Shown here in pieces: positions 1 through 64,000 of a DNA stretch of 64,000 nt (positions are counted from its first letter, which is position 1; each line of letters starts with the position of its first letter). Both the position numbers and the translations under genes were made by a program. Source of the DNA: an uncultured Pseudomonadales bacterium (GTDB taxonomy: Bacteria > Patescibacteriota > Microgenomatia > UBA1400 > Chazhemtobacteraceae); NCBI GenBank assembly GCA_964618725.1, contig CAZUBK010000001.1, forward strand, positions 196,908-260,907. Reading direction: 5' to 3'. The notes under the pieces are model-generated. The model saw only the letters and a list, made by a program, of their open reading frames with translations. It had not been told where the DNA came from and did no database searches.

Positions 1-745
1 GGGCACGTAGACCCCAATCTTCGTCAACTAATAGAGCATTGTAGGTCTGCCAGGTCTCACATGGACCAATCTTTTTTAGAGTCGACATCTTGATCATGAC
101 AAACATATTCCAAGGAGCATGACATTTGACTGGACTGATGGGAAAATCGAGCAGATCTATTACCTTCTTGCTGGTAGACCTCCCAAGAAAACCAGCCCAA
201 TGGAGTAGAGAGTCAATTATTGGGAGTCCTCTCCACCACTCATCGGAGAGTGTGTGAAACTGAAAGAGTTTTCTTTTCTCCCAACCTTTTTGTTCCAGGT
301 AATCCTTAAACCATCCTGGTCGAGTGGGAGGTCCATAATAATAGTCGGCATAAAGATAGTTAGATTCATCAAAATTAATCCAACCGACGGGTTCTTTCAA
401 AGTACCCAGTATTCTTTTTACCTTGGAGAAGAAATTGGGAGTAAGAAGTTTAATATCGTCATGAGCCTTGATGAAATAATCGCAGTCGGAAGAGAGCTTA
501 ATGGCCTTATTAATAAAGTCAGCCCAGTAGACAGTTGCCTCTGGCAAAAAAACAAAACGTTTGGGATATCGGCGACGCTTTTTTTGAAGATAGTCCTTGA
601 TGGTTTGTTTGATTTTGGGATCAGTGGAGATAACGAAACGATAAGAACACCTGCCAATGTTCTTCTCGATTGACTCGATGGTTGTTTTAACCAAAGAAAG
701 AGTTGAGGCGGGTGATCCGATGCGAATGGCAATGGCAAGATCCAT
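1..745 (-). CDS. Partial GT-A fold glycosyltransferase (GT2-like). Start codon is at complement 743..745; the 3' end runs off the left edge of the window.
   Basis: My hand translation of the minus strand gives 248 codons with no stop (MDLAIAIRIGS...FVISTDP...AHDDIKLL...VDEDWGLRA). The DxD-like AHDD and the C-terminal ED-x-D-x3-R motif are GT2-like. It is absent from the ORF track only because there is no stop inside the window. The plus-strand ORFs 254..673 and 703..885 are its shadows. Confidence 0.55.
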   Translation of the reverse strand, partial: MDLAIAIRIGSPASTLSLVKTTIESIEKNIGRCSYRFVISTDPKIKQTIKDYLQKKRRRYPKRFVFLPEATVYWADFINKAIKLSSDCDYFIKAHDDIKLLTPNFFSKVKRILGTLKEPVGWINFDESNYLYADYYYGPPTRPGWFKDYLEQKGWEKRKLFQFHTLSDEWWRGLPIIDSLLHWAGFLGRSTSKKVIDLLDFPISPVKCHAPWNMFVMIKMSTLKKIGPCETWQTYNALLVDEDWGLRA

Positions 746-756
746 GTATCTTCAGA

Positions 757-1626
757 TTAACCTTTTCGACGAAGTTTGGCTCTAATGGGGAGTTCGGAAT
801 CGAGAACTTGTTTTATTCCGTCTCCTCTTGCTTTTTCGAATCGGCGAATATCACGGATCATAATTTCAAAACCTTTTGGTTCTAGACTAGCTGCCTGATC
901 AGATCCCCAGAGGGAGCGATCCATGGTAATGTGTCGTTCGATAAGATTTGCACCCATCACGGCAGAGGCCACTGACAAGACGACACCTTTCTCGTGACCA
1001 CTGTAGCCGACAGGAATGTTAAACCGTTCCTTAAGGATATTGATGACAGCAAGATTTAGCTCTTCATCTTCGGATGGGTAGGTGGAGACACAGTGAAGAA
1101 GAATCAGTTGGTCGTCACCCAAGACATTAACTGCGTCGTCAACTTCACGCATAGTACTCATTCCGGTAGAGAGAATGATTGGTTTACCAGTTGATCGGAT
1201 ATAACGTAGAAGATTGTGGTCGGTTAGTGAGGCGGAGGCAATTTTGTAGGCCGGGACGTTGAATTCCTCTAAGAAATCAACACTCGCCTCATCCCAAGGT
1301 GAGGCGAACCAAACAATACCTTGTTCTTTAGCGAAACGGTCAATTTCACGGTACTGTTGCAGGCCTAACTCGAGACCGAGTTTGAGATCGCGATTAGTTG
1401 ACCCAAAGACGCTTTCACGTACTCGATTCAATTCTTCTTCTGTATAAACTACCTCGACAGTTCTTTTCTGGAATTTAACTGCATCAGCACCCGTATCAGT
1501 GGCCATCTTAATCAATTCTTTGGCCAGCTCGACGGAGCCATTATGATTAATGCCGATCTCGCCAATGATGTAACACGGGTTTCCATCACCAATCCTTTTT
1601 TCTCCAACCAAGACTTCTTTGCTCAT
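757..1626 (-). CDS. neuB: NeuB-family nonulosonic acid (sialic, legionaminic or pseudaminic acid) synthase. It is a short form lacking the C-terminal SAF/antifreeze-like domain.
   Basis: IIGEIGINHNGSVELAKELIKMATDTGADAVKFQ is the NeuB/PseI/LegI TIM-barrel signature. The protein is 289 aa against about 340-350 for canonical NeuB, and there is no room for a separate SAF ORF before the next gene. Confidence 0.8.
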   Translation of the reverse strand: MSKEVLVGEKRIGDGNPCYIIGEIGINHNGSVELAKELIKMATDTGADAVKFQKRTVEVVYTEEELNRVRESVFGSTNRDLKLGLELGLQQYREIDRFAKEQGIVWFASPWDEASVDFLEEFNVPAYKIASASLTDHNLLRYIRSTGKPIILSTGMSTMREVDDAVNVLGDDQLILLHCVSTYPSEDEELNLAVINILKERFNIPVGYSGHEKGVVLSVASAVMGANLIERHITMDRSLWGSDQAASLEPKGFEIMIRDIRRFEKARGDGIKQVLDSELPIRAKLRRKG

Positions 1627-1680
1627 GCGTCGTATACTACTAGTTGAAAATTACAAAAGCAAGAAGATTCTTCACAACGC

Positions 1681-2253
1681 ATGATAGCGATAGAAAAACA
1701 AATAAGTGAGAGTATCAAAACTAAACTGCTGATTCTGGAAGATGCCGATTTTATTGGTCAAATCAAAAAAATAGCACAGACTCTGGCTAGAACAATACAG
1801 TCGGGGAACAAAATACTAGTGGTGGGAAATGGAGGAAGTGCTGCCGACGCACAACATTTTGCGGCAGAATTCGTTGGTCGTTTTATGCGGGAAAGAAAGG
1901 GTTACCCAGTGATTGCCTTAACCACTGACAGTTCATTTTTGACGGCCTGGGGAAATGATGTGAGTTTTGACACTGTTTTTTCGAGGCAAGTTCAAGCGTT
2001 GTCTCAAACAGGCGATGCCTTGGTGGGGATCTCTACAAGCGGACAATCACTTAACGTGGTCAATGCATTTAAAATAGCAAGAGAACAGGGTTTAGAAACT
2101 GTGGCTTTACTAGGAAAAGGAGGAGGAGTGATGAAAGACATCGTCGATGAAGCATTGATTGTTCCCTCTGACACGACACCGAGAATCCAGGAAGCTCATA
2201 TCATGATCATTCATCTCATTTGCGATCTGGTTGAGACTTCACTATCGTCTTGA
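1681..2253 (+). CDS. gmhA: SIS-domain phosphoheptose isomerase (sedoheptulose-7-phosphate isomerase GmhA family).
   Basis: VVGNGGSAADAQHFAAEF and ISTSGQSLNV motifs and the roughly 190 aa size fit GmhA/DiaA-type SIS proteins. Confidence 0.75.
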   Translation: MIAIEKQISESIKTKLLILEDADFIGQIKKIAQTLARTIQSGNKILVVGNGGSAADAQHFAAEFVGRFMRERKGYPVIALTTDSSFLTAWGNDVSFDTVFSRQVQALSQTGDALVGISTSGQSLNVVNAFKIAREQGLETVALLGKGGGVMKDIVDEALIVPSDTTPRIQEAHIMIIHLICDLVETSLSS

Positions 2254-3505
2254 TCGGCATGGCTTGACTGATCCAGTGAGTGTCGTAAAGGAGGATACCG
2301 GGTCGAGTGCCATTTCGTAACAGTGAACGCCGAGTGGCAGGATCGTGAAGATTGATCTCGATATTAGAGTATTCATCAAAAGTCATGCCATCGGGGATAC
2401 CGAGAGTGACCCTAAAATAGTAGGTACCCTGATTAAGGGAAAAGTCATGTGGCGGGAAAAAAGAGAAAGTGGTTTGGTAAATACCGGGACGGCGTTTAGC
2501 GAGAAGTCGTGGATTATTGTCGGTATCAGAAGAAAAAAAGATGTAGTTTTCCCTTTGATCAGTAAGTGAGATGCCGATGTGCGCTCCAATGATTGGAGTC
2601 TTGATCTCGTACTCGATATGAACCTTGATTGGTTCAAAGATATCAAAGTGAGATGAGGGCTCATTTTTAGTATTGGTAACTTCAATGGAACGAAGCTGCT
2701 GCTTAATGTCTGGGTGACTCTTAAAAGTGTATTTAATTTGCTGAAGGTCGGTTTTGTGATGTAAGTAGAGTTTGACTATTTCAGAAGTCGGACCGATGGC
2801 TTTAACAATACCTTTGTCGATGTATAAGGAGCGTTGACAAAGATTTTGAATTGCCCCTAGATTGTGACTAATGAATAAAACTGTTCGTCCTTCTTGGGTT
2901 GTAACCTGACTGATTTTCCCAAGACACTTCTTTTGGAATGCGGCATCACCGACGGCGAGGACTTCATCAATTAAGAGAATCTCGGGCTCGAGGTGGGCTG
3001 CGACAGCAAAAGCCAACCGCATGTACATACCTGAGGAATAATGTTTAACGGGAGTATCGAGAAAAGTCTCAATTCCAGAGAAGTCAACTATTTCGTCAAA
3101 TTTGCTTTTGATTTCTCGGCGAGTCATACCCAGAATAGCGCCATTTAAAAATATGTTCTCTCTGCCTGTGAGTTCTTGGTGGAAACCAGTACCGACTTCA
3201 AGAAGACTAGCTAGCCGACCACGGAGAGTGATATTACCTCGAGTGGGAGGGGTAATACGACTGAGAACTTTGAGAATAGTACTTTTACCCGCTCCATTAC
3301 CGCCGATGATACCCAGAGCCTCACCTTGATTGACATCAAAGGTCACATTCTTAAGAGCCCAGAACTCACTTTCTTTCAGTGAAGTAGTTTGCTTACTAAA
3401 AAGTCTGGGTAATTTGACCAGAGTGTCACGCAGGGAGAGATATTTAGTCTGTTGGCCTTTCTTATACTTTTTATAGAGACCGCAAACTTCAATTATGGGT
3501 TTCAT
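2216..3505 (-). CDS. wzt: ABC transporter ATP-binding protein for glycan export (Wzt/TagH type). It has a C-terminal extension of about 180 aa, plausibly a carbohydrate-binding domain.
   Basis: Walker A GGNGAGKST, ABC signature LSGGMYMRLAFA and Walker B LLIDEVLAVGD are present. The 429 aa length against about 250 for a bare NBD gives the extension. A Wzm permease gene lies immediately downstream on the same strand. Confidence 0.85.
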   Translation of the reverse strand: MKPIIEVCGLYKKYKKGQQTKYLSLRDTLVKLPRLFSKQTTSLKESEFWALKNVTFDVNQGEALGIIGGNGAGKSTILKVLSRITPPTRGNITLRGRLASLLEVGTGFHQELTGRENIFLNGAILGMTRREIKSKFDEIVDFSGIETFLDTPVKHYSSGMYMRLAFAVAAHLEPEILLIDEVLAVGDAAFQKKCLGKISQVTTQEGRTVLFISHNLGAIQNLCQRSLYIDKGIVKAIGPTSEIVKLYLHHKTDLQQIKYTFKSHPDIKQQLRSIEVTNTKNEPSSHFDIFEPIKVHIEYEIKTPIIGAHIGISLTDQRENYIFFSSDTDNNPRLLAKRRPGIYQTTFSFFPPHDFSLNQGTYYFRVTLGIPDGMTFDEYSNIEINLHDPATRRSLLRNGTRPGILLYDTHWISQAMPIKTIVKSQPDRK

Positions 3506-4320
3506 ACAAGGTCAGCAAAATATTTTTCTGTGTGCTTGAAGTAAGATAGGCCGACAAAGAAACAAAATAGAGAAACGAGTAAGGCTATGGTCAGTGATGC
3601 CGGTTGGAAGTGGCCGATCTGAGTCAAGATAATTCGCGAGGACTCGATTACACCCGTAAGAGGATTGAGGCTAAGAAAGAGCTTACCCAATGGTCTAACT
3701 ATATCGGTTGGATAAATAACGGGAGTGAGAAAAATGAGAATCTGAATAAAGAAAGGTAAAACGTAACGGACGTCGCGATATTTAACATTGAGTGAAGCCA
3801 ATAGCAAACCTAGACCGCAAGCCGTGGTGGCTACAATAAGTAGACTTAGGGGCACAAGGAGGATAGACCATATACTTGGTATATATCCATTTATCAAGGT
3901 AAAGGCTAGAAGAAGGACAAAGTTGATAAGGAAGTCGACAGTGCTGGTAAGCACAGAGGAAATAGGAAGAATAACTTTAGGAAAGTAGGCTTTTTTGATT
4001 ATGTTTTCATTCTCGATGAGAGAGTTACTGGCTGAAGTTAGTGCCGAAGAAAAGAAATTCCAATAGACGAGCCCAAAGAAGACAAATAGAGAATAAGGTA
4101 AGTCGCCGGACGAGATTCTGGCGATATTGCCAAAAAAGATAGTAAAGATTACTGTAGTTAAAACAGGCTGGAGGACAGCCCATACGACGCCGAGAAAGGT
4201 TTGTTTGTAGCGGACTTTTAGGTTACGCCAAACAAAGATAAGAAAGAGGTCACGAAACTGCCACAACTCGGTAAGATCGAAGAAAAGTTGCTGTTTTGGT
4301 TTGATGATAGTAACTTGCAT
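3502..4320 (-). CDS. wzm: ABC-2 type transporter permease (Wzm/TagG family) for polysaccharide or teichoic-acid-like export.
   Basis: It is a 272 aa polytopic membrane protein with an ABC-2 family N-terminus (FWQFRDLFLIFVWRNLKVRYKQTFLGVVWAVLQP) and a 4-nt overlap with wzt. Confidence 0.8.
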   Translation of the reverse strand: MQVTIIKPKQQLFFDLTELWQFRDLFLIFVWRNLKVRYKQTFLGVVWAVLQPVLTTVIFTIFFGNIARISSGDLPYSLFVFFGLVYWNFFSSALTSASNSLIENENIIKKAYFPKVILPISSVLTSTVDFLINFVLLLAFTLINGYIPSIWSILLVPLSLLIVATTACGLGLLLASLNVKYRDVRYVLPFFIQILIFLTPVIYPTDIVRPLGKLFLSLNPLTGVIESSRIILTQIGHFQPASLTIALLVSLFCFFVGLSYFKHTEKYFADLV

Positions 4321-4325
4321 CGTAG

Positions 4326-5402
4326 CTATTTTATACTCTTGAGTCGTTGATTAACAAATCTCTTGAAATCAGGAAAACTTTTGGGGAGGAAAATATGCTC
4401 GGTGGAAATGAGGCGCAGTTTAGTAACTAAATCTGGATCACGGGCGACGAGAGGATACAAACCAATGTTGGCGTAGAATGAATCTTGATCCTGTGGGTAC
4501 ATCAGCGTTGTACTAATGATGCCTATATTGAATTCTAGTTTAGGATGAAGCAGAAGTTCGGCTGGAAGCACATTTAGTTTCGGGTCGGCCAGTTTTTCTA
4601 GATCCTCAGAAAGTGAGACTATTACTCTTGGGTGTTTCTTGAAAATGATTTGACCTTCTTTCGGGTACTTAATTTTCAAGAAATTAACAACCTTGGTTAA
4701 GTATAGATTGCGTTTCTTGGGATCAATGTAGCGATTGTCAGAATCTCCGTCGACAAGAATCAAAACTTTGTGACTGGTGATAGAGCGGCCAAAAAACCTT
4801 CTTTTTATGATGTTGTATTTCCTGTAATTGACTTGTGGAGTAAGGGACTCGATATGATATAAGTTGAAAAATTGGTTCGATAGTGTGGCCGCAGATGTAC
4901 GATCGCGGAGAACAACTTTTACTCCATCAAGACCATAGACAGTTCTCAGCAATAGGGTTTCCCAAGGACGGTGGGGTAGCTGATTGGAAGAAGGAGAGAC
5001 ACTATAAAAGTAGATTTGATTTTGCCGGGAAAGTTTTTGTATTATCTTAAACCCTGTTTCCCAAAAGATCTGGCTGAAGAAATAAATATTTGCATGTTTG
5101 ATCTGAGAGAAGTGTTTTTGGAAAAAATGCTCGAACTTGCGTCGATGATACAAAACAGTCAGAGGTGAGGGTGAAACAACAGGAGAGTTGAGATATGGGA
5201 GAAAAAGTACCTTGACCTTTTGATAAATAGGAAATTGTTTCACTAGTTCAAACAAGGATGATTCACTGATCACTAATGTCACTGAAGAAAAGGGTATTGG
5301 TCGAGTAGAGAGAATTTCCAGGACTTGGTTGAGGCTGGTGTAATTGGCGCAGAAGAAATAATGTTTATCCTTTTTGGACACTGGCTTATGGGAAGTACAC
5401 AA
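4326..5402 (-). CDS. Putative GT-B-like glycosyl or glycerophospho transferase with an HP motif (TagF/KpsS/sialyltransferase-like), function unknown.
   Basis: This is a 358 aa soluble protein with D-rich LILVDGDSDNRY followed by KKHPRV. That resembles the D/E-D/E-G plus HP motif pair shared by bacterial sialyltransferases, capsule Kdo-transferases and TagF-type enzymes. It sits next to wzm/wzt and near neuA/neuB. Confidence 0.4.
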   Translation of the reverse strand: MCTSHKPVSKKDKHYFFCANYTSLNQVLEILSTRPIPFSSVTLVISESSLFELVKQFPIYQKVKVLFLPYLNSPVVSPSPLTVLYHRRKFEHFFQKHFSQIKHANIYFFSQIFWETGFKIIQKLSRQNQIYFYSVSPSSNQLPHRPWETLLLRTVYGLDGVKVVLRDRTSAATLSNQFFNLYHIESLTPQVNYRKYNIIKRRFFGRSITSHKVLILVDGDSDNRYIDPKKRNLYLTKVVNFLKIKYPKEGQIIFKKHPRVIVSLSEDLEKLADPKLNVLPAELLLHPKLEFNIGIISTTLMYPQDQDSFYANIGLYPLVARDPDLVTKLRLISTEHIFLPKSFPDFKRFVNQRLKSIK

Positions 5403-5406
5403 AAAC

Positions 5407-5435
5407 TTGTGAAACGTAATCTTATTACCTAGAAT
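5407..5435 (+). promoter_or_regulatory. Sigma70-like promoter TTGTGA-17-TAGAAT for the SDR/TIM-barrel/SDR operon.
   Basis: Hexamers read directly: ttgtga, a 17-nt spacer, then tagaat, ending about 7 nt before the GTG at 5443. Confidence 0.35.
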
Positions 5436-5442
5436 ACAACCT

Positions 5443-6240
5443 GTGAGAAGAAAAGAGAAGAGTAAAAAGACAGTTTTTGAACTTGCCTCATTGAAAGGGA
5501 AAACAGCAGTCGTGACTGGAGGGGGGGGACATCTAGGGTATCAAATGAGTCTGTGTCTCTTGGAACTGGGGGCTGAAGTGATAGTAATAGGACAAACGGC
5601 AGAGAAGATCAAGGGATTAGTAAGGCTGTTTGGAAAAAAGATAAGCTTCTTGCAAATAGATCTGAACGACAGGGAAGCAATTACGTCACTTAAGAAAAGG
5701 TTGCCAAAGTCCTTGGATATACTGATAAACAACGCCTATACTTGGCCAAAGAATGTTCATCTGGAATCTCTTGATTGGGACGACGTCGTCAAGACTTTTG
5801 TTACCGGTTCTATCTCGCCGCTTTTTTTGTCGAAAATCGCATTTGAGAAAATGAAGAAAGGAGGATCGATCATTAATGTTGCCTCAATGTATGGAGTGGT
5901 TTCTCCAGATTTTAGGATATATCGAGACAGTGGAATGGGGAATGCCGCCCATTATGGAGCAACTAAGGCGGCACTTATTCAGATGACAAAATACTTAGCA
6001 GTAAAGGGTGGGCCATTGAATATTCGGGTAAATGCGATAAGTCCGGGACCTTTTTCCCGACCAGGTTCGTTTGATAATGGTAAGGAGTGGTTTCATGAAG
6101 AATTAATAAACAAGGTTCCTTTAGGACGGATTGGTGAGAATTGGGAACTGAAGGGGGTAATTGCCTTGTTGTCCAGTGATCTTGGGACTTACATAACAGG
6201 TCAAAACATATCAGTTGATGGTGGCTGGACCATTTGGTAA
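5443..6240 (+). CDS. SDR-family NAD(P)-dependent oxidoreductase. The start is uncertain: GTG at 5443 or TTG at 5488.
   Basis: TGGGGHLGY glycine-rich Rossmann motif, YGATKAAL (YxxxK) and NNAY are present. The gene contains a G8 homopolymer at 5521..5528. Confidence 0.8.
   Translation: MRRKEKSKKTVFELASLKGKTAVVTGGGGHLGYQMSLCLLELGAEVIVIGQTAEKIKGLVRLFGKKISFLQIDLNDREAITSLKKRLPKSLDILINNAYTWPKNVHLESLDWDDVVKTFVTGSISPLFLSKIAFEKMKKGGSIINVASMYGVVSPDFRIYRDSGMGNAAHYGATKAALIQMTKYLAVKGGPLNIRVNAISPGPFSRPGSFDNGKEWFHEELINKVPLGRIGENWELKGVIALLSSDLGTYITGQNISVDGGWTIW
5521..5528. repeat. G8 homopolymer inside the SDR gene (encodes the TGGGGH part of the glycine motif).
   Basis: Read directly as gggggggg. It is a candidate slipped-strand tract. 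Confidence 0.6.
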
Positions 6241-6245
6241 ACAGG

Positions 6246-7091
6246 ATGAGTAAGAAGATAACAATTGGTATATTTCAAGGCAGACTAACACCTTCTAAAG
6301 GAAGAGGGATTCAGTTTTTTCCTTTTGAAGAATGGAGAGAAGAGTTTCCAATGATGAATAAGCTAGGACTAGATGAAGTTGAATTTATATTTGATATGGA
6401 GAGACTTGAGGAGAATCCCCTATGGATGTCGGGAGGGACTAAGGAGATTGCGAAGTTGGCCAGAGAGAATCAGATTGAGATAAAACATATTTGCGCAGAT
6501 TATTTTATGAGAAAACCGTTTCACAAATTGAAACCAGAGGAAAGAAAAATAAACGTGCAATTACTTAAGGCCTTGTTATACCAAGCCAAGGAAGTGGGAG
6601 CGGAGGACATTGAGATTCCGTTACTCGATAACTCAAGCATGAAAACTGAGGAAGACAAAAAGATATTTGCTGATGCGCTTCTTGAGGGTCTTGAGGAAGC
6701 AAAACATTTAGAAATGAATATTAGCTTGGAAGCAGACCTGCCGCCGGAGGAGTTTCAAAGATTCCTATCGAATATGGCCTCCCCCAACTTGAAAGTAACG
6801 TATGATAGTGGGAATAGTAGTGCGCTAGGTTATGATGCCAAGGAAGAACTGGAGGTATTGGGGAAGTACTTAAGTAATTTTCATCTGAAGGATCGTGTTA
6901 AAGGGAACGGAACTGTACCACTAGGAACCGGGGATGCGAATTTTGATGAGGTATTCTTGGGATTGAAAAAGGCGAACTATCGTGGCAGTATAACGCTACA
7001 AGTAGCGCGGGGTGAGGAGGGAAGGGAAGAAATGACGACAGCAGAACATATTGTCTTCCTTAATCAATATTTAGAGAAATATCAGCTTTAA
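6246..7091 (+). CDS. Xylose-isomerase-like TIM-barrel sugar(-phosphate) isomerase/epimerase. The track ORF starts at TTG 6234; the ATG at 6246 is preferred.
   Basis: The roughly 280 aa size, the FHLKD (H-x-D) motif and the conserved E/D pattern are typical of the AP-endonuclease-2/xylose-isomerase-like fold. It sits between two SDR genes. Confidence 0.6.
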   Translation: MSKKITIGIFQGRLTPSKGRGIQFFPFEEWREEFPMMNKLGLDEVEFIFDMERLEENPLWMSGGTKEIAKLARENQIEIKHICADYFMRKPFHKLKPEERKINVQLLKALLYQAKEVGAEDIEIPLLDNSSMKTEEDKKIFADALLEGLEEAKHLEMNISLEADLPPEEFQRFLSNMASPNLKVTYDSGNSSALGYDAKEELEVLGKYLSNFHLKDRVKGNGTVPLGTGDANFDEVFLGLKKANYRGSITLQVARGEEGREEMTTAEHIVFLNQYLEKYQL

Positions 7092-7093
7092 AG

Positions 7094-7927
7094 ATGAAAC
7101 GAGAGACATTGGGATTGTTTAGCTTGAAAGGGAGAAAAGCGATTATTACCGGAGGGGCTGGCTTTTTGGGCCCTCGTCACGCAGAAGCGCTTTTGGATGC
7201 AGGTGCTGAGGTGGTTCTGGTTGATATCAACAAAGATAGATTAAAGGAAACTACTGACCGACTAAGATCTAAATATGGGAAAGGGGTCTATGGATATCGA
7301 TGTGATATCACTAGTGAGAAGAAAGTGATGGCCTTTTTTGAGAAAGTGACTAAGAAACATGGCTTTTTTGATATTCTGATTAATAATGCGGCAAATAATC
7401 CTATTGTAACTTCTGAGGGATTAAAGAATTTGACTCGATTCGAAAACTTCCCCGTTAGTACTTGGAATGAAGACTTCGCAGTTGGAGTGACAGGGGCTTT
7501 TCTTTTGTCGCGCTTCTTCGGTCAGGAAATGGCTAAGAATAAAAGGGGTGTGATTCTTAATATAGCCTCAGAGTTGAGCACTACGGCGCCAAATCAGAGT
7601 TTATACAGAAAGAAGGGGGTATCGGAGGACAAACAACCAGTTAAACCGGTTTCTTATTCTGTCGTCAAACATGGAATAGTCGGTTTGAGCAAATACTTAT
7701 CTACATACTGGGCAGATAGGAAGGTCCGAGTTAATTCAGTATCTTTTGGTGGGGTATACAACAATCAACCGCCCGGATTTTTGAGGAGAATAAACAAACT
7801 GATACCAATGGGGCGGATGGCAAAAGATGGTGAGTATAAAGGGATAGTACTTTTCCTTTGTAGTGACGCCTCATCATATATGACGGGAGAGAATGTTGTA
7901 ATAGATGGTGGGCGAACGACCTGGTAG
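7094..7927 (+). CDS. SDR-family oxidoreductase.
   Basis: ITGGAGFLG Rossmann motif, NNAA, and a YSVVKHGIVG segment (YxxxK degenerate to H-type). Confidence 0.75.
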   Translation: MKRETLGLFSLKGRKAIITGGAGFLGPRHAEALLDAGAEVVLVDINKDRLKETTDRLRSKYGKGVYGYRCDITSEKKVMAFFEKVTKKHGFFDILINNAANNPIVTSEGLKNLTRFENFPVSTWNEDFAVGVTGAFLLSRFFGQEMAKNKRGVILNIASELSTTAPNQSLYRKKGVSEDKQPVKPVSYSVVKHGIVGLSKYLSTYWADRKVRVNSVSFGGVYNNQPPGFLRRINKLIPMGRMAKDGEYKGIVLFLCSDASSYMTGENVVIDGGRTTW

Positions 7928-7933
7928 AGAATC

Positions 7934-8737
7934 CTATTCTTTCTTTTTAGCTTTCCTCCAGATCTGATAGATTTCGTCTTTAACAATTCGCTGAAAGCCT
8001 AGTTTATTGAGAATGATTTCACTGTTTCTGATTTCTTTCTTGGTCAGCATATCTTGAAAGGGGTGGAACTCAATAAAAAGAGTTTTGAAGTGTTCCAGAT
8101 CTGTTTGGAACTCTTCGATGAACTTTTTCTCGGCGCCTTCGATATCCATAATAAGAGTGTCGAATTTGAGTTTGTATTTCTTTTCAAGCTGCTGAATAGT
8201 AGTAGTGGGTATGGAGACCGACTGATCGGTCTGGCGGATCTGGCTACCTCCGACAATCAGTTGATGGATGAAAAAGCGAACTTTTTTATCTTTGCTGACG
8301 ACTTTGTTTTCGATATTGAAACCGAGATTGTTTCTGTTTTTATTTATCATGAGATAGGGAATCAAATAAGGGTTAGCTTCGGCAACTACATATCTTCGCT
8401 TATCAGTGAGAAGACTATTAGCGAGACAGGTAACCACACCAATACAACCGCCTAATTCTAGAACACTGCTGTTTGGATTAAGCAGTTTAGAGATGTACTT
8501 AATCTCGCGTTCTTCATATGTTCGCCAAAGAAAACGGCCGCGAAAAGTTTTATTGGTTAACTCGTAGGGAATAGTAAAACGCAAGTTGGCGAGTCGGTAG
8601 TCTCTGAAGAAAATGTCAAAAAGAATCCCTCCAATGAAGCGCTTGATATCGCGATATGCGTAATGAAGGTACTCTCCAGGGGTCAGGGTGGGAGTGAAGT
8701 TAATTGATTTAAGAAGTAGTTTTATTAGCTTATTCAT
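7934..8737 (-). CDS. FkbM-family SAM-dependent methyltransferase.
   Basis: LELGGCIGVVTCLANS matches the FkbM motif I region. It is about 267 aa and is one of three FkbM paralogs in the window. Confidence 0.75.
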   Translation of the reverse strand: MNKLIKLLLKSINFTPTLTPGEYLHYAYRDIKRFIGGILFDIFFRDYRLANLRFTIPYELTNKTFRGRFLWRTYEEREIKYISKLLNPNSSVLELGGCIGVVTCLANSLLTDKRRYVVAEANPYLIPYLMINKNRNNLGFNIENKVVSKDKKVRFFIHQLIVGGSQIRQTDQSVSIPTTTIQQLEKKYKLKFDTLIMDIEGAEKKFIEEFQTDLEHFKTLFIEFHPFQDMLTKKEIRNSEIILNKLGFQRIVKDEIYQIWRKAKKKE

Positions 8738-9396
8738 TTATCTGTTTTTTTTTGAAAAAGATGTTCGGCTACAATCCAATCCTCTAGTTCATCTATCTCT
8801 ACTGAAGATTGTGGATCCATTGTGTAGATCCCAATTCTACCACCGAGACGGTTCTGATACTTTTCTAGAATTTGACGTTTGGTTAAGTAGAAGGCTCCAT
8901 TCTCCATAAGCCAGCCTTCGAACTCTTGCCTCCGAGGACGATTATATGGATCGTAGTTAACCGGTTCGTTGTTAGTGTTCCAAAAGAAACGTTTCCAGGA
9001 GACAGCAGAAAGAAGAGAATCATATTTCCTTTGTTTGAATAGTTTTATGGCTTCGTCTAGATCGAGAGAGGTGGTAAAGGGTGAAGTGGCTTGCAGGGTA
9101 ACAAGAATATCAAAATCAAGGTTTTGCATGAAATGGAGCATGACTGATTCGGTACTGGCTGTATCGGTGGCCAGTTCAGCTGGTCTATCGATAACCTTTG
9201 TACCAAGAGAAAGACAGATATCCTTGATTTGGGGGTGATCGGTGGAAACCCAAACTTCATCAATCAGCGAGCAATCTTGAGCTGCTTTAATGGTCCAGTA
9301 ACAAAGAGGGTGACCGGCGAATGGCTTGATATTTTTTAGGGGGATGGACTTTGAACCACCGCGAAGGGGGATTAGAGCGATAATAGACTTTTTCAT
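8734..9396 (-). CDS. neuA: Acylneuraminate cytidylyltransferase family (CMP-nonulosonic acid synthetase, NeuA/CTP_transf_3).
   Basis: The N-terminal ALIPLRGGSKSIPLKNIKPFAGHPL matches the NeuA/KdsB-type cytidylyltransferase signature. It has a 4-nt overlap with the FkbM gene. Confidence 0.8.
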   Translation of the reverse strand: MKKSIIALIPLRGGSKSIPLKNIKPFAGHPLCYWTIKAAQDCSLIDEVWVSTDHPQIKDICLSLGTKVIDRPAELATDTASTESVMLHFMQNLDFDILVTLQATSPFTTSLDLDEAIKLFKQRKYDSLLSAVSWKRFFWNTNNEPVNYDPYNRPRRQEFEGWLMENGAFYLTKRQILEKYQNRLGGRIGIYTMDPQSSVEIDELEDWIVAEHLFQKKTDK

Positions 9397-9464
9397 GCTA
9401 GGGTAATTGTTTGGTTACATCTTACTTAATAATGGCTAATGCGAATACCTATTAGATTTTATCA

Positions 9465-9493
9465 CTATCCAATATTTAGAGTTCATGTATAAT
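9465..9493 (+). promoter_or_regulatory. Candidate promoter with a perfect TATAAT -10 (about 9488..9493) for the orphan gene.
   Basis: tgtataat is read directly and the -35 is weak. It lies about 35 nt upstream of AGGAGG (9515..9520) and ATG 9530. Confidence 0.3.
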
Positions 9494-9529
9494 ATGAGAT
9501 ATCTGTTTAACTGCAGGAGGTTCTTTTAC

Positions 9530-10813
9530 ATGGTAAGTAAGCTAACAAAGAGACCCAAGAAAAACAATATTTCAGATCAACCTATTGGACTATATGTCTT
9601 TAGCCAATTAGGTACGGTTAAAGAGAAACTGAGAGTAAAAGATGACGGGCAAGCTGTTGCCTTTCAAATAAATAACTCCAGTATTCAAGCTGATATGCTC
9701 TGTGTAATTGATGCATATGGCTTCGAAACACGAATTCTCAACCTAAGAGTGAAAAATTTAGAATCCCTCCCTCTCCTCGACAATCTTTTAAAATATGACA
9801 AAGTCGCTAGCTGGGTTGGTGAAATCCAGATTGAAGTAAAGTTTTTCGCTCTTGAGGAAACAATGTTAACGGCTAAGATTAAACGAGATACTGACTTGTA
9901 CACCAAGAGAGACAATATCTATTCTCATTCTGAACCTGAACTAATTAATGCTATCAAGGAGGTAGTTTCTGTTTGTTCAGAGATTAGAGGCACATCGATA
10001 CAATACGTGTCCAATCAAACAAAAATAACCGCTACTTTATCGCCGTTGGATATGTTGCTTAAATCACTAGACGAACGAGACTCAATAAGTTTATCCTGGG
10101 CAGAAAAAAGTTTAATAGAACAACTAGAAATGTTAAGACGCGTTGGTGCTTTCACAGCTTTTTCAGCGATTGCTCAGTTTTTTGGTGGTTATCAAGAATT
10201 AGCGTTAGTCGAGGTAGAAAATAGACAGGATGTTTTTTCTGATGACTATTATGACGATATGCGTTCACTTGTGTTTTATTCTCTTACTGATAAAGTCGGT
10301 ATGTCTGCTGCCTGGTTATCTGAGGCTATTAAGTTGATCTCTAATTGGCATTACTCCCAAGGACCCTCGAGATCAGATAACCATCTCCCCTTATATGCAA
10401 CGTCACACCTAGAAATTCGGCTAAGGCATAAATTTGATAGTAATGAGATCTTGATGATAAATTCAGAATTAGGGCGACAGCTTACATATAGCACTCAGAT
10501 CGGGTTTTATCATCCCGATGAAAGCCACCATTTTAAGGGACATTGGTATACAGAGGTCCGCAATTTGGGTAGTCACGGAATCAATGTCTTTCGGAAAGAG
10601 CCAATTATCCGCACAGTAAAAAAATGGACTGGAAAGAAAACAGATCAGATTGTTAGCTATAAACTAATTCTTGCCGAAGAAGAAGCTGCGAAGAACTTAC
10701 CGGAACTAGTGAAGATTATTTCTCTAATTATTCCTCCCCTTCAAGCAAGACACTTTACTGAAATGCTCAAATCAGTAGTTGTTGATGAATTGAGATTTCC
10801 TTTTGATATTTGA
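9530..10813 (+). CDS. Hypothetical soluble protein of 427 aa with no recognisable family. The track ORF starts at 9485; ATG 9530 is preferred because AGGAGG sits 9 nt upstream.
   Basis: It is a long ORF on the opposite strand to both neighbours, has its own -10 box and a strong RBS, and I see no catalytic motif. Confidence 0.6.
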   Translation: MVSKLTKRPKKNNISDQPIGLYVFSQLGTVKEKLRVKDDGQAVAFQINNSSIQADMLCVIDAYGFETRILNLRVKNLESLPLLDNLLKYDKVASWVGEIQIEVKFFALEETMLTAKIKRDTDLYTKRDNIYSHSEPELINAIKEVVSVCSEIRGTSIQYVSNQTKITATLSPLDMLLKSLDERDSISLSWAEKSLIEQLEMLRRVGAFTAFSAIAQFFGGYQELALVEVENRQDVFSDDYYDDMRSLVFYSLTDKVGMSAAWLSEAIKLISNWHYSQGPSRSDNHLPLYATSHLEIRLRHKFDSNEILMINSELGRQLTYSTQIGFYHPDESHHFKGHWYTEVRNLGSHGINVFRKEPIIRTVKKWTGKKTDQIVSYKLILAEEEAAKNLPELVKIISLIIPPLQARHFTEMLKSVVVDELRFPFDI

Positions 10814-10820
10814 TGTATTT

Positions 10821-10848
10821 ATATAGACCACCTAACAGTGGTCTATAT
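10821..10848. terminator. Perfect 11-bp inverted repeat ATATAGACCAC-ctaaca-GTGGTCTATAT between convergent genes. It is a putative bidirectional terminator or stabiliser hairpin.
   Basis: The stem-loop is read directly. The right arm overlaps the stop codon of the GT4 gene, and there is no strong T-tract on either side. Confidence 0.4.
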
Positions 10849-11889
10849 TGCTGTCGTAGCGATTTGACCAAGTACCTTGACCAGACTGGAAACACTTCCT
10901 GAAGAGAAGCTAAAACCGTTGACTCCTTCTTTTATCAAATCGGGTGCACAACCACATTTATTACTGACAACTACTTTTAATCCACTATGCAAAGCTTCGT
11001 TAACTACCAAGCCCCAGACTTCTTCAGTTGAGGGAAGTACGAGAACGTCACAAGACACATAAACTGGCGGAGTATCGTATTGATCTATGTGACCCAGGAA
11101 AATGACTTTGTTTAACTTCTTTCTAGCAACAAAATCTTTAACCTGCTCCTCCAACTGACCGTAACCGACAATAACAAGTCCCCAATCAGGGTGCGATTTG
11201 TAAAAATGCTGATAGGCTTTAAGTAGGGTGAAGATACCTTTGCGTTCGATCAGCTGACCAACAAAAAGAAGGTTAAATTTAGCAGTAATGTGAAACTGTT
11301 TTTTGAGCAAACGGCGCTTTGGGCGCAGCGTGTTTGCCTTAGTCTCAAAATAGTGACGACTAACGTCGTTTTGAAAAATTTCTATCTGTTTGGGCCTAGC
11401 GCCAAGTGAAATCAAATATTCCTTGGCTCTTGTGCCATAGGCGATGAAGTCGGTTGAGAGATGCACAAAGAGCTTGACCAGAGGCAGGGTGAGACTGCGC
11501 CGCCAACTGTCCTCATTGGCTGTACTGCCACTCCAGAGGGTGAGATGTTTTTTGCGCCAGGCTCCCCAAAAGAATGCTGCTTGATAAGCGAAAAGATCCC
11601 ATCCAGTGATGATAAGACGATCGGGATTATTTTTTTTTAGGATTTTGAAAATGGAAGGATTGATGAAATAGGTAAAGAGGTCTTTGCCTTTGAGTTTGAC
11701 CTGAAAGCTTGGAAGGACTTGATAATCAAAGTTTATTTTTTCTTGTTGAGTCCAACGTCGATTAGATTCAGTGCTGGCGCAAAATATGACCTTGGTTTTA
11801 CCTAAGTCCTTTTTGTGTTGTTTGATATATAAATTAAGCCGAGCGATTGTGTTATTGGAAAGGATGTTGATAAGAATCAGTGTCTTCAT
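10843..11889 (-). CDS. GT4-family glycosyltransferase (GT-B, retaining).
   Basis: The C-terminal EEVWGLVVNEALHSGLKVVVSNKCGCAPDLIKEGVNGF carries the E-x7-E Glycos_transf_1 signature. Confidence 0.85.
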   Translation of the reverse strand: MKTLILINILSNNTIARLNLYIKQHKKDLGKTKVIFCASTESNRRWTQQEKINFDYQVLPSFQVKLKGKDLFTYFINPSIFKILKKNNPDRLIITGWDLFAYQAAFFWGAWRKKHLTLWSGSTANEDSWRRSLTLPLVKLFVHLSTDFIAYGTRAKEYLISLGARPKQIEIFQNDVSRHYFETKANTLRPKRRLLKKQFHITAKFNLLFVGQLIERKGIFTLLKAYQHFYKSHPDWGLVIVGYGQLEEQVKDFVARKKLNKVIFLGHIDQYDTPPVYVSCDVLVLPSTEEVWGLVVNEALHSGLKVVVSNKCGCAPDLIKEGVNGFSFSSGSVSSLVKVLGQIATTAI

Positions 11890-11895
11890 TGGAGC

Positions 11896-13323
11896 TTAAT
11901 GTGACTCGATAAAAGAATCGATCGTGTCACACACATATTCTATCTGCTTAGCAGTAATGCCGGGATGTAATCCTATCCAGATGGCATTTTGCAAAAGGTG
12001 GTTCGAGTTGGAGAGACTACCTATTTGGCGATGTTTGATATCTTGATATGCTGGCTGATGAAGCAGATTGCCGCCAAAAATTCGTCGAGTAGCAACTTTG
12101 TGGGTTTCTAGATGATTGATCAGATCGGTCGAATTGAAATGCTGATCGGGTCGAAGATTCAGAACATAGCCAAAAGGAGAGGGATTGATATTGGTGGGGA
12201 CCTTAATGGGGAAAAAGAGATGGTCGTATTTTTCTAAACGTTGACGGAAGATGGCATAGTTTCTCCTTCTTGTAACTATGAAATTGGCGACCTTATCTAT
12301 TTGAGCTAGCCCTATGGCTGATTGCATTTCGGTGAGTCTCATATTGTAGCCAATTTCGGAGTAGATGTATTTATGATCGTAACCTAGTGGCATTTTGCCA
12401 AGTTGCCAAGCAAAACGCTTCTGACAGGTATTGTCGTCTCCTGGCTTGCACCAACAGTCTCGTCCCCAATCGCGGAAGGTGTTAATTGTACGATAGAGAA
12501 GTGCATTGTTAGTGAAAATGACGCCTCCCTCACCAGTAGTAATCTGATGAGCAGGAAAGAAACTGACAGTACTAATATCGCCGAAAGAGGTGATGGGTTT
12601 GTTGTCGATGGTTGCTCCCAGAGCATCACAGGAATCTTCGATGAACCAGAGGTTATGTTTTTTGGCAAGGTTACGAATTTTATCGGCTTGAAATGGGAAA
12701 CCAAGGGTATGAGCGAGCATAATGGCTTTTGTCTTTGGCGTAATCGCCTCTTCGATTGATTTCGGAGAGACGTTTAGAGTATGAACATCGACGTCAACAA
12801 AAACGGGGACTGCCCTATTTTGAATAATGGGATTGACAGTGGTAGGGAAGCCGCAGGCGGCAGTGATTACTTCATCTCCCGGCTTGATTTGTCGCTCTTG
12901 GAGCTTTTTTGAAGTGAGAGCGCTGAAGGCTAAGAGATTGGCGCTAGATCCCGAGACAGTTAAAGAGACAAATTGGTTACCTGTAAATTGGCGAAGTTTC
13001 TGAGAAAATTGAGCGGTCTTAACTCCTTCCGTAAGCCAGAAATCCAGGGCGACATCAGCCATGTTAATCATCTCCTGCTCGTCGTAGGTTGCCCCTGAGG
13101 CTTTAATGTAAGTCATACCAGGAGTGAACTGGGTATTGGCGTGATAATCAGAATGAAATTTTTTAACAAGATCAAAAATCCTTTTCTTATCTTTGTTTTT
13201 CTGATGGTTAAGATTTAGGGCAGTAGGCTCTTGAGTGCTGACAGTGACAACAAAAAACTCTAACAGCAGATGTAGGAGGAAATAGAAAGGTTTACCTAGA
13301 TAAATTAATAGCCGAGCGAACAT
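11896..13323 (-). CDS. rfbH: CDP-6-deoxy-D-glycero-L-threo-4-hexulose 3-dehydrase (E1; RfbH/DdhC/AscC family, DegT-like fold). The N-terminal roughly 40 aa may be an extension or a mis-start.
   Basis: SGSSANLLA, KPGDEVITAACGFPTTVNP, FRDWGRDCWCKPGDDNTCQKRF and GYDHKYIYS match RfbH blocks almost residue for residue. The PLP-lysine position is His (SFFPAHQITTGEGG), as in E1 and ColD PMP-dependent dehydrases. Confidence 0.85.
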   Translation of the reverse strand: MFARLLIYLGKPFYFLLHLLLEFFVVTVSTQEPTALNLNHQKNKDKKRIFDLVKKFHSDYHANTQFTPGMTYIKASGATYDEQEMINMADVALDFWLTEGVKTAQFSQKLRQFTGNQFVSLTVSGSSANLLAFSALTSKKLQERQIKPGDEVITAACGFPTTVNPIIQNRAVPVFVDVDVHTLNVSPKSIEEAITPKTKAIMLAHTLGFPFQADKIRNLAKKHNLWFIEDSCDALGATIDNKPITSFGDISTVSFFPAHQITTGEGGVIFTNNALLYRTINTFRDWGRDCWCKPGDDNTCQKRFAWQLGKMPLGYDHKYIYSEIGYNMRLTEMQSAIGLAQIDKVANFIVTRRRNYAIFRQRLEKYDHLFFPIKVPTNINPSPFGYVLNLRPDQHFNSTDLINHLETHKVATRRIFGGNLLHQPAYQDIKHRQIGSLSNSNHLLQNAIWIGLHPGITAKQIEYVCDTIDSFIESH

Positions 13324-13367
13324 AGATTCTTAGTCTTTTGAGATTTGAAGGGCATTGTAACACGCTC

Positions 13368-14327
13368 CTAAAGTGAGCGAGGAGAAGTCTGGATGGTGTA
13401 GAGTTTCTTGTTCGTTCTGAACCAATCAACCGTTTCTTCCAAGCTTTGATCTAGAGAAGAAACGGGTGACCAACCGAGAAGTTTCTTGGCAAGTGATACA
13501 TCTGCCCAACATTGAGAGTCGTTGATCGGAGCGAATTGGTCAGTGACTTGAGGTAAAACTTTCGGATTAATTATTTTGACCAGTTTGTTAACAAGGTCGC
13601 CCACTCTGGTTGGTTGACCACTTCCTATGTTAATGACTTCACCTTGTTTTAGGGCAATAGAACTGGCTCTAAGATATGCGGTAACCACATCGGCTAAATA
13701 AACAAAGTCACGTACTGGTGATGAAGAAATAGTGAATGACTTGTCGTTCAGAAAAGAAAAGATAGTTCTAGAAACTAAACGACGCACGTCTTCGTAAGGC
13801 CCGAAAGTGGTAAATAGTCTAAGAGTGCAGACGGGAAGCTGATAGTCCTTAGCAAACTCGCAAGCAAGATGAGTGGATTTTATTTTGGCAGTGTCATAGG
13901 GATTGCGAGGTGTCCCAAGAATTGATTCGATACGGCAGCCCGGCAGATCTGCGTATTCGTAGACACTACCAGTATTTACAAAAGAAGTTAGATCAACATT
14001 AAGAGCTGCCTTGAGGAGATTTTCCGTACCCAGTACGTTAGATCTAAGGATGAGATCTTTATCATCTTGGTCTCGGTAGACACCATAGGTGGCGAGATTG
14101 AATATATGATTTGGGTTGATCTCTTTAATGGTTTTCTGCAGAGAAGTAAGATCGGTCAGGTCGCCCTGAACGAGATGGTGCCGACTACTATGTTTGGGTA
14201 AACGCCAGATATTTGACTCAGGACGAATAAGAGAAGATACATCAAGACCTCTGCTAACTAGCTCTCGAACGATCGCGGATCCGATGAAACCGGTCGCCCC
14301 TGCAATAAGATACTTCTCTCTTTTCAT
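13368..14327 (-). CDS. NAD-dependent epimerase/dehydratase (extended SDR). It is a candidate CDP-paratose or CDP-abequose synthase-type 4-reductase.
   Basis: GATGFIGSAIVREL and YDTAKIKSTHL (YxxxK) are present, and it is adjacent to rfbH. Confidence 0.75.
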   Translation of the reverse strand: MKREKYLIAGATGFIGSAIVRELVSRGLDVSSLIRPESNIWRLPKHSSRHHLVQGDLTDLTSLQKTIKEINPNHIFNLATYGVYRDQDDKDLILRSNVLGTENLLKAALNVDLTSFVNTGSVYEYADLPGCRIESILGTPRNPYDTAKIKSTHLACEFAKDYQLPVCTLRLFTTFGPYEDVRRLVSRTIFSFLNDKSFTISSSPVRDFVYLADVVTAYLRASSIALKQGEVINIGSGQPTRVGDLVNKLVKIINPKVLPQVTDQFAPINDSQCWADVSLAKKLLGWSPVSSLDQSLEETVDWFRTNKKLYTIQTSPRSL

Positions 14328-15244
14328 TTAAACCAGTGATTTACTATTTGTTTGATTTTGCCGATTTGAGCTCTAGTTTGATAATAAGGGACGGAAACGG
14401 CCTTGTTTTTGACTAATGCTTCTTTTCTCTCATATACTTTGTGACGACGACGTAGTGCCATGGATTTCTTGTGATTGAAACCGAGTTTTATTAAATGGTC
14501 GACAAAGAAGCGGTTAAAGTCCTGCCAAATGTTATTAGGCCAAGCTCGATGATTGCTAGCTAGATACTGGACCTGGGGCTCGGCCAGGAAATAGATAAAG
14601 GGATATTTTTTGATTACGCTAGCAAGAACAAAAATGTGAATAAAATTGTGACCAATGAAACTGGTATTGTCGACAACTGCCTCTCTCCAATAGTCACGGC
14701 GAAAGATATCTGTCGACATTGTAAGAGCATTAACTCCAAGTGACTTGAAATAAGATTTCTTGGACTCGGTTGGATAAAAAAAGAACTGATCGGCACTGAC
14801 AAATAGTTTGCTCTTTTTCAAATCGACCATTCGGTCAGCGGTCTTTGTTTGCAGTAAATGATCAAAACGGCTGTAGTTAACATTGATCAAGCTTAGTTTT
14901 GGCTGCTTATGAACTAGATCAAGAACAGATTTAATGGCTCCAGGGATGAGCTCATCGTCATTGCTTAGTAACCAACAATATTTACCGTTTGCTTGGTTAA
15001 TTACATGAAGGACATTCTTGTCAAAGCCAAGGTTCTTTTGGTTAATCTGAAAGTTAAGTTTGAGTTTTGGGAATTCCTTTTTTGTCGTATTAATACTTTC
15101 TAGAATATTTTCAGTGGAACAGTCATCGGTGATGACGACTTCTATTTTATTCGTTGCCTGTTTACCGATGCTGCGGAGATTATTCAATAAGAGCTCTGCT
15201 CGATTGTAGTTAGGGATGCAGATGCTCAGAACCGGCTTAGTCAT
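14324..15244 (-). CDS. GT2-family glycosyltransferase.
   Basis: LSICIPNYNRAELL...VVITDDCSTE and SNDDEL (DxD) motifs. Confidence 0.8.
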   Translation of the reverse strand: MTKPVLSICIPNYNRAELLLNNLRSIGKQATNKIEVVITDDCSTENILESINTTKKEFPKLKLNFQINQKNLGFDKNVLHVINQANGKYCWLLSNDDELIPGAIKSVLDLVHKQPKLSLINVNYSRFDHLLQTKTADRMVDLKKSKLFVSADQFFFYPTESKKSYFKSLGVNALTMSTDIFRRDYWREAVVDNTSFIGHNFIHIFVLASVIKKYPFIYFLAEPQVQYLASNHRAWPNNIWQDFNRFFVDHLIKLGFNHKKSMALRRRHKVYERKEALVKNKAVSVPYYQTRAQIGKIKQIVNHWFK

Positions 15245-15254
15245 GGTCTATATC

Positions 15255-15881
15255 TTACACGATTAACTTTGTCAGTCTTTTGACTAGTTTGGCAGGGTTA
15301 CCAAATAATAGGCTATTGAAGGCAAAAGATTGAAACACTACGCTCCCTGCTCCAATAAGGCAATTGTTGCCAAGAACCACCCCTTTCAGAATTTGGGAGT
15401 TCATACCTATAAAGACATTGCGGCCAATTCTAACCGGCGAAGTCTTGATATTGCTTTGTGAGTAACGACGGTTTCCTGTTTTAGTTGGGTGAAAATCGGT
15501 GTCAATGATGCTTGAGTTGGCACCAATTAAAGTATTGGCGCCTATATCGATTCGTTTGGCGGCACAAATAATACCACCAGTGATACCGACATCTTTGCCG
15601 ATGTTAATCACAGCATCGGTTTTCCAAGTCGTAAGAATAAGTGGATGATTGACTCCTAGAGGGTTGGAATAGGTCCAACTCCTGACCTCAACACGATCGC
15701 CAATAATGATGCGGCTATTGCGATGGCGAATGATTTTAGGAAAGCCATACCATTTGGTTCCCTGACCCACTTCTACTCCATTAAGCTTTAGATACAGCAT
15801 CACGAATGGGTGATAAACGATTCTCCATAGCTCATACCAGGCTTTCCAAGGGGTATCTAGGATCAGATTGAGATGAGACAT
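15255..15881 (-). CDS. Hexapeptide-repeat (left-handed beta-helix) acyl/acetyltransferase, probably a sugar O-acetyltransferase.
   Basis: Repeating [LIV]G-x4 hexads (IGANTLIGANSSII, IGMNSQILKGVVLGNNCLIGAGSVV). Confidence 0.7.
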   Translation of the reverse strand: MSHLNLILDTPWKAWYELWRIVYHPFVMLYLKLNGVEVGQGTKWYGFPKIIRHRNSRIIIGDRVEVRSWTYSNPLGVNHPLILTTWKTDAVINIGKDVGITGGIICAAKRIDIGANTLIGANSSIIDTDFHPTKTGNRRYSQSNIKTSPVRIGRNVFIGMNSQILKGVVLGNNCLIGAGSVVFQSFAFNSLLFGNPAKLVKRLTKLIV

Positions 15882-15882
15882 A

Positions 15883-17619
15883 TTATTGTTCTAGGTAATA
15901 AAGATTTTTCCCTATTGATTGTGCCTGGCATACAAGTGGCTCCTCGGCACAAGTTTTGGTTGTGGCGAACCAGAAAGAAGACTGTGGGGTGGGAGCAGAG
16001 GCATACGTACAATTAATGTTAAAGATGGCCATAAATTGCTCATTCGTACTGGCATGCCAAATGCCTTGGTCAAGAATGTAAAGTGTGTGGGGACCGGTAT
16101 CGGCACAGAAGGCAATGATATCTTGATTCTGAGGATGTCTATCTTTGATCCAATCATAAATATTGGTTTTTCCCCTGGCGTAGGCTATCTCCTGGGGCGA
16201 AAGGTAATGCCAGATACTGTAAGTGGTCTTCATGCCTGAAATGAAGTAAAAGAGGGCAAAGAATGAGACAAGAAGGGTATACCAGCTGAGTCTAGTCGCC
16301 GGTAGAACGATTAAGAGAGTAAACAAGATCTGTAAGTAGAAGAAGTAGCGAGGCAAGAAACCTGAATAAAAACGAAGTAGGAATAATTCCAAGGTAATAC
16401 CTACTAAAAGAAAGATTGCAAAGTAGCGTTGTTTTTTGTTACCGAACCTAAATATCAAGCCGACAGAGGCGATCCAAAGGACAGATATGGGCAGTTTGAT
16501 GGTAATTTGATTGATAATGGTAGGGAGACTTCGAAGTGTGACCGGAACAGTCCAGCCGTCAAAGAAGGTTTCTGTGGCGGCACAAAAAGCCAGTTTACAG
16601 GGGAAGAAAAAGGGGTAGACAGGGTTACCGGTGAAGTAAAAGTTGTTTAGATACCAATATCCACCAGAAATAAATAGAATTGCAAATAACAAGATCATGT
16701 TCCTTGCTTTAAACACTTCCAGTAAAATCGCCTGATTCTTTTTGTAAAAGAGAAATCCAAGCGTAATGAGTCCGTAGGTGAGTAGGACAGAGAGTCCGGT
16801 GAATTTCGTTGAGATAGAAAGACCTAAAAAGAAGACAGCGGTTAACAGGATAGAAGACTTCTTGTTTTGATAAAAGTCAAAGAGACTGACAATTCCTAAG
16901 GCAATGAAGGATGCGAGAGAGTAATCAGTATAGCCTGACGCTCCTATGATCAGGAGATCCTTCATCAAGTAAAGATAAATGACAACAAATAGATTGGCTG
17001 ACCAGTGACCAAAGTGATACTTAGTGACTGCATAGATACTGGAGATGCTTGTCAGAAAGATAAGGAAGTGGAGGAGACGAGCCGGCGAGTAAGATCTGGC
17101 TAAAGAAAAAACTAGGGCAAGGAAGGTTTCAATAAATCGGGGAACATAGGTATAGATTTCTGAGTTACTACCAAAGCCCCAGGTGTTCTGATTGAGTAGT
17201 TGGAATGGAGAAATAAAGTGATAACGGACTTCGTCGGTAAGATAAGGGGGGAGAGAACTTTTGACAAACAAGGCAGGGAAAAGAGTAAGTATGGTTAAGG
17301 TAAGAAATGGATTTTTTAGGTAAAAAGAAAAGAGACTTTGATAATCTTTGTTTTTCAGATAGCTTGCTAAGCAGATCAAAGCAGGGAGGGTCAAACTTAA
17401 GGCGACGTATATCGGCTTGAAAGGTAAAAAGAAATGAAGGAGGTACCAAATAAAAACAATAGGAGCCAGACTATATAACCAGTAAACTGGACGATAGAGA
17501 CTACTTGATTTAAAAAGATGCCGATTAATGTAACTTCCAACGATATCTAGAGATAGGAAGATAAGAACGGTGATGAGGAGTAGAAGGGGGGTTAATGGCT
17601 TGAAATAATCAATTAGCAT
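15883..17619 (-). CDS. GT-C fold polytopic membrane glycosyltransferase (PMT/ArnT-like). It has about 11-13 TM helices plus a C-terminal soluble domain.
   Basis: Extremely hydrophobic N-terminal 430 aa, an acidic first-loop motif LTDEVRYHF, and a C-terminal roughly 140 aa hydrophilic domain. It is a tandem paralog of 17609..19504. Confidence 0.65.
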   Translation of the reverse strand: MLIDYFKPLTPLLLLITVLIFLSLDIVGSYINRHLFKSSSLYRPVYWLYSLAPIVFIWYLLHFFLPFKPIYVALSLTLPALICLASYLKNKDYQSLFSFYLKNPFLTLTILTLFPALFVKSSLPPYLTDEVRYHFISPFQLLNQNTWGFGSNSEIYTYVPRFIETFLALVFSLARSYSPARLLHFLIFLTSISSIYAVTKYHFGHWSANLFVVIYLYLMKDLLIIGASGYTDYSLASFIALGIVSLFDFYQNKKSSILLTAVFFLGLSISTKFTGLSVLLTYGLITLGFLFYKKNQAILLEVFKARNMILLFAILFISGGYWYLNNFYFTGNPVYPFFFPCKLAFCAATETFFDGWTVPVTLRSLPTIINQITIKLPISVLWIASVGLIFRFGNKKQRYFAIFLLVGITLELFLLRFYSGFLPRYFFYLQILFTLLIVLPATRLSWYTLLVSFFALFYFISGMKTTYSIWHYLSPQEIAYARGKTNIYDWIKDRHPQNQDIIAFCADTGPHTLYILDQGIWHASTNEQFMAIFNINCTYASAPTPQSSFWFATTKTCAEEPLVCQAQSIGKNLYYLEQ

Positions 17620-19504
17620 TTGAGAGTGATACTTTTTCCCAATCGAAAATGTAAAGACCAGGAATTTCGGTTGGCTGAGAATTGCAGACTATCTTATTGT
17701 TTATGTATCTTAGATTAAGGGCGGAATCGGTTTCGGTTGGATGCCACTTTTCAAGTGGTGTAGTGCGACAGGGATTGAGTGAGACTAGATTGAATTTCTG
17801 CTTATCACTAATGAGTTGCTTGAGAGCCAGTTCTGGATCTCCTATCGTTGTAGGGGTTGGAACAATGGCACACTTATTAAGGAAGGCATTAAAGCGACCT
17901 TCGTAGCGATACCAGGTAATATCAGGATCATAAAAAGTGATGGGAATCTCACCTTTTATCTTTGTTCGGTCACACCAGCGGATTAGGTTAGTAGTTTCAG
18001 GAAAAATAAAGGCAGTCCAATCGTAGACGTTTTCTTTACCTAAGGCATAATTAATCTCGTGGGGATTAAGCATGTCGAAGCTGTAGGTCCGAAAAGTTGA
18101 AAGAGGAACTTGTTTAAGTAAGAAGGCAATCAAAGCAAGGATCAGAAGAAGACGAATTGGCACAATCTTTTGGGAGACAAACTGATTCTTGCCAAGAATA
18201 ATGGAAACAAGCAAAAAACAAAGAGTTTGAAGATAAATAAAGTAGCGGGGGAGATATCCGGAAAGATACTTAATGACAACAAAATCAAAGATAATGGCGA
18301 GAACAATGAACCAGGGAACAAATTTAGATTTACTCTTCAATTGAGTGATGAGAAAAAGACTGGCTCCTAAAGCGACTGCCATAGATTTACTGCCGGAGAG
18401 GATGTAATAAATTATCATGGGAAGAGTTTGTAGGTCGACAGGGTAAGTCCAGCCAGAGCCAAAGTAGCTCTTCATAGCCAAGCAAGTGGAGGCAAAGCGG
18501 AAACAAGGAAGGACAAATGGAAAAATGGGGTTACCAGTGTAAAGAAGATTTTTGAGATACCAAAAGCCTCCTAGAACAATAAAGATAGTGAGCGAAGTAA
18601 AGACCTGTTGTCTCAGTGTAGATATTAGGCGCCGAGTGAATAAAAGATAAAGACCAGTTAGTGAAGCGTAAGTTAAAAAGGGAATGAGCGAGTTATAGCG
18701 AGTCCCCAAGGCCAGAGCCCAGAAGGCAACTGGCAGGCTAAGGTCTACCTTTTTCTTAAGCAAATCGATGGTGGCAAGAATTCCTAAGAAAACGAATGAA
18801 TTAGAACCGATGTCGACGTATCCTGAAGTGGCCTGAGGAAGTAGATCACCAGGGATATAGAAACTCACCAAAATAAAGACTCCGGCGGAAAGTAGGCCGT
18901 AGTTTTTCTTGATCCAAGTATAGGAAAAATACATTGCAGAGAAAAAGATAAAGAAATGAAACAAACGAGCAATTGAATAGGTTTGCGTCAAACTGAACAC
19001 TAGAGAATACATCGTGTCAAGATTTTTGGGAATATTTTCGTAGAAACCGTCGTTTAGAGTGCGAGTCGTCAGATGGTTATAGCCCCAGGGAGAGGTGTAG
19101 TGATAACTGAGCTCATCCCACTGGTAGGAAGGTAACGAGGCCTTAACAAAAATGGCTGGTAAAAGGGGAAGAATAAGGATTAGGGGAACGGCCAGGCCTC
19201 GCAAGGCAGAAGTGACTTGATGCATCTTAAAGCTCCTTGTATGTGGCGGGAGAAAAACAATAGAGAAGCCTAATAATGAGAGTGTGACATTTCTGGTGTT
19301 AGGAACAACAAAGAAGCTGAGCAAAAACCAGAAGAAGATAAAAGTGGTCATGCCAAATATCCAATAGAGCGGACGATAGTTTTTAGGAGACTTCAGGAGT
19401 CGATTGTTAAAGGCAACACCAATAGAATCGAAGAGGACAAACAAAAAAACAAATATTGCTAAATTCTTTAGGTTAAGTGGGGAGTAGAAATCATTGATAC
19501 TCAT
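17609..19504 (-). CDS. GT-C fold polytopic membrane glycosyltransferase (paralog of the previous gene).
   Basis: Same architecture, first-loop motif YQWDELSYHY, and matching conserved blocks (FVKASLP, SGYLPRYF). Confidence 0.65.
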   Translation of the reverse strand: MSINDFYSPLNLKNLAIFVFLFVLFDSIGVAFNNRLLKSPKNYRPLYWIFGMTTFIFFWFLLSFFVVPNTRNVTLSLLGFSIVFLPPHTRSFKMHQVTSALRGLAVPLILILPLLPAIFVKASLPSYQWDELSYHYTSPWGYNHLTTRTLNDGFYENIPKNLDTMYSLVFSLTQTYSIARLFHFFIFFSAMYFSYTWIKKNYGLLSAGVFILVSFYIPGDLLPQATSGYVDIGSNSFVFLGILATIDLLKKKVDLSLPVAFWALALGTRYNSLIPFLTYASLTGLYLLFTRRLISTLRQQVFTSLTIFIVLGGFWYLKNLLYTGNPIFPFVLPCFRFASTCLAMKSYFGSGWTYPVDLQTLPMIIYYILSGSKSMAVALGASLFLITQLKSKSKFVPWFIVLAIIFDFVVIKYLSGYLPRYFIYLQTLCFLLVSIILGKNQFVSQKIVPIRLLLILALIAFLLKQVPLSTFRTYSFDMLNPHEINYALGKENVYDWTAFIFPETTNLIRWCDRTKIKGEIPITFYDPDITWYRYEGRFNAFLNKCAIVPTPTTIGDPELALKQLISDKQKFNLVSLNPCRTTPLEKWHPTETDSALNLRYINNKIVCNSQPTEIPGLYIFDWEKVSLSNAN

Positions 19505-20226
19505 TTTGCTTTGTGAGTGATGATTAAGTGTCCCGGAATAAGGTCGAACATAAGGCTTTGTTGAACTCTAACAGGTTTAATCAATTTGAACCGACTAAAG
19601 TCATAGGAAGAGAGAGGATTCAGATTGTCGATGGAGGCCCAGAAGGGCATCTTAAAGATTAAACAGAGCTTACGAAAAAACTCAAGGGGCAACCAATGCA
19701 AGAAAAGAAAACTAGTATGTGGTTCATAAGGACAAAATCTGTCTGGTGTAGTAACAAAGATATTCTTGCCAACCCGAAGGAGTTCGTTCAGGAAAAACTC
19801 TTGATTCTGGTAATCACCAACATGTTCAAGGGTTGCCCAAGAGACCACAATATCAAAGGTGTCTTTCTTGAAAGGGAGTGGCTTTCCAGGGACCACTTTG
19901 ATAACTTTTATCCTTGGAAAAAGAAGGCACAGCTCCTTTGAGTCTTCGATAGTCACTGCGGTGAGTTTCCTTGGATATGGATAGAGTTTCTCAAATAAAT
20001 TGGAATCACCAAGTAAGGTCAGCGAAGTTGCGCCGACATCTAGAACAAGTGTCTTGGCTGTGGGGTGAAAAAGTTTCTTGAAGTATTTAAATTGCTTGGT
20101 ACGTGTATCAACAGATAACCGACTCAAAAAACGTTTGAGAGGGGTAGCAGTAACAGTGACATCGTGAGTCCAGCGCTTATCTTTTTTCATAAGTGATATA
20201 TTAGCGGCGGGCATAAAGAATGCCAA
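19501..20226 (-). CDS. Class I SAM-dependent methyltransferase.
   Basis: Motif I VLDVGATS and the post-motif DIVVSWATLEHV are present, and the protein is about 241 aa. Confidence 0.6.
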   Translation of the reverse strand: MAFFMPAANISLMKKDKRWTHDVTVTATPLKRFLSRLSVDTRTKQFKYFKKLFHPTAKTLVLDVGATSLTLLGDSNLFEKLYPYPRKLTAVTIEDSKELCLLFPRIKVIKVVPGKPLPFKKDTFDIVVSWATLEHVGDYQNQEFFLNELLRVGKNIFVTTPDRFCPYEPHTSFLFLHWLPLEFFRKLCLIFKMPFWASIDNLNPLSSYDFSRFKLIKPVRVQQSLMFDLIPGHLIITHKAK

Positions 20227-20971
20227 TGCAGGTTTCTAAAGGATGAGGGACAACACGGACTGAGTAGCCTTGACTTCTGAGAAACTTGATCAGTTGATGA
20301 TGATTGTGTTTGGTTAGATGGTCATGATATTCCAGAACGATATTATCTATCTTTTTCAGCAGAGATGGCGGTATTGAAAAAAAGATCTCATACTCAGCAC
20401 CTTCACAGTCTAACTTAAGAAGGTCGCATTTTTTAATGTCATGTTGAATGAAGATGTTATTCAGAGTATCAGTATGAATACTGGTTTTTTTGAAGAAACG
20501 GCCGGTTGGGAAAAGGCTACCCAGGCCGCTGGCCTTGCTAACGAAGAAATTGATTTTTCCTTTGGTGGCGGCAACACCTAAGCAAAAAGCCGTGATGCTT
20601 TTGATGTTGTTTATCTTAGTGTTGTGGGCTAATAATTTGAAAGTTGATGGACATGGTTCATAGGCGAGAATCTTGGTATTGGGATATCTTAGGGCCATGA
20701 GTATAGAGAAAGTGCCGATGTTGGCGCCAACATCAATGATGACTTTTGGATTTTTTAGGGGAATATGATATTGATTCTCGACGTAAATTTCCTGGATAGT
20801 GAGCACGTCAAGTAAATGAGAGACCTTGAACTCTGCGCCGCTTCTTAATTTCATCGTTGGTGAGTTGATCAATTTAAGAGGGAAAAGAGGGACAAGATAC
20901 CAATTGCTAATACTTCTGGCAATGGGGATTATTTGTAAGTGGTATAAAATCAATCGCTTGAGTGGGTGCAT
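20201..20971 (-). CDS. FkbM-family methyltransferase.
   Basis: VIIDVGANIGTFSILMA...LAYEPCPSTFKLL matches the FkbM signature. Confidence 0.75.
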   Translation of the reverse strand: MHPLKRLILYHLQIIPIARSISNWYLVPLFPLKLINSPTMKLRSGAEFKVSHLLDVLTIQEIYVENQYHIPLKNPKVIIDVGANIGTFSILMALRYPNTKILAYEPCPSTFKLLAHNTKINNIKSITAFCLGVAATKGKINFFVSKASGLGSLFPTGRFFKKTSIHTDTLNNIFIQHDIKKCDLLKLDCEGAEYEIFFSIPPSLLKKIDNIVLEYHDHLTKHNHHQLIKFLRSQGYSVRVVPHPLETCIGILYARR

Positions 20972-20972
20972 A

Positions 20973-22031
20973 TTAGTCAGGGAGTCGATTTACTAAATGA
21001 GTTTTAATCGTTTCGATTAGAAAGGTCCAGATAAAGATTAAAGTGTTGATACTAATTAAAATCATTTTGGTACCCAGACGAAAATCGGGAAGGATAAGAA
21101 CGGCAATGCCATTGAGAAGAGTAAAGATGATGACAAGAGGAACCAACCAATTATTGTTGAGGATTCTGGATACCGAGTTGTGATGTTTCTCGATGGCAAA
21201 GCCCAGGAACTGAAGGGCCAGCCAACTGAGCCAAAGAGTAATTCCGACTAAGAGAAATAGACTGGTGAGAGCAAAGCTGACTGAGAGAGTTAAAAAGGCC
21301 AGTAGAAAAGCCACAGCCATAGTAATCAAAAGACTTTCAGGTTTAAGAAGGATGATCGCTTTAAGGTGACGCCAACCGTCTGACCATCGTGACAAATGCG
21401 GAGGTCGATTTCTTTTGTCTTTGAGGAAACGGATCGGTACCTCAAGATATTTGCCTTTCCTTAGAGCAGTCTTTAAGAGCAGTTCGCTAGCCCACTCCAT
21501 TCCTGAATTTCTCATATTGAGTTGCTTATAAAAGCTTTTTCTAATAAGACGCATCCCAGAGTTACAATCAGTGGTAGGAATTTGATAAAGGAGGCGGATA
21601 AGTTGGGTAAGAGCAGGAGTTCCGAAATAACGATTAAGGAGAGGCATGGCATCTTTTTGGATCGACCCATTAAGGCGAGAGCCGAGAACCATGTCTGGTT
21701 TGTATTTCAGTTTTGCGGCAAAGCGACTCAAATTTGAAAAGGGATAACTTAAATCGGCGTCAGCAAATAGAACGTAATCACCCCGGCTTTTGAGAATTCC
21801 CCAATGGAGGGCCGCGCCATAACCGCGAACAGGAACGTGAACAATCCGTACAAACTTGATTTCTTTCAGAATTTCTAATGTCCCATCGATGCTGCCATTG
21901 TCGGCAACGATAACCTCGAATTGATTGCCAAAGACTTTCTTTCCGTTTGTATAGGCGTCGGTGACGCTTTGCTTGATTGTATGTGATTCATTCAGACAGG
22001 GAATGACAATGCTTAGTGTCAGCTTCTTCAT
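20973..22031 (-). CDS. GT2 polyprenol-phosphate sugar synthase (ArnC/GtrB/Dpm1-like) with a C-terminal membrane anchor.
   Basis: The GT2 head (LSIVIPCLNESHTI...VADNGSIDGT, ADADLS) is followed by 2-4 TM helices. This is the architecture of lipid-linked sugar donors used by GT-C enzymes. Confidence 0.8.
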   Translation of the reverse strand: MKKLTLSIVIPCLNESHTIKQSVTDAYTNGKKVFGNQFEVIVADNGSIDGTLEILKEIKFVRIVHVPVRGYGAALHWGILKSRGDYVLFADADLSYPFSNLSRFAAKLKYKPDMVLGSRLNGSIQKDAMPLLNRYFGTPALTQLIRLLYQIPTTDCNSGMRLIRKSFYKQLNMRNSGMEWASELLLKTALRKGKYLEVPIRFLKDKRNRPPHLSRWSDGWRHLKAIILLKPESLLITMAVAFLLAFLTLSVSFALTSLFLLVGITLWLSWLALQFLGFAIEKHHNSVSRILNNNWLVPLVIIFTLLNGIAVLILPDFRLGTKMILISINTLIFIWTFLIETIKTHLVNRLPD

Positions 22032-22111
22032 GAGGCAATTCTAATTCAATATAGTAAAAAAGGAAATTAAACAGTAATGGGTATTGTGAGCAGATTAATT
22101 GTGGGAGTAAG

Positions 22112-22312
22112 ATGAGTGAAGTGAAAATTCAAGTTAATCAAAAAAAGTGTGTTGCTTGTGGGGCCTGTGAAGAATTGGCCCCAGAAGTATTTGTGGTCGG
22201 AGTGACTGTCGAGATCAAAAAAGATGCTGACATTGAAAATGAGGAGATCAAAGAGAAAGTTAGGTTAGCTGCTGAGGTATGTCCACAGAAAGTTATTTCT
22301 TTAAAAGAGTAA
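22112..22312 (+). CDS. Small single-cluster ferredoxin (4Fe-4S or 3Fe-4S).
   Basis: CVACGACEE...CPQ is a Cys-x2-Cys-x2-Cys...Cys-Pro pattern. It is 66 aa and is directly followed by a radical SAM gene (TAA then ATG). Confidence 0.7.
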   Translation: MSEVKIQVNQKKCVACGACEELAPEVFVVGVTVEIKKDADIENEEIKEKVRLAAEVCPQKVISLKE

Positions 22313-23785
22313 ATGAAGAAACCTAGAATAACGCTTGTCTATCCTTCTTATTCCTCTATGATCGGGGCGAGCAAGTTTCGTCGATTTGGTGTTTATGCCG
22401 GAATGGGGAAAATTCCGGAGCGTCCAAATATTGGTCTTGGTTATATTTCTCAAGCATTGATGTCGGCCGGATATGATCACGACTTTGTTGACATGAATCT
22501 CCTTGACTCATACAGCGAATTCAAAAAAAGAACGAAAAAGTATGCTCCTGACATTATTGGTTTGATGATGGTGACGATTGGATATCTGAAAGGATATAAA
22601 TTTATCAGACGAATTCGAAAGGATTTTCCCAAAACGAAGATAATAGTTGGAGGACCACATGTAGGATTGAGGCTGGATGCGCTGCTTAGGGAATGTCCGG
22701 AGATCGATGTGGGATTTATCTCGGAGGCGGAAAAAAGCCTAATCGCGTATCTAAGCAATGGGGCAAGGGCAGATGGAATAGATGGTGTCGTTTATAGGAA
22801 AGGAAGGAAGATTGTATTTACTCCCCCCACACTTGAGCAGGATTTAGGTAAAATAGACTTCCCGAAATATGAAAAGTTTGATCTGTCAAAATATTCAGGC
22901 ATTGGACTTTACACTACTAGGGGGTGTCCATTTCGGTGTATTTTTTGTAGTGTTGAGTCATATCGGAGGAAAATAGTGAGACAAAGGCCGCTTGAGTCGG
23001 TCATGGAAGAAATAAGATACTGGTATGAAAGGGGGCACCGTTTATTTACAATCGAGGATGACAACTTTACTTTCGATATGAAGCGGACGTGGAAACTTTG
23101 TAGACAACTGGAAAAAGAGAAATTGCCAGATATCCAGTTCGCTTTGGCCCAGGGAGCAAGAGCTGATCGAATTAACAAACGTCTGCTCATGAAAATGTAT
23201 CAAGTTGGTTTTAAGTACATCACGATTGCTGTCGAAGCTGGAAATAACAGGATGCTTCGTAACTTAAAAAAAGGTGAAAAGATAGAGACGATTAAGAGGA
23301 ATATAAAGAATGCCTGCGATATTGGCTACGAAGTGAGACTTCTGTTTGTCATTGGCACGCCTGGTGAAACATGGAAGGACATTGAGGATTCACTTAAGTT
23401 AGCGTGTAGTTATCCAATTATGTATTGCCGATTCAACAATCTCTTGCCGATTCCAGGAACAGCACTCTATGATTGGGTGATCAAAGAGAAGCTATATTTA
23501 GCTCCACCAGAAAAGTTTCTTAACAACTATGATCTGGACTGTACCGAGCCATTTTACGAAACAAAAGAGCTTTCGGCGGAGGAGCGGAGACGGGCGATTG
23601 TTATGTCGGACAGAATAAATCAAAAACTGTTTTACCGATATCTAATAAAGAAACTTGGAATTCTAGGTCCAGCTAAATACCCACTCTCTTTTCTGGCATC
23701 TAGAAAGGCAACCCAAACATTGATTGGAGGAAACCCATGGCTATACAACATGGCCCTGAAGATGAGAGTTATGCTGAGCGGGTAG
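22313..23785 (+). CDS. B12-binding domain radical SAM enzyme (class B-like), probably a sugar-tailoring methyltransferase or epimerase.
   Basis: An N-terminal Rossmann-like B12-binding region precedes the CPFRCIFC radical SAM cysteine triad, and the protein is 490 aa. Confidence 0.85.
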   Translation: MKKPRITLVYPSYSSMIGASKFRRFGVYAGMGKIPERPNIGLGYISQALMSAGYDHDFVDMNLLDSYSEFKKRTKKYAPDIIGLMMVTIGYLKGYKFIRRIRKDFPKTKIIVGGPHVGLRLDALLRECPEIDVGFISEAEKSLIAYLSNGARADGIDGVVYRKGRKIVFTPPTLEQDLGKIDFPKYEKFDLSKYSGIGLYTTRGCPFRCIFCSVESYRRKIVRQRPLESVMEEIRYWYERGHRLFTIEDDNFTFDMKRTWKLCRQLEKEKLPDIQFALAQGARADRINKRLLMKMYQVGFKYITIAVEAGNNRMLRNLKKGEKIETIKRNIKNACDIGYEVRLLFVIGTPGETWKDIEDSLKLACSYPIMYCRFNNLLPIPGTALYDWVIKEKLYLAPPEKFLNNYDLDCTEPFYETKELSAEERRRAIVMSDRINQKLFYRYLIKKLGILGPAKYPLSFLASRKATQTLIGGNPWLYNMALKMRVMLSG

Positions 23786-23814
23786 TGGCGATAAATCTTA
23801 GATTCTCAAGAGGA

Positions 23815-24630
23815 CTATGTTTTTGACTTAAATGAGCCAATGTAACGTAGAAATAGGTGATAAAAGACTCCCTTTTTGAATTTTGATGGGAGCCGTTTGG
23901 CAAGAAGTCGATATGATGCCCACTTCAACTTTTGATTAATGGGGTTTTCTGTTGAACTTCCTGGTGAGTAGCGGAATGTTAGGAGTTTTTTGTGGACCAC
24001 TTTTATTTGATTTTGTTTTAAACAATGAACAACTAGATCCCAATCCTCACCCCCACGTCGATAATCATAGTTAAATTTAAAACTAGTGAGTGCACTTTTT
24101 CGAAACAGCATATGTGAAAGCTGGCATAGGTAGAAAGCACTAGGAAAAAGATGGTCATTATTAAAACGAGTCGCAAAAAGCGATAGATCGCGGAGTAACA
24201 TAAGAGGCCATAGCTTAATTTTTCTTCTGAGGTAAAATCCTGATTCAAAATATGGATTTGAAAAACATATAGCAGCAGCTGCCTTTGAATCTTGTCGTAG
24301 AGCCTTGATCATTTCTTTTAGAAAAGTTGGCTGCAATTGATCATCCGAGTCGAGAAATAAAACGAATTCTGATTTGGTAAGATCAAGTCCAGTTTGCCTA
24401 TCTGCGCCAGGACCTTCTAATTCTTTAGTCTTAAAATAGTTCAGATTTTTATTATGCTTTTGGAGGACTTGTTTTGTTTTAGCGTTGTATCCTTCGTCAA
24501 CAATAATTATCTGAACTTTTTCTTTGGGAATTCCTTTCTGACGATTGACTGACTTAATGGCAGCGATGGTAAAATCCAGTCTCCTGAAGTGAGGAGTGAT
24601 AATTGTGACAAGCGAATCTTTAATGCGCAT
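23815..24630 (-). CDS. GT2-family glycosyltransferase.
   Basis: VTIITPHFRR...IIVDEGYN and FLDSDDQL motifs. Confidence 0.8.
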   Translation of the reverse strand: MRIKDSLVTIITPHFRRLDFTIAAIKSVNRQKGIPKEKVQIIIVDEGYNAKTKQVLQKHNKNLNYFKTKELEGPGADRQTGLDLTKSEFVLFLDSDDQLQPTFLKEMIKALRQDSKAAAAICFSNPYFESGFYLRRKIKLWPLMLLRDLSLFATRFNNDHLFPSAFYLCQLSHMLFRKSALTSFKFNYDYRRGGEDWDLVVHCLKQNQIKVVHKKLLTFRYSPGSSTENPINQKLKWASYRLLAKRLPSKFKKGVFYHLFLRYIGSFKSKT

Positions 24631-24649
24631 ACGCTAATTGTACGAGTTG

Positions 24650-24691
24650 AGGATAAAAAACAAAAGGGTTTTCTATAAAAGAAAACCCTTT
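24650..24691 (-). terminator. Rho-independent terminator for the DUF218 gene.
   Basis: A perfect 11-bp stem AAAGGGTTTTC / GAAAACCCTTT with a 7-nt loop, followed on the minus strand by TTGTTTTTTATCC. Confidence 0.5.
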
Positions 24692-24706
24692 AATCTGAAA
24701 ATCTTG

Positions 24707-25459
24707 CTAAGCCCTTGGTTTGGCATTGCGGTAGACGTCACGAATGATTTTTTGAATCCCATCTGCTTCGCGCGCCCAGTTACGGGCAAATGATTGTGAT
24801 GCGCGCAGTATTTCGACGCGAGATCCCCACAGCAGTTCATTAGAACGTAGTAGTATTTCTTCACTTTCCAAAATATTTACCGACAAAACGCGATACTTGT
24901 CATGGACTGATCGATGTTTTGCCGTGTAAGTGGCGGTTCTAGGTACGTGTACTCCCACCGTCACGATTCCAACACTTTGTAAGCCATATTCTAGAGCAAG
25001 TTTGAAGATGTTTAAAACCTCAACTCCAGTATTTGATGGACCAGAGAGTACGCGGTCTCTGTTCCAGATCAAAACATTGGGGCTAGGAATTTTCTCATCT
25101 CTGAACGCTTGATTAACCAGATTGCTTATAACTTCACTCTCGGTTGGCCCATTGACTGAGAGTAAATATTCAGCGCGATGTGCATAGGCGCAAACTACAT
25201 AGCGAGGTTGGTGCTTTTTAATAAATTCAAGTCCTGCGCGTAGATTTAGTTCTCCTCCCCCGACAATGGAGGATTGATTAGAATCGTCCTTAGGAACGCG
25301 CACGGTTAAGTGGGCCAAATTAGAGTCACAAATTTCGATATCTTCAGTTAACGCCCAAGAACTGATGAGTGTTGAATCAGAATTAGGATCTAATCTCTGA
25401 ATACCACGTCCGAGGATTGCTAAAAGATCCATCAAAATCTCCCTGATTAAAAGATTCAA
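24707..25459 (-). CDS. DUF218 (YdcF/ElyC/SanA-like) family protein.
   Basis: GGG, ESE and SNTGVEV blocks are spaced as in DUF218 proteins. The local GC and CpG content are higher than in the flanks. Confidence 0.5.
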   Translation of the reverse strand: MNLLIREILMDLLAILGRGIQRLDPNSDSTLISSWALTEDIEICDSNLAHLTVRVPKDDSNQSSIVGGGELNLRAGLEFIKKHQPRYVVCAYAHRAEYLLSVNGPTESEVISNLVNQAFRDEKIPSPNVLIWNRDRVLSGPSNTGVEVLNIFKLALEYGLQSVGIVTVGVHVPRTATYTAKHRSVHDKYRVLSVNILESEEILLRSNELLWGSRVEILRASQSFARNWAREADGIQKIIRDVYRNAKPRA

Positions 25460-25488
25460 AGAACATCTGGTAGATTAGCAGGAAAAAG

Positions 25489-26433
25489 TTACTTAATCAA
25501 TTCAGGATGAGCTTGTAAATACTCTATTGTTTTAATTATGCCGTCCTTGATGGAGATTTTTGGCGTCCAGCCAAGTGATTTAAGATTTGTTGTATCGAGA
25601 TGAACGAAATCATTGTCGCCTTTCCAACCACGCTTACCGCCTAAATATTTCTTTGGAACTTTTGAACCACTCGTTTCCAAAATAGTATTGACTATTTCAT
25701 CAACGGTTAATATTTCATCGTGGCCTAGATTGTAGACATTGATTTTTTCCTTTGATTTTTCAATTATAGTAAAGATCGCGCTTAAGCCATCTTTTACATA
25801 TAAGGATGATTTTTGGGGAGTGCCGTCGGATAGTAACTCTAGTTCCTTAGGTTCCACCTTTAACTTTTTTAAAAGATCGACAATAATCCCATGAGTGTAT
25901 CGCTCGCCGATCCAGGATACGAAACGAAAAATATAGATATCCCAATCATAATAACTAGAGTATGCTTGGATATATGACTCACACGAAGCTTTGGTGGCGC
26001 CGTAGAGTGAAGTCGGAGTAAATGGATAGTTTTCTGGCGTTGGGTGAACTTTAGCGTCACCGTAAACAGATGAAGTCGAGGCAAAACCGATTTTTTTAAC
26101 ATTGCTTCTAAACATTGCTTCTAAAACATTGTGGGTGCAAGTTAGATTCTGTTGATGATCAATAAAATGATCGTTAAAACCTGAACGGACATCAGCATGA
26201 GCGGCAAGATGGAAAACAAAGTCGATTCCTTCACAGCTTTTAGTAATTAGGTCAAGATCTAAAAGATCGCCTTTAATTAGCTTGAAGTTTGATTTTTGAA
26301 GGTTATGTTCAACGAACAACTCTCTTCCTGTAGAGAAATTGTCGAATACTGTTACGTGATTTCCCTGCTCAAGAAGATAATCTACGATATTACTGCCTAT
26401 AAAACCCGCGCCTCCCGTTACTAGATATTTCAT
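25489..26433 (-). CDS. NAD-dependent nucleotide-sugar epimerase/dehydratase (UDP-hexose or UDP-HexNAc 4-epimerase-like). The track's 5' extension to 26562 is rejected.
   Basis: MKYLVTGGAGFIGSN is at the true start, giving an ATGA overlap with the upstream Gfo gene. YGATKASCE (YxxxK) is present. Confidence 0.8.
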   Translation of the reverse strand: MKYLVTGGAGFIGSNIVDYLLEQGNHVTVFDNFSTGRELFVEHNLQKSNFKLIKGDLLDLDLITKSCEGIDFVFHLAAHADVRSGFNDHFIDHQQNLTCTHNVLEAMFRSNVKKIGFASTSSVYGDAKVHPTPENYPFTPTSLYGATKASCESYIQAYSSYYDWDIYIFRFVSWIGERYTHGIIVDLLKKLKVEPKELELLSDGTPQKSSLYVKDGLSAIFTIIEKSKEKINVYNLGHDEILTVDEIVNTILETSGSKVPKKYLGGKRGWKGDNDFVHLDTTNLKSLGWTPKISIKDGIIKTIEYLQAHPELIK

Positions 26434-27416
26434 GATTTTGAGTTGTTTGACTTGTAAACAATATCCACAGTTTTCAAAACATACGCCGCTTCTTGAATAC
26501 TTTTGTCTGAATAGTCCTTTTTTTTGATTCTTCGAAAGAATTCCTCTGTTTCTCGCTGCCATGACAAGTCTTCTGTCTCAGTAAGATCGTGTTCTTCTAC
26601 TATTGGTGGACCCATTTCTGGTTTCATCTTGTAGATAGTTAGTACTTCCGGGCCATAACTTCTACCTAATCCATTGATTTGCAACTTGGCAGTTTTAAGC
26701 ATTATTTCAAAGATGAAAATGTTTTTCCATTCCAAGCAAGTCACTGATAAATGAGCTATCTGGTTTTTGTCATTATTCAAGACAAAAAAAGCGGAATCCT
26801 CTAATTTTGCGTCCCAGAATAGATTTCTGGTAACTCCTTGCGCGTGCAGCATGGGGCCAGCAAAGAAGTTAGTCAAGTCAATTAAATGAGACCCTTGATC
26901 CAGTAGTTCACCACCGCCTGCAATTTCGGGATCAAATCTCCATTCTTTTTCATAACCTAATCTAGCACCGTGTCCATAGCGAGCACGAATAAAAAGGACT
27001 GGTCCAAATTCATTAGAATCGACAATTTGTTTGGCTTTGATGATTGCCGGATGAAAGCGGTGGTTGTAACCAAACATTACCACTGATTTCTGTTTTCTTG
27101 AGGCGGAGATGATCTTTTGGAGATCTTTTAGATTTCGAGCGCCAGGTTTTTCGAGTAAGACATGCTTACCTTGATTAATTGCTTCTTTTGCTATCGGAGA
27201 CAGAAGGTTGTTTGTTGTAGAGATGATTACCACGTCAGTTTTTGGATCTTTTACCACTTCATGCCAGTCTGTGGAAACAGTCGCTTTGAATTGCTCAGCT
27301 AATTGCGAGGCTCTTTCTTTATTGATATCACAGACTGTAACTAATTTGGCCCCTCTGGGTAGAGCAGAAGCTCGTTTGTTACCGATTAATCCTGCGCCGA
27401 TAATTGCAACATTCAT
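26430..27416 (-). CDS. Gfo/Idh/MocA-family NAD-dependent oxidoreductase. It is WbpB-like, a candidate nucleotide-sugar 3-dehydrogenase.
   Basis: MNVAIIGAGLIGNKRASAL N-terminal Rossmann motif and an EKP-type segment. Confidence 0.75.
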   Translation of the reverse strand: MNVAIIGAGLIGNKRASALPRGAKLVTVCDINKERASQLAEQFKATVSTDWHEVVKDPKTDVVIISTTNNLLSPIAKEAINQGKHVLLEKPGARNLKDLQKIISASRKQKSVVMFGYNHRFHPAIIKAKQIVDSNEFGPVLFIRARYGHGARLGYEKEWRFDPEIAGGGELLDQGSHLIDLTNFFAGPMLHAQGVTRNLFWDAKLEDSAFFVLNNDKNQIAHLSVTCLEWKNIFIFEIMLKTAKLQINGLGRSYGPEVLTIYKMKPEMGPPIVEEHDLTETEDLSWQRETEEFFRRIKKKDYSDKSIQEAAYVLKTVDIVYKSNNSKS

Positions 27417-27417
27417 A

Positions 27418-28713
27418 TTATTTAAGACCTATGCCTTGATAAGTAAATCCTGATTCTTTTAGGTCTAAGGAATCTAGATAATTTTTGGTGTCGATGATGA
27501 TTTTCTGATTCATCAGCTTACTAAAATTGTTGTAATTTATCTTTTGAAAATCTGACCAGGGGGTCATTAAGACTACACAATCTAGTTTATTGAAAAAATC
27601 TTTGTGGTTAGTGCAAATATCCATGAATTTGTGGGAGGAAACAACTGTGGTAATTGCTGGATCGTATGCCCTTAGTTTTGCTCCTTTGCTTTCAAGAAGA
27701 TCTGCTAGCTCCAGAGATTGTGAACGGCGAAGTGTGTTGGTATTTGGTTTATAGGTTAAGCCAAGAATTCCTATCTGTTTGTTTTTTAAGGAAGAAAGCT
27801 GTTTAGAAATTTTATTGACCAAAAGTGGGATTCTGTCTTGGTTGACTGAGTAAATGGATTTGATGAGTTTTGGTCTGTAACTTCGTTTACTAGACAGTTT
27901 ACTTAGGGTTTGTAAATCACGACCTAAAGTTCCACCAGCAAAGCCCAGACCTGGATTAATTGGTGAGTTAGGGCTGACTCGTTTATCTGATTTTAGTGCT
28001 TTGACTACTTCGGATGCGTCTGCACCAAAAAGTTCACACAGGTCTCCTAATTCGCTCGCAAAGCTAATATTCAGCGCTAGATAATAATTGAGGGCGTGCT
28101 TGGTCATTTCAGCACTCTCAAGGGCTACTGTTACAAAAGGACAGTCTAGGGAAGAGAAAACTTTTTGGAAATGTTCTAGAGATTTTAGATCATCACCGCC
28201 AATAATTACTCTGTCAGCTTTGAAAAAAGCATCCAAAGCCGTTCCGAGACGAAGGTTCTCAGGCCAACACAAGACATTAGCCTTTGGATTTTTCTTTCTT
28301 AACTTGTTTTGAAGCTGACGAGAAGTTCCAACCGGGATCTGACTGGAGATAATGATAGTACAGTGAGGGGAGGAATATCTTACAACCAGGTCAGATATTT
28401 TCTTAAAGGGCTTGATATCAATTCGATCGTTGTCGTCAACCGGAATATCCAAACAAATGAGGATATAGTCTTTGTCGTGAATGGCTTCTTTAGGATTGTT
28501 GGTGTAAATAAGATTCTTGTTTAAGTTCTCGTTTATTATTTCATTTAAACCTGGTTCAAGAATAGGCGCCTCCCCCTTGTTTAGTCTTTCGATTACTTTC
28601 GAGTCTGGATCGAAGGCTGCAACTTCGAACCCTAACTTAGCCAGACATGCGGAGTAAACACTGCCTAAGTGCCAAAGGCCCAGCACACCGATAGATGATT
28701 CAGTTTTTTTCAT
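27418..28713 (-). CDS. UDP-glucose/GDP-mannose dehydrogenase family nucleotide-sugar 6-dehydrogenase. It is WbpA/WecC-like, a candidate for producing a UDP-HexNAc uronic acid.
   Basis: IGVLGLWHLGSVYSA (GxGxxG), the 431 aa size and a central dimerisation region typical of the family. Confidence 0.8.
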   Translation of the reverse strand: MKKTESSIGVLGLWHLGSVYSACLAKLGFEVAAFDPDSKVIERLNKGEAPILEPGLNEIINENLNKNLIYTNNPKEAIHDKDYILICLDIPVDDNDRIDIKPFKKISDLVVRYSSPHCTIIISSQIPVGTSRQLQNKLRKKNPKANVLCWPENLRLGTALDAFFKADRVIIGGDDLKSLEHFQKVFSSLDCPFVTVALESAEMTKHALNYYLALNISFASELGDLCELFGADASEVVKALKSDKRVSPNSPINPGLGFAGGTLGRDLQTLSKLSSKRSYRPKLIKSIYSVNQDRIPLLVNKISKQLSSLKNKQIGILGLTYKPNTNTLRRSQSLELADLLESKGAKLRAYDPAITTVVSSHKFMDICTNHKDFFNKLDCVVLMTPWSDFQKINYNNFSKLMNQKIIIDTKNYLDSLDLKESGFTYQGIGLK

Positions 28714-29536
28714 AGAATAGGTCTTGGTCGATACGCCGTAATTTGTAGAGGTTACTACTAATATCTTTTAATTTCTTTAGATCTTCAACGGGATTCCATT
28801 TGGCGCTTAAAAGACAACCTGACAAATGATCTGATTCTTGACTAAGAAGGAAGTTGATTAATTTAGTCGTTAATTCAATTGGTGTTCCGCCTTGTTTCTT
28901 TCTGGCAAGTGCGTTGTCATATTCCACTTGACCTACTTTATCGACACCCTGAGAGATGATGTAATCTGTTATTTGAGTATTGATCGCCCCTGGAGCAATG
29001 CAGTTGACATGGATGCCAAATGGCTTAAGCTCATCTCCTATTACTTCAGTAAAGCCAGCGATTGCCACTTTTGAAGTGAAATATGGTGAAAAACGTGGCA
29101 TGGCTTTGGCTCCGACTCCAGCACCGCAAAGATTAATGATTCTGCCGTGACCTTGCCTTTTCATTATTGGAATGACAAGTTGAGTACAACTAATTGTTCC
29201 AAATAAATTGATTTCAAATGTTTTTTTCCATTCAATAGGGTTCATCTCTTCCAAGAAATCTGTGGGGCTTATAACCCCGGCATTATTGACAAGTACATCT
29301 ATCCCATGCAACTCCTCATTTGCAAAATTGATTAGCCTCTTGCAATCTTCATATGAAGAAACGTCAGAAACGATGCCGTGAATTCTATTGTCAGTAAGTC
29401 TGGCTGCTTGGTCTATGTCTTCTTGGGAACGAGAACAAACAACTACTTGAGCGTCTTGTTCAATTAAAGCTTTAGCAATAGAAAGACCTATCCCTTTTGT
29501 TCCACCAGTGACAACTGCTTTTATTTGTGTGAGCAC
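28700..29536 (-). CDS. SDR-family oxidoreductase.
   Basis: VTGGTKGIGLSIAKAL and a YFTSK catalytic pair. Confidence 0.8.
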   Translation of the reverse strand: MLTQIKAVVTGGTKGIGLSIAKALIEQDAQVVVCSRSQEDIDQAARLTDNRIHGIVSDVSSYEDCKRLINFANEELHGIDVLVNNAGVISPTDFLEEMNPIEWKKTFEINLFGTISCTQLVIPIMKRQGHGRIINLCGAGVGAKAMPRFSPYFTSKVAIAGFTEVIGDELKPFGIHVNCIAPGAINTQITDYIISQGVDKVGQVEYDNALARKKQGGTPIELTTKLINFLLSQESDHLSGCLLSAKWNPVEDLKKLKDISSNLYKLRRIDQDLFYEKN

Positions 29537-29544
29537 AGCTACCG

Positions 29545-29574
29545 ATTGTAGCGGACTATTGATGAAATAGACAA
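29545..29574 (-). promoter_or_regulatory. Candidate minus-strand promoter TTGTCT-18-TACAAT for the leftward operon starting with the SDR gene.
   Basis: Hexamers are read on the reverse complement. It lies back to back with the plus-strand promoter. Confidence 0.3.
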
Positions 29575-29589
29575 GGTGTCATATAGTCA

Positions 29590-29618
29590 TTGACATTGCT
29601 TCGAGGCTAGCTTAGAAT
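29590..29618 (+). promoter_or_regulatory. Near-consensus sigma70 promoter TTGACA-17-TAGAAT driving the rightward operon (P-loop gene, then gmhB, hddC, hddA, oxidoreductase).
   Basis: A perfect -35, a 17-nt spacer and a 5/6 -10 are read directly. AGGAG lies 7 nt before ATG 29663. Confidence 0.45.
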
Positions 29619-29662
29619 TGTGAAGATAATTATCGGTTTGAACCTTAAAAAAGGAGAGCGTA

Positions 29663-30328
29663 ATGTACGAGGGTTTAGCAGGAGTTGATCACCCAGGTTG
29701 GGGTTTTACAGCTTCCTTGTCACGGCCAACCCTTATCTTGGGTGCTGGGATTGGGGGTACTGGTAAAAGTAGTTTCTTCAAACCACTTTCTAAGACAATC
29801 CAGAATTCTGTTTACGTTGATAAAGATCTGTTGACTTATTCCTTCCTTTGGAAACCACATGATGGGGAAAGAAAAGACATGACGCGATACATTCCCAAGG
29901 AGTATATTCATCCAGATGATGAATACTATTGGAAACATGTCTTGCGACAGGGTTACCATTACTTATTGATGATGGCGCGGCAAATGCTGGCCTTAGGTAA
30001 GCATCCCATTTTGGATGGGAATTACATTAAGGAAATAAGATGGGGGTACTTGGAAACCGTATTGTTTCCTTTCTTGGAAGGTATAGATTACCAATTTAAG
30101 ATTGTATTGGTACACACCTCTCCTGAGATTATTCGTCAAAGGCTAATTGCGAGAGCGGCAGATCATGACAGAATTAAATTGAGTTCTGAAGAAGAATGGC
30201 AAAAGTTGTTAATGGAACAACCGCCAATCCCACCAGAGATCGAACAATATTCGCATGTAAAAGTCGATACCTCTGTTCCTGTTACAAAAGCACAGGTTTT
30301 AGAAGTGCTCGATTTTCTGTCTACATAA
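29663..30328 (+). CDS. P-loop NTPase / small kinase-like protein (AAA_33/zeta-toxin-like fold).
   Basis: Walker A GAGIGGTGKSS and the 221 aa size. It is the first gene of the heptose operon. Confidence 0.55.
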   Translation: MYEGLAGVDHPGWGFTASLSRPTLILGAGIGGTGKSSFFKPLSKTIQNSVYVDKDLLTYSFLWKPHDGERKDMTRYIPKEYIHPDDEYYWKHVLRQGYHYLLMMARQMLALGKHPILDGNYIKEIRWGYLETVLFPFLEGIDYQFKIVLVHTSPEIIRQRLIARAADHDRIKLSSEEEWQKLLMEQPPIPPEIEQYSHVKVDTSVPVTKAQVLEVLDFLST

Positions 30329-30341
30329 TAAAGGCACAGAG

Positions 30342-30367
30342 CCCTGAATTTTTTCAGGGCTATTTTG
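30342..30367 (+). terminator. Hairpin AGCCCTGAA-tttt-TTCAGGGCT followed by ATTTTG. It is a partial terminator or attenuator between the P-loop gene and gmhB.
   Basis: A 9-bp perfect stem is read directly and the U-tract is short. Confidence 0.35.
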
Positions 30368-30410
30368 TAACTTTAAGGAGCTGTTGAGGGAGGTGTGATA
30401 AGATTATTTT

Positions 30411-31007
30411 ATGGACAAAGCAATATTTCTTGACCGTGATGGGATAATAAATGAGTTTGTTTATTATCATGATATTGATACAATAGATGCGCCAAGAGGC
30501 GCTTCGCAGGTAAAGTTGGTACACGGAATAAGTCAATTGATTAAGGCAGTGAGAGAAATGGGGTTTAAAACTATAATTGCTTCAAATCAACCAGGGATGG
30601 CTTTGGGGAAATTAACTCGTGAATCTTTTGAGGGAATAACACAAAGAATTAAAAACTTGTTGGGTGAAGAGGGTGCCATATTAGACAACGAATATTACTG
30701 TACACACCATCCTTTTGGAATACATGAGTCTTTGGCGATACAATGCGATTGTCGCAAACCAGGAATTGGTATGTTTAAAAAGGCGGAGGATGAATTGGGA
30801 ATTGATCTGAAAAAGTCGTGGTTTATTGGCGATGGATTAACTGATGTCAAGGCAGGCTTCACAGCTGGCTGTAAGACGATTCTACGAGGTTTCCCTGATC
30901 AAACAGGATTTTTGGCTTTAGTAGAAAAGGAACTTGGAGACATTAAACCTGACTACATAATCCGAAAATTGCCTGAGGCAATAGAGATTATTCGCTCATA
31001 TGAATAG
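30411..31007 (+). CDS. gmhB: D-glycero-D-manno-heptose 1,7-bisphosphate phosphatase (HAD-IIIA, GmhB family).
   Basis: FLDRDGIIN (DxDGxxN HAD motif I), the roughly 190 aa size and its position beside the heptose kinase and nucleotidyltransferase. Confidence 0.75.
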   Translation: MDKAIFLDRDGIINEFVYYHDIDTIDAPRGASQVKLVHGISQLIKAVREMGFKTIIASNQPGMALGKLTRESFEGITQRIKNLLGEEGAILDNEYYCTHHPFGIHESLAIQCDCRKPGIGMFKKAEDELGIDLKKSWFIGDGLTDVKAGFTAGCKTILRGFPDQTGFLALVEKELGDIKPDYIIRKLPEAIEIIRSYE

Positions 31008-31773
31008 TTTCCGAGACACCCAGGTGATAGTAGTCGCTGGAGGCAGGGGCACAAGGTTGGCACCTTTGACTGACACCGTTCCAAAACCTATGGTTGAGGT
31101 TGCCGGTAAGCCAATCTTGGAACACACGCTTAATCATTTTGCCTCTTTTGGATTTCGTAAATTCATTCTTTGCTTGTGCTATTTACCAGAAAAAATTGAG
31201 GATTATTTTGGCGACGGTAGTAAGTTTGGTTTGCAGATTGAATATGGTTATGAGGATCCTAATGAGCCTTTGGGATCAGCGGGAGCTGTTAGTCTAGTCG
31301 AGAAGCATATCTGTGGAAGTTTCTTTGTAACCTACGCAGATATTTTGCGTCATTTAGATTTGATAGATCTTTGGTCCTTCCATAAAGGAAATGGTGGGCT
31401 GGCAACCCTTGCCCTTCACTCTAGCCAAAGTATTTTACCTCGCAGTAAGATACTGTTTGATAAAAAGTCAAAGAAAATTGAAGGTTTTATTGAGCATCCT
31501 ACTCCAGATCAAGTGACGGAGAGACCAGTTTGGGCCAATGGTTCCCTTTATTTGTTTGAAAGAGAAATATTTGACCACCTTCCTTATGGCAAAAAATTTG
31601 ATTTCGGATCAGATATCTTTCCACTTTTACTTAAGGAAGGAAAATCTATATATGGTTATCCAAACGACGATTATTTAATTGACATCGGAACACTAGAAAA
31701 ATTGCATTTAGCAGAGGATGATATAAAATCAGGTAAATTGAAAACCTATGATTATAGTAAGAGCGCCTTTTAG
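31000..31773 (+). CDS. hddC: Sugar-1-phosphate nucleotidyltransferase. It is a probable D-glycero-alpha-D-manno-heptose-1-P guanylyltransferase (HddC).
   Basis: VVAGGRGTRLAPLTDTVPKPMV signature (G-x-G-T-R-L). It overlaps gmhB by 8 nt and hddA by 26 nt. Confidence 0.65.
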   Translation: MNSFRDTQVIVVAGGRGTRLAPLTDTVPKPMVEVAGKPILEHTLNHFASFGFRKFILCLCYLPEKIEDYFGDGSKFGLQIEYGYEDPNEPLGSAGAVSLVEKHICGSFFVTYADILRHLDLIDLWSFHKGNGGLATLALHSSQSILPRSKILFDKKSKKIEGFIEHPTPDQVTERPVWANGSLYLFEREIFDHLPYGKKFDFGSDIFPLLLKEGKSIYGYPNDDYLIDIGTLEKLHLAEDDIKSGKLKTYDYSKSAF

Positions 31774-32734
31774 AATCCCTCTTGGTGGTGGGGGCACTGA
31801 TTTACCATCCTATTATTCCAAATTTGGAGGAGAACTCGTTTCTGTGGGAATTGATAAATACATGTTAGTGATTGTTAATCGACCAATGGTAGATAAATTG
31901 ATAAGAGTGAAATACTCGAAGTCTGAAATGGTAGAAAGTGTCGATCAAATCCAGCATGAATTGGTCCGCGAATCACTAAAGCTTGTCAGAATAGAAGACA
32001 GTATAGAGATTTCTTCCATTGCTGATGTGCCATCGGGTACAGGGATGGGATCTTCAGGTAGTTATTTAGTGGCCTTATTGAAAGCTTTACATACTTTCAA
32101 TAGGGATGAAGCGACAGTTAAACAAATTGCTAATGAAGCCTGCATGATAGAAATCGAAAAGTTGGGGTCTCCTGTGGGAAAGCAAGATCAATATATGGCA
32201 GCATTTGGTGGTCTTACTAAATTAGTTATTGATAAAAAGGGTGTTGTTGAAGTGATTAGACCAGAATTACCTATGGGAACAATGAAAGATTTAGAAAGCA
32301 GTTTGTGTATCTTTTATACTGGGATCAGAAGGGAGAGTAAAGAAGTTCTAACTAAACAGAGTAAGGCTACTTCTGATGGTGATAAGCAAGTAATAGATAG
32401 TCTTCATTATATTAAAGAAATTGGTGGTGAAATCTACAAAGCGATCCTAAAAGGGAATATTCATAAATTTGGAGCACTGATGGATCTTCATTGGCAGCAC
32501 AAGAGAAAACTAGCAAGCAATGTAAGCAGTAGTGATATTGATCGATGGTATCAAGAAGGTAAATATGCGGGAGCTCTTGGCGGTAAGATCATGGGCGCAG
32601 GCGGTGGGGGATTTTTGATGTTTTGTTGTCCGGGAGACAAGACTGCCTTGCGTGCCGCCATGGCGAAACAAGGATTAAGAGAAATGTTTTTCAATTTTGA
32701 TTACGACGGTGTTAAGATTTTAGTTGATTTTTAG
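31748..32734 (+). CDS. hddA: GHMP-family kinase, a probable D-glycero-alpha-D-manno-heptose 7-phosphate kinase (HddA).
   Basis: PFRIPLGGGGTDLP (GHMP motif) and GMGSSGS ATP-binding motifs, with a heptose-pathway neighbourhood. Confidence 0.7.
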   Translation: MIIVRAPFRIPLGGGGTDLPSYYSKFGGELVSVGIDKYMLVIVNRPMVDKLIRVKYSKSEMVESVDQIQHELVRESLKLVRIEDSIEISSIADVPSGTGMGSSGSYLVALLKALHTFNRDEATVKQIANEACMIEIEKLGSPVGKQDQYMAAFGGLTKLVIDKKGVVEVIRPELPMGTMKDLESSLCIFYTGIRRESKEVLTKQSKATSDGDKQVIDSLHYIKEIGGEIYKAILKGNIHKFGALMDLHWQHKRKLASNVSSSDIDRWYQEGKYAGALGGKIMGAGGGGFLMFCCPGDKTALRAAMAKQGLREMFFNFDYDGVKILVDF

Positions 32735-32741
32735 GAACTGA

Positions 32742-33863
32742 ATGAAAAAGGAGTTAAAGGTTTATATTGCCGGTACGGGGGCTGTATTTGAAGAAAAAAT
32801 GGTGAGAACACTAGCTATTTTAGGCTCAGAACAAAATAGATACTTGTTGGATATTGATATTGAACGCTTAATGAAAGCACCTGATGTCGGTGTAAAAATT
32901 GTAGGGGATTGTTTGAATCCACCAATTCGAGAAGTGCCTGAAAACGAGAGAGCGGAGACAACAGCGGTAATAGCGACACCTGATCATTTGGGAAGTATCA
33001 TCGGATTTATTGAAAGAGGCGTGCGACGTTTTATCGTTGAGAAACCATTGGTCAACAACAATCAGGAGGTAGAACAACTCAAAAAACTGATCACTCAGTA
33101 TCCAGATTTGCAAATATATGCTTTGGATTTTTATATTCAGAAATGTACTCCTTTATTGTTACTTGCTGGAACAATTTCTCCAGAAGACCCTAGATCAAAC
33201 TGGGTGAGGTTCCAAAACAACGAAGTTGTACCAGCGGAAATATTTGGGTCTATTGATAGTTTCATTGGAAAAATTGAAGGAATATCCGTGACGATTGTAG
33301 AAGGCGGAAAATTGGGAGTGCCTGATGTTGATGGTCGTTCTTGGCTTGAAAGGGACAAAAAGAGAGGTGGGGTACTGCTAGATTTAGCTATTCATGCAAT
33401 AGCTCCTCTGGTATCTTGCGGGTTGGTTACTTCTAAAAATGTGAATGTCATCCATGCAGAAAGAAAAAATTTCGGTGAAGATAGACGTTCTTTTATAGCA
33501 GCGCCTTCTGAAATGCCGGAAATGTACGCTCATGCCCTGCTGAGCTTGTTGACCGAAGATGCAAGAAATGTACCTATCGAGCTAACTGTTGGAAAGATAT
33601 TCCAAGACGGTGGTATATGGGAAATGGTGATTCGTGGTTCACAGGGAAACATAACAATTGGACTTCGTAGTGGACAACATTTAAGTGTTCAGTCAAATGG
33701 TTCGGCTGACTTTCAACTCAGCTTGGATAAAACAAATGATCCGTATGCATTGGCATTTCAAGAAGCAAAGATGTATTTTGAAGGTCGTCCGGGATTTGAC
33801 GGGAATCTTAAGGCAGCCCTCGAATCGATCGCGATTATAGAAGAGATTAAGCGCGTTTCTTAG
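32742..33863 (+). CDS. Gfo/Idh/MocA-like Rossmann oxidoreductase, a candidate GDP-heptose-modifying enzyme.
   Basis: IATPDHLGSIIGFIERGVRRFIVEKPL resembles the Gfo/Idh/MocA consensus around the EKP motif. It is the last gene of the operon. Confidence 0.45.
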   Translation: MKKELKVYIAGTGAVFEEKMVRTLAILGSEQNRYLLDIDIERLMKAPDVGVKIVGDCLNPPIREVPENERAETTAVIATPDHLGSIIGFIERGVRRFIVEKPLVNNNQEVEQLKKLITQYPDLQIYALDFYIQKCTPLLLLAGTISPEDPRSNWVRFQNNEVVPAEIFGSIDSFIGKIEGISVTIVEGGKLGVPDVDGRSWLERDKKRGGVLLDLAIHAIAPLVSCGLVTSKNVNVIHAERKNFGEDRRSFIAAPSEMPEMYAHALLSLLTEDARNVPIELTVGKIFQDGGIWEMVIRGSQGNITIGLRSGQHLSVQSNGSADFQLSLDKTNDPYALAFQEAKMYFEGRPGFDGNLKAALESIAIIEEIKRVS

Positions 33864-33870
33864 AAAGGTT

Positions 33871-34638
33871 CTAAATCAGTTTTAAATCCGGATTGTCTTT
33901 GACTTTTTCGAAGGCGGCGTCGAACTGGGCAATGGTTTCCAGGGCGCGGGTAGTAACCATAATTTTTTCGAGAATCTTTGGTGGGACTGTAACTATATCC
34001 GCGCCAAGACTAAAGGCTTCGATTATCTGATGCGGCTCTCGGACGCTGCCAATAATTATTTTCGTATCGAGTCGGTGATTGGCGAGATAGGTAATGGTGG
34101 CACTAAGAACGTCTTGAGGTTCTTGGCTCTCACCTCTTATAGAACTCTCCATAGCCCGTCCCCAGAATAGACTAATATAAGTACTGCCTTCTCCCGCATA
34201 GCGGCGACTGGCTTCGGCGGCTAACATCAACTGAGCGGTATTAATGCCGATAGTGGCATTGGTTTGGATGCCTCTTTGAGCCAATCTAGCAATTACTTTT
34301 AGGCCTTTTGTGTCATCAGGGATAATAGGAACTTTTATGACTGTATTGGTGGGAAAAAGTTCGTGGTAGGCAACAGCTAGGTCAACCATTTCCTCGGCTT
34401 CCATCTTACTGTCAGGAAGCTCGATTGAAATAGGGAAACCAGGGCCGACTATCTCACACATTTTGGTTAAGTGTCCAGGGATATCATAGATGCCTTCCTT
34501 TTCGAAAAGAATCAGTTGATTAGTGGTAATCCCCCCGATCACTTCCTGCCAGTTCCTAATCTGATTGAGGTCGCCCGAGTCAAGAAACCAACCAGATCGG
34601 TTCATGGGCGATCGGTTCTCTGGAGTAGTCTTAAGCAT
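33871..34638 (-). CDS. Transaldolase / fructose-6-phosphate aldolase family (TalC/FSA-type short transaldolase).
   Basis: FLDSGDL...GGITTNQ (D...TTNP-type active-site blocks) and the roughly 255 aa size. Confidence 0.65.
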   Translation of the reverse strand: MLKTTPENRSPMNRSGWFLDSGDLNQIRNWQEVIGGITTNQLILFEKEGIYDIPGHLTKMCEIVGPGFPISIELPDSKMEAEEMVDLAVAYHELFPTNTVIKVPIIPDDTKGLKVIARLAQRGIQTNATIGINTAQLMLAAEASRRYAGEGSTYISLFWGRAMESSIRGESQEPQDVLSATITYLANHRLDTKIIIGSVREPHQIIEAFSLGADIVTVPPKILEKIMVTTRALETIAQFDAAFEKVKDNPDLKLI

Positions 34639-35254
34639 TTTTTATCCTTTCTATTAGATCAAATATTAATCCGTGATTTAGTACTACATGAAAGGCTTCC
34701 ACTGCTGGCGTACCATAGGGTTCTGAATCGACTGGAACAACTAAACACACATCGGACATTTTTTTCATAGCCCCACCATCGAAACCTGAGAAACTAAGTA
34801 TCTTGGCATTTCTCTCCTGGGCGAGCCGCATCGCAGAGACGAGATTTTGAGACCATGGGCCAGCATTGCCGGAGCCTGAACCGCCATGGACTGAGAAGCC
34901 GACTAAAACGTCATTTTCAGTGAGCCAGTTCTTGAGTTGACCAGAAAAGACACTACCCCAGCCCTCGTCATTAGTCCAGGCGCTAGCTAGGGGAATATTG
35001 TCAACTAAGGAAATTGCCTTAAAGCCTAAGCGAGCTTTATACTTGGGAATAACGGTTTTAGCAAGATCGCCGGCAAAGTGTGTAGCGGTAGAGGAGGATC
35101 CGCCACAACCCATGGTGAAAACAACACCCTGATTTTGCCAACATTCAAATAGTAAATCAACGGCTTGTTGGTACTCTTTTGACTTACGAAAATGCTCTGC
35201 AATTTCACTAATTAAATCAAAGTATTTTTGCGAATTGAATTCTTGGGCATCCAT
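34631..35254 (-). CDS. gmhA: Second SIS-domain phosphoheptose isomerase (GmhA-like).
   Basis: FTMGCGGSSSTATHFAGDL and FSVHGGSGSG SIS motifs. It is a paralog of 1681..2253. Confidence 0.65.
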   Translation of the reverse strand: MDAQEFNSQKYFDLISEIAEHFRKSKEYQQAVDLLFECWQNQGVVFTMGCGGSSSTATHFAGDLAKTVIPKYKARLGFKAISLVDNIPLASAWTNDEGWGSVFSGQLKNWLTENDVLVGFSVHGGSGSGNAGPWSQNLVSAMRLAQERNAKILSFSGFDGGAMKKMSDVCLVVPVDSEPYGTPAVEAFHVVLNHGLIFDLIERIKNA

Positions 35255-35292
35255 GTGTAACCTATACTAGCATTTGAAAATTGACTGTCAAT

Positions 35293-36525
35293 ATGAAGAC
35301 AAGACTTAATTCTTACTACCTCAAGGACAAGAAGAAACTAATTGATTTCCTAGTGCCAACTGGCGCAAAAATTCAGAAAATCAAGGCTGAGGACTTTAGT
35401 TTGGGAAAGAAGTTTGATTATCTTGTTATGGACAATTTGATTGGTGAGATCAAAGATGTTTATAGCCTCTTTGAGCGAGTGAGGAAGCTCTGTAAAGATG
35501 ATACTAGATTAGTCATCACTTACTATAATCATCTCTGGGAACCAGTTTTGAAATTGGCATCGATACTAGGTTGGAAGAAACCAGTGGGCGAGTTAAATTG
35601 GCTAGATCAGGATGATATAAAAAATTTTTTGGAATTGACTGACTTTGAAGTTATCAATAGTGGGAAGAGACTATTAATACCAGTTAAGGTTCCTTACCTT
35701 TCTGACTTAGTGAATAAATGGATTGCACAACTGCCTGTGATTAATAGTCTATGCTTAACTACCTGGGTTACCGCGAGAGCAAAACCAAAAAAACGGCAGG
35801 AATTTTCTGTGAGCATTGTAATACCAGCACGAAATGAAAAAGGTAATATTTCGAAGGCCCTTAAATTGTTGCCAAAGTTTGGGAAATGGCAGGAAGTGAT
35901 CTTTGTCGAAGGACACTCTAAAGACAATACTTGGGAGAAGATAACAGAAGTCATAAGAGCGAATAAAAGGAAAAACTTAAGGTTAGTTGCCTTTAAACAA
36001 AAAGGTAGAGGTAAGGCAGATGCCGTGCGGCTGGGCTTTAGTAAGGCCAAGGGGGAACTTCTGATGATCCTTGATGCTGATCTGACAGTAGACCCTTTAG
36101 AACTACCGAAATTTTACAATGCGCTTTCGCAGGGTCAGGGCGAGTACATAAACGGAAGTCGGATGGTCTATCCAATGGAAAAAGAAGCGATGAGGACTTT
36201 AAATATATTGGGTAACAAAATTTTTTCGTTACTTTTTACTTGGATTTTGGGTCAGAGATTTAAGGATACTTTATGTGGAACAAAGGTGATGCTTAAAAAA
36301 GATTATTTAAGGATATCTAAAGGAAGAAAGTTCTTTGGCGATTTTGACCCATTCGGAGACTTTGACTTGATTTTTGGGGCGGTGAAGCAGAACTTGAAAG
36401 TGATAGAGATTCCGGTGAGATATAAGGAAAGAACTTATGGATCAACTAACATCAGCCGGTTTCGGCATGGCTGGTTGCTATTAAAGATGACATGGTTCGC
36501 TTTTCGGAAATTCAGAGCTTGGTGA
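35293..36525 (+). CDS. Two-domain protein with an N-terminal degenerate methyltransferase-like domain fused to a GT2 glycosyltransferase. The track ORF begins at TTG 35281.
   Basis: The GT2 part is FSVSIVIPARNEKGNI...ILDADLTVDP. The N-terminal 170 aa have a Rossmann-like segment but no GxGxG. Confidence 0.7.
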   Translation: MKTRLNSYYLKDKKKLIDFLVPTGAKIQKIKAEDFSLGKKFDYLVMDNLIGEIKDVYSLFERVRKLCKDDTRLVITYYNHLWEPVLKLASILGWKKPVGELNWLDQDDIKNFLELTDFEVINSGKRLLIPVKVPYLSDLVNKWIAQLPVINSLCLTTWVTARAKPKKRQEFSVSIVIPARNEKGNISKALKLLPKFGKWQEVIFVEGHSKDNTWEKITEVIRANKRKNLRLVAFKQKGRGKADAVRLGFSKAKGELLMILDADLTVDPLELPKFYNALSQGQGEYINGSRMVYPMEKEAMRTLNILGNKIFSLLFTWILGQRFKDTLCGTKVMLKKDYLRISKGRKFFGDFDPFGDFDLIFGAVKQNLKVIEIPVRYKERTYGSTNISRFRHGWLLLKMTWFAFRKFRAW

Positions 36526-37258
36526 TTTTTGATTTAGTTGCCAGGAAATCTGTATAGAACACTGAGTCATAGACTTTTTGTTTAATCATGTTTTTTGTGA
36601 GTTGACTGAAAAGAGTGACTTTGAAACCGGATTTTTTAAGTAGATCAAGATAGTCGCTTGGATTACATCCGGCTTTGGCAAGGCCATAGGGCCAGAATTC
36701 TCCCAGAATAATTGGATTCTTGCTGCGTTTAAGAATCTCAAGGGCACCTTTGAAGACTTGATAATCAAATCCTTGGGCGTCTATCTTAAGAAAGTCTATA
36801 GACTTTGTGCTCGAAAAATACTTATCTAAGGTAATCGAGCGAACATAAGTATATTTTCTATTCTCACCATTATCGTAAGTCTGATGGTCAACATTTAAGT
36901 CGCTTGATGTGTACAACTTTAACTTTTCGATTTTGTTTCCGACTGCTTTTTTGATGACCTTGATGTTTCTGTACGGGCGAGTGGTTTGCTTAAGGTACTT
37001 GAAATTTTGGATGTCGGGCTCAAAAGCGTGGACCTGTCCGGTTTTATTCAAAAGATTTGATAGAGCAATAGAATAGAAACCAATGTTGGCGCCTACATCG
37101 ACAGTAATCATTCCGGGCACTATGATCTCCTTGAGCAAATCAATCTTGGATTTGTTAACAAAATATTTATAGTGGAAGTAGAAAAACCGGTATAGATTGA
37201 AGTGGCTTTGATAAAGATGATTAAAGGCGACAAAAACAAGTTGTTTAAAGTTTGGCAT
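36512..37258 (-). CDS. FkbM-family methyltransferase.
   Basis: VDVGANIGFYSIALSN...HAFEPDIQNFKYL. Confidence 0.75.
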   Translation of the reverse strand: MPNFKQLVFVAFNHLYQSHFNLYRFFYFHYKYFVNKSKIDLLKEIIVPGMITVDVGANIGFYSIALSNLLNKTGQVHAFEPDIQNFKYLKQTTRPYRNIKVIKKAVGNKIEKLKLYTSSDLNVDHQTYDNGENRKYTYVRSITLDKYFSSTKSIDFLKIDAQGFDYQVFKGALEILKRSKNPIILGEFWPYGLAKAGCNPSDYLDLLKKSGFKVTLFSQLTKNMIKQKVYDSVFYTDFLATKSKITKL

Positions 37259-38819
37259 GAGCTTTAGAAAGACAATGATCGGATTCTATCAAGACCATGG
37301 GTCTAAGACTAGTATTGGGAATCTGAATAATATTGATGATCTTGTTTGGATAGAGATCTAAAAACCGGGGAAGAATTTCTTTTTGCATGTAAAGTTTGTC
37401 CCAACAAAAGGTGAAGAGGTCTTGCGTTTCGTCCAGGCTGGTTTTAATTTTCTTAAGATCTGAGGTAATCGCATATAAATTCGGCTTAACTTTTTTTAGC
37501 TGATCAGCATAGAGATCCCCATACCATTCTTGGCTGGTAAGTAACGCATAATCGATCGAGTAACCGTATTCCCAGATAACGGCCTTCTGTGGTGGGTGAT
37601 TAGCGATGAAATTCTCCAGAGAATTGGCTTGATCGACAGCCAGGGAAGTATGTGTTAGATATGAACTGATCACTGAACTTGAGGCAAATAATACAAAGAT
37701 AATGAATAAAGATTTTAAAATGCGATTGAATCGGGGAAAAAGCAAAGAGGCAATAAAGGCAAAAGCGAAGTAATTGGTTTGTTGGTAACGACTAAGCGAG
37801 TGCTTGGTAAAAGCTAAAATAAAGCCAAAGACAATACAAGCGAGTATTAGCAAAGGGAAGGTAATTTTGTCGCGAAGTTTGTCTTTAAAGTTAAAGAAGA
37901 CCAAAATGAGCGATATGAGAATGATAAAAGTAATTGCAAATGATTCGTTATGCCAGAGGGTTTTGATTGAGGAAATATGAGTTGATATGTTGATTAAGTC
38001 CACAGATCCATCACCGTGAGCCCCCGAGCGTGTGGCAAGCTTAAGTGCCCAACTGATGATGCTGTTGTAGTCTTGAAGGATTGGCGAAATGCCGTAAATA
38101 AAGCCGAGTAAAATGAATATTCCTACTACAATGGAGAAAGGTAAACCTACTGGAAGACTATACATCAAAATGGTCAATACTGGCGGTACCACAGCGAAGG
38201 CCATATTTGTGAATTTGTTGGCGACGGATAGACCTGAAAGTAAAGCAGTAGCGAAAAGGGGGATCTTGTTACGAGTCTTTAAAAAAATGTAAAGGCATGA
38301 GAACCAGATACTGAGAAGAAAAAAGGATACCGTCTCTGAGGCAATTGAGACACCTAAAGAAGGAAAATGTCTGTAACTGAAAAGGGCTAACCAAGAAAAG
38401 ATGATGGCCAACGAGGAATGAGTAGCCCTATAGATGAGAGCTAAAAAGATACTCAAGGCGAGAGTAAATATAAGGCTGTAAAAAACTCGGAGATACAAAT
38501 AGAAATAACCTTGATTGACGATGCTCCAGTAAATAAACTCTGATGGTTGGCTCAAAGAGAAAAAGTGTTTTAGGGGAAGAATGACCTTAGAGAGAGTAAC
38601 TATCGAGGGTGTTGCAGGATGATCAATATAGTAAATTTTGCCAGTGTCGTTGTAAAGTATGGCATTGGTAACATAAACTGCGTCGGGTTCGAAGGTAAAG
38701 AAACTAGTTCTTGGACCGCCGATGAGTACAGGTAAAATGGAGACTAATCCGCCTAGAAGCGAAAGTCCGATGATAATAGCCCGACCAATTAAAGGCTTGT
38801 TACTAGGTTTCTTTTTCAT
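37245..38819 (-). CDS. GT-C-like polytopic membrane glycosyltransferase. It forms a tandem paralog pair with 38816..40357.
   Basis: It has about 12 TM helices, a first-loop motif FEPDAVYVTNA...YIDHPATP, and a C-terminal soluble domain. Confidence 0.6.
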   Translation of the reverse strand: MKKKPSNKPLIGRAIIIGLSLLGGLVSILPVLIGGPRTSFFTFEPDAVYVTNAILYNDTGKIYYIDHPATPSIVTLSKVILPLKHFFSLSQPSEFIYWSIVNQGYFYLYLRVFYSLIFTLALSIFLALIYRATHSSLAIIFSWLALFSYRHFPSLGVSIASETVSFFLLSIWFSCLYIFLKTRNKIPLFATALLSGLSVANKFTNMAFAVVPPVLTILMYSLPVGLPFSIVVGIFILLGFIYGISPILQDYNSIISWALKLATRSGAHGDGSVDLINISTHISSIKTLWHNESFAITFIILISLILVFFNFKDKLRDKITFPLLILACIVFGFILAFTKHSLSRYQQTNYFAFAFIASLLFPRFNRILKSLFIIFVLFASSSVISSYLTHTSLAVDQANSLENFIANHPPQKAVIWEYGYSIDYALLTSQEWYGDLYADQLKKVKPNLYAITSDLKKIKTSLDETQDLFTFCWDKLYMQKEILPRFLDLYPNKIINIIQIPNTSLRPMVLIESDHCLSKAHAKL

Positions 38820-40357
38820 CGGCAGTGAGAAGAAGAAACAGATAATAGATCGGTTCCGGGGATCTCTTCAACTACAAAGGGGTTTTCAGGGTGGGCCTCT
38901 TTAAATATTGGCCAAGAAGTTTTTTGGACATAAAGTCGATCCCAACAAACTTCAAAAAAGGGTTTTGTATCGTAGTAATTTAAACGAAGGTGGGTTGGGG
39001 AGGCGATTTCTAAAAGGTCAGGACGTATGGCTAAAAGTTCTTGATCAAAGCTTCCACCAGACCAAGACCGTCCCCAGAGTAAGGCGAAATCCTTGCTGTA
39101 GGCCCATTCCCAAATAGAAGCGTGAGGGGAGCGATTTTTGTTCGAGTAATCCTCTACGGCAATTGCCTGATTAATGGTTTTGGTAATTACGAAATGGTAT
39201 TTGGAAACAACCAAAAACATTGGACTGATCAAAAATAAAATTAAAATGCTTTTTGCCGTTTTAGGCAAGCGTCTAATTAGGAGACTACCGCTGAAAATAA
39301 GTAGTACGTAGTTGGCAAATTGGTAATGACTCAGGGGATATTTGGCGAAAGTAAGCGTTCCTAATAGTGCCCAGGCGAAGACAGTCAGAATGAACTTATT
39401 TTTTTTTCGGTTGGTGAGCAGTTGCCAGACGAATACCAGCGCAAGAAAAATAATTATCAGGGCGGCCTCGTGGTTGCTACCAACAAGGGCCGAGGCGGAC
39501 TGAAGCCAAGTTTGATAACTAAACAGACCCCGAGGGCCGCCTCCGTGAACTCCTGTAAAAGTCAACAGGCGGACAACCCAGTTAAATAGGGAAGAATAGT
39601 TTCCGCGAATCGGCCAGATGCCGATGACAAAACCAAGGACGACTGAGAATGAGTTAAGGCAAAGATTGAAAAATTTCTGTAATTTGGAAAGTTTCGGGAT
39701 GATAAGAATTAAAGAGAGAGTGATAAAAACCAAAAAAAGGTTACTAAGTTTATTGGCGACGGCAAGGCCAGAAATAAGACTAATAAATATGATTGTCATT
39801 AGGGAGTAAGAGTTTATAAAACGCTGAAATAAAAACAGCCAAGAACTGATGAATAAAAGTGTCAGTGACTCTGGAGCGAGGGCTGTGCCGGCATGAAGAA
39901 AGGATTGATAGCTCATTAAAGAAATCCATCCAAGCAATACGGACAGTGTTGATTTGGTAGATCGATATAAAGCCAGCAAGAAAAGCCCAATTGAAAAACC
40001 TAAAAGAATAGCTTGAATTATGCGAGCGTAATAGTAAATGAAAGTGATATCGGTTACTGCCCAAAGAATGAAGGGTGTATGAAGAACAAACTTGGCCAGT
40101 ACTCGAAGGGGCAGAAAAATAGTTGCCAACCAGAGAATGGTCGGTGTTCCTGGATGGTCTATGTAATGAATCTGGTGACCCTTAATATAGGAGAGGGCGT
40201 TACTTAAATACATTACATCTGGATCGACGGCAAAGAAAACTCCAGAAGCCTGATTACTCACAAGAGGGAGAACCACTAGAATGAAGGTGATTAAAGGAAG
40301 AAGGAAGAGAAAAAGATAACTACTTTTTCTTAACCACAAAATATTCAATGGAAGCAT
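38816..40357 (-). CDS. GT-C-like polytopic membrane glycosyltransferase (paralog).
   Basis: The motif AVDPDVMYLSNA...YIDHPGTP is shared with the previous gene. It has a 4-nt overlap with that gene. Confidence 0.6.
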   Translation of the reverse strand: MLPLNILWLRKSSYLFLFLLPLITFILVVLPLVSNQASGVFFAVDPDVMYLSNALSYIKGHQIHYIDHPGTPTILWLATIFLPLRVLAKFVLHTPFILWAVTDITFIYYYARIIQAILLGFSIGLFLLALYRSTKSTLSVLLGWISLMSYQSFLHAGTALAPESLTLLFISSWLFLFQRFINSYSLMTIIFISLISGLAVANKLSNLFLVFITLSLILIIPKLSKLQKFFNLCLNSFSVVLGFVIGIWPIRGNYSSLFNWVVRLLTFTGVHGGGPRGLFSYQTWLQSASALVGSNHEAALIIIFLALVFVWQLLTNRKKNKFILTVFAWALLGTLTFAKYPLSHYQFANYVLLIFSGSLLIRRLPKTAKSILILFLISPMFLVVSKYHFVITKTINQAIAVEDYSNKNRSPHASIWEWAYSKDFALLWGRSWSGGSFDQELLAIRPDLLEIASPTHLRLNYYDTKPFFEVCWDRLYVQKTSWPIFKEAHPENPFVVEEIPGTDLLSVSSSHCR

Positions 40358-40965
40358 AACATTTAAGCAATGGCATTAAATAATGGTTGATAATATCGGA
40401 AAAGGGTGTACTAAGAGGAAGAAGCAAATCATAATCGTGATTGACAATAGTGAGCCCAGTTTTCTTGAAGTGGCCTTGTAGTTGCAAAGTTGACCAGCGG
40501 TGATGCTCCCCTTCAGGCATTTTGAGATTGAGCTTTTCCGCGAGCATGAGAATTGGTTCCCAAAGTGGATTGGCCATAGTGTTAATGAAGATGGTATCTT
40601 TGGTCATGATCTTACTAATTTCTTTAAAGACAGTACCCGGTTTGGGTAAATGTTCAACGACATCACACATAAAGATGTAGTCTATCCTTTTGGCTTTGAA
40701 TTTGTTGATTGAGTCAGTGGAGAAATGGAGATTGCTATTGTTGTTATATTTTCTTTTAGAAATCTTGATCATTTCGTCGCTGATATCGATGCCGTAACCT
40801 ATCTTCGGAGAAAGATAAGCCAAGAGATCGCCCGTGCCGCAGCCGATTTCTAGAATATTTTTGTTTTTGGGAATCAATCTTCTTAGAAGTTTTTTAAGAT
40901 TCTGATAATAGAAGCGATTCTTCTTCTTATAATAATCATAATTAGGAGCGATCCTATTAAAATGA

Positions 40966-40985
<20 letters not shown>
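40320..40985 (-). CDS. Class I SAM-dependent methyltransferase.
   Basis: ILEIGCGTGDLLAYL (motif I) and the roughly 221 aa size. Confidence 0.75.
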
Positions 40986-43196
<2,211 letters not shown>

Positions 43197-43304
43197 TTAT
43201 ATTCAATCATTCTGGTTTGCAAGTTAGAATTTAAGGATTGAATATATACCCAACATATCAGGTCGAAGATCCTGTTAAGGACTATGAATTCAAATTACTT
43301 GGGT

Positions 43305-44093
43305 CTATTTCAGGAACCTGTATGATGCAAGAGTCAAATATTTTGACACCAGATGAATGGCATAAATGAAGGGATTCTTGGAGTATTTTTTGATTATTTG
43401 GTAGTCTTCTTCGAATTGTTTTTCATAACTGGTGCTACCTTTTGAGTTTTGATGAACTCTGAAAACTGCCAGATTGCTGTTTATTCGTCCGGGTAAAGAT
43501 ATTCCGGCACATCGCAACCAGTAATCATAATCAAAAGCATATTTGTATTTGTCGTTAAAATGACCTACCCTCTTGGCCATATCTTTTGTAAGAAAAACTG
43601 CAGGTTGGTTGATCGGGTTGTATATCTGCAGACCAATAATACTTCGATCGAAAGGAGAAAGTCTTTTAAGAGTGAAGGTCCAGTTGAGATCACTTCTACT
43701 TATTCTGCAGTCGCCTACTACCCATTTTTTATGGGGATTTTTGCTAAAATAACTCGCAACTTTCCTGAAGGAACTGGGGAGATAATAGTCATCAGAATTG
43801 ATATATGCCACGATATCGCCAGTAGCACGTTCCAGCCCGTTGTTGATAGCGTCGACTTGGCCTCTATCTTTCTTTGATCGCCACTTTATCTCTGGGTACT
43901 TCTTAGAGAACTCCTTTATTATCTCAACTGAATTATCACTAGAACCGCCATCGAAAATTAAATATTCTAAGTTCGGGTAGTTTTGTGAAACGACGGATTG
44001 TATGGTTTGTCTTAAAAACCGACCTTGATTAAAGGATGGTGTGATGATAGAAATCCTTGGATAGTCATTAGACATGCTGTCGCCAATACTCAA
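43305..44093 (-). CDS. GT2-family glycosyltransferase.
   Basis: ISIITPSFNQGRFL...LIFDGGSSDNS and INSDDYY. Confidence 0.8.
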   Translation of the reverse strand: MSIGDSMSNDYPRISIITPSFNQGRFLRQTIQSVVSQNYPNLEYLIFDGGSSDNSVEIIKEFSKKYPEIKWRSKKDRGQVDAINNGLERATGDIVAYINSDDYYLPSSFRKVASYFSKNPHKKWVVGDCRISRSDLNWTFTLKRLSPFDRSIIGLQIYNPINQPAVFLTKDMAKRVGHFNDKYKYAFDYDYWLRCAGISLPGRINSNLAVFRVHQNSKGSTSYEKQFEEDYQIIKKYSKNPFIYAIHLVSKYLTLASYRFLK

Positions 44094-45048
44094 GGGTATC
44101 TTTGAGGGTGGTCTTGAAATCTATCTTGGGCTTCCAACCAGTGGCTTTGACAAACTTACTATTGTCCCCCAACAGAATTGGTACGTCAGAAGGACGCATG
44201 CGTTTGGGATCCTGCTCTATCTTTATCTTTTTGACAGTACTCAGAGAAATAAGATAATCTAGCATGTCTTGAATGACCCAGGCCTTGCCGGTAGCGATAT
44301 TATAGACCTCCCCGGGTTCACCTTTTTGAACAGCAAGGTAATAACCACGGACCATGTCTCGAACGTCGGTAAAGTCTCGTTTGGTATTAAGATCACCCAC
44401 GAAAATAACTGGATCTTGAAGCCCCTTTTCGATCAGGGCAATCTGTTTAGCAAAGGTAGAAGTGACAAAGACCTCGCCGCGACGAGGTCCTTCGTGATTG
44501 AAACCGCGGGTACGAACAATCTTAAGACCGTAACTTTTGAAGTATTGATAGCCCATGAAGTCCATTGCAATTTTACTGACAGCATAAGGTGAAAGAGGGC
44601 GAAGAGGATTGGTTTCTTTAATTGGAACTTCGTTTTCGTAAACTAGACCATATTCTTCACTACTACAAGCAATTTGAATACGTGGGTCAATTTGGGCAGT
44701 TCTGACGGCTTCAAACAGGTTGTTGGAACCAACTGTGTTGACCTCAAAAGTGACCGCCGGAGAAGTCCAGGAAGCAGGAACGAAACTTTGGGCGGCTAAG
44801 TGGAAGATGTAGTCAGGCCTAACACTAAGCATAACGTCTTGGAGAGACTTAAGATCTAAAAGGTCGGCTTCAATTAGGTGTAAGCGACCATTCAAATGAG
44901 TCACGTGTTCGGAACGGGAACGCCAGCGGATGATTCCAAAGACTTCATGGCCTTCTTTAAGGAGTAGCTCGGCCATGTGAGAACCAGCAAAACCGGTAAT
45001 GCCAGTAATGAGTGACTTTAGTTTTGGTTTAGAATTTTCTTTTGGCAT
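44068..45048 (-). CDS. gmd: GDP-mannose 4,6-dehydratase.
   Basis: LITGITGFAGSHMAELLL, SSEEYG and FNHEGPRRGEVFVT match the Gmd blocks. Confidence 0.85.
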   Translation of the reverse strand: MPKENSKPKLKSLITGITGFAGSHMAELLLKEGHEVFGIIRWRSRSEHVTHLNGRLHLIEADLLDLKSLQDVMLSVRPDYIFHLAAQSFVPASWTSPAVTFEVNTVGSNNLFEAVRTAQIDPRIQIACSSEEYGLVYENEVPIKETNPLRPLSPYAVSKIAMDFMGYQYFKSYGLKIVRTRGFNHEGPRRGEVFVTSTFAKQIALIEKGLQDPVIFVGDLNTKRDFTDVRDMVRGYYLAVQKGEPGEVYNIATGKAWVIQDMLDYLISLSTVKKIKIEQDPKRMRPSDVPILLGDNSKFVKATGWKPKIDFKTTLKDTLEYWRQHV

Positions 45049-45376
45049 TTTTTAAAGTTTGTTTTCTTACTAATCGTTCTATTTCCTTTTGTAGATTCTT
45101 GACTCCCATATGATTTTGGAATCCCAAAAATGTCAAAAGCATGAAAGCTATTAACATGAGGAAATCCATGGTTCGACTAATAAACAGCTTAGCCAAAAGT
45201 GGATCAAGGACTTTTGGGTCAAGGGTGAAGTAGATGAAGATCCCCCAGACGGTAATCCAAAAAAGGAACTCTATCAGAATAATATTTTTTTGCTTGTAAT
45301 GCAAAAAAGCAACATAAAGCATGAAAAGGGAGAAGAGAACGGTGACGATTTGAATGCCTAAAAGAGTTTCCACCAT
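45029..45376 (-). CDS. Small 3-4 TM membrane protein (possibly DUF2304-like) coupled to the downstream GT2.
   Basis: 115 aa, hydrophobic, with 20-nt overlaps on both sides inside an operon of glycosyltransferases. Confidence 0.45.
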   Translation of the reverse strand: MVETLLGIQIVTVLFSLFMLYVAFLHYKQKNIILIEFLFWITVWGIFIYFTLDPKVLDPLLAKLFISRTMDFLMLIAFMLLTFLGFQNHMGVKNLQKEIERLVRKQTLKNAKRKF

Positions 45377-46017
45377 AAGGAGTAAAAAAAGATTTTAAAT
45401 GCATCTAGGATTGTAACACCTTTGTATTTGTCGATATAGATAGTTTCTATGGGGAACTCAATGAAGCGAAGCTTGTCCTTGTGTTTTCCGAGTCGGGCGA
45501 CCATTTCTGTTTCAACACCATATCGCGGTGATGACCATCTGATTAGATTGTACGCCCGCTTGTTAAAGGCTCTGAAGCCAGAGAGGATATCAGACACGTA
45601 GGCACCAAACATCAAGTTGATGTAGACAGAGGCAAATTTATTGCCAAGTAAACGAACAAGCGGGGCATCTATGGTGGGGCGCCGAGATCCAAAAACGAGA
45701 TCAAAATCTTGTTTTAAAAAAGAAAGGAAGTGCTTGAGCTCTTTTGGATCATGCTGACCATCGGAGTCCATCATTACGATATTATCCGCACCACTGCGAA
45801 AGGCAAAACTACAACCTGTTTTAAGTGCAGCCCCTTTCCCAAGATTGAGGTCGTGGCGAAGTAGGGCGACTTTTGTATCTAGCTTGAGGGGCTTTTTAGA
45901 GCCGTCATCAACCACGATAGTTTGAGCAAGAGGGACAAACTTGACGGTCCTTTGAAGCAATGAAGTAATCACTGACGGCTTCTCGTTGTAGGCCGGAATA
46001 ACTAGAAATGTTTTCAT
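45358..46017 (-). CDS. Short soluble GT2 (Dpm1-like polyprenol-phosphate glycosyltransferase type).
   Basis: LVIPAYNEKPSV...VVDDGSKK and MMDSDGQHDP. Confidence 0.8.
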   Translation of the reverse strand: MKTFLVIPAYNEKPSVITSLLQRTVKFVPLAQTIVVDDGSKKPLKLDTKVALLRHDLNLGKGAALKTGCSFAFRSGADNIVMMDSDGQHDPKELKHFLSFLKQDFDLVFGSRRPTIDAPLVRLLGNKFASVYINLMFGAYVSDILSGFRAFNKRAYNLIRWSSPRYGVETEMVARLGKHKDKLRFIEFPIETIYIDKYKGVTILDAFKIFFYSLWWKLF

Positions 46018-46727
46018 ATATTTTTGAAAACGATTCTAGCGTAGTCGAGAAGAAAATCCAGTAGCGACTTAAGCTTTATTGTGCTTTGCCGGTTATACAT
46101 CACCTCAACAGGAGATTCGTAGATTTTGTTAAAGCCAGACTTGGTAGCTACAGTCAATAGTTCTAGATCAAAGGCAAACCCGTTAATACTAAGTTTGGGT
46201 AGAATTTGCTTTACGAGCTTATGAGTAAATAGCTTGAGACCAACTTGAGTATCGGTTACTCGGAGCCCGAGTAGCAGTCTAGGTGAAGCTTGAGCAATCG
46301 AACTGAGAATACGACGCTGTTTGGGATAGTTCATGATTTTACTCTTAAGATGCCGTTTACTACCAACAACAATATCGGCTTTGTTTGATAGGAAGACTTC
46401 AAATGCCGTTTTAATATTGTCCACTTTTATATCTGAACCGGCGTCGAAGAAGCCGATTATGTCACCTTTAGCTTGATGAAAGCCAAAACGAATGGCAAAT
46501 CCTTTCCCTTGATTAAAGGGATAGTAAAAAACCTTAAGTGATTTGAGTCTTACGGCATTTGCCTGAAGAAAAGTCTGATCATGAGAACTGGCTAGTCCAT
46601 CAACAACGCAGATGATCTCGTAGTTTAGATTCAAAGTACTAAGGAAATTGTCTAATTTGGTTAGATCAGTTCTAATAGTTGGGCAATTAAAGACGGGGAT
46701 AATAATGGATAAACTCTTTTGGTTCAT
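46014..46727 (-). CDS. GT2-family glycosyltransferase.
   Basis: LSIIIPVFNCP...ICVVDGLAS and FFDAGSD. Confidence 0.75.
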   Translation of the reverse strand: MNQKSLSIIIPVFNCPTIRTDLTKLDNFLSTLNLNYEIICVVDGLASSHDQTFLQANAVRLKSLKVFYYPFNQGKGFAIRFGFHQAKGDIIGFFDAGSDIKVDNIKTAFEVFLSNKADIVVGSKRHLKSKIMNYPKQRRILSSIAQASPRLLLGLRVTDTQVGLKLFTHKLVKQILPKLSINGFAFDLELLTVATKSGFNKIYESPVEVMYNRQSTIKLKSLLDFLLDYARIVFKNI

Positions 46728-46766
46728 GGTTGTGATTTCAACTTACTTGAGCTAGTGTAGGTAGTA

Positions 46767-48548
46767 ATGTTATGGCTTAAAAGGTGGTGGTTACTCGTAA
46801 TCATTATAGCTTTAGCTTTCTGGATAAGGGCATTTAAGATTAGTGATTCCCCAGCTAGTCTCTTCTATGATGAGATTGATCTAGGATATCAGGTTAGGAG
46901 CTTGATAGAGACCGGACGTGATTATCGCGGGAGCTTTAGCCCTTTTTTTACCAGGTCGTTTAATACTGATAAGACATCAATACCGATTTTTCTTTCTGTA
47001 CCGATATACATGATCTTTCAATCGCCGGCCCTACAGGTGAGGATGCCGAGTGTAATGGCGGGGACAATGGTGGTGATACTTGGAGTGGCAATTGTGTGGC
47101 AGCTGACGAAGAAAAAACTACCGACCATCGTGATGGCACTTGTAATGACACTTAATCCGTGGATGATTCAATTCAGTCGAATTGCTTTTGAAGCAATTTG
47201 GGTCTTGTTGTTTTACTTAGGCTTCGTATTCTTTTGGTTTCGTTTCTGGGAGAAAAAAAGATACTTTGATTTCTATATCAGTCTCGCCTTACTGGGTCTT
47301 TCGGTCTATTGCTACCGAACGATGAGTCTTTATGTACCTCTAACAGTAATTGTGCTGATATTAATATATCGAGGGGAGTTGTTTCGTCTGCCTTGGAAAC
47401 ACTTACTGCTTGGACTACTCCTATTGGCTGGTGTAACAGGACCGTTTGTTTATCTAACGACAATAGCCTCAGCGGATCAACCGAGAATCAATCAGATCTC
47501 GATCTTTTCAAATAAGAATGTCCCGATTTTTGTACTTCGTGATAGGGAGGTTGATTCGGGGGATTTAACATCTAAAGAGTTGGGAAGAAAACCAAGCAAG
47601 TTATCTTTTTTGTTTCATAGTAAACCGCTTGGGTGGTGGTATGCTTTTAAAAACAATTATTTAGCAGCCTTTTCGACCGAGTTTTTGTTTCTTAATGGAG
47701 ATACTAATTTAAGGCATTCAGTGGGAAAGTACGGGGAACTTATGCTAGTAGACTTAATAGGGTTGATAGCCGGAGGATACTGGTTGATTAAGAAATGGAA
47801 AGACAGGCATTTCCAGTTCTTAGCACTTTGGTTGCTGACGGCCCCGATTGCGTCGGCGCTTACCTTGGACGGTGCCGGTCACGCCTCAAGACTAGTTATC
47901 CTGGCTCCCCCACTTTTGATTCTAGTGGCGCTAGGTTGGTGGCAAGTAGTAATGGTGGTAAAAAAACTATTCGGAAGGTTGACGATGTCATTACTTTATT
48001 TTGGGATGTTTGGCTTGGTACTTCTTAATTTTACATTCTTCTATCATCGACTCCTTGTGCACTATCCACTTGAGTCGGCACGTTGGTTTGGTTATGGATA
48101 CCAACAGGTGGCGGAAAAGGCTCTGATGAGTGGCTATACAAATATTGCCTTAACTGATTCACTTGATCCACCAATGCTTTACTATCTCTTCTGGGCAAAA
48201 GTACCAGCCAAGCAAGTGCAAGCATATGGAAGTGAGTTTGGGAGAGAAGTTATCAAAGGCCAACCACTTGACCGGGTAAAGCCGTTTAACTGGAGCAAGT
48301 TGACTGAGACGTTGAAAATAAAGACGGAGATTGGATCGGTCCTAGAACCGGATACAATTTATGCAGTTACCAGAGCGGAGCTGCCGCTAGATCTAAGAGA
48401 GGGGAGAGAACTGCCTCCTAAGGGAGTCAAGTTGATAGACATAATTTTGTATCCTGATAATGAGGTGGCATTCTATTTGCTGGCGAGAGGAGAGGAGAAA
48501 TCCCTCGACTTCGCTCGGGATGACCTGAACGGTCAGCTGACAAAATAA
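46767..48548 (+). CDS. GT-C glycosyltransferase of the PMT/ArnT (GT39/GT83-like) family.
   Basis: The first-loop motif FYDEIDLGYQVRSL is followed by about 11 TM helices and a C-terminal soluble domain of about 180 aa. Confidence 0.7.
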   Translation: MLWLKRWWLLVIIIALAFWIRAFKISDSPASLFYDEIDLGYQVRSLIETGRDYRGSFSPFFTRSFNTDKTSIPIFLSVPIYMIFQSPALQVRMPSVMAGTMVVILGVAIVWQLTKKKLPTIVMALVMTLNPWMIQFSRIAFEAIWVLLFYLGFVFFWFRFWEKKRYFDFYISLALLGLSVYCYRTMSLYVPLTVIVLILIYRGELFRLPWKHLLLGLLLLAGVTGPFVYLTTIASADQPRINQISIFSNKNVPIFVLRDREVDSGDLTSKELGRKPSKLSFLFHSKPLGWWYAFKNNYLAAFSTEFLFLNGDTNLRHSVGKYGELMLVDLIGLIAGGYWLIKKWKDRHFQFLALWLLTAPIASALTLDGAGHASRLVILAPPLLILVALGWWQVVMVVKKLFGRLTMSLLYFGMFGLVLLNFTFFYHRLLVHYPLESARWFGYGYQQVAEKALMSGYTNIALTDSLDPPMLYYLFWAKVPAKQVQAYGSEFGREVIKGQPLDRVKPFNWSKLTETLKIKTEIGSVLEPDTIYAVTRAELPLDLREGRELPPKGVKLIDIILYPDNEVAFYLLARGEEKSLDFARDDLNGQLTK

Positions 48549-49669
48549 CCGGCGGTATAGTAAGCGGCGGAATAGATAAGAGCGAGAATGCAGAAGGTGA
48601 AATAGATAAACTTCAGTTTGGGGTGATCTTGAAGAAACTGGTTGAGAACGATGAAAGCGGGGAAGAGAACGAGGATGTAACGAGGAACGGAGGAAAGGGT
48701 GCCGGTAAGAGTAGGTAACAGAAAGGCAGCTAGAGAATAGAGGCCATAGGAGGGTCTGATCCTCAAGGAGAGGAGAGAGACAACAAAAAAGAGTATTCCG
48801 GTGATGAACTCAAGCATGGCGACGAAGTAAATATGACTAAACGGATTGACGGTAAGGGCGATTTTTATGTAACGAAAAAACACCTGATGAAGAAGAACTA
48901 CAGTGTTAACCTGGCGAGCGGCGTTGAAGATCGGTTGAACGTGGACAAAATAAATCGGATCGTGAACGAGGAAATAGAGATAGATCATGTAAATGATGAG
49001 ACCCAGAGGGGCAAGAAGTAGAACGAGAGCCTGGGGTCGGAGAAAGGAAGATAGGCTTTTAGTGTGGAAATAGTACTCAAGCAAGAGGGCGGGGAAAAGA
49101 AAGATGCCAACAAGTCGGGTCGCACTAGCCAAACTGGCGAGGAGCGCGGCAAGTAACCAATGCTTCTTTCTGGCGTGATAGAAAGTCAGAATTGAAAGAA
49201 GAAAGAAAAGAGATTCAGAATAGACACTACCTAGGTAGAAGGAAGTGGGGAAAGCCAGGACGAGAATAATAGTTTGTAAACCAAACTTTTTGGGAAAGTC
49301 AAATTGAAGGAGCTTGATGAGATAAACAAAGGCGAGATAAAGACTTAAGTGAGAGACTATCAGACCAGAGAGAATGTAACTGCGAAAAATGAGCGAGAAG
49401 AGGCGAATAGTAAAAGGATAAATTGGAAAAAAGGCCTCGGTATAGTGAGTAGCTCCGGCCTCGTAGCCGTACTTAGCAATGTTAAGGTAGTGGACACCAT
49501 CAAAGTTAGTCCAGATAGTTAGCAAGTCACTTAGACGAAACTGCTCTTTGATGAGATTAAAGTTGGTATTTCGAGCAATAAAGAAGATAGAGACCTCGGC
49601 AATCAGTAAGACTCCTAAACGCCAAAAGCGGAAGAGGCGAAAGAGAGAATTACCCATGCTTAAGGACAT
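48533..49669 (-). CDS. Polytopic membrane glycosyltransferase-like protein (GT-C; motif resembles the PIG-V/mannosyltransferase type).
   Basis: FDGVHYLNIAKYGY in the first loop, about 10 TM helices, and 378 aa. Confidence 0.55.
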   Translation of the reverse strand: MSLSMGNSLFRLFRFWRLGVLLIAEVSIFFIARNTNFNLIKEQFRLSDLLTIWTNFDGVHYLNIAKYGYEAGATHYTEAFFPIYPFTIRLFSLIFRSYILSGLIVSHLSLYLAFVYLIKLLQFDFPKKFGLQTIILVLAFPTSFYLGSVYSESLFFLLSILTFYHARKKHWLLAALLASLASATRLVGIFLFPALLLEYYFHTKSLSSFLRPQALVLLLAPLGLIIYMIYLYFLVHDPIYFVHVQPIFNAARQVNTVVLLHQVFFRYIKIALTVNPFSHIYFVAMLEFITGILFFVVSLLSLRIRPSYGLYSLAAFLLPTLTGTLSSVPRYILVLFPAFIVLNQFLQDHPKLKFIYFTFCILALIYSAAYYTAGYFVS

Positions 49670-50711
49670 GTTCGTAAACGGCTAAGGTGGCATGAGCGGT
49701 CTTGTCCCAAGTGAAAGTCAAAGCTTTTTTGTAGGCCTTACAAATAAGTGACTCTTTTTCCTTAGAAGATAGAGAGAGGGCGGTTTTGAGAGTTTTGATG
49801 AGTGATGAAGACTCGTTGGGATTAAAGGTTAACGTGTCTTCAGGATAGACTTCAGGGAGACTAGAAGTGTTGGAACTAACAATCAGACACTTACTAAGTG
49901 AGGCTTCTAGAAGTGGCAAACCAAAACCTTCATAGAGAGAGGGTTGGCAGTATAGAGTAGCGAGACGATAGATGCTGACAAGCTCTTCTGAGGGGACAAA
50001 ACCAAGTGGATACAGAGAGGGGCTGTTGACGATAAGATTTTGGATCATTGAGGCAATCTTGAGTTCAGGATGGATGGACTGGAGACCTATTTTTGCCTTA
50101 AGGGAACGGGCATTAGTAATCGCTTTAAGAAACTCAGATCCGACTAAAACTAGTGGAATACTAAGACTTAAGGAGGCTTCGATAAGCGATAGAAGATTCT
50201 TGTTTGGATTCACGCCGCCGACGTAAAGAATAAACTCTTGGGGGAGGTGATATTTCTTTTTCACTCTAGCTAACTCGACGTCAGAAGGAGTGTCTTGGTA
50301 GATGGGATCGGCAGCAAGTGGAGTAACGGTAATTTTGTGTGGCGGAACATTAAGATGTTTCTCGATGTCTTTTTTTGAATTCTGCGAGTCTGTAATAACA
50401 GCCGCGACTTTCTTGAGAGCCAATTTCTGACGGAAGAGATTGAGGCGGCCCTTGAGTCCTTTGGGGTAAAGCTCCCTCAAGACAAGTGGGGTGACATCGT
50501 GGATGGTAACGATAACTTTTTCACTCTCATTAACTTTAAGGGTAGGATAGAAAAGATCGAAGTAGGTGTAGTGGATGATATCCTCGTTCTGATCAACAAA
50601 AATGACTTCTTTTGATTTGCGTAGCGAGGCAAGGAGAAACTCAGAATAGAAACCGATGCCTCGACCGACCGAGGATGGATGATGAATTAACTTAACTTTA
50701 ATTGGTGTCAT
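49650..50711 (-). CDS. GT4-family glycosyltransferase.
   Basis: EGFGLPLLEASLSKCLIVSSNTSSLPEV (E-x7-E). Confidence 0.85.
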   Translation of the reverse strand: MTPIKVKLIHHPSSVGRGIGFYSEFLLASLRKSKEVIFVDQNEDIIHYTYFDLFYPTLKVNESEKVIVTIHDVTPLVLRELYPKGLKGRLNLFRQKLALKKVAAVITDSQNSKKDIEKHLNVPPHKITVTPLAADPIYQDTPSDVELARVKKKYHLPQEFILYVGGVNPNKNLLSLIEASLSLSIPLVLVGSEFLKAITNARSLKAKIGLQSIHPELKIASMIQNLIVNSPSLYPLGFVPSEELVSIYRLATLYCQPSLYEGFGLPLLEASLSKCLIVSSNTSSLPEVYPEDTLTFNPNESSSLIKTLKTALSLSSKEKESLICKAYKKALTFTWDKTAHATLAVYEHVLKHG

Positions 50712-52026
50712 AAGGGGTAATGATTAATTTGTCCTCCAAGCGGACGACTTGGAAAAAATCAGTATCTCCTTCAATATACTCGACTTGTGTCTGAAGATAA
50801 TATGGAGTGACTACTCCGGTGAGCAGTTGAGCTTGAGAACGAGGAAGGATTTGTGGTTCGCCCAGTTCGTTGTTTTTGATTTGTTGGACGAGATCGTATT
50901 CTGGCTTACTCATGTATGAGTTGATCATGGCAATAGTGAAAGGTAACTTGGTTGAAAGAAAAAGAAGGGAGATGAGCGTACCGAAGGGTAAGAGATACCG
51001 CTGAGGGAGGATTTTGCTTAAAAAGAAAGCTGAAGTGAGCGAGATAAAACCCAGGAAGGGTAGTTGTAAGTAGTCGTGGATGTAACCAATATTGGAGAAA
51101 ACAACAGAGTGAAGAATACCGGTGGCGAGAAGAATGAGATAAAAGCGGTTTTTTTTGAGAGTCAGAAAGCCAAGTAAGGAAGTAATTAGGAGGGGGATGG
51201 TGAACATATTACGAGAAAAGAGAGTGAAGCGGGAAATGAACTGAGGGAGAGTGTAGGCGTCTGAGAGATTAGTGCGAGTGACGCTTAGACGATAAAGAAT
51301 AATCTCGACTAGGCCTCCTCCGGTAAATGAGCCCGTCAGCAACCTAATATGTAGTAGATGAATGAAGAGTCCAAGGAACGGGAACAGCAATAGTGACAGA
51401 AGTAGCTTCTTATCTGTTTTGAGAAAGCCATAGATAGCTAAGAGGGGGAGATGATAATAGGCTGGCCAACCAGAAAACAAAGCCAAGAGACTTGATGTTA
51501 AAAGATAAGAAATATATTTTGGTTCTTTGGGTTTAGTAACTGCTTGGTAAAGCAGAATGGTGTTGAGGAGAATGAAAGAGAAGGTTAATGGCTCATGGAC
51601 GGGGTTCTTGCCAAAGTAAGTAAAAATGGGAGTAAATAGGACTAAGATACTCGCTAAAGCGCCAATTTGAGGAAAGAAAAGAAGGCTACCAAGCCGAAAG
51701 ATCAAGTACAGATTTAAGAGATTGATGATAATGGGAAGCAGGCGAATCGACCATTCATGTGGACCAAATAGAACAACTGGGATCGAGAGGAGGAGAGTGA
51801 AGAGAGGTGGATAATGAGTGTCATAGCGGAAGTTGCTTGGGGTGGTTGGAGTGAGATTTTCGACTTGGCCGAGACGGGTCTTAATTAGGCCGTAGCGCAC
51901 ATTATTTCGGGCAATTTGGCCATAAGTGATGCCATTCCAGTCGTGATAACCGTAGAAGGGTTTAGTTATCTGAATAGAGAGAATAGCCGCTGCGACCAAG
52001 AGTACAACAAAGATTAGATATTTCAT
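50698..52026 (-). CDS. GT-C-like polytopic membrane glycosyltransferase.
   Basis: First-loop motif GYHDWNGITYGQIARN and more than 10 TM helices. Confidence 0.6.
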   Translation of the reverse strand: MKYLIFVVLLVAAAILSIQITKPFYGYHDWNGITYGQIARNNVRYGLIKTRLGQVENLTPTTPSNFRYDTHYPPLFTLLLSIPVVLFGPHEWSIRLLPIIINLLNLYLIFRLGSLLFFPQIGALASILVLFTPIFTYFGKNPVHEPLTFSFILLNTILLYQAVTKPKEPKYISYLLTSSLLALFSGWPAYYHLPLLAIYGFLKTDKKLLLSLLLFPFLGLFIHLLHIRLLTGSFTGGGLVEIILYRLSVTRTNLSDAYTLPQFISRFTLFSRNMFTIPLLITSLLGFLTLKKNRFYLILLATGILHSVVFSNIGYIHDYLQLPFLGFISLTSAFFLSKILPQRYLLPFGTLISLLFLSTKLPFTIAMINSYMSKPEYDLVQQIKNNELGEPQILPRSQAQLLTGVVTPYYLQTQVEYIEGDTDFFQVVRLEDKLIITPYDTN

Positions 52027-52913
52027 TTCTCGCGTCTGTATAACTCCCAGAGTTTCATATAGGCAAAAGCGTGATGAAGCCCTGAGAACAGAGAGAAGAC
52101 AAAACCAGGAAAGCCATCTTGAAAGCCACGGTAGCGAAGGTACAAAGAGAGAAATGTGATGGTGGGTTTGAAGAACATGTAGTTTAGTGTGTTTGGAAGA
52201 GTTACTTTTACCTTTTTGTCTTTTAGTTGAGTCGCAGCGAGAGACGAATAACGATTCTCTCGGAGAAGATAACGGGAGAACTGTGGGGTGGCGTAGTGAT
52301 CAAGATCCCCGGTTAGCCAACCGGTGTCGCCCTCGACAACCATTTGCTCATGGACGTCTTTGGCAGGGAGATAGGCTTCGCCGTTTTGGAAAAGGCGAAT
52401 GACTGGATCAGGATATTGACCATTGTGCTTAAGATATCGATTGAGAAAAAAATTCTTCCTGGGAAGGAAGTAGGCGGCGGCTGGTTTAAAAAGAGGCTGA
52501 GGAGACTTGAAAATGGGTAGAAATTGGGTGATCTTTAATTTAATTGGAGATTGCCAGGAGTCAAAACCAAAATACTGACCATTGAGAAGCAATTTGATTT
52601 CCTGCTTCAACTCAGAGGTAACAAATTCATCGGCATCGAGTTGTAGAACCCAGTCTCCCTTGGCTTTTTTGTTAGCCATGGCTTTATTGATGTGAAAATT
52701 CGGTTTATTGGTGGTCTTGTAGACCCTTGCACCAAGTTTCTTGGCAATCAGAGGAGTCTTGTCAGTTGAGGAGCCGTCAACAACAATTATTTCATCGGCG
52801 ATGTCCTTAATCGACTTGAGACACTTCTCAAGGACGTCCTCTTCGTTGAAGGTAGTTAAGGTGACAGAAAGGGTTAACTTTTTGGTCATAATCATATTGT
52901 AGCCGATGACCAA
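52023..52913 (-). CDS. GT2-family glycosyltransferase with a C-terminal hydrophobic tail.
   Basis: LSVTLTTFNEEDVL...IIVVDGSSTDKT and LQLDADEF. Confidence 0.8.
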   Translation of the reverse strand: MVIGYNMIMTKKLTLSVTLTTFNEEDVLEKCLKSIKDIADEIIVVDGSSTDKTPLIAKKLGARVYKTTNKPNFHINKAMANKKAKGDWVLQLDADEFVTSELKQEIKLLLNGQYFGFDSWQSPIKLKITQFLPIFKSPQPLFKPAAAYFLPRKNFFLNRYLKHNGQYPDPVIRLFQNGEAYLPAKDVHEQMVVEGDTGWLTGDLDHYATPQFSRYLLRENRYSSLAATQLKDKKVKVTLPNTLNYMFFKPTITFLSLYLRYRGFQDGFPGFVFSLFSGLHHAFAYMKLWELYRREK

Positions 52914-52937
52914 TCATGTTTGCTGTACAATGAATTT

Positions 52938-53225
52938 ATGACGGAAGTAATTAACCGGATCAAAGAGAAGTCGGTGCCTATTTTGAAAGAGGCTGGTGTA
53001 TCTAAGTCGGCAATTTTTGGTTCATTTGTAAGAGGTGAGCAAAAAAAAGACAGTGATATAGATATGTTAATACAGCCCCCAAAAGGAATGGGATTATTTG
53101 CTCTTGCTGATTTACAGATGAAACTGGAGGATGCGCTAGGAAGAAAGGTAGATATTGTTACATATAAGTCTATATATCCTGAGCTGCGCGAGAGTATACT
53201 GAAAGATCAATATCAAATTTTGTAG
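52938..53225 (+). CDS. mnt: MNT-type minimal nucleotidyltransferase (antitoxin of a HepT/MNT TA pair). The track ORF starts at TTG 52920.
   Basis: The GSFVRGEQKKDSDIDMLI signature (GS...D-x-D) sits about 26 aa from the preferred ATG, as in family members. Confidence 0.7.
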   Translation: MTEVINRIKEKSVPILKEAGVSKSAIFGSFVRGEQKKDSDIDMLIQPPKGMGLFALADLQMKLEDALGRKVDIVTYKSIYPELRESILKDQYQIL

Positions 53226-53237
53226 CCAAATAGAACT

Positions 53238-53570
53238 ATGAAGAAGGATCCTAATGTCTATTTGAGACATGTACTTGAAAGTATAAGATTGGTTGAAAAA
53301 AGAATAAAAGGAATTAGATATGAAGAATTTGAGAAGAATGTAGATTTGCAAGATATGGTAGTCTGGAGAATTCAAGTTATCGGAGAAGCAATTAAAAATC
53401 TGCCTGATGAATACAAGGCGAATTATGCTGACATAGATTGGCATAATCCTGCAGGAATGAGAAATGCCCTAATTCATGGATATGCTGACATAGATTTTGA
53501 GATTGTATGGCGCACCGTCAAAGATGATTTACCAAAACTTAAAAACCAAATTAAAGATCTCTTGAGATGA
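53238..53570 (+). CDS. hepT: HepT-like (DUF86) HEPN-domain RNase toxin.
   Basis: RNALIHGY (R-x4-H-x-Y HEPN motif) near the C-terminus and the 110 aa size. It lies immediately downstream of mnt. Confidence 0.75.
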   Translation: MKKDPNVYLRHVLESIRLVEKRIKGIRYEEFEKNVDLQDMVVWRIQVIGEAIKNLPDEYKANYADIDWHNPAGMRNALIHGYADIDFEIVWRTVKDDLPKLKNQIKDLLR

Positions 53571-55048
53571 AAAATAGATTAGTTCCCTGGCAATGGCTAG
53601 TTGTTGTTTTAAGTTTCGTTTTTTTGTCGATCATCCGACTTCATGAGTATGACCGGATACCGACTCCCGGGCATGCAGAAGAACTATTGTACGGCTGGTC
53701 GGGGATATATCTTATAGAGGAAGGAGTACCGCAGAGCTGGTCAACGCTTGATTACCCAAAGGAGAACCTGGTCTTTGATGGAATTGTGGGAGATAAGCAA
53801 AATATGTTTTTGCCGGCAAAGCTGTATCGCCCGTGGCTAGATGAGCCGCCGTTGTATTCGCTTTTGTCAGGAGGCGCTGCGCACCTTTTTGGGGCGGATA
53901 GAACAAAGGTACTTCCTCCCTCATACATCAGATTACCCTCAGTCTTAGCATCTTTGGCGAGTTTGGTTTTGGTATTTGTAGTAGGTAGACAGTTTTTTGG
54001 ATTTTGGGCGGGATTTCTTGCTTTATGGATTTACGGAACATCGCCTATCATGGTATTTGGTAGTAGGTTGTCGGTGCCGGAGAATATTATTGCCTTAGCA
54101 ACGATTGGGATTCTGCCAATTGCCTTTAGCTATCTAAAAAAGCCTAAGTGGTGGGTAAGTTATTTATCTGGGATACTCAGTGCGGTGCTGGGATTGATGA
54201 AACCAACCGGCTTCTTTGTGGCACCACTGATGATTTTCTTGGCGGCAAAGAAGAAGAGATGGAAGGATGTAATAATAATCGCCGGACTGATGGCGCTAGG
54301 AGTTATTATCTTTATTGCTTATGGCAATTATTTCGGGCCCGATATCTTTAAGAGAATTGTAGAGATACAAGGGGTAAGATTTGCTGGCTGGACGGGACTG
54401 TCATATATTCTGACTTCCCCGGCATACGACATTGTTGAGTATTACGATGGTTGGTATATATTGGCTCTAATCTTTGCCCTCTTTTTCTCACTTATTCCCA
54501 AGAAGACTGAACAGCTAAAACTACTAAATCTCTTCTTCTATTTCTGGTTACTAGTCGGACTCTTTGGTGGAACTGAACAGGATCTCTTGCCTTGGTACCG
54601 ATATCCTCTTTTCCCACTATTAGCGCTCTATGGAGGACTGGGAATTGAGTATCTTTACAAGCGGATTAACTTCTATGGATTGGTGTTGGTGTTGGGACTA
54701 TTACTTACTTCCCGGTGGTATCTACATAATGCTTTCAGACCAACAACGCCACCTAATACCTTCCGGGCTGTCATGTTCTTGGCACTCCTTCCTTCTTTAT
54801 TTGGGATGATTTGGCGGAAGGGCTGGACAAGAAAGGTGTCGAGAATAATCTTGATAGCTGTGTTTGTTCTGGGAGCCTGGTGGAATAGTAAATATATCTA
54901 TGCCGCCTTTGCCATCAGATGCGAGAGTATTAGTTGTCCATTTGGGCCAAGTATTGGACTGTCAGAGGTGAGACTACCCTTTTTCTGGAGATTCCTGGTA
55001 CCTAAAGACTCGACAGGCATGCTTGACGCTAAAAGGCCGTGGTTTTAA
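53567..55048 (+). CDS. GT-C-like polytopic membrane glycosyltransferase.
   Basis: First-loop motif GHAEELLYGW and 12 or more TM helices. Its ATG overlaps the hepT stop (ATGA). Confidence 0.65.
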   Translation: MKNRLVPWQWLVVVLSFVFLSIIRLHEYDRIPTPGHAEELLYGWSGIYLIEEGVPQSWSTLDYPKENLVFDGIVGDKQNMFLPAKLYRPWLDEPPLYSLLSGGAAHLFGADRTKVLPPSYIRLPSVLASLASLVLVFVVGRQFFGFWAGFLALWIYGTSPIMVFGSRLSVPENIIALATIGILPIAFSYLKKPKWWVSYLSGILSAVLGLMKPTGFFVAPLMIFLAAKKKRWKDVIIIAGLMALGVIIFIAYGNYFGPDIFKRIVEIQGVRFAGWTGLSYILTSPAYDIVEYYDGWYILALIFALFFSLIPKKTEQLKLLNLFFYFWLLVGLFGGTEQDLLPWYRYPLFPLLALYGGLGIEYLYKRINFYGLVLVLGLLLTSRWYLHNAFRPTTPPNTFRAVMFLALLPSLFGMIWRKGWTRKVSRIILIAVFVLGAWWNSKYIYAAFAIRCESISCPFGPSIGLSEVRLPFFWRFLVPKDSTGMLDAKRPWF

Positions 55049-55057
55049 GGCTCAGTC

Positions 55058-55086
55058 TTGACACAAGGTTAATTTTTGTGTAATAT
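55058..55086 (+). promoter_or_regulatory. Sigma70-like promoter TTGACA-17-TAATAT.
   Basis: Read directly. It is followed by AGGAGG (55104..55109) and a TTG start 6 nt later. Confidence 0.45.
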
Positions 55087-55115
55087 AGGTCTACTTATCA
55101 AAGAGGAGGTATCTC

Positions 55116-55364
55116 TTGAAACAATATCTAATTTCTAGATCTCGACGCCTGCTTGAGCAGAATAGAGAGCTTCTTGTAGAGATGCAACAAAATAGGGACA
55201 ATGCTCGTTCCCTAGTTGATGGAGCAATTGCAGCCAAAACTGAATCGACGGCAAGGATTCAACTGGCTGCAGCAGAGAAATTGCTTGCCAAAAATAGAGG
55301 ACTGGGTCTTCAGGTCTGGATGCAATTAAAGTTAATCGACCTCTATATCTGGATAATCGGTTAA
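55116..55364 (+). CDS. Small 82-aa helical protein with a TTG start, function unknown.
   Basis: It has its own promoter, a consensus SD, and a downstream intrinsic terminator. The sequence is MKQYLISRSRRLLEQNRELLVEMQQ...LIDLYIWIIG. Confidence 0.45.
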   Translation: MKQYLISRSRRLLEQNRELLVEMQQNRDNARSLVDGAIAAKTESTARIQLAAAEKLLAKNRGLGLQVWMQLKLIDLYIWIIG

Positions 55365-55374
55365 CTAAGCAGTA

Positions 55375-55410
55375 GAATCGTCTCCTCAATGGGGACGATT
55401 TTTTTATTTT
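55375..55410 (+). terminator. Rho-independent terminator GAATCGTCTCC-tcaat-GGGGACGATT followed by TTTTTATTTT.
   Basis: A 10-bp stem followed by a T-tract. It overlaps the stop of the convergent GT-C gene. Confidence 0.5.
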
Positions 55411-57092
55411 CTCGCCAGATATTGGTTTGTGTCGAAGAGTCGGAAAGCTGTTTGGTTGTTGGGATAATTGATTATATGGATAGGCTTAATGCTTTCTGGG
55501 ACGGTTTCGTCGGCAACAATAATTAAGGAATTAGGGGATGCAGCGTCACTTGCCCAGTCAATGGGGTGGAATTCGTACTTACCAAAAGAGAGGCCGGTGG
55601 AGAAACCAAACTTATCAGGAGTGGAGAAGACAAGCTGTTGTTGAAGAAGTGTGGGGGGGTACTTGAGATAGAAGGCAGTGAGGATGTAGGGCTGATCGTA
55701 GGCGGTGGAGATAATAACTTTGTCATACTTGTTCTGATTCTTTTTAAGATAGTTACCCAGGTCCTTAAAGCCGTACTGCCAGGCGAAAGGGAGCTCTTTG
55801 GGATAACGATTGTAGTAAGAATTAAGATATTGAGAGAAATTAAAGGCAAGGGTTATGGCAAATAGCGAGATTAACAGAGGAATAACACTGGCGGACTTAT
55901 TCTCAAGCCAAGTAAGGAGCTTAATGATACCAAAAGCAATTGTGATGGAGAAAGAGATGACCATATTTTGAGAACGCAGAGCATGGGGGGACTGAAAGGT
56001 AAGGGCGGCAGCAATAGGAGCAATGAAGAGCCAGGCAAGGACTACCCGAGATGATCTTTGGCGAAAGGAAGTAAGCAGAGAAAATAAACCAAAGTAAAAG
56101 AAGGGGAGAAGGAGATGTAGACCTTGGCCAAAACCAGGGACTTTGGATCGGGCGATTTCATCACCTTTAATAAAGAGGAATTGAGGGGAAAAGTGAGAAA
56201 GATAGTTTTTGATAAATTCAAAGAGATAAGCGGTATAGCGATTGAAGCGAAGCTTAGTCAAAAATGAATCTGGATTTGGAGAAAGGCGTCTACCCTCGTG
56301 GACCCAAGAAAGCGGGCCAGTGTCGGCAAAAAGACCGACTCCAGAAAAGCGACTAGCGGCTGAGCCATTTAAGAACTGAAGAACCAGGGGGATACTTAGG
56401 ACTAATCCTAAAGTGATAGCAATACTAAGGAAGAGAAATTGTTTTTTCTTGAGTTGAGAGAGGATATCCTGATGGAAGATGAGAGTAAATGAAAAAAGTA
56501 AAAGGGGAGTGACCAGACGAGCGGCGTGATAGGTATACAAAGAAAGGAGAAAGAAAAAAGCGCTAGGAATCCAAAGTTGAGGTCGTTTCAGAGCTTTGAG
56601 GAAAAGGACTGTACCAAGAAGAATAAAAGTAGTTCCGGCGTTGACTTCCCACCCACCGCGGGAAAAATGAAGGTGCCAGGGAGAAGCAGCGAGGAGAAGG
56701 GCGGCGAGATATCCGGGAGTTAACTCAAAGTTGTTTTTCTTGAGCAATATTCTTTCCGGGAAGAGGTGGCTGACGAGGAGATAGATTAGATATACAGAGA
56801 GGATACTAAGTAGAGCTGAAGGAAGCCTTACCGACCATTCATTGAGACCAAAGAAATAGACGAAGGGGAGGGTGAGATAAACATAAACGCCGGGCTTGTA
56901 GTCGTCAAAGGAGCGAAACTCGATTGGCCAGGGGGTGCCATGTTCATCACGACCGGTTTGGATGAGGGAATAGGCGTTGTAGCCAAGGGCAGCTTCGTCG
57001 GCATTCAGTCCAGAGGGATAGCGATCAAGGGCAAATAGCCTAAGTGTGGCGGCTAGAAACAGAACCAGAAAGATGGGTATGAGCTTTTTCAT
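55404..57092 (-). CDS. GT-C glycosyltransferase of the PMT/ArnT family.
   Basis: LNADEAALGYNAYSLIQTGRDEHG first-loop motif. It contains a C7 tract (plus-strand G7 at 55653..55659). Confidence 0.75.
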   Translation of the reverse strand: MKKLIPIFLVLFLAATLRLFALDRYPSGLNADEAALGYNAYSLIQTGRDEHGTPWPIEFRSFDDYKPGVYVYLTLPFVYFFGLNEWSVRLPSALLSILSVYLIYLLVSHLFPERILLKKNNFELTPGYLAALLLAASPWHLHFSRGGWEVNAGTTFILLGTVLFLKALKRPQLWIPSAFFFLLSLYTYHAARLVTPLLLFSFTLIFHQDILSQLKKKQFLFLSIAITLGLVLSIPLVLQFLNGSAASRFSGVGLFADTGPLSWVHEGRRLSPNPDSFLTKLRFNRYTAYLFEFIKNYLSHFSPQFLFIKGDEIARSKVPGFGQGLHLLLPFFYFGLFSLLTSFRQRSSRVVLAWLFIAPIAAALTFQSPHALRSQNMVISFSITIAFGIIKLLTWLENKSASVIPLLISLFAITLAFNFSQYLNSYYNRYPKELPFAWQYGFKDLGNYLKKNQNKYDKVIISTAYDQPYILTAFYLKYPPTLLQQQLVFSTPDKFGFSTGLSFGKYEFHPIDWASDAASPNSLIIVADETVPESIKPIHIINYPNNQTAFRLFDTNQYLARK

Positions 57093-58804
57093 TGAAAGGC
57101 AACTATAACAAAGACGGGGAAACCGTCGGGGCGCTTAATTGTTTTGACAATTTGAGCATTTCTGGGAATAAGATCGAGGGTGGTAACTAGAAGACTGTTC
57201 GTGGTACTTATCTCTCCACCACTTTCGAGGGAGAGAGCTTTGACTTCTTTGTCAGTTGGGATCTGCCAATGATTGATGAAATAGGTATCGTCAATTTTGT
57301 CGGTCCAAAACCAATCTGATTTGGCAAAACGAATGTTGTCACTACCTGGCTGAAGATGTGATGGGTCAAGTTTGGAATAGAAGGCATAGAAAATATGGGG
57401 CTCACCAAGTTGTTTGATGATGAAAAAACGTTCGTATTCTTTTTTGTGCTCTTGCATATAGTCAATCGCTTGCTGATAGCCGTATTGCCAAGCCTGGGCA
57501 TAAGTAACTGGATACATAGTGAGATACGAGTGGAGATAACGACCAAATGAGAGGATAGTCAGGGCAGCCAAATAGATTGCGGTAAGGAAGCCAATAGGAA
57601 GCCGAGACTTAACTTTGGACTTTGCCATGTCAATGACCCAAATGGCTCCAAGAGTAGCCAGAAGAATGAGGGGGGGTATCAGAGGAGTGGGACGAAGTGA
57701 CTGAGGAGGGTCGGAGGTAAGGGCAGAGGGAATGGGAGCCAGGAGGAGGAACAGGAGGAGAAGATAAGATTCCTTTGTTTTGTGGCTCTTGAGCAGATAA
57801 ACAAAACCCAGAAGACTAAGAAGCGTAACGGGCAGGGTGAGCAGATTCTTGCCGGGAATGGCAAATTGGTATTGAGCTCCTCTGGTCTGGTACAGGAAAG
57901 TCGGAGAAAAGTGACCTAAATAGTTTTTGGTCGCTTGAGAAGCAAAATAGACCGGGCGATTATGAATCAGTCGAGGAAGGGGGGAGGGGAGTTTGCTGTT
58001 CAGGCGATTTTGACCGATCTGGTAGATAGCCGGCTCAGTAAGAATTGTGAGCTTGTTGTACCGGGCGGTACCAGTACCAGCGATAAACTGATAGCCCATT
58101 AAGCTGAGACTGCCAAGAAAGATTACCATTGAGATCAATAGACTTTTGTTTAGTTTGATTTTGGTTCTATAAAGAAGAAAAAAGGAGGGGAGAAGAAGGG
58201 GAATAAGAACACGATATGAGTTGTAGGTATGGAGAGTAGCGGAGAAAAGAATAGAACTAAGAAGCCAGTATCGGCTGTCATTAAGACCCTTGAGGAGTGA
58301 CCAAAGAGCGAAGACAAACAGAGTGAGGCCCAAGTTGGCTTCAAGGGCGGGGCGGGAGATGAAAAAATGCCAGGGGTTAAGAACAAGAAGGAAAGCGGCA
58401 ACAAGGCCTGGGTTTATTTCATATTCTTTTTTTCTCAAACTGATTTTTAGTCGCTGAGAGAGAAGAACGTTAGCGAGCAAGTAAAGGCCTAAAATGGCAA
58501 AGGAACCAGCTAAGATAGAAACAAAACGAATGGCGAATGAGTTGAGGCCGAAGATGACAATGGGGGGGATGGTGAGATAGATATAGAGTGGAAGCTTGTA
58601 ATCACCGAAGGCGCGAAAGATGAGAGGAAATCTAACCCCCCACTCATCTTTACCGGTTTGAAGAAGTGAGTAGGCGTTGTAACCGTGACTAACTTCGTCC
58701 CAGTTCAATGAAGGAGGGACTTCAGTAACTTGAGAGAAACGGAGCAGCGTCCCTACGATAAGCAGAATAATTAGGGGTAGATTCGTTTTTATGAATTTCG
58801 TCAC
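57089..58804 (-). CDS. GT-C glycosyltransferase of the PMT/ArnT family. The start is set at GTG (complement of about 58802..58804) rather than the track ATG at 58984, which would overlap the upstream gene by 176 nt.
   Basis: LNWDEVSHGYNAYSLLQTGKDEWG motif. It has two C7 tracts (plus-strand G7 at 57671..57677 and 58562..58568). Confidence 0.7.
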   Translation of the reverse strand: MTKFIKTNLPLIILLIVGTLLRFSQVTEVPPSLNWDEVSHGYNAYSLLQTGKDEWGVRFPLIFRAFGDYKLPLYIYLTIPPIVIFGLNSFAIRFVSILAGSFAILGLYLLANVLLSQRLKISLRKKEYEINPGLVAAFLLVLNPWHFFISRPALEANLGLTLFVFALWSLLKGLNDSRYWLLSSILFSATLHTYNSYRVLIPLLLPSFFLLYRTKIKLNKSLLISMVIFLGSLSLMGYQFIAGTGTARYNKLTILTEPAIYQIGQNRLNSKLPSPLPRLIHNRPVYFASQATKNYLGHFSPTFLYQTRGAQYQFAIPGKNLLTLPVTLLSLLGFVYLLKSHKTKESYLLLLFLLLAPIPSALTSDPPQSLRPTPLIPPLILLATLGAIWVIDMAKSKVKSRLPIGFLTAIYLAALTILSFGRYLHSYLTMYPVTYAQAWQYGYQQAIDYMQEHKKEYERFFIIKQLGEPHIFYAFYSKLDPSHLQPGSDNIRFAKSDWFWTDKIDDTYFINHWQIPTDKEVKALSLESGGEISTTNSLLVTTLDLIPRNAQIVKTIKRPDGFPVFVIVAFQ

Positions 58805-58808
58805 AAGA

Positions 58809-60428
58809 TTATTGTAGCTGATCGCAAAGTGGACTTTGGACGATAGAGCTCTGACACTTGAGACGAGGATTGGTTTGAAAGGCCTGAAAGCGAATCTCAC
58901 CCAGGGGATCCTTGATAACAAAGAGGGGACTGAGAGAGTGTTCGATTGTTTGGGAAGGCGAAATAGCGAGTGGACCACCGACAATGACCTGGTTTATGTA
59001 GACGTCGGTTTGCCAATCAATGTTACTAAAAGTTAAATTCCCAAAGGAAAGATTACCGTTAAATTCTGGGTGATAATAATAGTTGTGTTTGATCGAGGGA
59101 TCGGCTTCTTTCTGAAACCGGGCAGGCGGGTAGCGAAGAAAGAAAGCCAGGGCGGGGTAGGTGGGACTGAGTCTACCCTGATCGATGAGGAAGTGTTTTT
59201 TGGGATAGAGTTTGATTTGCTGGGCCAACTGATCGACTCCAAAGTCCCAGTATTTGGCGCGTTCTACCGGTAAGAGAAGGAAGTATGAATTGTAGAGTTG
59301 ACGAAGACTGAAGGAGAAAATGAGGAGTAGAAGAATAGGTGAAACTAGTTTGGGTATTCTTTCCAAAATTTGTTTTAGGCCTAAGGCGAGAATGATGCTT
59401 AAGGGGATAACTAAGGGGAGACTTCGATGACTTGAGAAGGGATCGTGGGTAAGAGCGGCAGGGATTGGCGAGAGAAAAAGAATGAGAAAAAGATATTTGT
59501 AAGGTAACTTAGCGCGATTAGAATAGAGCTGCAGTAACCCAAGAAAGTAGGGAATGAAGAGCCATAAGTAGAAGACGGCGAGACGAGGAATGGAGCGTTG
59601 AGGATCGGGGTCGGGAAGGAAAAACAAGGATTGAGGAGAAAAGTAGTTAAGATATTGAGAAGAGAATTCCCAAAGGAATCCTAAAAGAGTTGAGTTTCCT
59701 AAACTTAAGTTACCTTTTGTAAAAAAGGCAGGGGTAGTAAGAAGGTAGAACTGCGGTAATAGAAGAATAATACTGACAATGAGGCCCGCAAAAAAGTAGC
59801 GACGGGAAGGCTTGGAGAGGAGGATATCTTTGAAGAAAAGGAAATAGGAGACAAGATAAATGGGAACGAGAAAACGCTCCGAGTAGGCAGTGTACATAGA
59901 GAGAATGACGATAATGAGACCAGAGACGATGAAGACGGGACGGTGAAGGGAGATAAATAGGAACAGCCAGCCTAGAGCCAGGATAGCCATCCCAGGATTA
60001 ATTTCGTAGCCGGTCCTGGCGTAGAGGACAACCCAAGGAGACGTGGCAAGGATAAGGGCAGCCAGATTACTGACTTTACGGTTCTTAAACAGCTCTTGAG
60101 TGAGAAGATAAATAATGACGATACTAAGAAGGCCAAAAATGGCGGAAAGTGACCGAACGGCAAAAATAGTCGGGCCAAAGATGGTGACAAATGGAACGGC
60201 TGAATAGGTAAAAAGGGGGGGGCTATAAAAGCCAAAAAAGCGGAAAGTTACGGGAAAGGCCTTGCCCCACTCGTCTAGACCAGTTTTGGAAAGGGAGTAG
60301 GCGGTAAACCCGGGGAGGGCCTCGTCGACATAGAAGCCAGAGGGAATGCTACTCAGTTTGTAGAAGTACAAAACAAAGGCGAGAAGAAGCGTCAGAAAAA
60401 GCAAAAAGTAAGAGAGTGGCTTAGACAT
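58809..60428 (-). CDS. GT-C glycosyltransferase of the PMT/ArnT family.
   Basis: FYVDEALPGFTAYSLSKTGLDEWG motif. It has a C8 tract (plus-strand G8 at 60215..60222). Confidence 0.75.
   Translation of the reverse strand: MSKPLSYFLLFLTLLLAFVLYFYKLSSIPSGFYVDEALPGFTAYSLSKTGLDEWGKAFPVTFRFFGFYSPPLFTYSAVPFVTIFGPTIFAVRSLSAIFGLLSIVIIYLLTQELFKNRKVSNLAALILATSPWVVLYARTGYEINPGMAILALGWLFLFISLHRPVFIVSGLIIVILSMYTAYSERFLVPIYLVSYFLFFKDILLSKPSRRYFFAGLIVSIILLLPQFYLLTTPAFFTKGNLSLGNSTLLGFLWEFSSQYLNYFSPQSLFFLPDPDPQRSIPRLAVFYLWLFIPYFLGLLQLYSNRAKLPYKYLFLILFLSPIPAALTHDPFSSHRSLPLVIPLSIILALGLKQILERIPKLVSPILLLLIFSFSLRQLYNSYFLLLPVERAKYWDFGVDQLAQQIKLYPKKHFLIDQGRLSPTYPALAFFLRYPPARFQKEADPSIKHNYYYHPEFNGNLSFGNLTFSNIDWQTDVYINQVIVGGPLAISPSQTIEHSLSPLFVIKDPLGEIRFQAFQTNPRLKCQSSIVQSPLCDQLQ
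60215..60222. repeat. G8 (coding-strand C8) homopolymer inside GT-C gene 58809..60428; it encodes Pro-Pro.
   Basis: Read directly. Similar 7-mer tracts occur at 55653..55659, 57671..57677 and 58562..58568 in the neighbouring GT-C paralogs. Confidence 0.6.
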
Positions 60429-60834
60429 GTAAGGATTGTAGTCTTTTTAGTATTCTCAAGATACCTAATGAAATGGTGACAATGAAGAAAGGAAGTAGGG
60501 CCAGTGGTGGAGGAGAAGTTGTAGTAAACAAAATAAAGAAGAAAGCGGGGATTAAGTAGGAGAAGAAGATTAAAGGTGTGATAGAAGGAAGACCGAAAAG
60601 GAAAGGGAGTAGAAAGAGGGGATGAAGAAAGGCCTTTTCCTCTATGCCTCCTCGTTCGCGAGGATGGTTTTGAAAAAAGTAGAAATTAGGATCGAGGATT
60701 TCACCCAGATTTGTTTTAATTGTTTCTTTGTAATTGAGAACGAGAGGTCGAGGGAGAGAAACCAAGCTGATGGCAAGTGCCAGACAGGTAAAGAGAAGGC
60801 CTAACTTGTTTGGAGATAAATTAATCTTCTTCAT
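60421..60834 (-). CDS. Small hydrophobic membrane protein of 137 aa, hypothetical.
   Basis: Operonic 8-nt and 14-nt overlaps with the flanking GT-C genes, and a Pro/Leu/Phe-rich TM segment. Confidence 0.4.
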   Translation of the reverse strand: MKKINLSPNKLGLLFTCLALAISLVSLPRPLVLNYKETIKTNLGEILDPNFYFFQNHPRERGGIEEKAFLHPLFLLPFLFGLPSITPLIFFSYLIPAFFFILFTTTSPPPLALLPFFIVTISLGILRILKRLQSLHV

Positions 60835-62026
60835 GGGCCACGGGTAACAGTAGAAGAACTAAGTAGGCGACAAGCCAGGCTCGAGAGAGAGAAACAAGAC
60901 TAAGAATAGCGCTAGTTGAGGGAAGAAAAAAGCCGTTGCTGATGTTTAGTAGGTAGAAGAGACCAAGATTAAGTGAGGTGTCGAAAGAGGCAACAATGAT
61001 AGTCCAGCTTATGAGGGTAAAGATAAGAGGAAGAAAGTTTTTTGTCTTTATAGCAAAATAGATGAACCAGGGGGTGAGCCAGAGAAGCCATTGGGGATGG
61101 AAATGGGTAAAAGTGAGACTACTAAACAAGGCGGCGGCGAGAGCTGGGAAAAGCGAGATTTTTCTGTAGACAACTAAACCGATTACCAGAGTATAGAAGA
61201 TAAAGAACCAGGAGATGTCGTGTCCGGAGGCAACCGAGATACCGGCATAAGTGCTTTTAGTGATCTGGTCGGCGTAAAGAGCGTAGTAGCGATAAATAGG
61301 AGAGAAAATAAAGGGAAGAATACCAAGAAAGTAGGTAACAATGCCAAAAGAAATATTGGTGAGAGCAAAGCGAAGACTCTTCTTTTGGAAGTAGAGATAG
61401 AGAGCTAAGACAGGAAGAACAATAACGGCAGCTGGCTTGACTAGAGCAGATAGAGCGATAAAGACAGCAGCATGATGGAAGTGGCTCTTTTTCAGGGCGA
61501 TGAGGGCGAGAACGAGAAAAAAGGTAATGATGATATCGACTTGACCGATCATTGAGGAGACATAGATAGCGAGCGGATTAAGTGCCCAAACTATTTTGGC
61601 TAGACTCTTGTTTCTCTTGTCATCAAAAAGCTTAGGAATAGTAAAGATGATGGCAATGTCGGCGAGAATAAGCGGGAGCTTGTAGATAAATAAGGGGAGG
61701 TAGGGGGCTGCGTGGTTCCAAGAACCGGAAATGACTTGATCGGAGGCGCCTCTGAGAATGAGAAAGAAAGGAAGATAAACAAATGAGGGGAGAAGATAGG
61801 CGAGAGGTTGATAGTTTAGGATCATCTGATGGGGGAAGAGTCGGGCGATACCGTTGATATATTCGACGCCATAATCATAGAAATTTAGCCAATGTCCATC
61901 GAGAACAATAATCTTACTCGCAAAGGCGAGGATACTGAGATCGGGATGATAGGTAAAAATGGATAATACAAGACGCAGGATAATGCCGAAAACAATGACC
62001 AAAGAGACTAGTGAGATTTTTTTCAT
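60821..62026 (-). CDS. Polytopic membrane glycosyltransferase-like protein (GT-C-like, different subfamily).
   Basis: 401 aa with about 11 TM helices and a first-loop LDGHWLNFYDYG motif. Confidence 0.55.
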   Translation of the reverse strand: MKKISLVSLVIVFGIILRLVLSIFTYHPDLSILAFASKIIVLDGHWLNFYDYGVEYINGIARLFPHQMILNYQPLAYLLPSFVYLPFFLILRGASDQVISGSWNHAAPYLPLFIYKLPLILADIAIIFTIPKLFDDKRNKSLAKIVWALNPLAIYVSSMIGQVDIIITFFLVLALIALKKSHFHHAAVFIALSALVKPAAVIVLPVLALYLYFQKKSLRFALTNISFGIVTYFLGILPFIFSPIYRYYALYADQITKSTYAGISVASGHDISWFFIFYTLVIGLVVYRKISLFPALAAALFSSLTFTHFHPQWLLWLTPWFIYFAIKTKNFLPLIFTLISWTIIVASFDTSLNLGLFYLLNISNGFFLPSTSAILSLVSLSRAWLVAYLVLLLLPVAHEED

Positions 62027-62044
62027 AAGGTGATTTTAAGCTTT

Positions 62045-62854
62045 TTAGTCGCGAAAGCGTTTGCGTCTTAATATTACTTGCCATTTGTGTCCAGTCCATA
62101 AAGTTAGATTGAGTAGCTTAGAATATCGTTTACCAAAATAGGTCTCGGCCGATTGAAGAAGTGGACTTTGCAAATGTTCCTTGAAGTTGCCGCTCGCACC
62201 GTGGGCATGTTTTACTTTAGCTCTTGGAAAATAGTAGAGAGGGAGATTGTTGGTTTTTAGCTTGCGGCAAAAGTCGAAGTCCTCGTAGTATAGAAAATAC
62301 TTTTCGTTTAAGCCACCAATATTATTGATGGTTTCCCGAGGAATCAAGAAGGCGGCCATAACTGCCACGTCAACTTTCTGGGCACGATTGCCAGGGAGAT
62401 ATTTACCAAAACAGGTTTTGCAATTTAAGAAGTTTTTCTTGATTGCATTCAAAATGGTGGGGAAATGAAAGACTGAAGCTTGGGGATGGCCGTCCAGATC
62501 AAGGAGTCGAGGGGCAACTGCACCAAGGGGAAATGTCTTTTGGGCGAAGTCGTAGAGGAGACTTAGGCAGTCCCCGACTACTCGAGTATCGGGGTTAAGG
62601 AGAAGAAGGTACTCCCCGGTCGACTGACCTATTCCCTGATTGACTCCCTTAGAGAAGCCTTGGTTGAGTTTACTGGCAATGACAGTGGGCTTAAGGGGGT
62701 GGCTCTTGGCGACTTTGATGGAATCGTCAGAGGAGGCGTTGTCGACAATAATAACCTCTTTGTTAAGTTTGTCCTTAGAATTCTTGATTGAAGTAAGAAG
62801 GCCAGGAAGATGCTTGGCTGAGTTGTAAGAAACGATGATAATGCTTAGGTCCAT
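62045..62854 (-). CDS. GT2-family glycosyltransferase.
   Basis: LSIIIVSYNSAKHL...VIIVDNASSDDS. Confidence 0.8.
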   Translation of the reverse strand: MDLSIIIVSYNSAKHLPGLLTSIKNSKDKLNKEVIIVDNASSDDSIKVAKSHPLKPTVIASKLNQGFSKGVNQGIGQSTGEYLLLLNPDTRVVGDCLSLLYDFAQKTFPLGAVAPRLLDLDGHPQASVFHFPTILNAIKKNFLNCKTCFGKYLPGNRAQKVDVAVMAAFLIPRETINNIGGLNEKYFLYYEDFDFCRKLKTNNLPLYYFPRAKVKHAHGASGNFKEHLQSPLLQSAETYFGKRYSKLLNLTLWTGHKWQVILRRKRFRD

Positions 62855-62887
62855 TAAACGTAATTGTGCTGGAGAAACCGAATAAAT

Positions 62888-63775
62888 TCAAGTTGAAGTG
62901 CCTTGTGAGAGTAGAGACAATATTTGACGATCAGTCAGTTTAGCTTGGTGACGATTATGGATTCTTTCTTTGGCGACTTGAGGATAGAAACGCATGGCTG
63001 CGAGAATAACTTTGATATAGCCTGGGTGTTTGATAGTATGGCTAACAAGAAACTTGAAGTGTGATACCGCCAGATCCCGATCGGTTAGATTCTGCCAATG
63101 AAAGAGTAACTCATTTCTTTGTTTGAGAAGGCTAACAAAGTTCTTGTTAAGTTTCTTGAAAGTAGATTCGTGTTGATGATCAACCAAGGACTGTGGATCC
63201 CAGATGATCTGGTAACCCTGTTTTAGCGCCCGCCAACCAAGATCAATATCTTCAAAGTAGCCAGGGGAGTATATTTCGTTGTATCCACCCAATTTGTCCC
63301 AAATCTTTTTTTTGAGAATGCAACTTCCTCCGGAGGCCCATGCAATTGAGCGCGCTTTAGAGCGGTCGTTACCTTCTATGAACTGAACTTTGCCGTTGTG
63401 CCAGCTTACCTTAGGCCAACTGTGTTGTTTTTCGGCAAAGGTAACGGCAAAGACCTTAGGATCATTCAGGCGCTTCAAGGCGGAGTCAAGATATCCCTTC
63501 TCTGGAGAGACGTCGTTATTGAGCAGGACGACTAGATCAGTGCTGGTATGAGCTACGGCCTGGTTTGTGTTTTTGGGGAAACCAAGATTCTTTAGGTTTC
63601 TTTGAAAAACTATTTTTGGGTACTTACGCGCCATGAACTCGGGGGTGTCGTCAGTGCCGGCATCGTCATAGACATAGATCTTGTCCACCATAGGCGAGTT
63701 CTTAATGACACTAGGCAGATGCTTCTCTAAGAGATGGCGGCCGTTGAAAGAGGTGATAACAATGGAGTAGTTCAT
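62888..63775 (-). CDS. GT2-family glycosyltransferase.
   Basis: YSIVITSFNGRHLL...YVYDDAGTDDT and LLNNDVSPE. Confidence 0.8.
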   Translation of the reverse strand: MNYSIVITSFNGRHLLEKHLPSVIKNSPMVDKIYVYDDAGTDDTPEFMARKYPKIVFQRNLKNLGFPKNTNQAVAHTSTDLVVLLNNDVSPEKGYLDSALKRLNDPKVFAVTFAEKQHSWPKVSWHNGKVQFIEGNDRSKARSIAWASGGSCILKKKIWDKLGGYNEIYSPGYFEDIDLGWRALKQGYQIIWDPQSLVDHQHESTFKKLNKNFVSLLKQRNELLFHWQNLTDRDLAVSHFKFLVSHTIKHPGYIKVILAAMRFYPQVAKERIHNRHQAKLTDRQILSLLSQGTST

Positions 63776-64000
63776 AAACGTTTTTTGATCCCGAGATAGA
63801 AACTAAATATACTTGTGACTACTAAGGAGATCGATGAGATAAGTAAACCACGGCGGAAAGACAAAGGCGAGTAATGGAATACTACGTTGTGTTCACCTGG
63901 TGGGACGATAATAGATCTCAAGGCACCATTGGCCTGATAGATTTTGGTTTCCTGGTCATCGATGTAGGCCTGCCAGTCGGTGACGTAGGTATCAGCTAGG
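63772..64000 (-). CDS. C-terminal fragment of a membrane protein (YfhO/GT-C-like tail). The gene begins beyond the right edge of the window.
   Basis: My hand translation gives an open minus-strand frame to the window end, ...YQANGALRSIIVPPGEHNVVFHYSPLSFRRGLLISSISLVVTSIFSFYLGIKKRL, followed by a stop. There is an ATGA overlap with the GT2 start at 63775. Confidence 0.4.
   Translation of the reverse strand, partial: LADTYVTDWQAYIDDQETKIYQANGALRSIIVPPGEHNVVFHYSPLSFRRGLLISSISLVVTSIFSFYLGIKKRL

Follow-up and report, generated by a model that had tools for sequence, protein, structure and literature searches.

The GDP-D-glycero-α-D-manno-heptose pathway, known from Aneurinibacillus S-layers and from Campylobacter and Burkholderia capsules, consists of GmhA, HddA, GmhB and HddC, and the ADP-heptose route to lipopolysaccharide consists of GmhA, HldE, GmhB and HldD. 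To our knowledge, GDP-heptose clusters carry a canonical GmhA and lack a transaldolase, and no characterized heptose pathway includes a paired UGDH-like and Gfo-type enzyme. Heptose tailoring in Campylobacter and Yersinia involves GDP-mannose-dehydratase-like, cupin-epimerase and reductase enzymes.

In the octose branch of lincosamide (lincomycin and celesticetin) biosynthesis in Streptomyces, LmbR, LmbN, LmbP, LmbK and LmbO are followed by LmbM, LmbL, LmbZ and LmbS. Functions have been described for LmbR, LmbN, LmbK and LmbO in octose formation and for LmbM, LmbL, LmbZ and LmbS (PMC4351081; PMC12945683), and LmbL, LmbZ and LmbM act on a GDP-octose (PMC12945683). The formation of octulose has been reviewed (PMC5854111).

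We analysed a 64,000-nucleotide stretch of a bacterial contig (the window), for which a preliminary description had proposed a complete GDP-heptose pathway with its own precursor supply. All of the open reading frames named there were confirmed in position and protein family, and the interpretation is partly supported. The conserved unit is larger than the gene set first described: it spans approximately 25489–40357 on both strands and takes in a divergent operon of SDR, cysteine-less UGDH-like, Gfo and epimerase genes. When the window was compared with the lmb locus of lincomycin biosynthesis (L092), reciprocal best hits were obtained for eight of its proteins, with LmbR, LmbN, LmbP, LmbK, LmbO, LmbM, LmbL and LmbZ as the partners. 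We consider it probable, with moderate confidence, that the region encodes an NDP-octose pathway of the Lmb kind whose product goes into a surface glycan.

Transaldolase and isomerase

Two minus-strand genes, for a transaldolase (33871–34638) and a SIS ketose-phosphate isomerase (34631–35254), share an 8-nucleotide overlap (34631–34638) and are translationally coupled. The transaldolase, the predicted entry enzyme, belongs to the TAL_FSA family (PF00923, 101.8 bits) and retains the equivalents of TacTAL Asp6, Asn28, Glu60, Lys86, Phe132, Arg135 and Arg169. By its sequence it is a true TAL rather than an FSA-type enzyme. Its clade, which comprises about 64 database clusters, is a distinct one. 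LmbR groups instead with TALs of the housekeeping type (165 bits, versus 109 bits for the clade of the window enzyme), and the window protein is not its orthologue, a point that counts against an octose product. Because the catalytic and phosphate-binding residues are generic, the TAL sequence gives no sign of a preference for ribose-5-phosphate over erythrose-4-phosphate as the acceptor. In a sister TAL clade the neighbouring genes are AroB-like and shikimate-dehydrogenase-like, a setting that fits the ordinary erythrose-4-phosphate/sedoheptulose-7-phosphate reaction.

For the isomerase, which had been described as a second GmhA (GmhA2), GmhA is indeed the best curated model, yet the score of 87 bits falls well short of the cut-off (209). 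The protein has D65, E172, V120 and H121, lacks R69 and carries a nine-residue insertion in the phosphate loop, and it shares this extended SVHGG loop with LmbN, an octulose-8-phosphate isomerase of lincomycin biosynthesis and the only characterized member with such a loop. It is 43% identical to LmbN (144 bits), compared with 32% (84 bits) for the canonical GmhA of the window (GmhA1). When 1.84 billion representatives were searched with a profile of the extended-loop family, the LmbN cluster came 21st (178 bits), and LmbN itself scores 197 bits with the extended-loop model (built without LmbN), 145 bits with the short-loop model and 92 bits with the canonical GmhA model. In a neighbour-joining tree from which the signature columns had been removed, 60 of 100 bootstraps separate LmbN and GmhA2 from both the short-loop and the canonical types, which is moderate support for the grouping. 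These comparisons place the isomerase outside canonical GmhA and, at the level of sequence, in the extended-loop subfamily that contains LmbN. As a control, one short-loop D65/E172 SIS gene adjoins an HldE-like gene and has no transaldolase gene within 8 kb. GmhA1 (1681–2253; TIGR00441, 207.9 bits), is of the canonical type, and its gene is 28 kb distant, next to genes for a NeuB-family synthase and a CMP-transferase; its initial assignment to the same route is not supported.

Conservation of the module

The extended-loop SIS gene occurs near a transaldolase gene in all 46 related loci that have it (within 4 kb in 44), and one natural protein (P0262) is a SIS–TAL fusion. These loci come from Patescibacteria, Gammaproteobacteria, Desulfobacteraceae, Methylomirabilota, Nitrospiraceae, Verrucomicrobiota, Planctomycetes and Dormibacterota, as well as Nanoarchaeota and Thermoplasmatales. 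Many uncultured bacteria and archaea have the gene set in clusters for cell-surface sugars. Given this adjacency in dozens of loci and the fusion, the transaldolase is functionally tied to the pathway, in agreement with the entry role first suggested for it. The module is also found in the cultured Saccharomonospora azurea and in a Desulfobacteraceae metagenome-assembled genome, lineages that are not metabolically reduced, which argues against the transaldolase merely compensating for a missing pentose-phosphate pathway.

Predicted sugar activation genes

Five genes lie on the plus strand. The P-loop kinase-like protein (29663–30328; AAA_33, 32.8 bits) has no NCBIfam or PDB match. The Rossmann protein at the other end (32742–33863) is weakly Gfo/G6PD-like: GFO_IDH_MocA_C barely exceeds its cut-off (23.4 bits), the N-terminal domain falls below its own, and there is no NCBIfam match and no significant PDB match. 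Both had been counted as part of the pathway, but neither has a counterpart in any of the more than 50 related loci compared; both are lineage-specific accessories.

The three genes between them would encode the activation steps. The HAD-IIIA sugar-bisphosphate phosphatase of the GmhB/LmbK type (30411–31007) has GmhB models at the top of its NCBIfam list, both under cut-off (NF006506, 119.6 bits; TIGR00213, 117.5 bits; 120 versus 178 for GmhB), and is a reciprocal best hit of LmbK (31% identity). The sugar-1-phosphate nucleotidyltransferase (31000–31773; PF00483, 110.8 bits), of the LmbO/HddC/GDP-mannose pyrophosphorylase type, matches mannose-1-phosphate guanylyltransferase best (147 bits) and HddC at 82 bits against a cut-off of 300; it is a reciprocal best hit of LmbO at only 25% identity (84 bits), and probably uses GTP. 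The GHMP anomeric sugar-phosphate kinase of the HddA/LmbP type (31748–32734) has HddA as its top model (NF049969, 149 bits versus a cut-off of 600) and heptokinases as its top solved structures (WcbL 4usm/4usk, 3k85 and 4n3o). It scores 150 bits with WcbL 4usm and, side by side with LmbP, 147 bits with WcbL and 139 bits with LmbP (32% identity), whereas LmbP and WcbL match each other at only 71 bits. The kinase is equally near to both, which counts against the octose reading. The GDP-type logic of isomerase, kinase, phosphatase and nucleotidyltransferase holds, with a GHMP rather than a PfkB/HldE-type kinase, and in the profile searches proposed as a check the kinase falls in with HddA and the transferase among the guanylyltransferases, so that the first proposal is not refuted on this point.

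The near-consensus promoter reported upstream of these genes is present as an 11/12 consensus match (TTGACA-17-TAGAAT, plus strand, 29590–29618) and is the top match within 25–37.5 kb, but promoter-like sites in the scanned region are no more frequent than expected by chance (27 found versus 28.6 expected). A second such site, a 10/12 match with an extended −10 TG (TTGACA-16-TAGTAT, minus strand, 35264–35291), lies upstream of the isomerase gene. All five genes of the operon first described are in place; however, a terminator-like hairpin between the P-loop and phosphatase genes (30340–30361) means that they may not form one transcript.

Predicted tailoring and transfer genes

The divergent minus-strand operon begins with a classical SDR (28700–29536; adh_short, 183.6 bits), whose gene accompanies that for the Gfo protein in L002, L006, L021, L022, L088, L090, L091 and other loci. 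The next gene encodes a protein of the UDP-glucose/GDP-mannose dehydrogenase family (27418–28713; TIGR03026, 318 bits) that lacks the catalytic cysteine: its motif reads GFAGGTLGRD, compared with GYGGSCFPKD in the UGDH 4a7p. LmbL, its reciprocal best hit, has FSGATLRRD at this position and so shares the Cys-to-Thr change, and the cysteine-less motif is found in all cluster homologues. The Gfo/Idh/MocA oxidoreductase (26430–27416; PF01408, 87.8 bits, and PF22725), kept in most related loci, is a reciprocal best hit of LmbZ (30–32% identity, 160–166 bits), and its NCBIfam matches include an archaeal UDP-GlcNAc 3-dehydrogenase (106.6 bits). The extended-SDR epimerase (25489–26433; PF01370, 160.8 bits) is a reciprocal best hit of LmbM (35% identity, 188 bits); translation probably starts at the ATG at 26433, which overlaps the preceding stop codon as ATGA, whereas the mechanical reading frame extends to 26562. 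Thus, the oxidoreductase and SDRs that had been likened to Campylobacter heptose tailoring are instead counterparts of LmbL, LmbZ and LmbM.

Beyond the isomerase gene, a methyltransferase–GT2 fusion (plus strand, 35281–36525; PF00535, 75.5 bits, and Methyltransf_23; AglJ TIGR04182 at 98 bits, under cut-off) is kept next to the SIS gene in L002, L006, L087, L088, L090 and L091 and may be the polyprenyl-phosphate glycosyltransferase for the pathway product. On the minus strand follow an FkbM-family methyltransferase (36512–37258; PF05050, 66.3 bits), a homologue of which adjoins the module in L088, with FkbM-type methyltransferases also there in L090 and L091, and two paralogous proteins with eight hydrophobic segments each (37245–38819 and 38816–40357). 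The paralogues have no Pfam match; homologues adjoin the SIS–TAL pair in L002, L006, L087 and L088, one in L091 matches PMT_2 weakly, and we suggest that they are GT-C-like transferases.

Proposed pathway and alternatives

In the octose pathway that we propose, the transaldolase would move a C3 unit from fructose-6-phosphate (or sedoheptulose-7-phosphate) to ribose-5-phosphate, and the LmbN-type isomerase would convert the resulting octulose-8-phosphate to aldo-octose-8-phosphate. The GHMP kinase would then phosphorylate O1, the HAD phosphatase would remove the 8-phosphate and the nucleotidyltransferase would form the NDP-octose, probably as the GDP form. Epimerization and a side-chain (6,8-type) dehydration may be the work of the LmbM-like epimerase together with the paired LmbL-like (cysteine-less) and LmbZ-like enzymes. 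The SDR may act as a ketoreductase in place of the LmbS transamination, which would give an 8-deoxy-octose-type sugar, to be loaded onto polyprenyl phosphate by the methyltransferase–GT2 fusion and passed to a surface acceptor by the two membrane proteins. The carbon number is assigned by analogy with one characterized relative, in Streptomyces; the absence of the LmbS step from the conserved module counts against it, as does the fact that, among the prokaryotic glycans known, octoses are much rarer than heptoses.

The main rival, unlikely in our view, is GDP-D-glycero-α-D-manno-heptose or its gluco or galacto epimer with a dedicated sedoheptulose-7-phosphate supply: the transaldolase would use fructose-6-phosphate and erythrose-4-phosphate, the divergent SIS protein would isomerize the product, and HddA-, GmhB- and HddC-like enzymes would yield a GDP-heptose for the oxidoreductases to modify. 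The wholly canonical TAL active site, the shikimate-like setting of the sister clade, the heptokinase structures and the top curated families (GmhA, HddA and GmhB) favour it, and a dedicated supply is plausible in the many Patescibacteria among the carriers. Heptoses are common in surface glycans; Thermoplasmatales, in which two metagenome-assembled genomes (L033 and L037) carry a related cluster, contain D-glycero-D-galacto-heptose (PMC12448462). However, the curated-model scores fall far below their cut-offs (87/209, 149/600, 120/178 and 82/300), and the cluster retains its transaldolase in a cultured actinomycete, S. azurea. A canonical GmhA is present in the window and, alongside the TAL-linked type, in L018, so a divergent paralogue is not needed for sedoheptulose-7-phosphate isomerization. 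The sole characterized extended-loop isomerase acts on octulose-8-phosphate, which speaks against the manno-heptose product first named, and we know of no heptose pathway with LmbL-, LmbZ- and LmbM-type tailoring enzymes. A 6,8-type dehydration of the side chain would also require three exocyclic carbons.

It is improbable that the island instead holds two unrelated pathways, with the plus-strand genes and the TAL–SIS pair making an NDP-heptose or NDP-octose and the minus-strand operon acting on another substrate, such as a UDP-hexose or, in the manner of the WbpA/WbpB route, UDP-GlcNAc. UGDH-family and Gfo-family pairs are familiar from UDP-GlcNAc(3NAc)A biosynthesis, the Gfo protein matches the archaeal 3-dehydrogenase, and the tailoring set varies (the UGDH-like gene is missing in L002 and L091, and all tailoring genes in L089). 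The UGDH-like protein nevertheless lacks the cysteine required for uronic acid formation, and no aminotransferase or acetyltransferase accompanies it. Moreover, a single nucleotidyltransferase gene is interleaved with the tailoring genes in many loci (Gfo–SDR–nucleotidyltransferase–epimerase in L002, L090 and L091), and the reciprocal best hits are enzymes of a GDP-octose (PMC12945683). A further alternative, which we likewise rate as improbable, is another acceptor (such as a hexose-6-phosphate, giving a nonulose-9-phosphate) or another stereoisomer, so that the product would be neither the Lmb octose nor a classical heptose. Transaldolases are promiscuous for aldose-phosphate acceptors, and the SIS loop length, which differs between clades (+3 to +10 residues), could reflect different substrates; such a product is nonetheless without precedent, and the characterized relative makes a C8 sugar.

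Comparison with known systems

The window resembles the ADP-heptose route in starting with a SIS isomerase and in having a HAD phosphatase, but the PfkB kinase/adenylyltransferase of that route is absent from the window, which has a GHMP kinase instead. The resemblance to the GDP-heptose pathway is greater: the four-step logic and the four protein families match, and the kinase has HddA as its top curated model and WcbL among its top solved structures, whereas the isomerase is of the LmbN type and the tailoring enzymes are of the LmbL, LmbZ and LmbM types.

From the lincosamide branch the window differs in setting and in parts. It is a surface-glycan island with GT2s, GT-C-like proteins and an ABC exporter rather than an antibiotic cluster, it has no amino-acid or thiol-conjugation genes, and the hosts are Patescibacteria-like and members of many other phyla rather than Streptomyces. 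Identities to the Lmb proteins are only 25–43%, the transaldolase and LmbR belong to separate TAL clades, and a classical SDR stands in the place of the LmbS-type aminotransferase, which the conserved module lacks. Yet eight of the nine enzyme families of that branch are present in the window, every one as a reciprocal best hit; the transaldolase is likewise encoded inside the pathway, the isomerase falls in the extended-loop subfamily of LmbN, and the UGDH-like enzyme carries the Cys-to-Thr change of LmbL.

Conserved module within a glycan island

The preliminary description proposed a GDP-D-glycero-alpha-D-manno-heptose pathway at 29590–35254, and all of the open reading frames (ORFs) that it named were found where it placed them. 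The plus strand encodes an AAA_33 P-loop protein (29663–30328; domain match), an HAD-IIIA phosphatase whose top curated models are GmhB (30411–31007), an NTP_transferase protein (31000–31773; domain match), a GHMP kinase whose top curated model is HddA (31748–32734) and a protein with marginal Gfo/Idh/MocA matches only (32742–33863). On the minus strand, a TAL_FSA protein (transaldolase, TAL; 33871–34638) and an SIS-domain isomerase (34631–35254) are encoded by genes that overlap by 8 nt.

The conserved unit is larger than the one first described. A minus-strand operon of overlapping or abutting genes (29536–25489) encodes an SDR, a UDP-glucose-dehydrogenase-like (UGDH-like) protein, a Gfo/Idh/MocA oxidoreductase and an extended-SDR epimerase, and is transcribed divergently from the intergenic region that it shares with the plus-strand operon. 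Using the transaldolase as a probe, we collected related loci; across those of its clade the SIS isomerase, transaldolase, HAD phosphatase, GHMP kinase, nucleotidyltransferase, Gfo/Idh/MocA oxidoreductase, classical SDR, UGDH-like protein and extended-SDR epimerase recur together. The flank of the SIS gene, with a methyltransferase–GT2 fusion (35281–36525) and 8-TM proteins (37245–40357), is also conserved. Two genes previously counted in the pathway, those for the P-loop kinase and the Gfo-like protein at 32742–33863, drop out of the conserved unit, as their homologues are absent from all related loci; neither protein has an informative PDB or NCBIfam match.

The near-consensus promoter reported for the plus-strand operon (TTGACA-17-TAGAAT, 29590–29618) is the top promoter-like match in 25–37.5 kb; such sites are no more frequent in this region than expected by chance. 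A second good promoter-like site faces the SIS gene (35291–35264), and a hairpin at 30340–30361 sets the P-loop gene apart from the remaining plus-strand genes.

The entire 64-kb window is a glycan island in a Patescibacteria-like genome, to which Woese-, Gottesman-, Collier- and Zambryskibacteria are closest. Besides GT2s, GT4s and FkbM methyltransferases, the island encodes a Wzm/Wzt exporter, a B12 radical-SAM protein and PMT_2/GT-C-like proteins, of which there are at least ten. Within 25 kb (37245–62026), multi-pass membrane proteins of the PMT_2/GT-C/GT87-like kind number at least ten, an unusual density of putative transferases for lipid-linked sugars. The B12-binding radical-SAM enzyme near the module (22313–23785) could be a sugar C-methylase; a 56%-identical homologue is encoded near the module of a related locus (L088, 14429–15898), together with a small ferredoxin. 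A 250-amino-acid ORF that begins with TTG and gave no Pfam match (24707–25459) lies directly downstream of the epimerase gene, on the same strand. Elsewhere in the island, an RfbH/DdhC-like PLP enzyme (611 bits on NF011936; cut-off, 423) adjoins an epimerase/dehydratase (11896–14327), which suggests 3,6-dideoxyhexose-type chemistry.

Two isomerases first described as GmhA

The window carries two isomerases to which this name was given. The gene at 1681–2253 (GmhA1) is a canonical GmhA (TIGR00441, 207.9 bits; NF010546, 212.7 bits). It adjoins a NeuB-family synthase (757–1626), and a PseF-like cytidylyltransferase (8734–9396) is nearby. Given these NeuB/CMP-transferase surroundings and a distance of 28 kb, its earlier inclusion in the heptose route is not upheld. 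Also in this region (254–10813) are two SDRs, a xylose-isomerase-like TIM-barrel protein and the Wzm/Wzt ABC exporter, and the region could encode a CMP-ulosonic-acid route that draws on a GmhA product. The 64-kb window contains no second GHMP kinase.

The TAL-coupled isomerase (34631–35254, minus strand) is different. It scores 87 bits on TIGR00441, for which the cut-off is 209.45, and shares approximately 30% identity with GmhA1. Set against canonical GmhA (reference, Campylobacter jejuni 1tk9), it has E65 replaced by D, Q172 by E, T120 by V and S121 by H, it lacks Arg69, and its STSGxS phosphate loop is extended by an inserted glycine-rich stretch of 9 residues. Residue numbers follow what we take to be the Escherichia coli GmhA sequence, which agrees with GmhA1.

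The extended loop is present in all SIS genes near a transaldolase (46 of 46 independent loci), whereas canonical enzymes have retained the short form. In the three SIS loci picked without regard to transaldolase, one of them from a Desulfobacteraceae metagenome-assembled genome (MAG), a transaldolase gene lies directly 3′ of the SIS gene each time, and in a 502-amino-acid protein from a JGI metagenome (P0262) an extended-loop SIS isomerase and a transaldolase domain are naturally fused. D65 and E172 alone were rejected as a marker, because they are common to a large short-loop class of which one sampled member has an HldE-like neighbour and no transaldolase within 8 kb; it is therefore the extended loop that is informative, and the transaldolase is tracked solely by that loop in combination with V120.

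Two loci illustrate short-loop contexts. In locus L094 (6397–13226), the neighbours of a short-loop D65/E172 SIS gene are two DegT aminotransferases, a split transketolase-like pair and a PfkB/adenylyltransferase fusion that resembles HldE; the cluster has the look of an ADP-heptose route in modified form or of a branched-sugar route. In a WOR-3 MAG (L054, 4015–5400), a housekeeping-type transaldolase and a canonical short-loop GmhA are 728 nt apart, the only case in which we saw a canonical GmhA near a transaldolase.

Match to lincomycin octose enzymes

In lincomycin biosynthesis, the octose branch comprises LmbR, LmbN, LmbP, LmbK and LmbO (PMC4351081 Table 2, S1 Table DS1-1; PMC12945683), and LmbM, LmbL, LmbZ and LmbS convert GDP-octose to GDP-lincosamide (PMC4351081; PMC12945683). 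We found LmbN by searching a profile of the window SIS family against 1.84 billion representatives, in which the protein at rank 21 (178 bits) belongs to a 90% cluster that holds LmbN of S. lincolnensis. LmbN and the window isomerase have the SVHGG extended loop in common, and in the lmb locus (L092) LmbZ belongs to the family GFO_IDH_MocA and LmbL to UDPG_MGDP_dh.

All eight window–Lmb comparisons gave reciprocal best hits. The SIS isomerase matches LmbN at 43% identity (144 bits), compared with 32% (84 bits) for GmhA1 and LmbN. Among the minus-strand genes, the epimerase (25489–26433) pairs with LmbM (35%, 188 bits), the Gfo protein (26430–27416) with LmbZ (30–32%, 160–166 bits) and the UGDH-like protein (27418–28713) with LmbL (29–33%, 194–207 bits). 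The GHMP kinase (31748–32734) pairs with LmbP (32%, 139 bits), the HAD phosphatase (30411–31007) with LmbK (31%, 80 bits), the nucleotidyltransferase (31000–31773) with LmbO (25%, 84 bits) and the transaldolase (33871–34638) with LmbR (33%, 94–103 bits). An SVHGG-family hidden Markov model (HMM) from which LmbN and its relatives had been left out gives LmbN 197 bits, against 145 for the short-loop HMM and 92 for the canonical-GmhA HMM; with the signature columns removed, LmbN and the window isomerase separate from the other classes with a neighbour-joining bootstrap of only 60/100. These comparisons place the TAL-coupled isomerase in the same type as LmbN, an octulose-8-phosphate isomerase.

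The UGDH-like protein lacks the catalytic cysteine (GFAGGTLGRD, compared with GYGGSCFPKD in true UGDH). LmbL has threonine at the same site as the window protein (FSGATLRRD), and all cluster homologues have threonine, histidine or asparagine. A uronic-acid-forming 6-dehydrogenase was rejected on these replacements. By sequence, the module includes LmbL-, LmbZ- and LmbM-type proteins, the predicted tailoring enzymes. No counterpart of the C6 aminotransferase LmbS occurs in the window module or in the conserved module of related loci; the sole DegT-family gene, which is RfbH-like (11896–13323), lies 12 kb outside the module and its product is 25% identical to LmbS.

Transaldolase, kinase and transferase

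The window transaldolase belongs to a distinct clade of approximately 64 database clusters at 41% identity or more, beyond which similarity drops sharply; among GTDB representatives, none exceeds 47% identity to it. It had been described as a transaldolase/FSA-type enzyme, and the transaldolase half of that label is retained. It keeps Phe158 and Glu73 (aligned to Phe132 and Glu60 of TacTAL, the Thermoplasma acidophilum transaldolase), and we rejected an FSA-type aldolase, which needs tyrosine for the phenylalanine and glutamine for the catalytic glutamate, on our understanding of the roles of these positions in TacTAL and FSA.

The active site is generic, and the enzyme is coupled to the isomerase. 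LmbR, its reciprocal best hit, classifies with housekeeping-type transaldolases outside the window clade; the two are therefore analogous recruits rather than demonstrated orthologues, and transaldolases have been recruited more than once. Transaldolase phylogeny is also uninformative for choosing between heptose and octose, as LmbR groups with housekeeping enzymes and SIS-linked transaldolases occur in at least three clades. A Thermoplasma link was discarded: TacTAL is housekeeping-type, 60% identical to the L054 transaldolase and not close to the cluster transaldolases of L033 and L037, and the heptose known from T. acidophilum gave no basis for an inference. A sister transaldolase clade in Pseudomonadales and Patescibacteria MAGs (L004, 10001–15310; also L007 and L009) is linked to a 365-amino-acid protein without an assigned family, an AsnB-type amidotransferase, an AroB-like cyclase (TIGR01357, 230 bits, below cut-off) and a shikimate-dehydrogenase N-domain protein. 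These three loci have no SIS gene, and the AroB/shikimate-dehydrogenase-like surroundings fit an ordinary transaldolase reaction.

The top solved structures for the GHMP kinase are the heptokinases WcbL (4usm/4usk), 3k85 and C. jejuni HddA (4n3o), and the nucleotidyltransferase matches GDP-mannose-pyrophosphorylase-like enzymes best, with HddC lower. Thus the transferase does not group with glucose-1-phosphate cytidylyl/thymidylyltransferases, nor the kinase with galacto/mevalonate kinases, the groupings that would have counted against the preliminary description. Curated scores lie below the cut-offs although these families are best or near-best (HddA, 149 against 600; GmhB, 119.6 against 178; HddC, 82 against 300), and the transferase scores higher on a mannose-1-phosphate guanylyltransferase model (147 bits). 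In two related loci, an inositol-monophosphatase-family protein (L008, 6756–7592) or an HAD_2 protein (L016, 10818–11501) takes the place of the GmhB/LmbK-type phosphatase.

Proposed pathway and alternatives

Beyond the statements on family and homology, we infer the entire mechanism. The transaldolase would produce a ketose phosphate, for which we favour octulose-8-phosphate from ribose-5-phosphate, and the LmbN-type isomerase would convert it to an aldose phosphate. Kinase, phosphatase and nucleotidyltransferase would yield an NDP-sugar, probably the GDP form, on which the LmbM-, LmbL- and LmbZ-like enzymes may carry out epimerization and side-chain dehydration. A keto intermediate would be reduced by the SDR, replacing transamination, and the methyltransferase–GT2 fusion and GT-C-like proteins may pass the sugar via a lipid carrier to a surface acceptor.

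We lean towards this octose product, with the matched Lmb enzymes as the basis. The carbon number rests on homology to one characterized system, owing to the modest isomerase bootstrap, the placement of LmbR, the generic transaldolase site, the sister-clade context, the occurrence of D65/E172 in short-loop enzymes, the absence of LmbS and the kinase, which is as near to heptokinase WcbL (147 bits) as to LmbP. That last similarity would fit the heptose first proposed for the operon; we consider a heptose, the main alternative, rather unlikely, as the operon isomerase falls far short of the canonical GmhA threshold. It is highly improbable that the minus-strand operon has an independent role; its genes recur with the rest across the TAL-clade loci. 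A sugar of another carbon number or stereochemistry seems scarcely probable.

Distribution and implications

The spread of the cluster is of more interest than the window itself. Approximately 28 of the 63 ‘generic’ transaldolase loci from a genome scan also have it, in Methylomirabilota, Nitrospiraceae, Verrucomicrobiota, Gemmata, deltaproteobacterial and Thermoplasmatales genomes. On the chromosome of a cultured actinomycete, Saccharomonospora azurea (L093, 4787–16821), two HAD proteins, an ABC transporter, a GHMP kinase and an extended-loop SIS isomerase occur with an FkbM methyltransferase, a transaldolase, a NUDIX protein, a nucleotidyltransferase, methyltransferases and an epimerase; this cluster contains no lincosamide genes. 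To our knowledge, aldo-octoses made by a nucleotide-sugar route are documented only for lincosamide antibiotics, and our literature search returned no paper on a transaldolase associated with glycan clusters for heptose or octose, and none describing octose pathways outside lincosamides.

We hypothesize, holding the matter evenly balanced, that the Lmb-type NDP-octose pathway is of ancient origin, occurs widely as a primary route to surface glycans, is marked by the extended-loop SIS isomerase and transaldolase, and was later recruited for lincosamides. Its range would take in Patescibacteria, Methylomirabilota, Nitrospirota, Verrucomicrobiota, Planctomycetes, Deltaproteobacteria and actinomycetes, as well as DPANN and Thermoplasmatales archaea. 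If so, eight-carbon (8-deoxy-octose-type) sugars would be a common, overlooked part of prokaryotic envelopes. Clusters that make octoses would add a new sugar class to bacterial and archaeal surface glycans, including those of candidate-phyla bacteria with essentially uncharacterized envelopes, would explain how the lincosamine sugar pathway arose in evolution and would mean that thousands of automatic ‘D-sedoheptulose 7-phosphate isomerase’ and ‘UDP-glucose 6-dehydrogenase’ labels are wrong. The extended-loop SIS signature beside a transaldolase offers a simple marker for such clusters, and S. azurea makes the octose question directly testable.

Comparison with known systems

The ADP-heptose (lipopolysaccharide) pathway uses an HldE/HldA PfkB-type kinase and an adenylyltransferase, for which we found no window counterpart: no PfkB or CTP_transf_like protein occurs among the scanned window ORFs of at least 120 amino acids. 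The GDP-D-glycero-alpha-D-manno-heptose pathway has a canonical GmhA, whereas the operon isomerase here lacks E65, R69, T120, S121 and Q172. Compared with the Lmb pathway, the putative window version lacks the amination step and belongs to a glycan setting in a Patescibacteria-like genome.

What the first reader, a model, noticed from the sequence alone, without database searches (positions are those of the whole stretch)
55404..62026. Tandem array of PMT-like paralogs with a diversified catalytic-loop motif
Three consecutive genes (55404..57092, 57089..58804, 58809..60428) share DE-x5-GY[NT]AYSL-x-TG[RKL]DE[HW]G but have divergent C-terminal soluble domains. Pairs 15883/17609 and 37245/38816 are likewise tandem duplicates. 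Repeated local duplication followed by divergence of the C-terminal periplasmic domain is the signature of acceptor or donor specificity diversification.
Basis: seen in the sequence. Interest (0 to 1): 0.55.

Follow-up and report, generated by a model that had tools for sequence, protein, structure and literature searches.

The report
Ancient tandem membrane glycosyltransferase paralogs
Three neighbouring genes encode old, well-diverged copies of a membrane sugar-transferring enzyme (ArnT/PMT type); the same gene row occurs in many ultra-small Patescibacteria, so it is a conserved but untested cell-surface glycosylation locus, not a recent duplication.

Summary
Genes A (55404..57092), B (57089..58804) and C (58809..60428) lie head to tail on the minus strand. 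They are full-length homologues at 29-32% identity and all pass the Pfam PMT_2 threshold. The shared motif is real, but its spacing is DE-x3-G[YF][NT]AYSL-x2-TG-x-DE-[HW]-G. The other two pairs are also true tandem paralogs.

The motif lies in the most conserved part of the proteins, not a diversified one. The C-terminal domains are homologous to each other. They diverge about as much as the large loop at residues 241-330.

The duplications are ancient. Each paralog has its own orthologs at about 45-64% identity across Patescibacteria. In related genomes A ends a row of 2-6 such genes. Synonymous sites are saturated, so dN/dS says nothing.

An AlphaFold model of A (pLDDT 95.9) has the GT-C fold and is closest overall to ArnT. 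The C-terminal domain alone has no significant PDB match.

Best reading: three active enzymes using lipid-phosphate-linked sugars, with distinct acceptor or linkage specificities, in a 7-gene operon inside a 64-kb glycan island. Donor, acceptor and any complex formation are untested. Moderate-to-low interest: new members of a known kind.

The parts
55404..57092 (-). Paralog A (562 aa), an ArnT/PMT_2-type GT-C glycosyltransferase and the last gene of the array
   Evidence: ORF. PF13231 34.1 bits. More than 3000 homologues at about 50% identity, and 64% to the closest. AF2 model pLDDT 95.9. GT-C fold matches.
57089..58804 (-). Paralog B (571 aa, GTG start), overlapping the start of A by 4 nt
   Evidence: PF13231 26.8 bits. 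1821 homologues, with orthologs at about 50-56% identity. 25 contig lengths are shared between its hit list and that of A.
58809..60428 (-). Paralog C (539 aa), the rarer class, found mostly in Woesebacteria, with a Cys pair in its C-terminal tail
   Evidence: PF13231 41.4 bits and PF02366 24.5 bits. 183 homologues at 35-48% identity. The closest relative locus L011 has no C between E and B.
56944..56999 (-). Coding segment for the loop-1 motif of A (D32..E50: DEAALGYNAYSLIQTGRDE)
   Evidence: Repeat family D1. Invariant D32, E33, S42 and D49.
58644..58699 (-). Coding segment for the loop-1 motif of B (DEVSHGYNAYSLLQTGKDE)
   Evidence: Repeat family D1, 73% identical to the A copy. Alignment.
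60271..60326 (-). Coding segment for the loop-1 motif of C (DEALPGFTAYSLSKTGLDE)
   Evidence: Repeat family D1, 66% identical to the A copy. Alignment.
55407..55817 (-). C-terminal soluble alpha/beta domain of A (residues 426-562)
   Evidence: AF2 domain model pLDDT 94.5. No significant PDB fold match, best E 0.17. 17-29% identity between paralogs but about 52% among orthologs.
57092..57526 (-). C-terminal domain of B, with the class signature SDWFWTDK...NDWxIP...LESG
   Evidence: Alignment A3.
58812..59285 (-). C-terminal domain of C, with the class signature NYY...FANIETR...VGD...QAKEH and a KC...C tail
   Evidence: Alignment A3.
60421..60834 (-). 137-aa membrane protein (about 4 hydrophobic segments) that overlaps both neighbours
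   Evidence: No Pfam or NCBIfam match. 43% identity over 47 aa to a 272-aa protein inside the L010 array (E 4e-5). Weak colinear match to profile positions 275-386 of the paralog family.
60821..62026 (-). Gene E, a GT87/MptA-B-like GT-C glycosyltransferase (401 aa); its counterparts in L007 and L011 sit immediately upstream of the B-type gene, and a GT87-like gene also lies at the upstream edge of the L010 array
   Evidence: PF09594 26.8 bits. Counterparts at 45-46% identity just upstream of the B-type gene in L007 and L011; a weak PF09594 gene call at the upstream edge of the L010 array.
62045..62854 (-). Soluble GT2 glycosyltransferase (269 aa), same operon
   Evidence: PF00535 78.8 bits. 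No hydrophobic segments.
62888..63775 (-). Soluble GT2 glycosyltransferase (295 aa), probably the first gene of the operon
   Evidence: PF13641 and PF00535.
55374..55402 (+). Terminator-like hairpin (12-bp stem followed by a T run) 1 nt beyond the stop codon of A; it marks the end of the convergent transcription units
46767..48548 (+). Paralog K (593 aa), a fourth full-length member with the same C-terminal domain; its motif reads DE...GYQVRSL..TGRDY
   Evidence: 24-29% identity to A, B and C. PF13231 36 bits. 51% identical ortholog in L011.
53567..55048 (+). Gene D, a more distant PMT_2 GT-C (493 aa), convergent with A and syntenic in relatives
   Evidence: PF13231 47.2 bits. 59-79% identical orthologs next to the arrays in L004, L007, L009 and L011.
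15883..19504 (-). Tandem pair F/G (578 and 631 aa), polytopic membrane paralogs with a [DE]E motif in their first loop
   Evidence: 32% identity, E 5e-70. No Pfam hit. hhalign probability 73% to the GT-C core. A GT2 with 4 C-terminal hydrophobic segments lies upstream at 20973..22031.
37245..40357 (-). Tandem pair H/I (524 and 513 aa), polytopic membrane paralogs of unassigned family
   Evidence: 30% identity, E 7e-81. No Pfam hit. hhalign probability to the A family only 12.6%.

Best explanation
**What it is.** A, B and C are three anciently diverged paralogs of an uncharacterised ArnT/PMT_2-type subfamily of GT-C membrane glycosyltransferases. They form the distal part of a tightly packed 7-gene minus-strand operon: GT2, GT2, GT87-like GT-C, a small membrane protein, then C, B and A. 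The operon lies in a 64-kb cell-envelope glycan island of a Patescibacteria (Microgenomates-like) genome.

**Shown.**
- Homology between the three genes, and the GT-C fold of A.
- Conservation of the acidic first-loop motif and other invariant residues in all three.
- A separate ortholog clade for each paralog.
- Conserved synteny in related genomes.

**Inferred.**
- Each enzyme sits in the cytoplasmic membrane with its first loop and C-terminal domain outside.
- Each takes a sugar from a polyprenyl-phosphate-linked donor and transfers it, with inversion, to an extracytoplasmic acceptor. The acceptor could be a surface protein or a wall or lipid-linked glycan.
- D32/E33 would act as the catalytic and acceptor-binding pair. 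K66 and R373 would hold the donor phosphate, and E149 would contact the sugar.
- The three are not redundant. The large periplasmic loop (residues 241-330) and the C-terminal domain differ between paralogs but are conserved within each class, and probably set acceptor or linkage specificity. The enzymes would then act as successive steps, possibly in a complex.
For: - **Paralogy.** Full-length similarity with E between 6e-38 and 9e-72.
- **Family and fold.** PF13231 above threshold for all three. The AF2 model of A has pLDDT 95.9. Foldseek gives probability 1.0 to STT3, AglB, PglB, ArnT, ALG9/12, Pmt4, AftB and EmbC. ArnT gives the best mutual coverage (TMq 0.51-0.53, TMt 0.53-0.55). ArnT is also the only PDB hit to the sequence profile (E 0.009).
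- **Catalytic residues.**
  - D32, E33, D49, P138, W139, R145 and R373 are invariant in 114 sequences.
  - E149 is nearly invariant (at least 90%) in that alignment and identical in A, B and C.
  - By position in the first loop, D32/E33 corresponds to the DE pair that PMC7801869 aligns across ArnT (D55/E56), Pmt1 (D77/E78) and Emb (D281/D282).
  - In the profile alignment, the KP of 'DYKP' pairs with the KP of ArnT 'KPPFHMW', and E149 pairs with the D of ArnT 'FNTLDMT'.
  - Equating these ArnT residues with K85 and D158 assumes a 3-residue tag offset.
- **Old duplications, purifying selection.** Orthologs are 45-64% identical against 29-32% for paralogs. They form separate clades in a neighbour-joining tree.
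- **Divergence pattern.** Loop 1 is 38-45% identical between paralogs. The loop at 241-330 is 19-26% and the C-terminal domain 17-29%. The last two are 45-61% identical among orthologs.
- **Synteny.** A ends a row of 2-6 such genes in all ten related loci. A GT87-like gene lies upstream of the array in L007, L010 and L011. The flank downstream of A carries a GT2-GT4 pair in L007 and L009-L011, and a D-type GT-C in L004, L007, L009 and L011.
- **Operon packing.** Gene overlaps of 4, 8 and 14 nt and gaps of 4-33 nt, with a terminator-like hairpin just after A.
- **Context.** The window also encodes a Wzm/Wzt ABC transporter, nonulosonic-acid and heptose-type sugar-activation genes, and many GT2 and GT4 enzymes.
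- **Precedent.** In Caldicellulosiruptor bescii, deleting a 556-aa bacterial GT39 removed glycosylation of secreted proteins (PMC6151902). A GT-C C-terminal module that binds the acceptor glycan is described in PMC11127046.
Against: - No biochemical or genetic data exist for any member, and no curated NCBIfam model matches A or B.
- Donor and acceptor are unknown. No GtrB/ArnC-type polyprenyl-phosphate sugar synthase or GtrA-type flippase was identified in the operon itself. The two operon GT2s have no hydrophobic segments.
- K66 is not conserved in C.
- The C-terminal domain has no structural relative in the PDB, so its role in acceptor binding is only an analogy.
- Topology was inferred from the ArnT-like architecture, not computed from coordinates.
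- Divergence between paralogs with conservation among orthologs would also be expected if the paralogs were obligate subunits of one complex rather than enzymes with different substrates.
Confidence: 0.6

Rival explanations
1. One reading: the array arose by recent, repeated local tandem duplication in this lineage, followed by rapid divergence of the C-terminal domain to explore new acceptor or donor specificities.
For: The genes are adjacent, co-oriented and homologous. The C-terminal domain is among the least conserved regions between copies. The number of copies in the array varies from 2 to 6 among relatives.
Against: - Each copy is much closer to orthologs in other genomes (45-64%) than to its neighbours (29-32%).
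- The copies form separate clades containing sequences from several candidate phyla.
- Synonymous sites are saturated.
- The C-terminal domains are well conserved within each class.
- Differences in array content look like gain, loss or relocation of old paralogs. C-type genes sit elsewhere, on the opposite strand, in L008 and L009.
Confidence: 0.05
2. The paralogs are obligate subunits of a hetero-oligomeric GT-C complex, as with Pmt1-Pmt2 or EmbA-EmbB. In this view divergence reflects subunit specialisation, perhaps with one partner mainly scaffolding or presenting substrate, rather than independent substrate specificities.
For: - A-type and B-type genes co-occur on the same contigs very often. 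25 contig lengths are shared between the two top-120 hit lists.
- A and B overlap by 4 nt, which would allow coupled translation.
- PMTs form obligate dimers (abstract of PMC12705809, listed). From general knowledge, EmbA-EmbB is a heterodimer encoded by adjacent paralogs; PDB 7bvf appears among the fold hits.
Against: - No interaction was tested, because no multimer prediction was available.
- All three keep the full set of invariant catalytic-site residues, so none looks like a dead subunit.
- The gene directly upstream of A differs between genomes: B here and in L011, a different clade 'X' in L001-L005 and L008-L010. That argues against a strict A-B pair.
Confidence: 0.2
3. They are true protein O-mannosyltransferases (GT39 Pmt orthologs, as annotated) that O-mannosylate Ser/Thr of secreted proteins, pilins or S-layer proteins. 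The three copies would cover different protein substrates.
For: - NCBI names relatives 'glycosyltransferase family 39 protein'.
- The first-loop DE pair matches Pmt1 D77/E78.
- C also passes PF02366 (24.5 against 22.7 bits).
- Pmt4 and Pmt1-Pmt2 are among the fold hits.
- A bacterial GT39 of similar size is required for glycosylation of secreted proteins in C. bescii.
Against: - A and B do not hit PF02366.
- PMT structures are weaker fold matches (E 2e-4 to 6e-2, TMq 0.28-0.43) than OST and ArnT.
- No MIR domain is present.
- The only sequence-level PDB hit is ArnT.
- The genes sit among polysaccharide-type genes, next to a GT87/MptA-B-like gene, which fits glycan or lipoglycan elaboration at least as well.
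Confidence: 0.2
4. They are distant oligosaccharyltransferases (STT3/PglB/AglB-like) that transfer glycans en bloc to proteins, using a degenerate WWDYG-like motif (AWQYG, SWQYG or YWDFG) at the start of the C-terminal domain.
For: The top six full-length Foldseek hits are OST catalytic subunits (E 1e-8 to 4e-7). W438 and G441 are nearly invariant just after the last membrane helix.
Against: - The third motif position is not conserved: it is G in most C-type sequences.
- The C-terminal domain alone finds no OST periplasmic domain, with a best E of 0.17 to unrelated folds.
- There is no PF02516 hit.
- The sequence profile hits only ArnT.
- From general knowledge, OSTs do not have a PMT/ArnT-type DE pair at this position.
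Confidence: 0.03

Closest known systems
ArnT (GT83; Cupriavidus metallidurans, PDB 5EZM/5F15), undecaprenyl-phosphate-L-Ara4N:lipid A transferase
   Same: - It is the only solved structure found by the sequence profile (E 0.009).
- It gives the best mutual structural coverage (TMq 0.51-0.53, TMt 0.53-0.55).
- Size is similar (about 550 aa).
- The architecture matches: a polytopic membrane module followed by a small C-terminal periplasmic domain (13 TM plus PD in ArnT, per PMC7801869).
- It has a first-loop DE pair (D55/E56). The profile alignment pairs the family's K66 and E149 with a Lys and an Asp of ArnT. On an assumed numbering offset these are K85 and D158.
   Different: - Only about 12-13% identity in the structural alignment.
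- The NCBIfam ArnT equivalog scores 24.8 bits against a cut-off of 567, and only for C.
- The C-terminal domain alone does not retrieve ArnT.
- From general knowledge, Patescibacteria lack lipid A, so the acceptor must differ.
- There are several paralogs in a row rather than one gene in an arn operon.
Protein O-mannosyltransferases (GT39: fungal Pmt1/2/4, actinobacterial Pmt, C. bescii Cbes_1864)
   Same: - Same GT-C/PMT clan.
- Same first-loop DE motif, essential in Pmt1.
- Multiple paralog subfamilies with distinct substrates that form dimers.
- A 556-aa bacterial GT39 is needed for glycosylation of secreted proteins.
- Relatives of A, B and C are labelled GT39 by NCBI.
   Different: - A and B fail PF02366.
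- PMT structures are weaker fold matches.
- There is no MIR domain. Instead there is a C-terminal alpha/beta domain with no known structural relative.
- A protein acceptor has not been shown.
Mycobacterial embCAB / Aft / MptA-B system (GT53, GT85, GT87 and related GT-C enzymes that build arabinan and mannan)
   Same: - From general knowledge, three adjacent GT-C paralogs (embC-embA-embB), each with a C-terminal extracytoplasmic domain.
- EmbC, EmbA-EmbB, AftB, AftA and AftD are among the fold hits.
- A GT87/MptA-B-like gene lies upstream of the array here and in L007, L010 and L011.
- The concept of a battery of GT-C enzymes building a surface glycan outside the cell from polyprenyl-phosphate sugars.
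   Different: - Emb proteins are about 1,050-1,100 aa with large carbohydrate-binding domains, whereas these proteins are about 550 aa.
- Fold matches are weak (E 1e-3 to 6e-2, TMq 0.37-0.42).
- The C-terminal domain here has no fold match in the PDB, Emb proteins included.
- There is no evidence for arabinan- or mannan-type products.
Three-component extracytoplasmic glycosylation systems (Gtr, CsbB/GtcA/YfhO, and the GT136 system of PMC11127046)
   Same: The logic matches: a lipid-phosphate sugar made in the cytoplasm, flipped, then used by a GT-C enzyme whose C-terminal module binds the acceptor glycan. The window has a candidate donor synthase, a GT2 with 4 C-terminal hydrophobic segments at 20973..22031.
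   Different: That candidate synthase sits 35 kb away, next to the F/G pair. No flippase or synthase was identified in the A/B/C operon. The number of GT-C genes per locus is far higher than in those systems.

Membership tests
GT-C superfamily (GT-C_A fold class) | Polytopic membrane module with the conserved GT-C helix arrangement | tested here: met
   AF2 model of A has pLDDT 95.9. Foldseek gives probability 1.0 to 27 GT-C structures: OST, ArnT, ALG9/12, PMT, Aft and Emb.
GT-C superfamily (GT-C_A fold class) | Conserved acidic residue or residues in the first extracytoplasmic loop | tested here: met
   D32 and E33 are invariant in 114 sequences, including A, B, C and K. The equivalent pairs in ArnT, Pmt1 and Emb are listed in PMC7801869.
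GT-C superfamily (GT-C_A fold class) | Uses a polyprenyl-(pyro)phosphate-linked sugar donor | not testable with these tools
   Only inferred from the fold and from conserved basic residues (K66, R373).
Pfam PF13231 PMT_2 | Whole-protein score above the gathering threshold (26.1 bits) | tested here: met
   A 34.1, B 26.8 (marginal), C 41.4 and K 36.0 bits.
GT39 protein O-mannosyltransferase (PF02366 PMT) | Match to the PMT model above threshold (22.7 bits) | tested here: inconclusive
   C scores 24.5 bits. A and B have no hit at E <= 0.01.
GT39 protein O-mannosyltransferase (PF02366 PMT) | Luminal MIR (beta-trefoil) domain, as in eukaryotic PMTs | tested here: not met
   No MIR hit in Pfam. The model shows no beta-trefoil insertion. 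From general knowledge, bacterial Pmts also lack it, so this alone does not exclude a bacterial-type Pmt.
GT39 protein O-mannosyltransferase (PF02366 PMT) | Transfers mannose to Ser/Thr of proteins | not testable with these tools
   No data.
ArnT / GT83 | Match to the curated ArnT equivalog model (NF009784, cut-off 567 bits) | tested here: not met
   C scores 24.8 bits. A and B have no hit.
ArnT / GT83 | ArnT-like architecture: membrane module plus a small C-terminal periplasmic domain, about 550 aa | tested here: met
   Best mutual TM-scores are to 5ezm and 5f15. Profile hit to 5ezm with E 0.009. The isolated C-terminal domain, however, did not retrieve ArnT.
Oligosaccharyltransferase STT3/PglB/AglB (GT66) | WWDYG motif in a C-terminal domain of the OST central-core fold | tested here: not met
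   Only W-x-[YF]-G is conserved, and the third position varies. The domain model has no OST match, with a best E of 0.17 to unrelated proteins. There is no PF02516 hit.
Emb-type arabinosyltransferases (GT53) | Large C-terminal carbohydrate-binding domains and about 1,050-1,100 aa length | tested here: not met
   The proteins are 539-571 aa. Their roughly 135-aa C-terminal domain has no PDB fold match. Emb fold hits are weak, E >= 1e-3.

The most novel reading that the evidence does not exclude
The GT87-like gene, the B...A row and the flanking GT-C/GT2/GT4 genes seen in several relatives could be a Patescibacteria-wide extracytoplasmic glycan assembly line. It would be functionally comparable to the mycobacterial Mpt/Aft/Emb machinery. 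Old GT-C paralogs would work as hetero-oligomers and use a previously unseen C-terminal acceptor-binding domain. Together they would build or decorate a lineage-specific surface glycopolymer or glycoprotein coat, for example on pili or the S-layer, that matters for the epibiotic lifestyle. That would explain why a genome thought to be small spends at least 13 GT-C-like genes within 64 kb on this.
Probability: 0.15. Interest if true: 0.65.

Novelty: new member of a known kind. Interest (0 to 1): 0.33.

Why it matters
- **Unknown surface chemistry.** Patescibacteria have small genomes and mostly live attached to other microbes, yet their surface chemistry is almost unknown.
- **A defined target.** This window shows that one lineage carries a very dense set of outward-facing, lipid-sugar-dependent glycosyltransferases. 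The core of it is an A-terminated row of old paralogs, with a GT87-like gene upstream in several relatives. That core is shared by many members of the group. This gives a concrete, conserved locus for studying their cell-surface glycans.
- **Practical markers.** It also gives class-specific signatures for telling the paralogs apart in annotation. At present they are all labelled 'GT39' or 'ArnT-like'.
- **Limits.** The enzymes belong to a well-known superfamily, and tandem GT-C paralogs have precedents such as embCAB and the PMT subfamilies.

Tried and rejected
Nei-Gojobori pS is 0.63-0.87 in every domain and pair, at or above the 0.75 saturation limit, so dS is undefined or above 1.4. The test is uninformative. 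I used domain-wise amino-acid identity between paralogs and among orthologs instead.
- **OST-like reading.** The top Foldseek hits and the AWQYG/YWDFG motif suggested it. I rejected it after the isolated C-terminal domain model found no OST domain and the third motif position proved variable.
- **Sequence search of the PDB.** A alone gave nothing at E <= 1. The family profile gave only ArnT.
- **NCBIfam.** No curated family for A or B.
- **F/G and H/I as GT-C.** hhalign against the A-family profile gave 73% and 12.6% probability.
- **Small 137-aa ORF as a remnant of a paralog.** Only 5.9 bits against the family profile, which is too weak. It does resemble a 272-aa protein inside another array.
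- **Literature.** Six searches found no paper describing these CPR GT-C arrays.
- **Recent duplication or assembly artefact.** Rejected on identity levels and the lack of DNA repeats.

Full report

Yes. The minus strand carries three consecutive ORFs:
- A, 55404..57092, 562 aa.
- B, 57089..58804, 571 aa, starting at a GTG four bases after the stop of C.
- C, 58809..60428, 539 aa.

All three exact protein sequences are on record in the public collection, on a 325-kb NCBI contig. This supports the gene calls, including B's GTG start.

Pairwise BLASTP shows full-length homology:

| Pair | Identity | E-value |
|---|---|---|
| A/B | 31.7% | 9e-72 |
| A/C | 31.1% | 6e-61 |
| B/C | 28.5% | 6e-38 |

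They are neither unrelated nor near-identical. The only DNA-level repeat in 53000..62100 is a 56-nt stretch at 66-73% identity, found at 56944-56999, 58644-58699 and 60271-60326. It encodes the shared motif.

It reads DE-x3-G[YF][NT]AYSL-x2-TG-x-DE-[HW]-G.

F/G (15883..17619 and 17609..19504) is 32% identical, E 5e-70. H/I (37245..38819 and 38816..40357) is 30% identical, E 7e-81.

**2. What are the proteins?**

*Family.* All three pass Pfam PF13231 (PMT_2), and C also just passes PF02366 (PMT). No curated NCBIfam model matches A or B.

*Fold.* I built a 114-sequence alignment of A, B, C, K and their database relatives. It gave an AlphaFold2 model of A with mean pLDDT 95.9. Foldseek against the PDB returns only GT-C enzymes at the top:
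- OST catalytic subunits STT3, AglB and PglB (E 1e-8 to 8e-7).
- ArnT (E 9e-7 and 3e-6).
- ALG9/12, Pmt4, AftB and EmbC.

ArnT gives the best mutual coverage (TMq 0.51-0.53, TMt 0.53-0.55). It is also the only solved structure that the sequence profile finds (E 0.009). The proteins are therefore ArnT/PMT_2-type GT-C glycosyltransferases. 'PMT-like' is acceptable as a clan label but not as a specific assignment.

*Catalytic residues.*
- D32, E33, S42, D49, P56, P138, W139, R145, G335 and R373 are invariant across the 114 sequences.
- PMC7801869 aligns a first-loop acidic pair across the GT-C/PMT clan: ArnT D55/E56, Pmt1 D77/E78 and Emb D281/D282. Substitutions there abolish Pmt1 function.
- By position in the first loop, D32/E33 is that pair.
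- The profile alignment pairs the family's 'KP' (K66 in A) with the KP of ArnT 'KPPFHMW'.
- It also pairs E149 with the D of ArnT 'FNTLDMT'.
- If the chain carries a 3-residue tag offset, these are K85 (phosphate contact) and D158 (sugar and acceptor contact) as described. That numbering step is my inference.

A, B and C all keep these residues, except that C lacks the Lys. None looks like a dead enzyme.

**3. The C-terminal domain**

They are, but they are homologous. W438, G441, F474, P480 and Q484 are nearly invariant. An alignment of the domains alone shows one common scaffold with class-specific second halves:
- A-type: DKFGFSTG..FGKYEF.
- B-type: SDWFWTDK...NDWxIP...LESG.
- C-type: NYY...FANIETR...VGD...QAKEH, plus a C-terminal Cys pair.

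Domain-wise identity:

| Region (A numbering) | Between paralogs | Within an ortholog group |
|---|---|---|
| First loop, 1-65 | 38-45% | 53-68% |
| Membrane core, 66-240 | 27-36% | 36-50% |
| Large loop, 241-330 | 19-26% | 56-61% |
| C-terminal domain, 426-562 | 17-29% | 45-53% |

So the 'catalytic-loop motif' is the most conserved part, with only a few class-specific positions: A-type DEH, B-type DEW, C-type DEy. Divergence between paralogs is concentrated in two regions that are conserved within each class. That is the expected signature of old, specialised paralogs.

A separate model of the domain (A residues 418-562) had pLDDT 94.5. It found nothing significant in the PDB: the best hit had E 0.17 and TM 0.34, to unrelated enzymes. 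This also removes an idea I had entertained. I had wondered whether the conserved W-x-[YF]-G just after the last membrane helix (AWQYG, SWQYG, YWDFG) is a degenerate OST WWDYG motif. The third position is in fact variable.

**4. Age of the duplications**

Nei-Gojobori pS is 0.63-0.87 in every domain and pair, which is saturated. The suggested dN/dS test therefore cannot be done.

Database searches show that each paralog has its own orthologs, much closer than its neighbours are:
- A: 3056 hits, typically about 50% identical and 64% for the closest.
- B: 1821 hits, about 50-56%.
- C: 183 hits, 35-48%, mostly Woesebacteria.

The named sources are Patescibacteria: Woese-, Collier-, Shapiro- and Wildermuthbacteria, and Ca. 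Chazhemtobacterium. A neighbour-joining tree of 146 sequences separates A, B, C and K clades, plus a further clade 'X'. This tree has no support values and is only indicative.

Twenty-five contig lengths are shared between the A and B top-120 lists, so the two are frequently on the same contig.

**5. Synteny**

I examined ten related loci. In all ten, the A-type gene is the last of a co-oriented row of 2-6 such paralogs.
- A GT87/MptA-B-like GT-C (E) lies upstream of the array in L007, L010 and L011.
- Beyond A come a GT2 and a GT4 in L007 and L009-L011.
- A D-type PMT_2 gene lies next to the array in L004, L007, L009 and L011.
- The window has this layout too: GT2, GT2, E, a 137-aa membrane protein, C, B, A, then convergent D, then GT2, another PMT_2, GT4, a PIG-V-like GT-C, and K.
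- The closest relative (L011; A 64% and D 79% identical) has E-B-A with no C and no small ORF.
- In L008 and L009 a C-type gene sits several kb away on the other strand.
- In L001-L005 and L008-L010 the gene directly upstream of A belongs to clade X rather than B.

Array membership therefore changes by gain, loss or relocation of old paralogs, not by fresh duplication in place.

**6. Context**

The seven genes from 63775 down to 55404 overlap or are separated by at most 33 nt. They end at a terminator-like hairpin one base after the stop of A. They most likely form one operon.

The whole 64-kb window is a glycan-biosynthesis island:
- A Wzm/Wzt ABC transporter.
- NeuB and a cytidylyltransferase.
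- SIS, GHMP-kinase, HAD and nucleotidyltransferase genes of a heptose-type pathway.
- A DegT aminotransferase and UDP-sugar dehydrogenases and epimerases.
- FkbM-type methyltransferases.
- About a dozen GT2 and GT4 genes.
- Nine genes with Pfam GT-C hits, plus the F/G and H/I pairs of polytopic membrane proteins.

F/G shows a 73% hhalign probability to the GT-C core, and H/I only 12.6%. A GT2 with four C-terminal hydrophobic segments lies upstream of F/G at 20973..22031. From general knowledge, this is the typical build of a polyprenyl-phosphate sugar synthase.

**7. Mechanism and rivals**

*Best reading (confidence about 0.6).* These are three active GT-C enzymes that use polyprenyl-phosphate-sugar donors. 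Their distinct acceptor or linkage specificities are set by the large periplasmic loop and the C-terminal domain. They act on an extracytoplasmic protein or glycan.

*What is shown.* Fold, homology, conserved catalytic-site residues, the age of the paralogs and the synteny.

*What is inferred.* Donor type, topology, and the roles of the loop and the C-terminal domain.

*Rivals.*
- A hetero-oligomer reading, as for Pmt1-Pmt2 or EmbA-EmbB, is compatible with the data but untested. The variable partner directly upstream of A weakens it.
- A strict protein O-mannosyltransferase assignment is possible (C. bescii GT39 precedent) but is not favoured by the model scores or the gene context.
- The OST reading and the recent-duplication reading are largely excluded.

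**8. Novelty**

Six literature searches found no description of these arrays. The Ca. Chazhemtobacterium genome paper only counts '29 genes of glycosyl transferases'.

The proteins are nonetheless ordinary members of a known superfamily. Public annotation already labels them GT39 or ArnT-like, and tandem GT-C paralogs have clear precedents.

I rate this as new members of a known kind, with moderate-to-low interest. Two points are worth recording: the conserved A-terminated paralog array in Patescibacteria, and a C-terminal domain with no PDB fold match.

Noticed in passing
window 1..64000: GC skew on the + strand is positive in every 2-kb bin (0.02 to 0.35; cumulative 5.8) although most genes are on the - strand, so the coding strand is C-rich. 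The same strand-wide G/C disparity is reported for Ca. Chazhemtobacterium, Collierbacteria and Beckwithbacteria of order UBA1400 (PMC7143001). This hints at the window's origin.
   Followed up: partly
window 52920..53570 (+): A nucleotidyltransferase (PF01909/PF18765) plus HepT-like RNase (PF01934) toxin-antitoxin pair sits inside the glycosyltransferase locus and abuts the start of D (4-nt overlap). In L008 and L009 two small genes, one with a weak YafQ-toxin hit in L009, occupy the equivalent position just after the A-type gene. This junction therefore seems to be a recurrent landing site for such modules.
   Followed up: partly
window 60421..60834 (-): A 137-aa membrane protein wedged between the GT87-like gene and C, overlapping both. 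It has no family match. It resembles part of a 272-aa protein inside the L010 array (43% over 47 aa) and, very weakly, the loop-to-helix region (profile positions 275-386) of the paralog family. It could be a remnant or an accessory subunit.
   Followed up: partly
window 15255..22031 (-): A second apparent operon: a GT2 with four C-terminal hydrophobic segments (a candidate polyprenyl-phosphate sugar synthase), two methyltransferases, the membrane paralogs G and F (no Pfam family; [DE]E in the first loop; hhalign 73% to the GT-C core), then a hexapeptide acyltransferase. It looks like a separate extracytoplasmic glycosylation module with unclassified transferases.
   Followed up: partly
window 36512..40985 (-): The tandem paralogs H and I (524 and 513 aa, about 8 hydrophobic segments, conserved YIDHP.TP motif) are flanked by an FkbM-type and a class I methyltransferase. 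They have no Pfam or NCBIfam family, and similarity to the GT-C profile is insignificant (12.6%). Their function is open.
   Followed up: partly
window 46767..55048: Counting A, B, C, K, D, E, the PMT_2 genes at 50698..52026 and 40966..42276, the PIG-V-like gene at 48533..49669, and the F/G and H/I pairs, the window holds 13 GT-C or GT-C-like membrane proteins in 64 kb. That density is unusually high for a genome type thought to be small.
   Followed up: partly
window 757..9396 and 30411..35254: NeuB-type nonulosonic acid synthase, a cytidylyltransferase, Wzm/Wzt ABC exporter genes (Wzt with a C-terminal glycan-binding domain), and a heptose-type activation set (two SIS, GHMP kinase, HAD phosphatase, nucleotidyltransferase). 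Together these suggest an ABC-transporter-dependent polysaccharide carrying unusual sugars.
   Followed up: no
window 55116..55364 (+): An 82-aa ORF (predicted coiled region plus a hydrophobic tail) lies in the 355-nt gap between the convergent D and A genes. It is directly followed by the strong terminator-like hairpin at 55374-55402. It could be a real small gene.
   Followed up: no
window 4326..5402 (-), 9485..10813 (+), 24707..25459 (-): Three sizeable ORFs (358, 442 and 250 aa) inside the glycan island have no Pfam match at E <= 0.001.
   Followed up: no
L001, L002, L003 (genome contigs): Three public MAGs titled 'uncultured Gammaproteobacteria bacterium' carry the same array as the Woesebacteria and Shapirobacteria loci. 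Hits labelled Spirochaetia or Planctomycetes also appear in the homologue lists. These are probably mislabelled or mis-binned Patescibacteria sequences.
   Followed up: no
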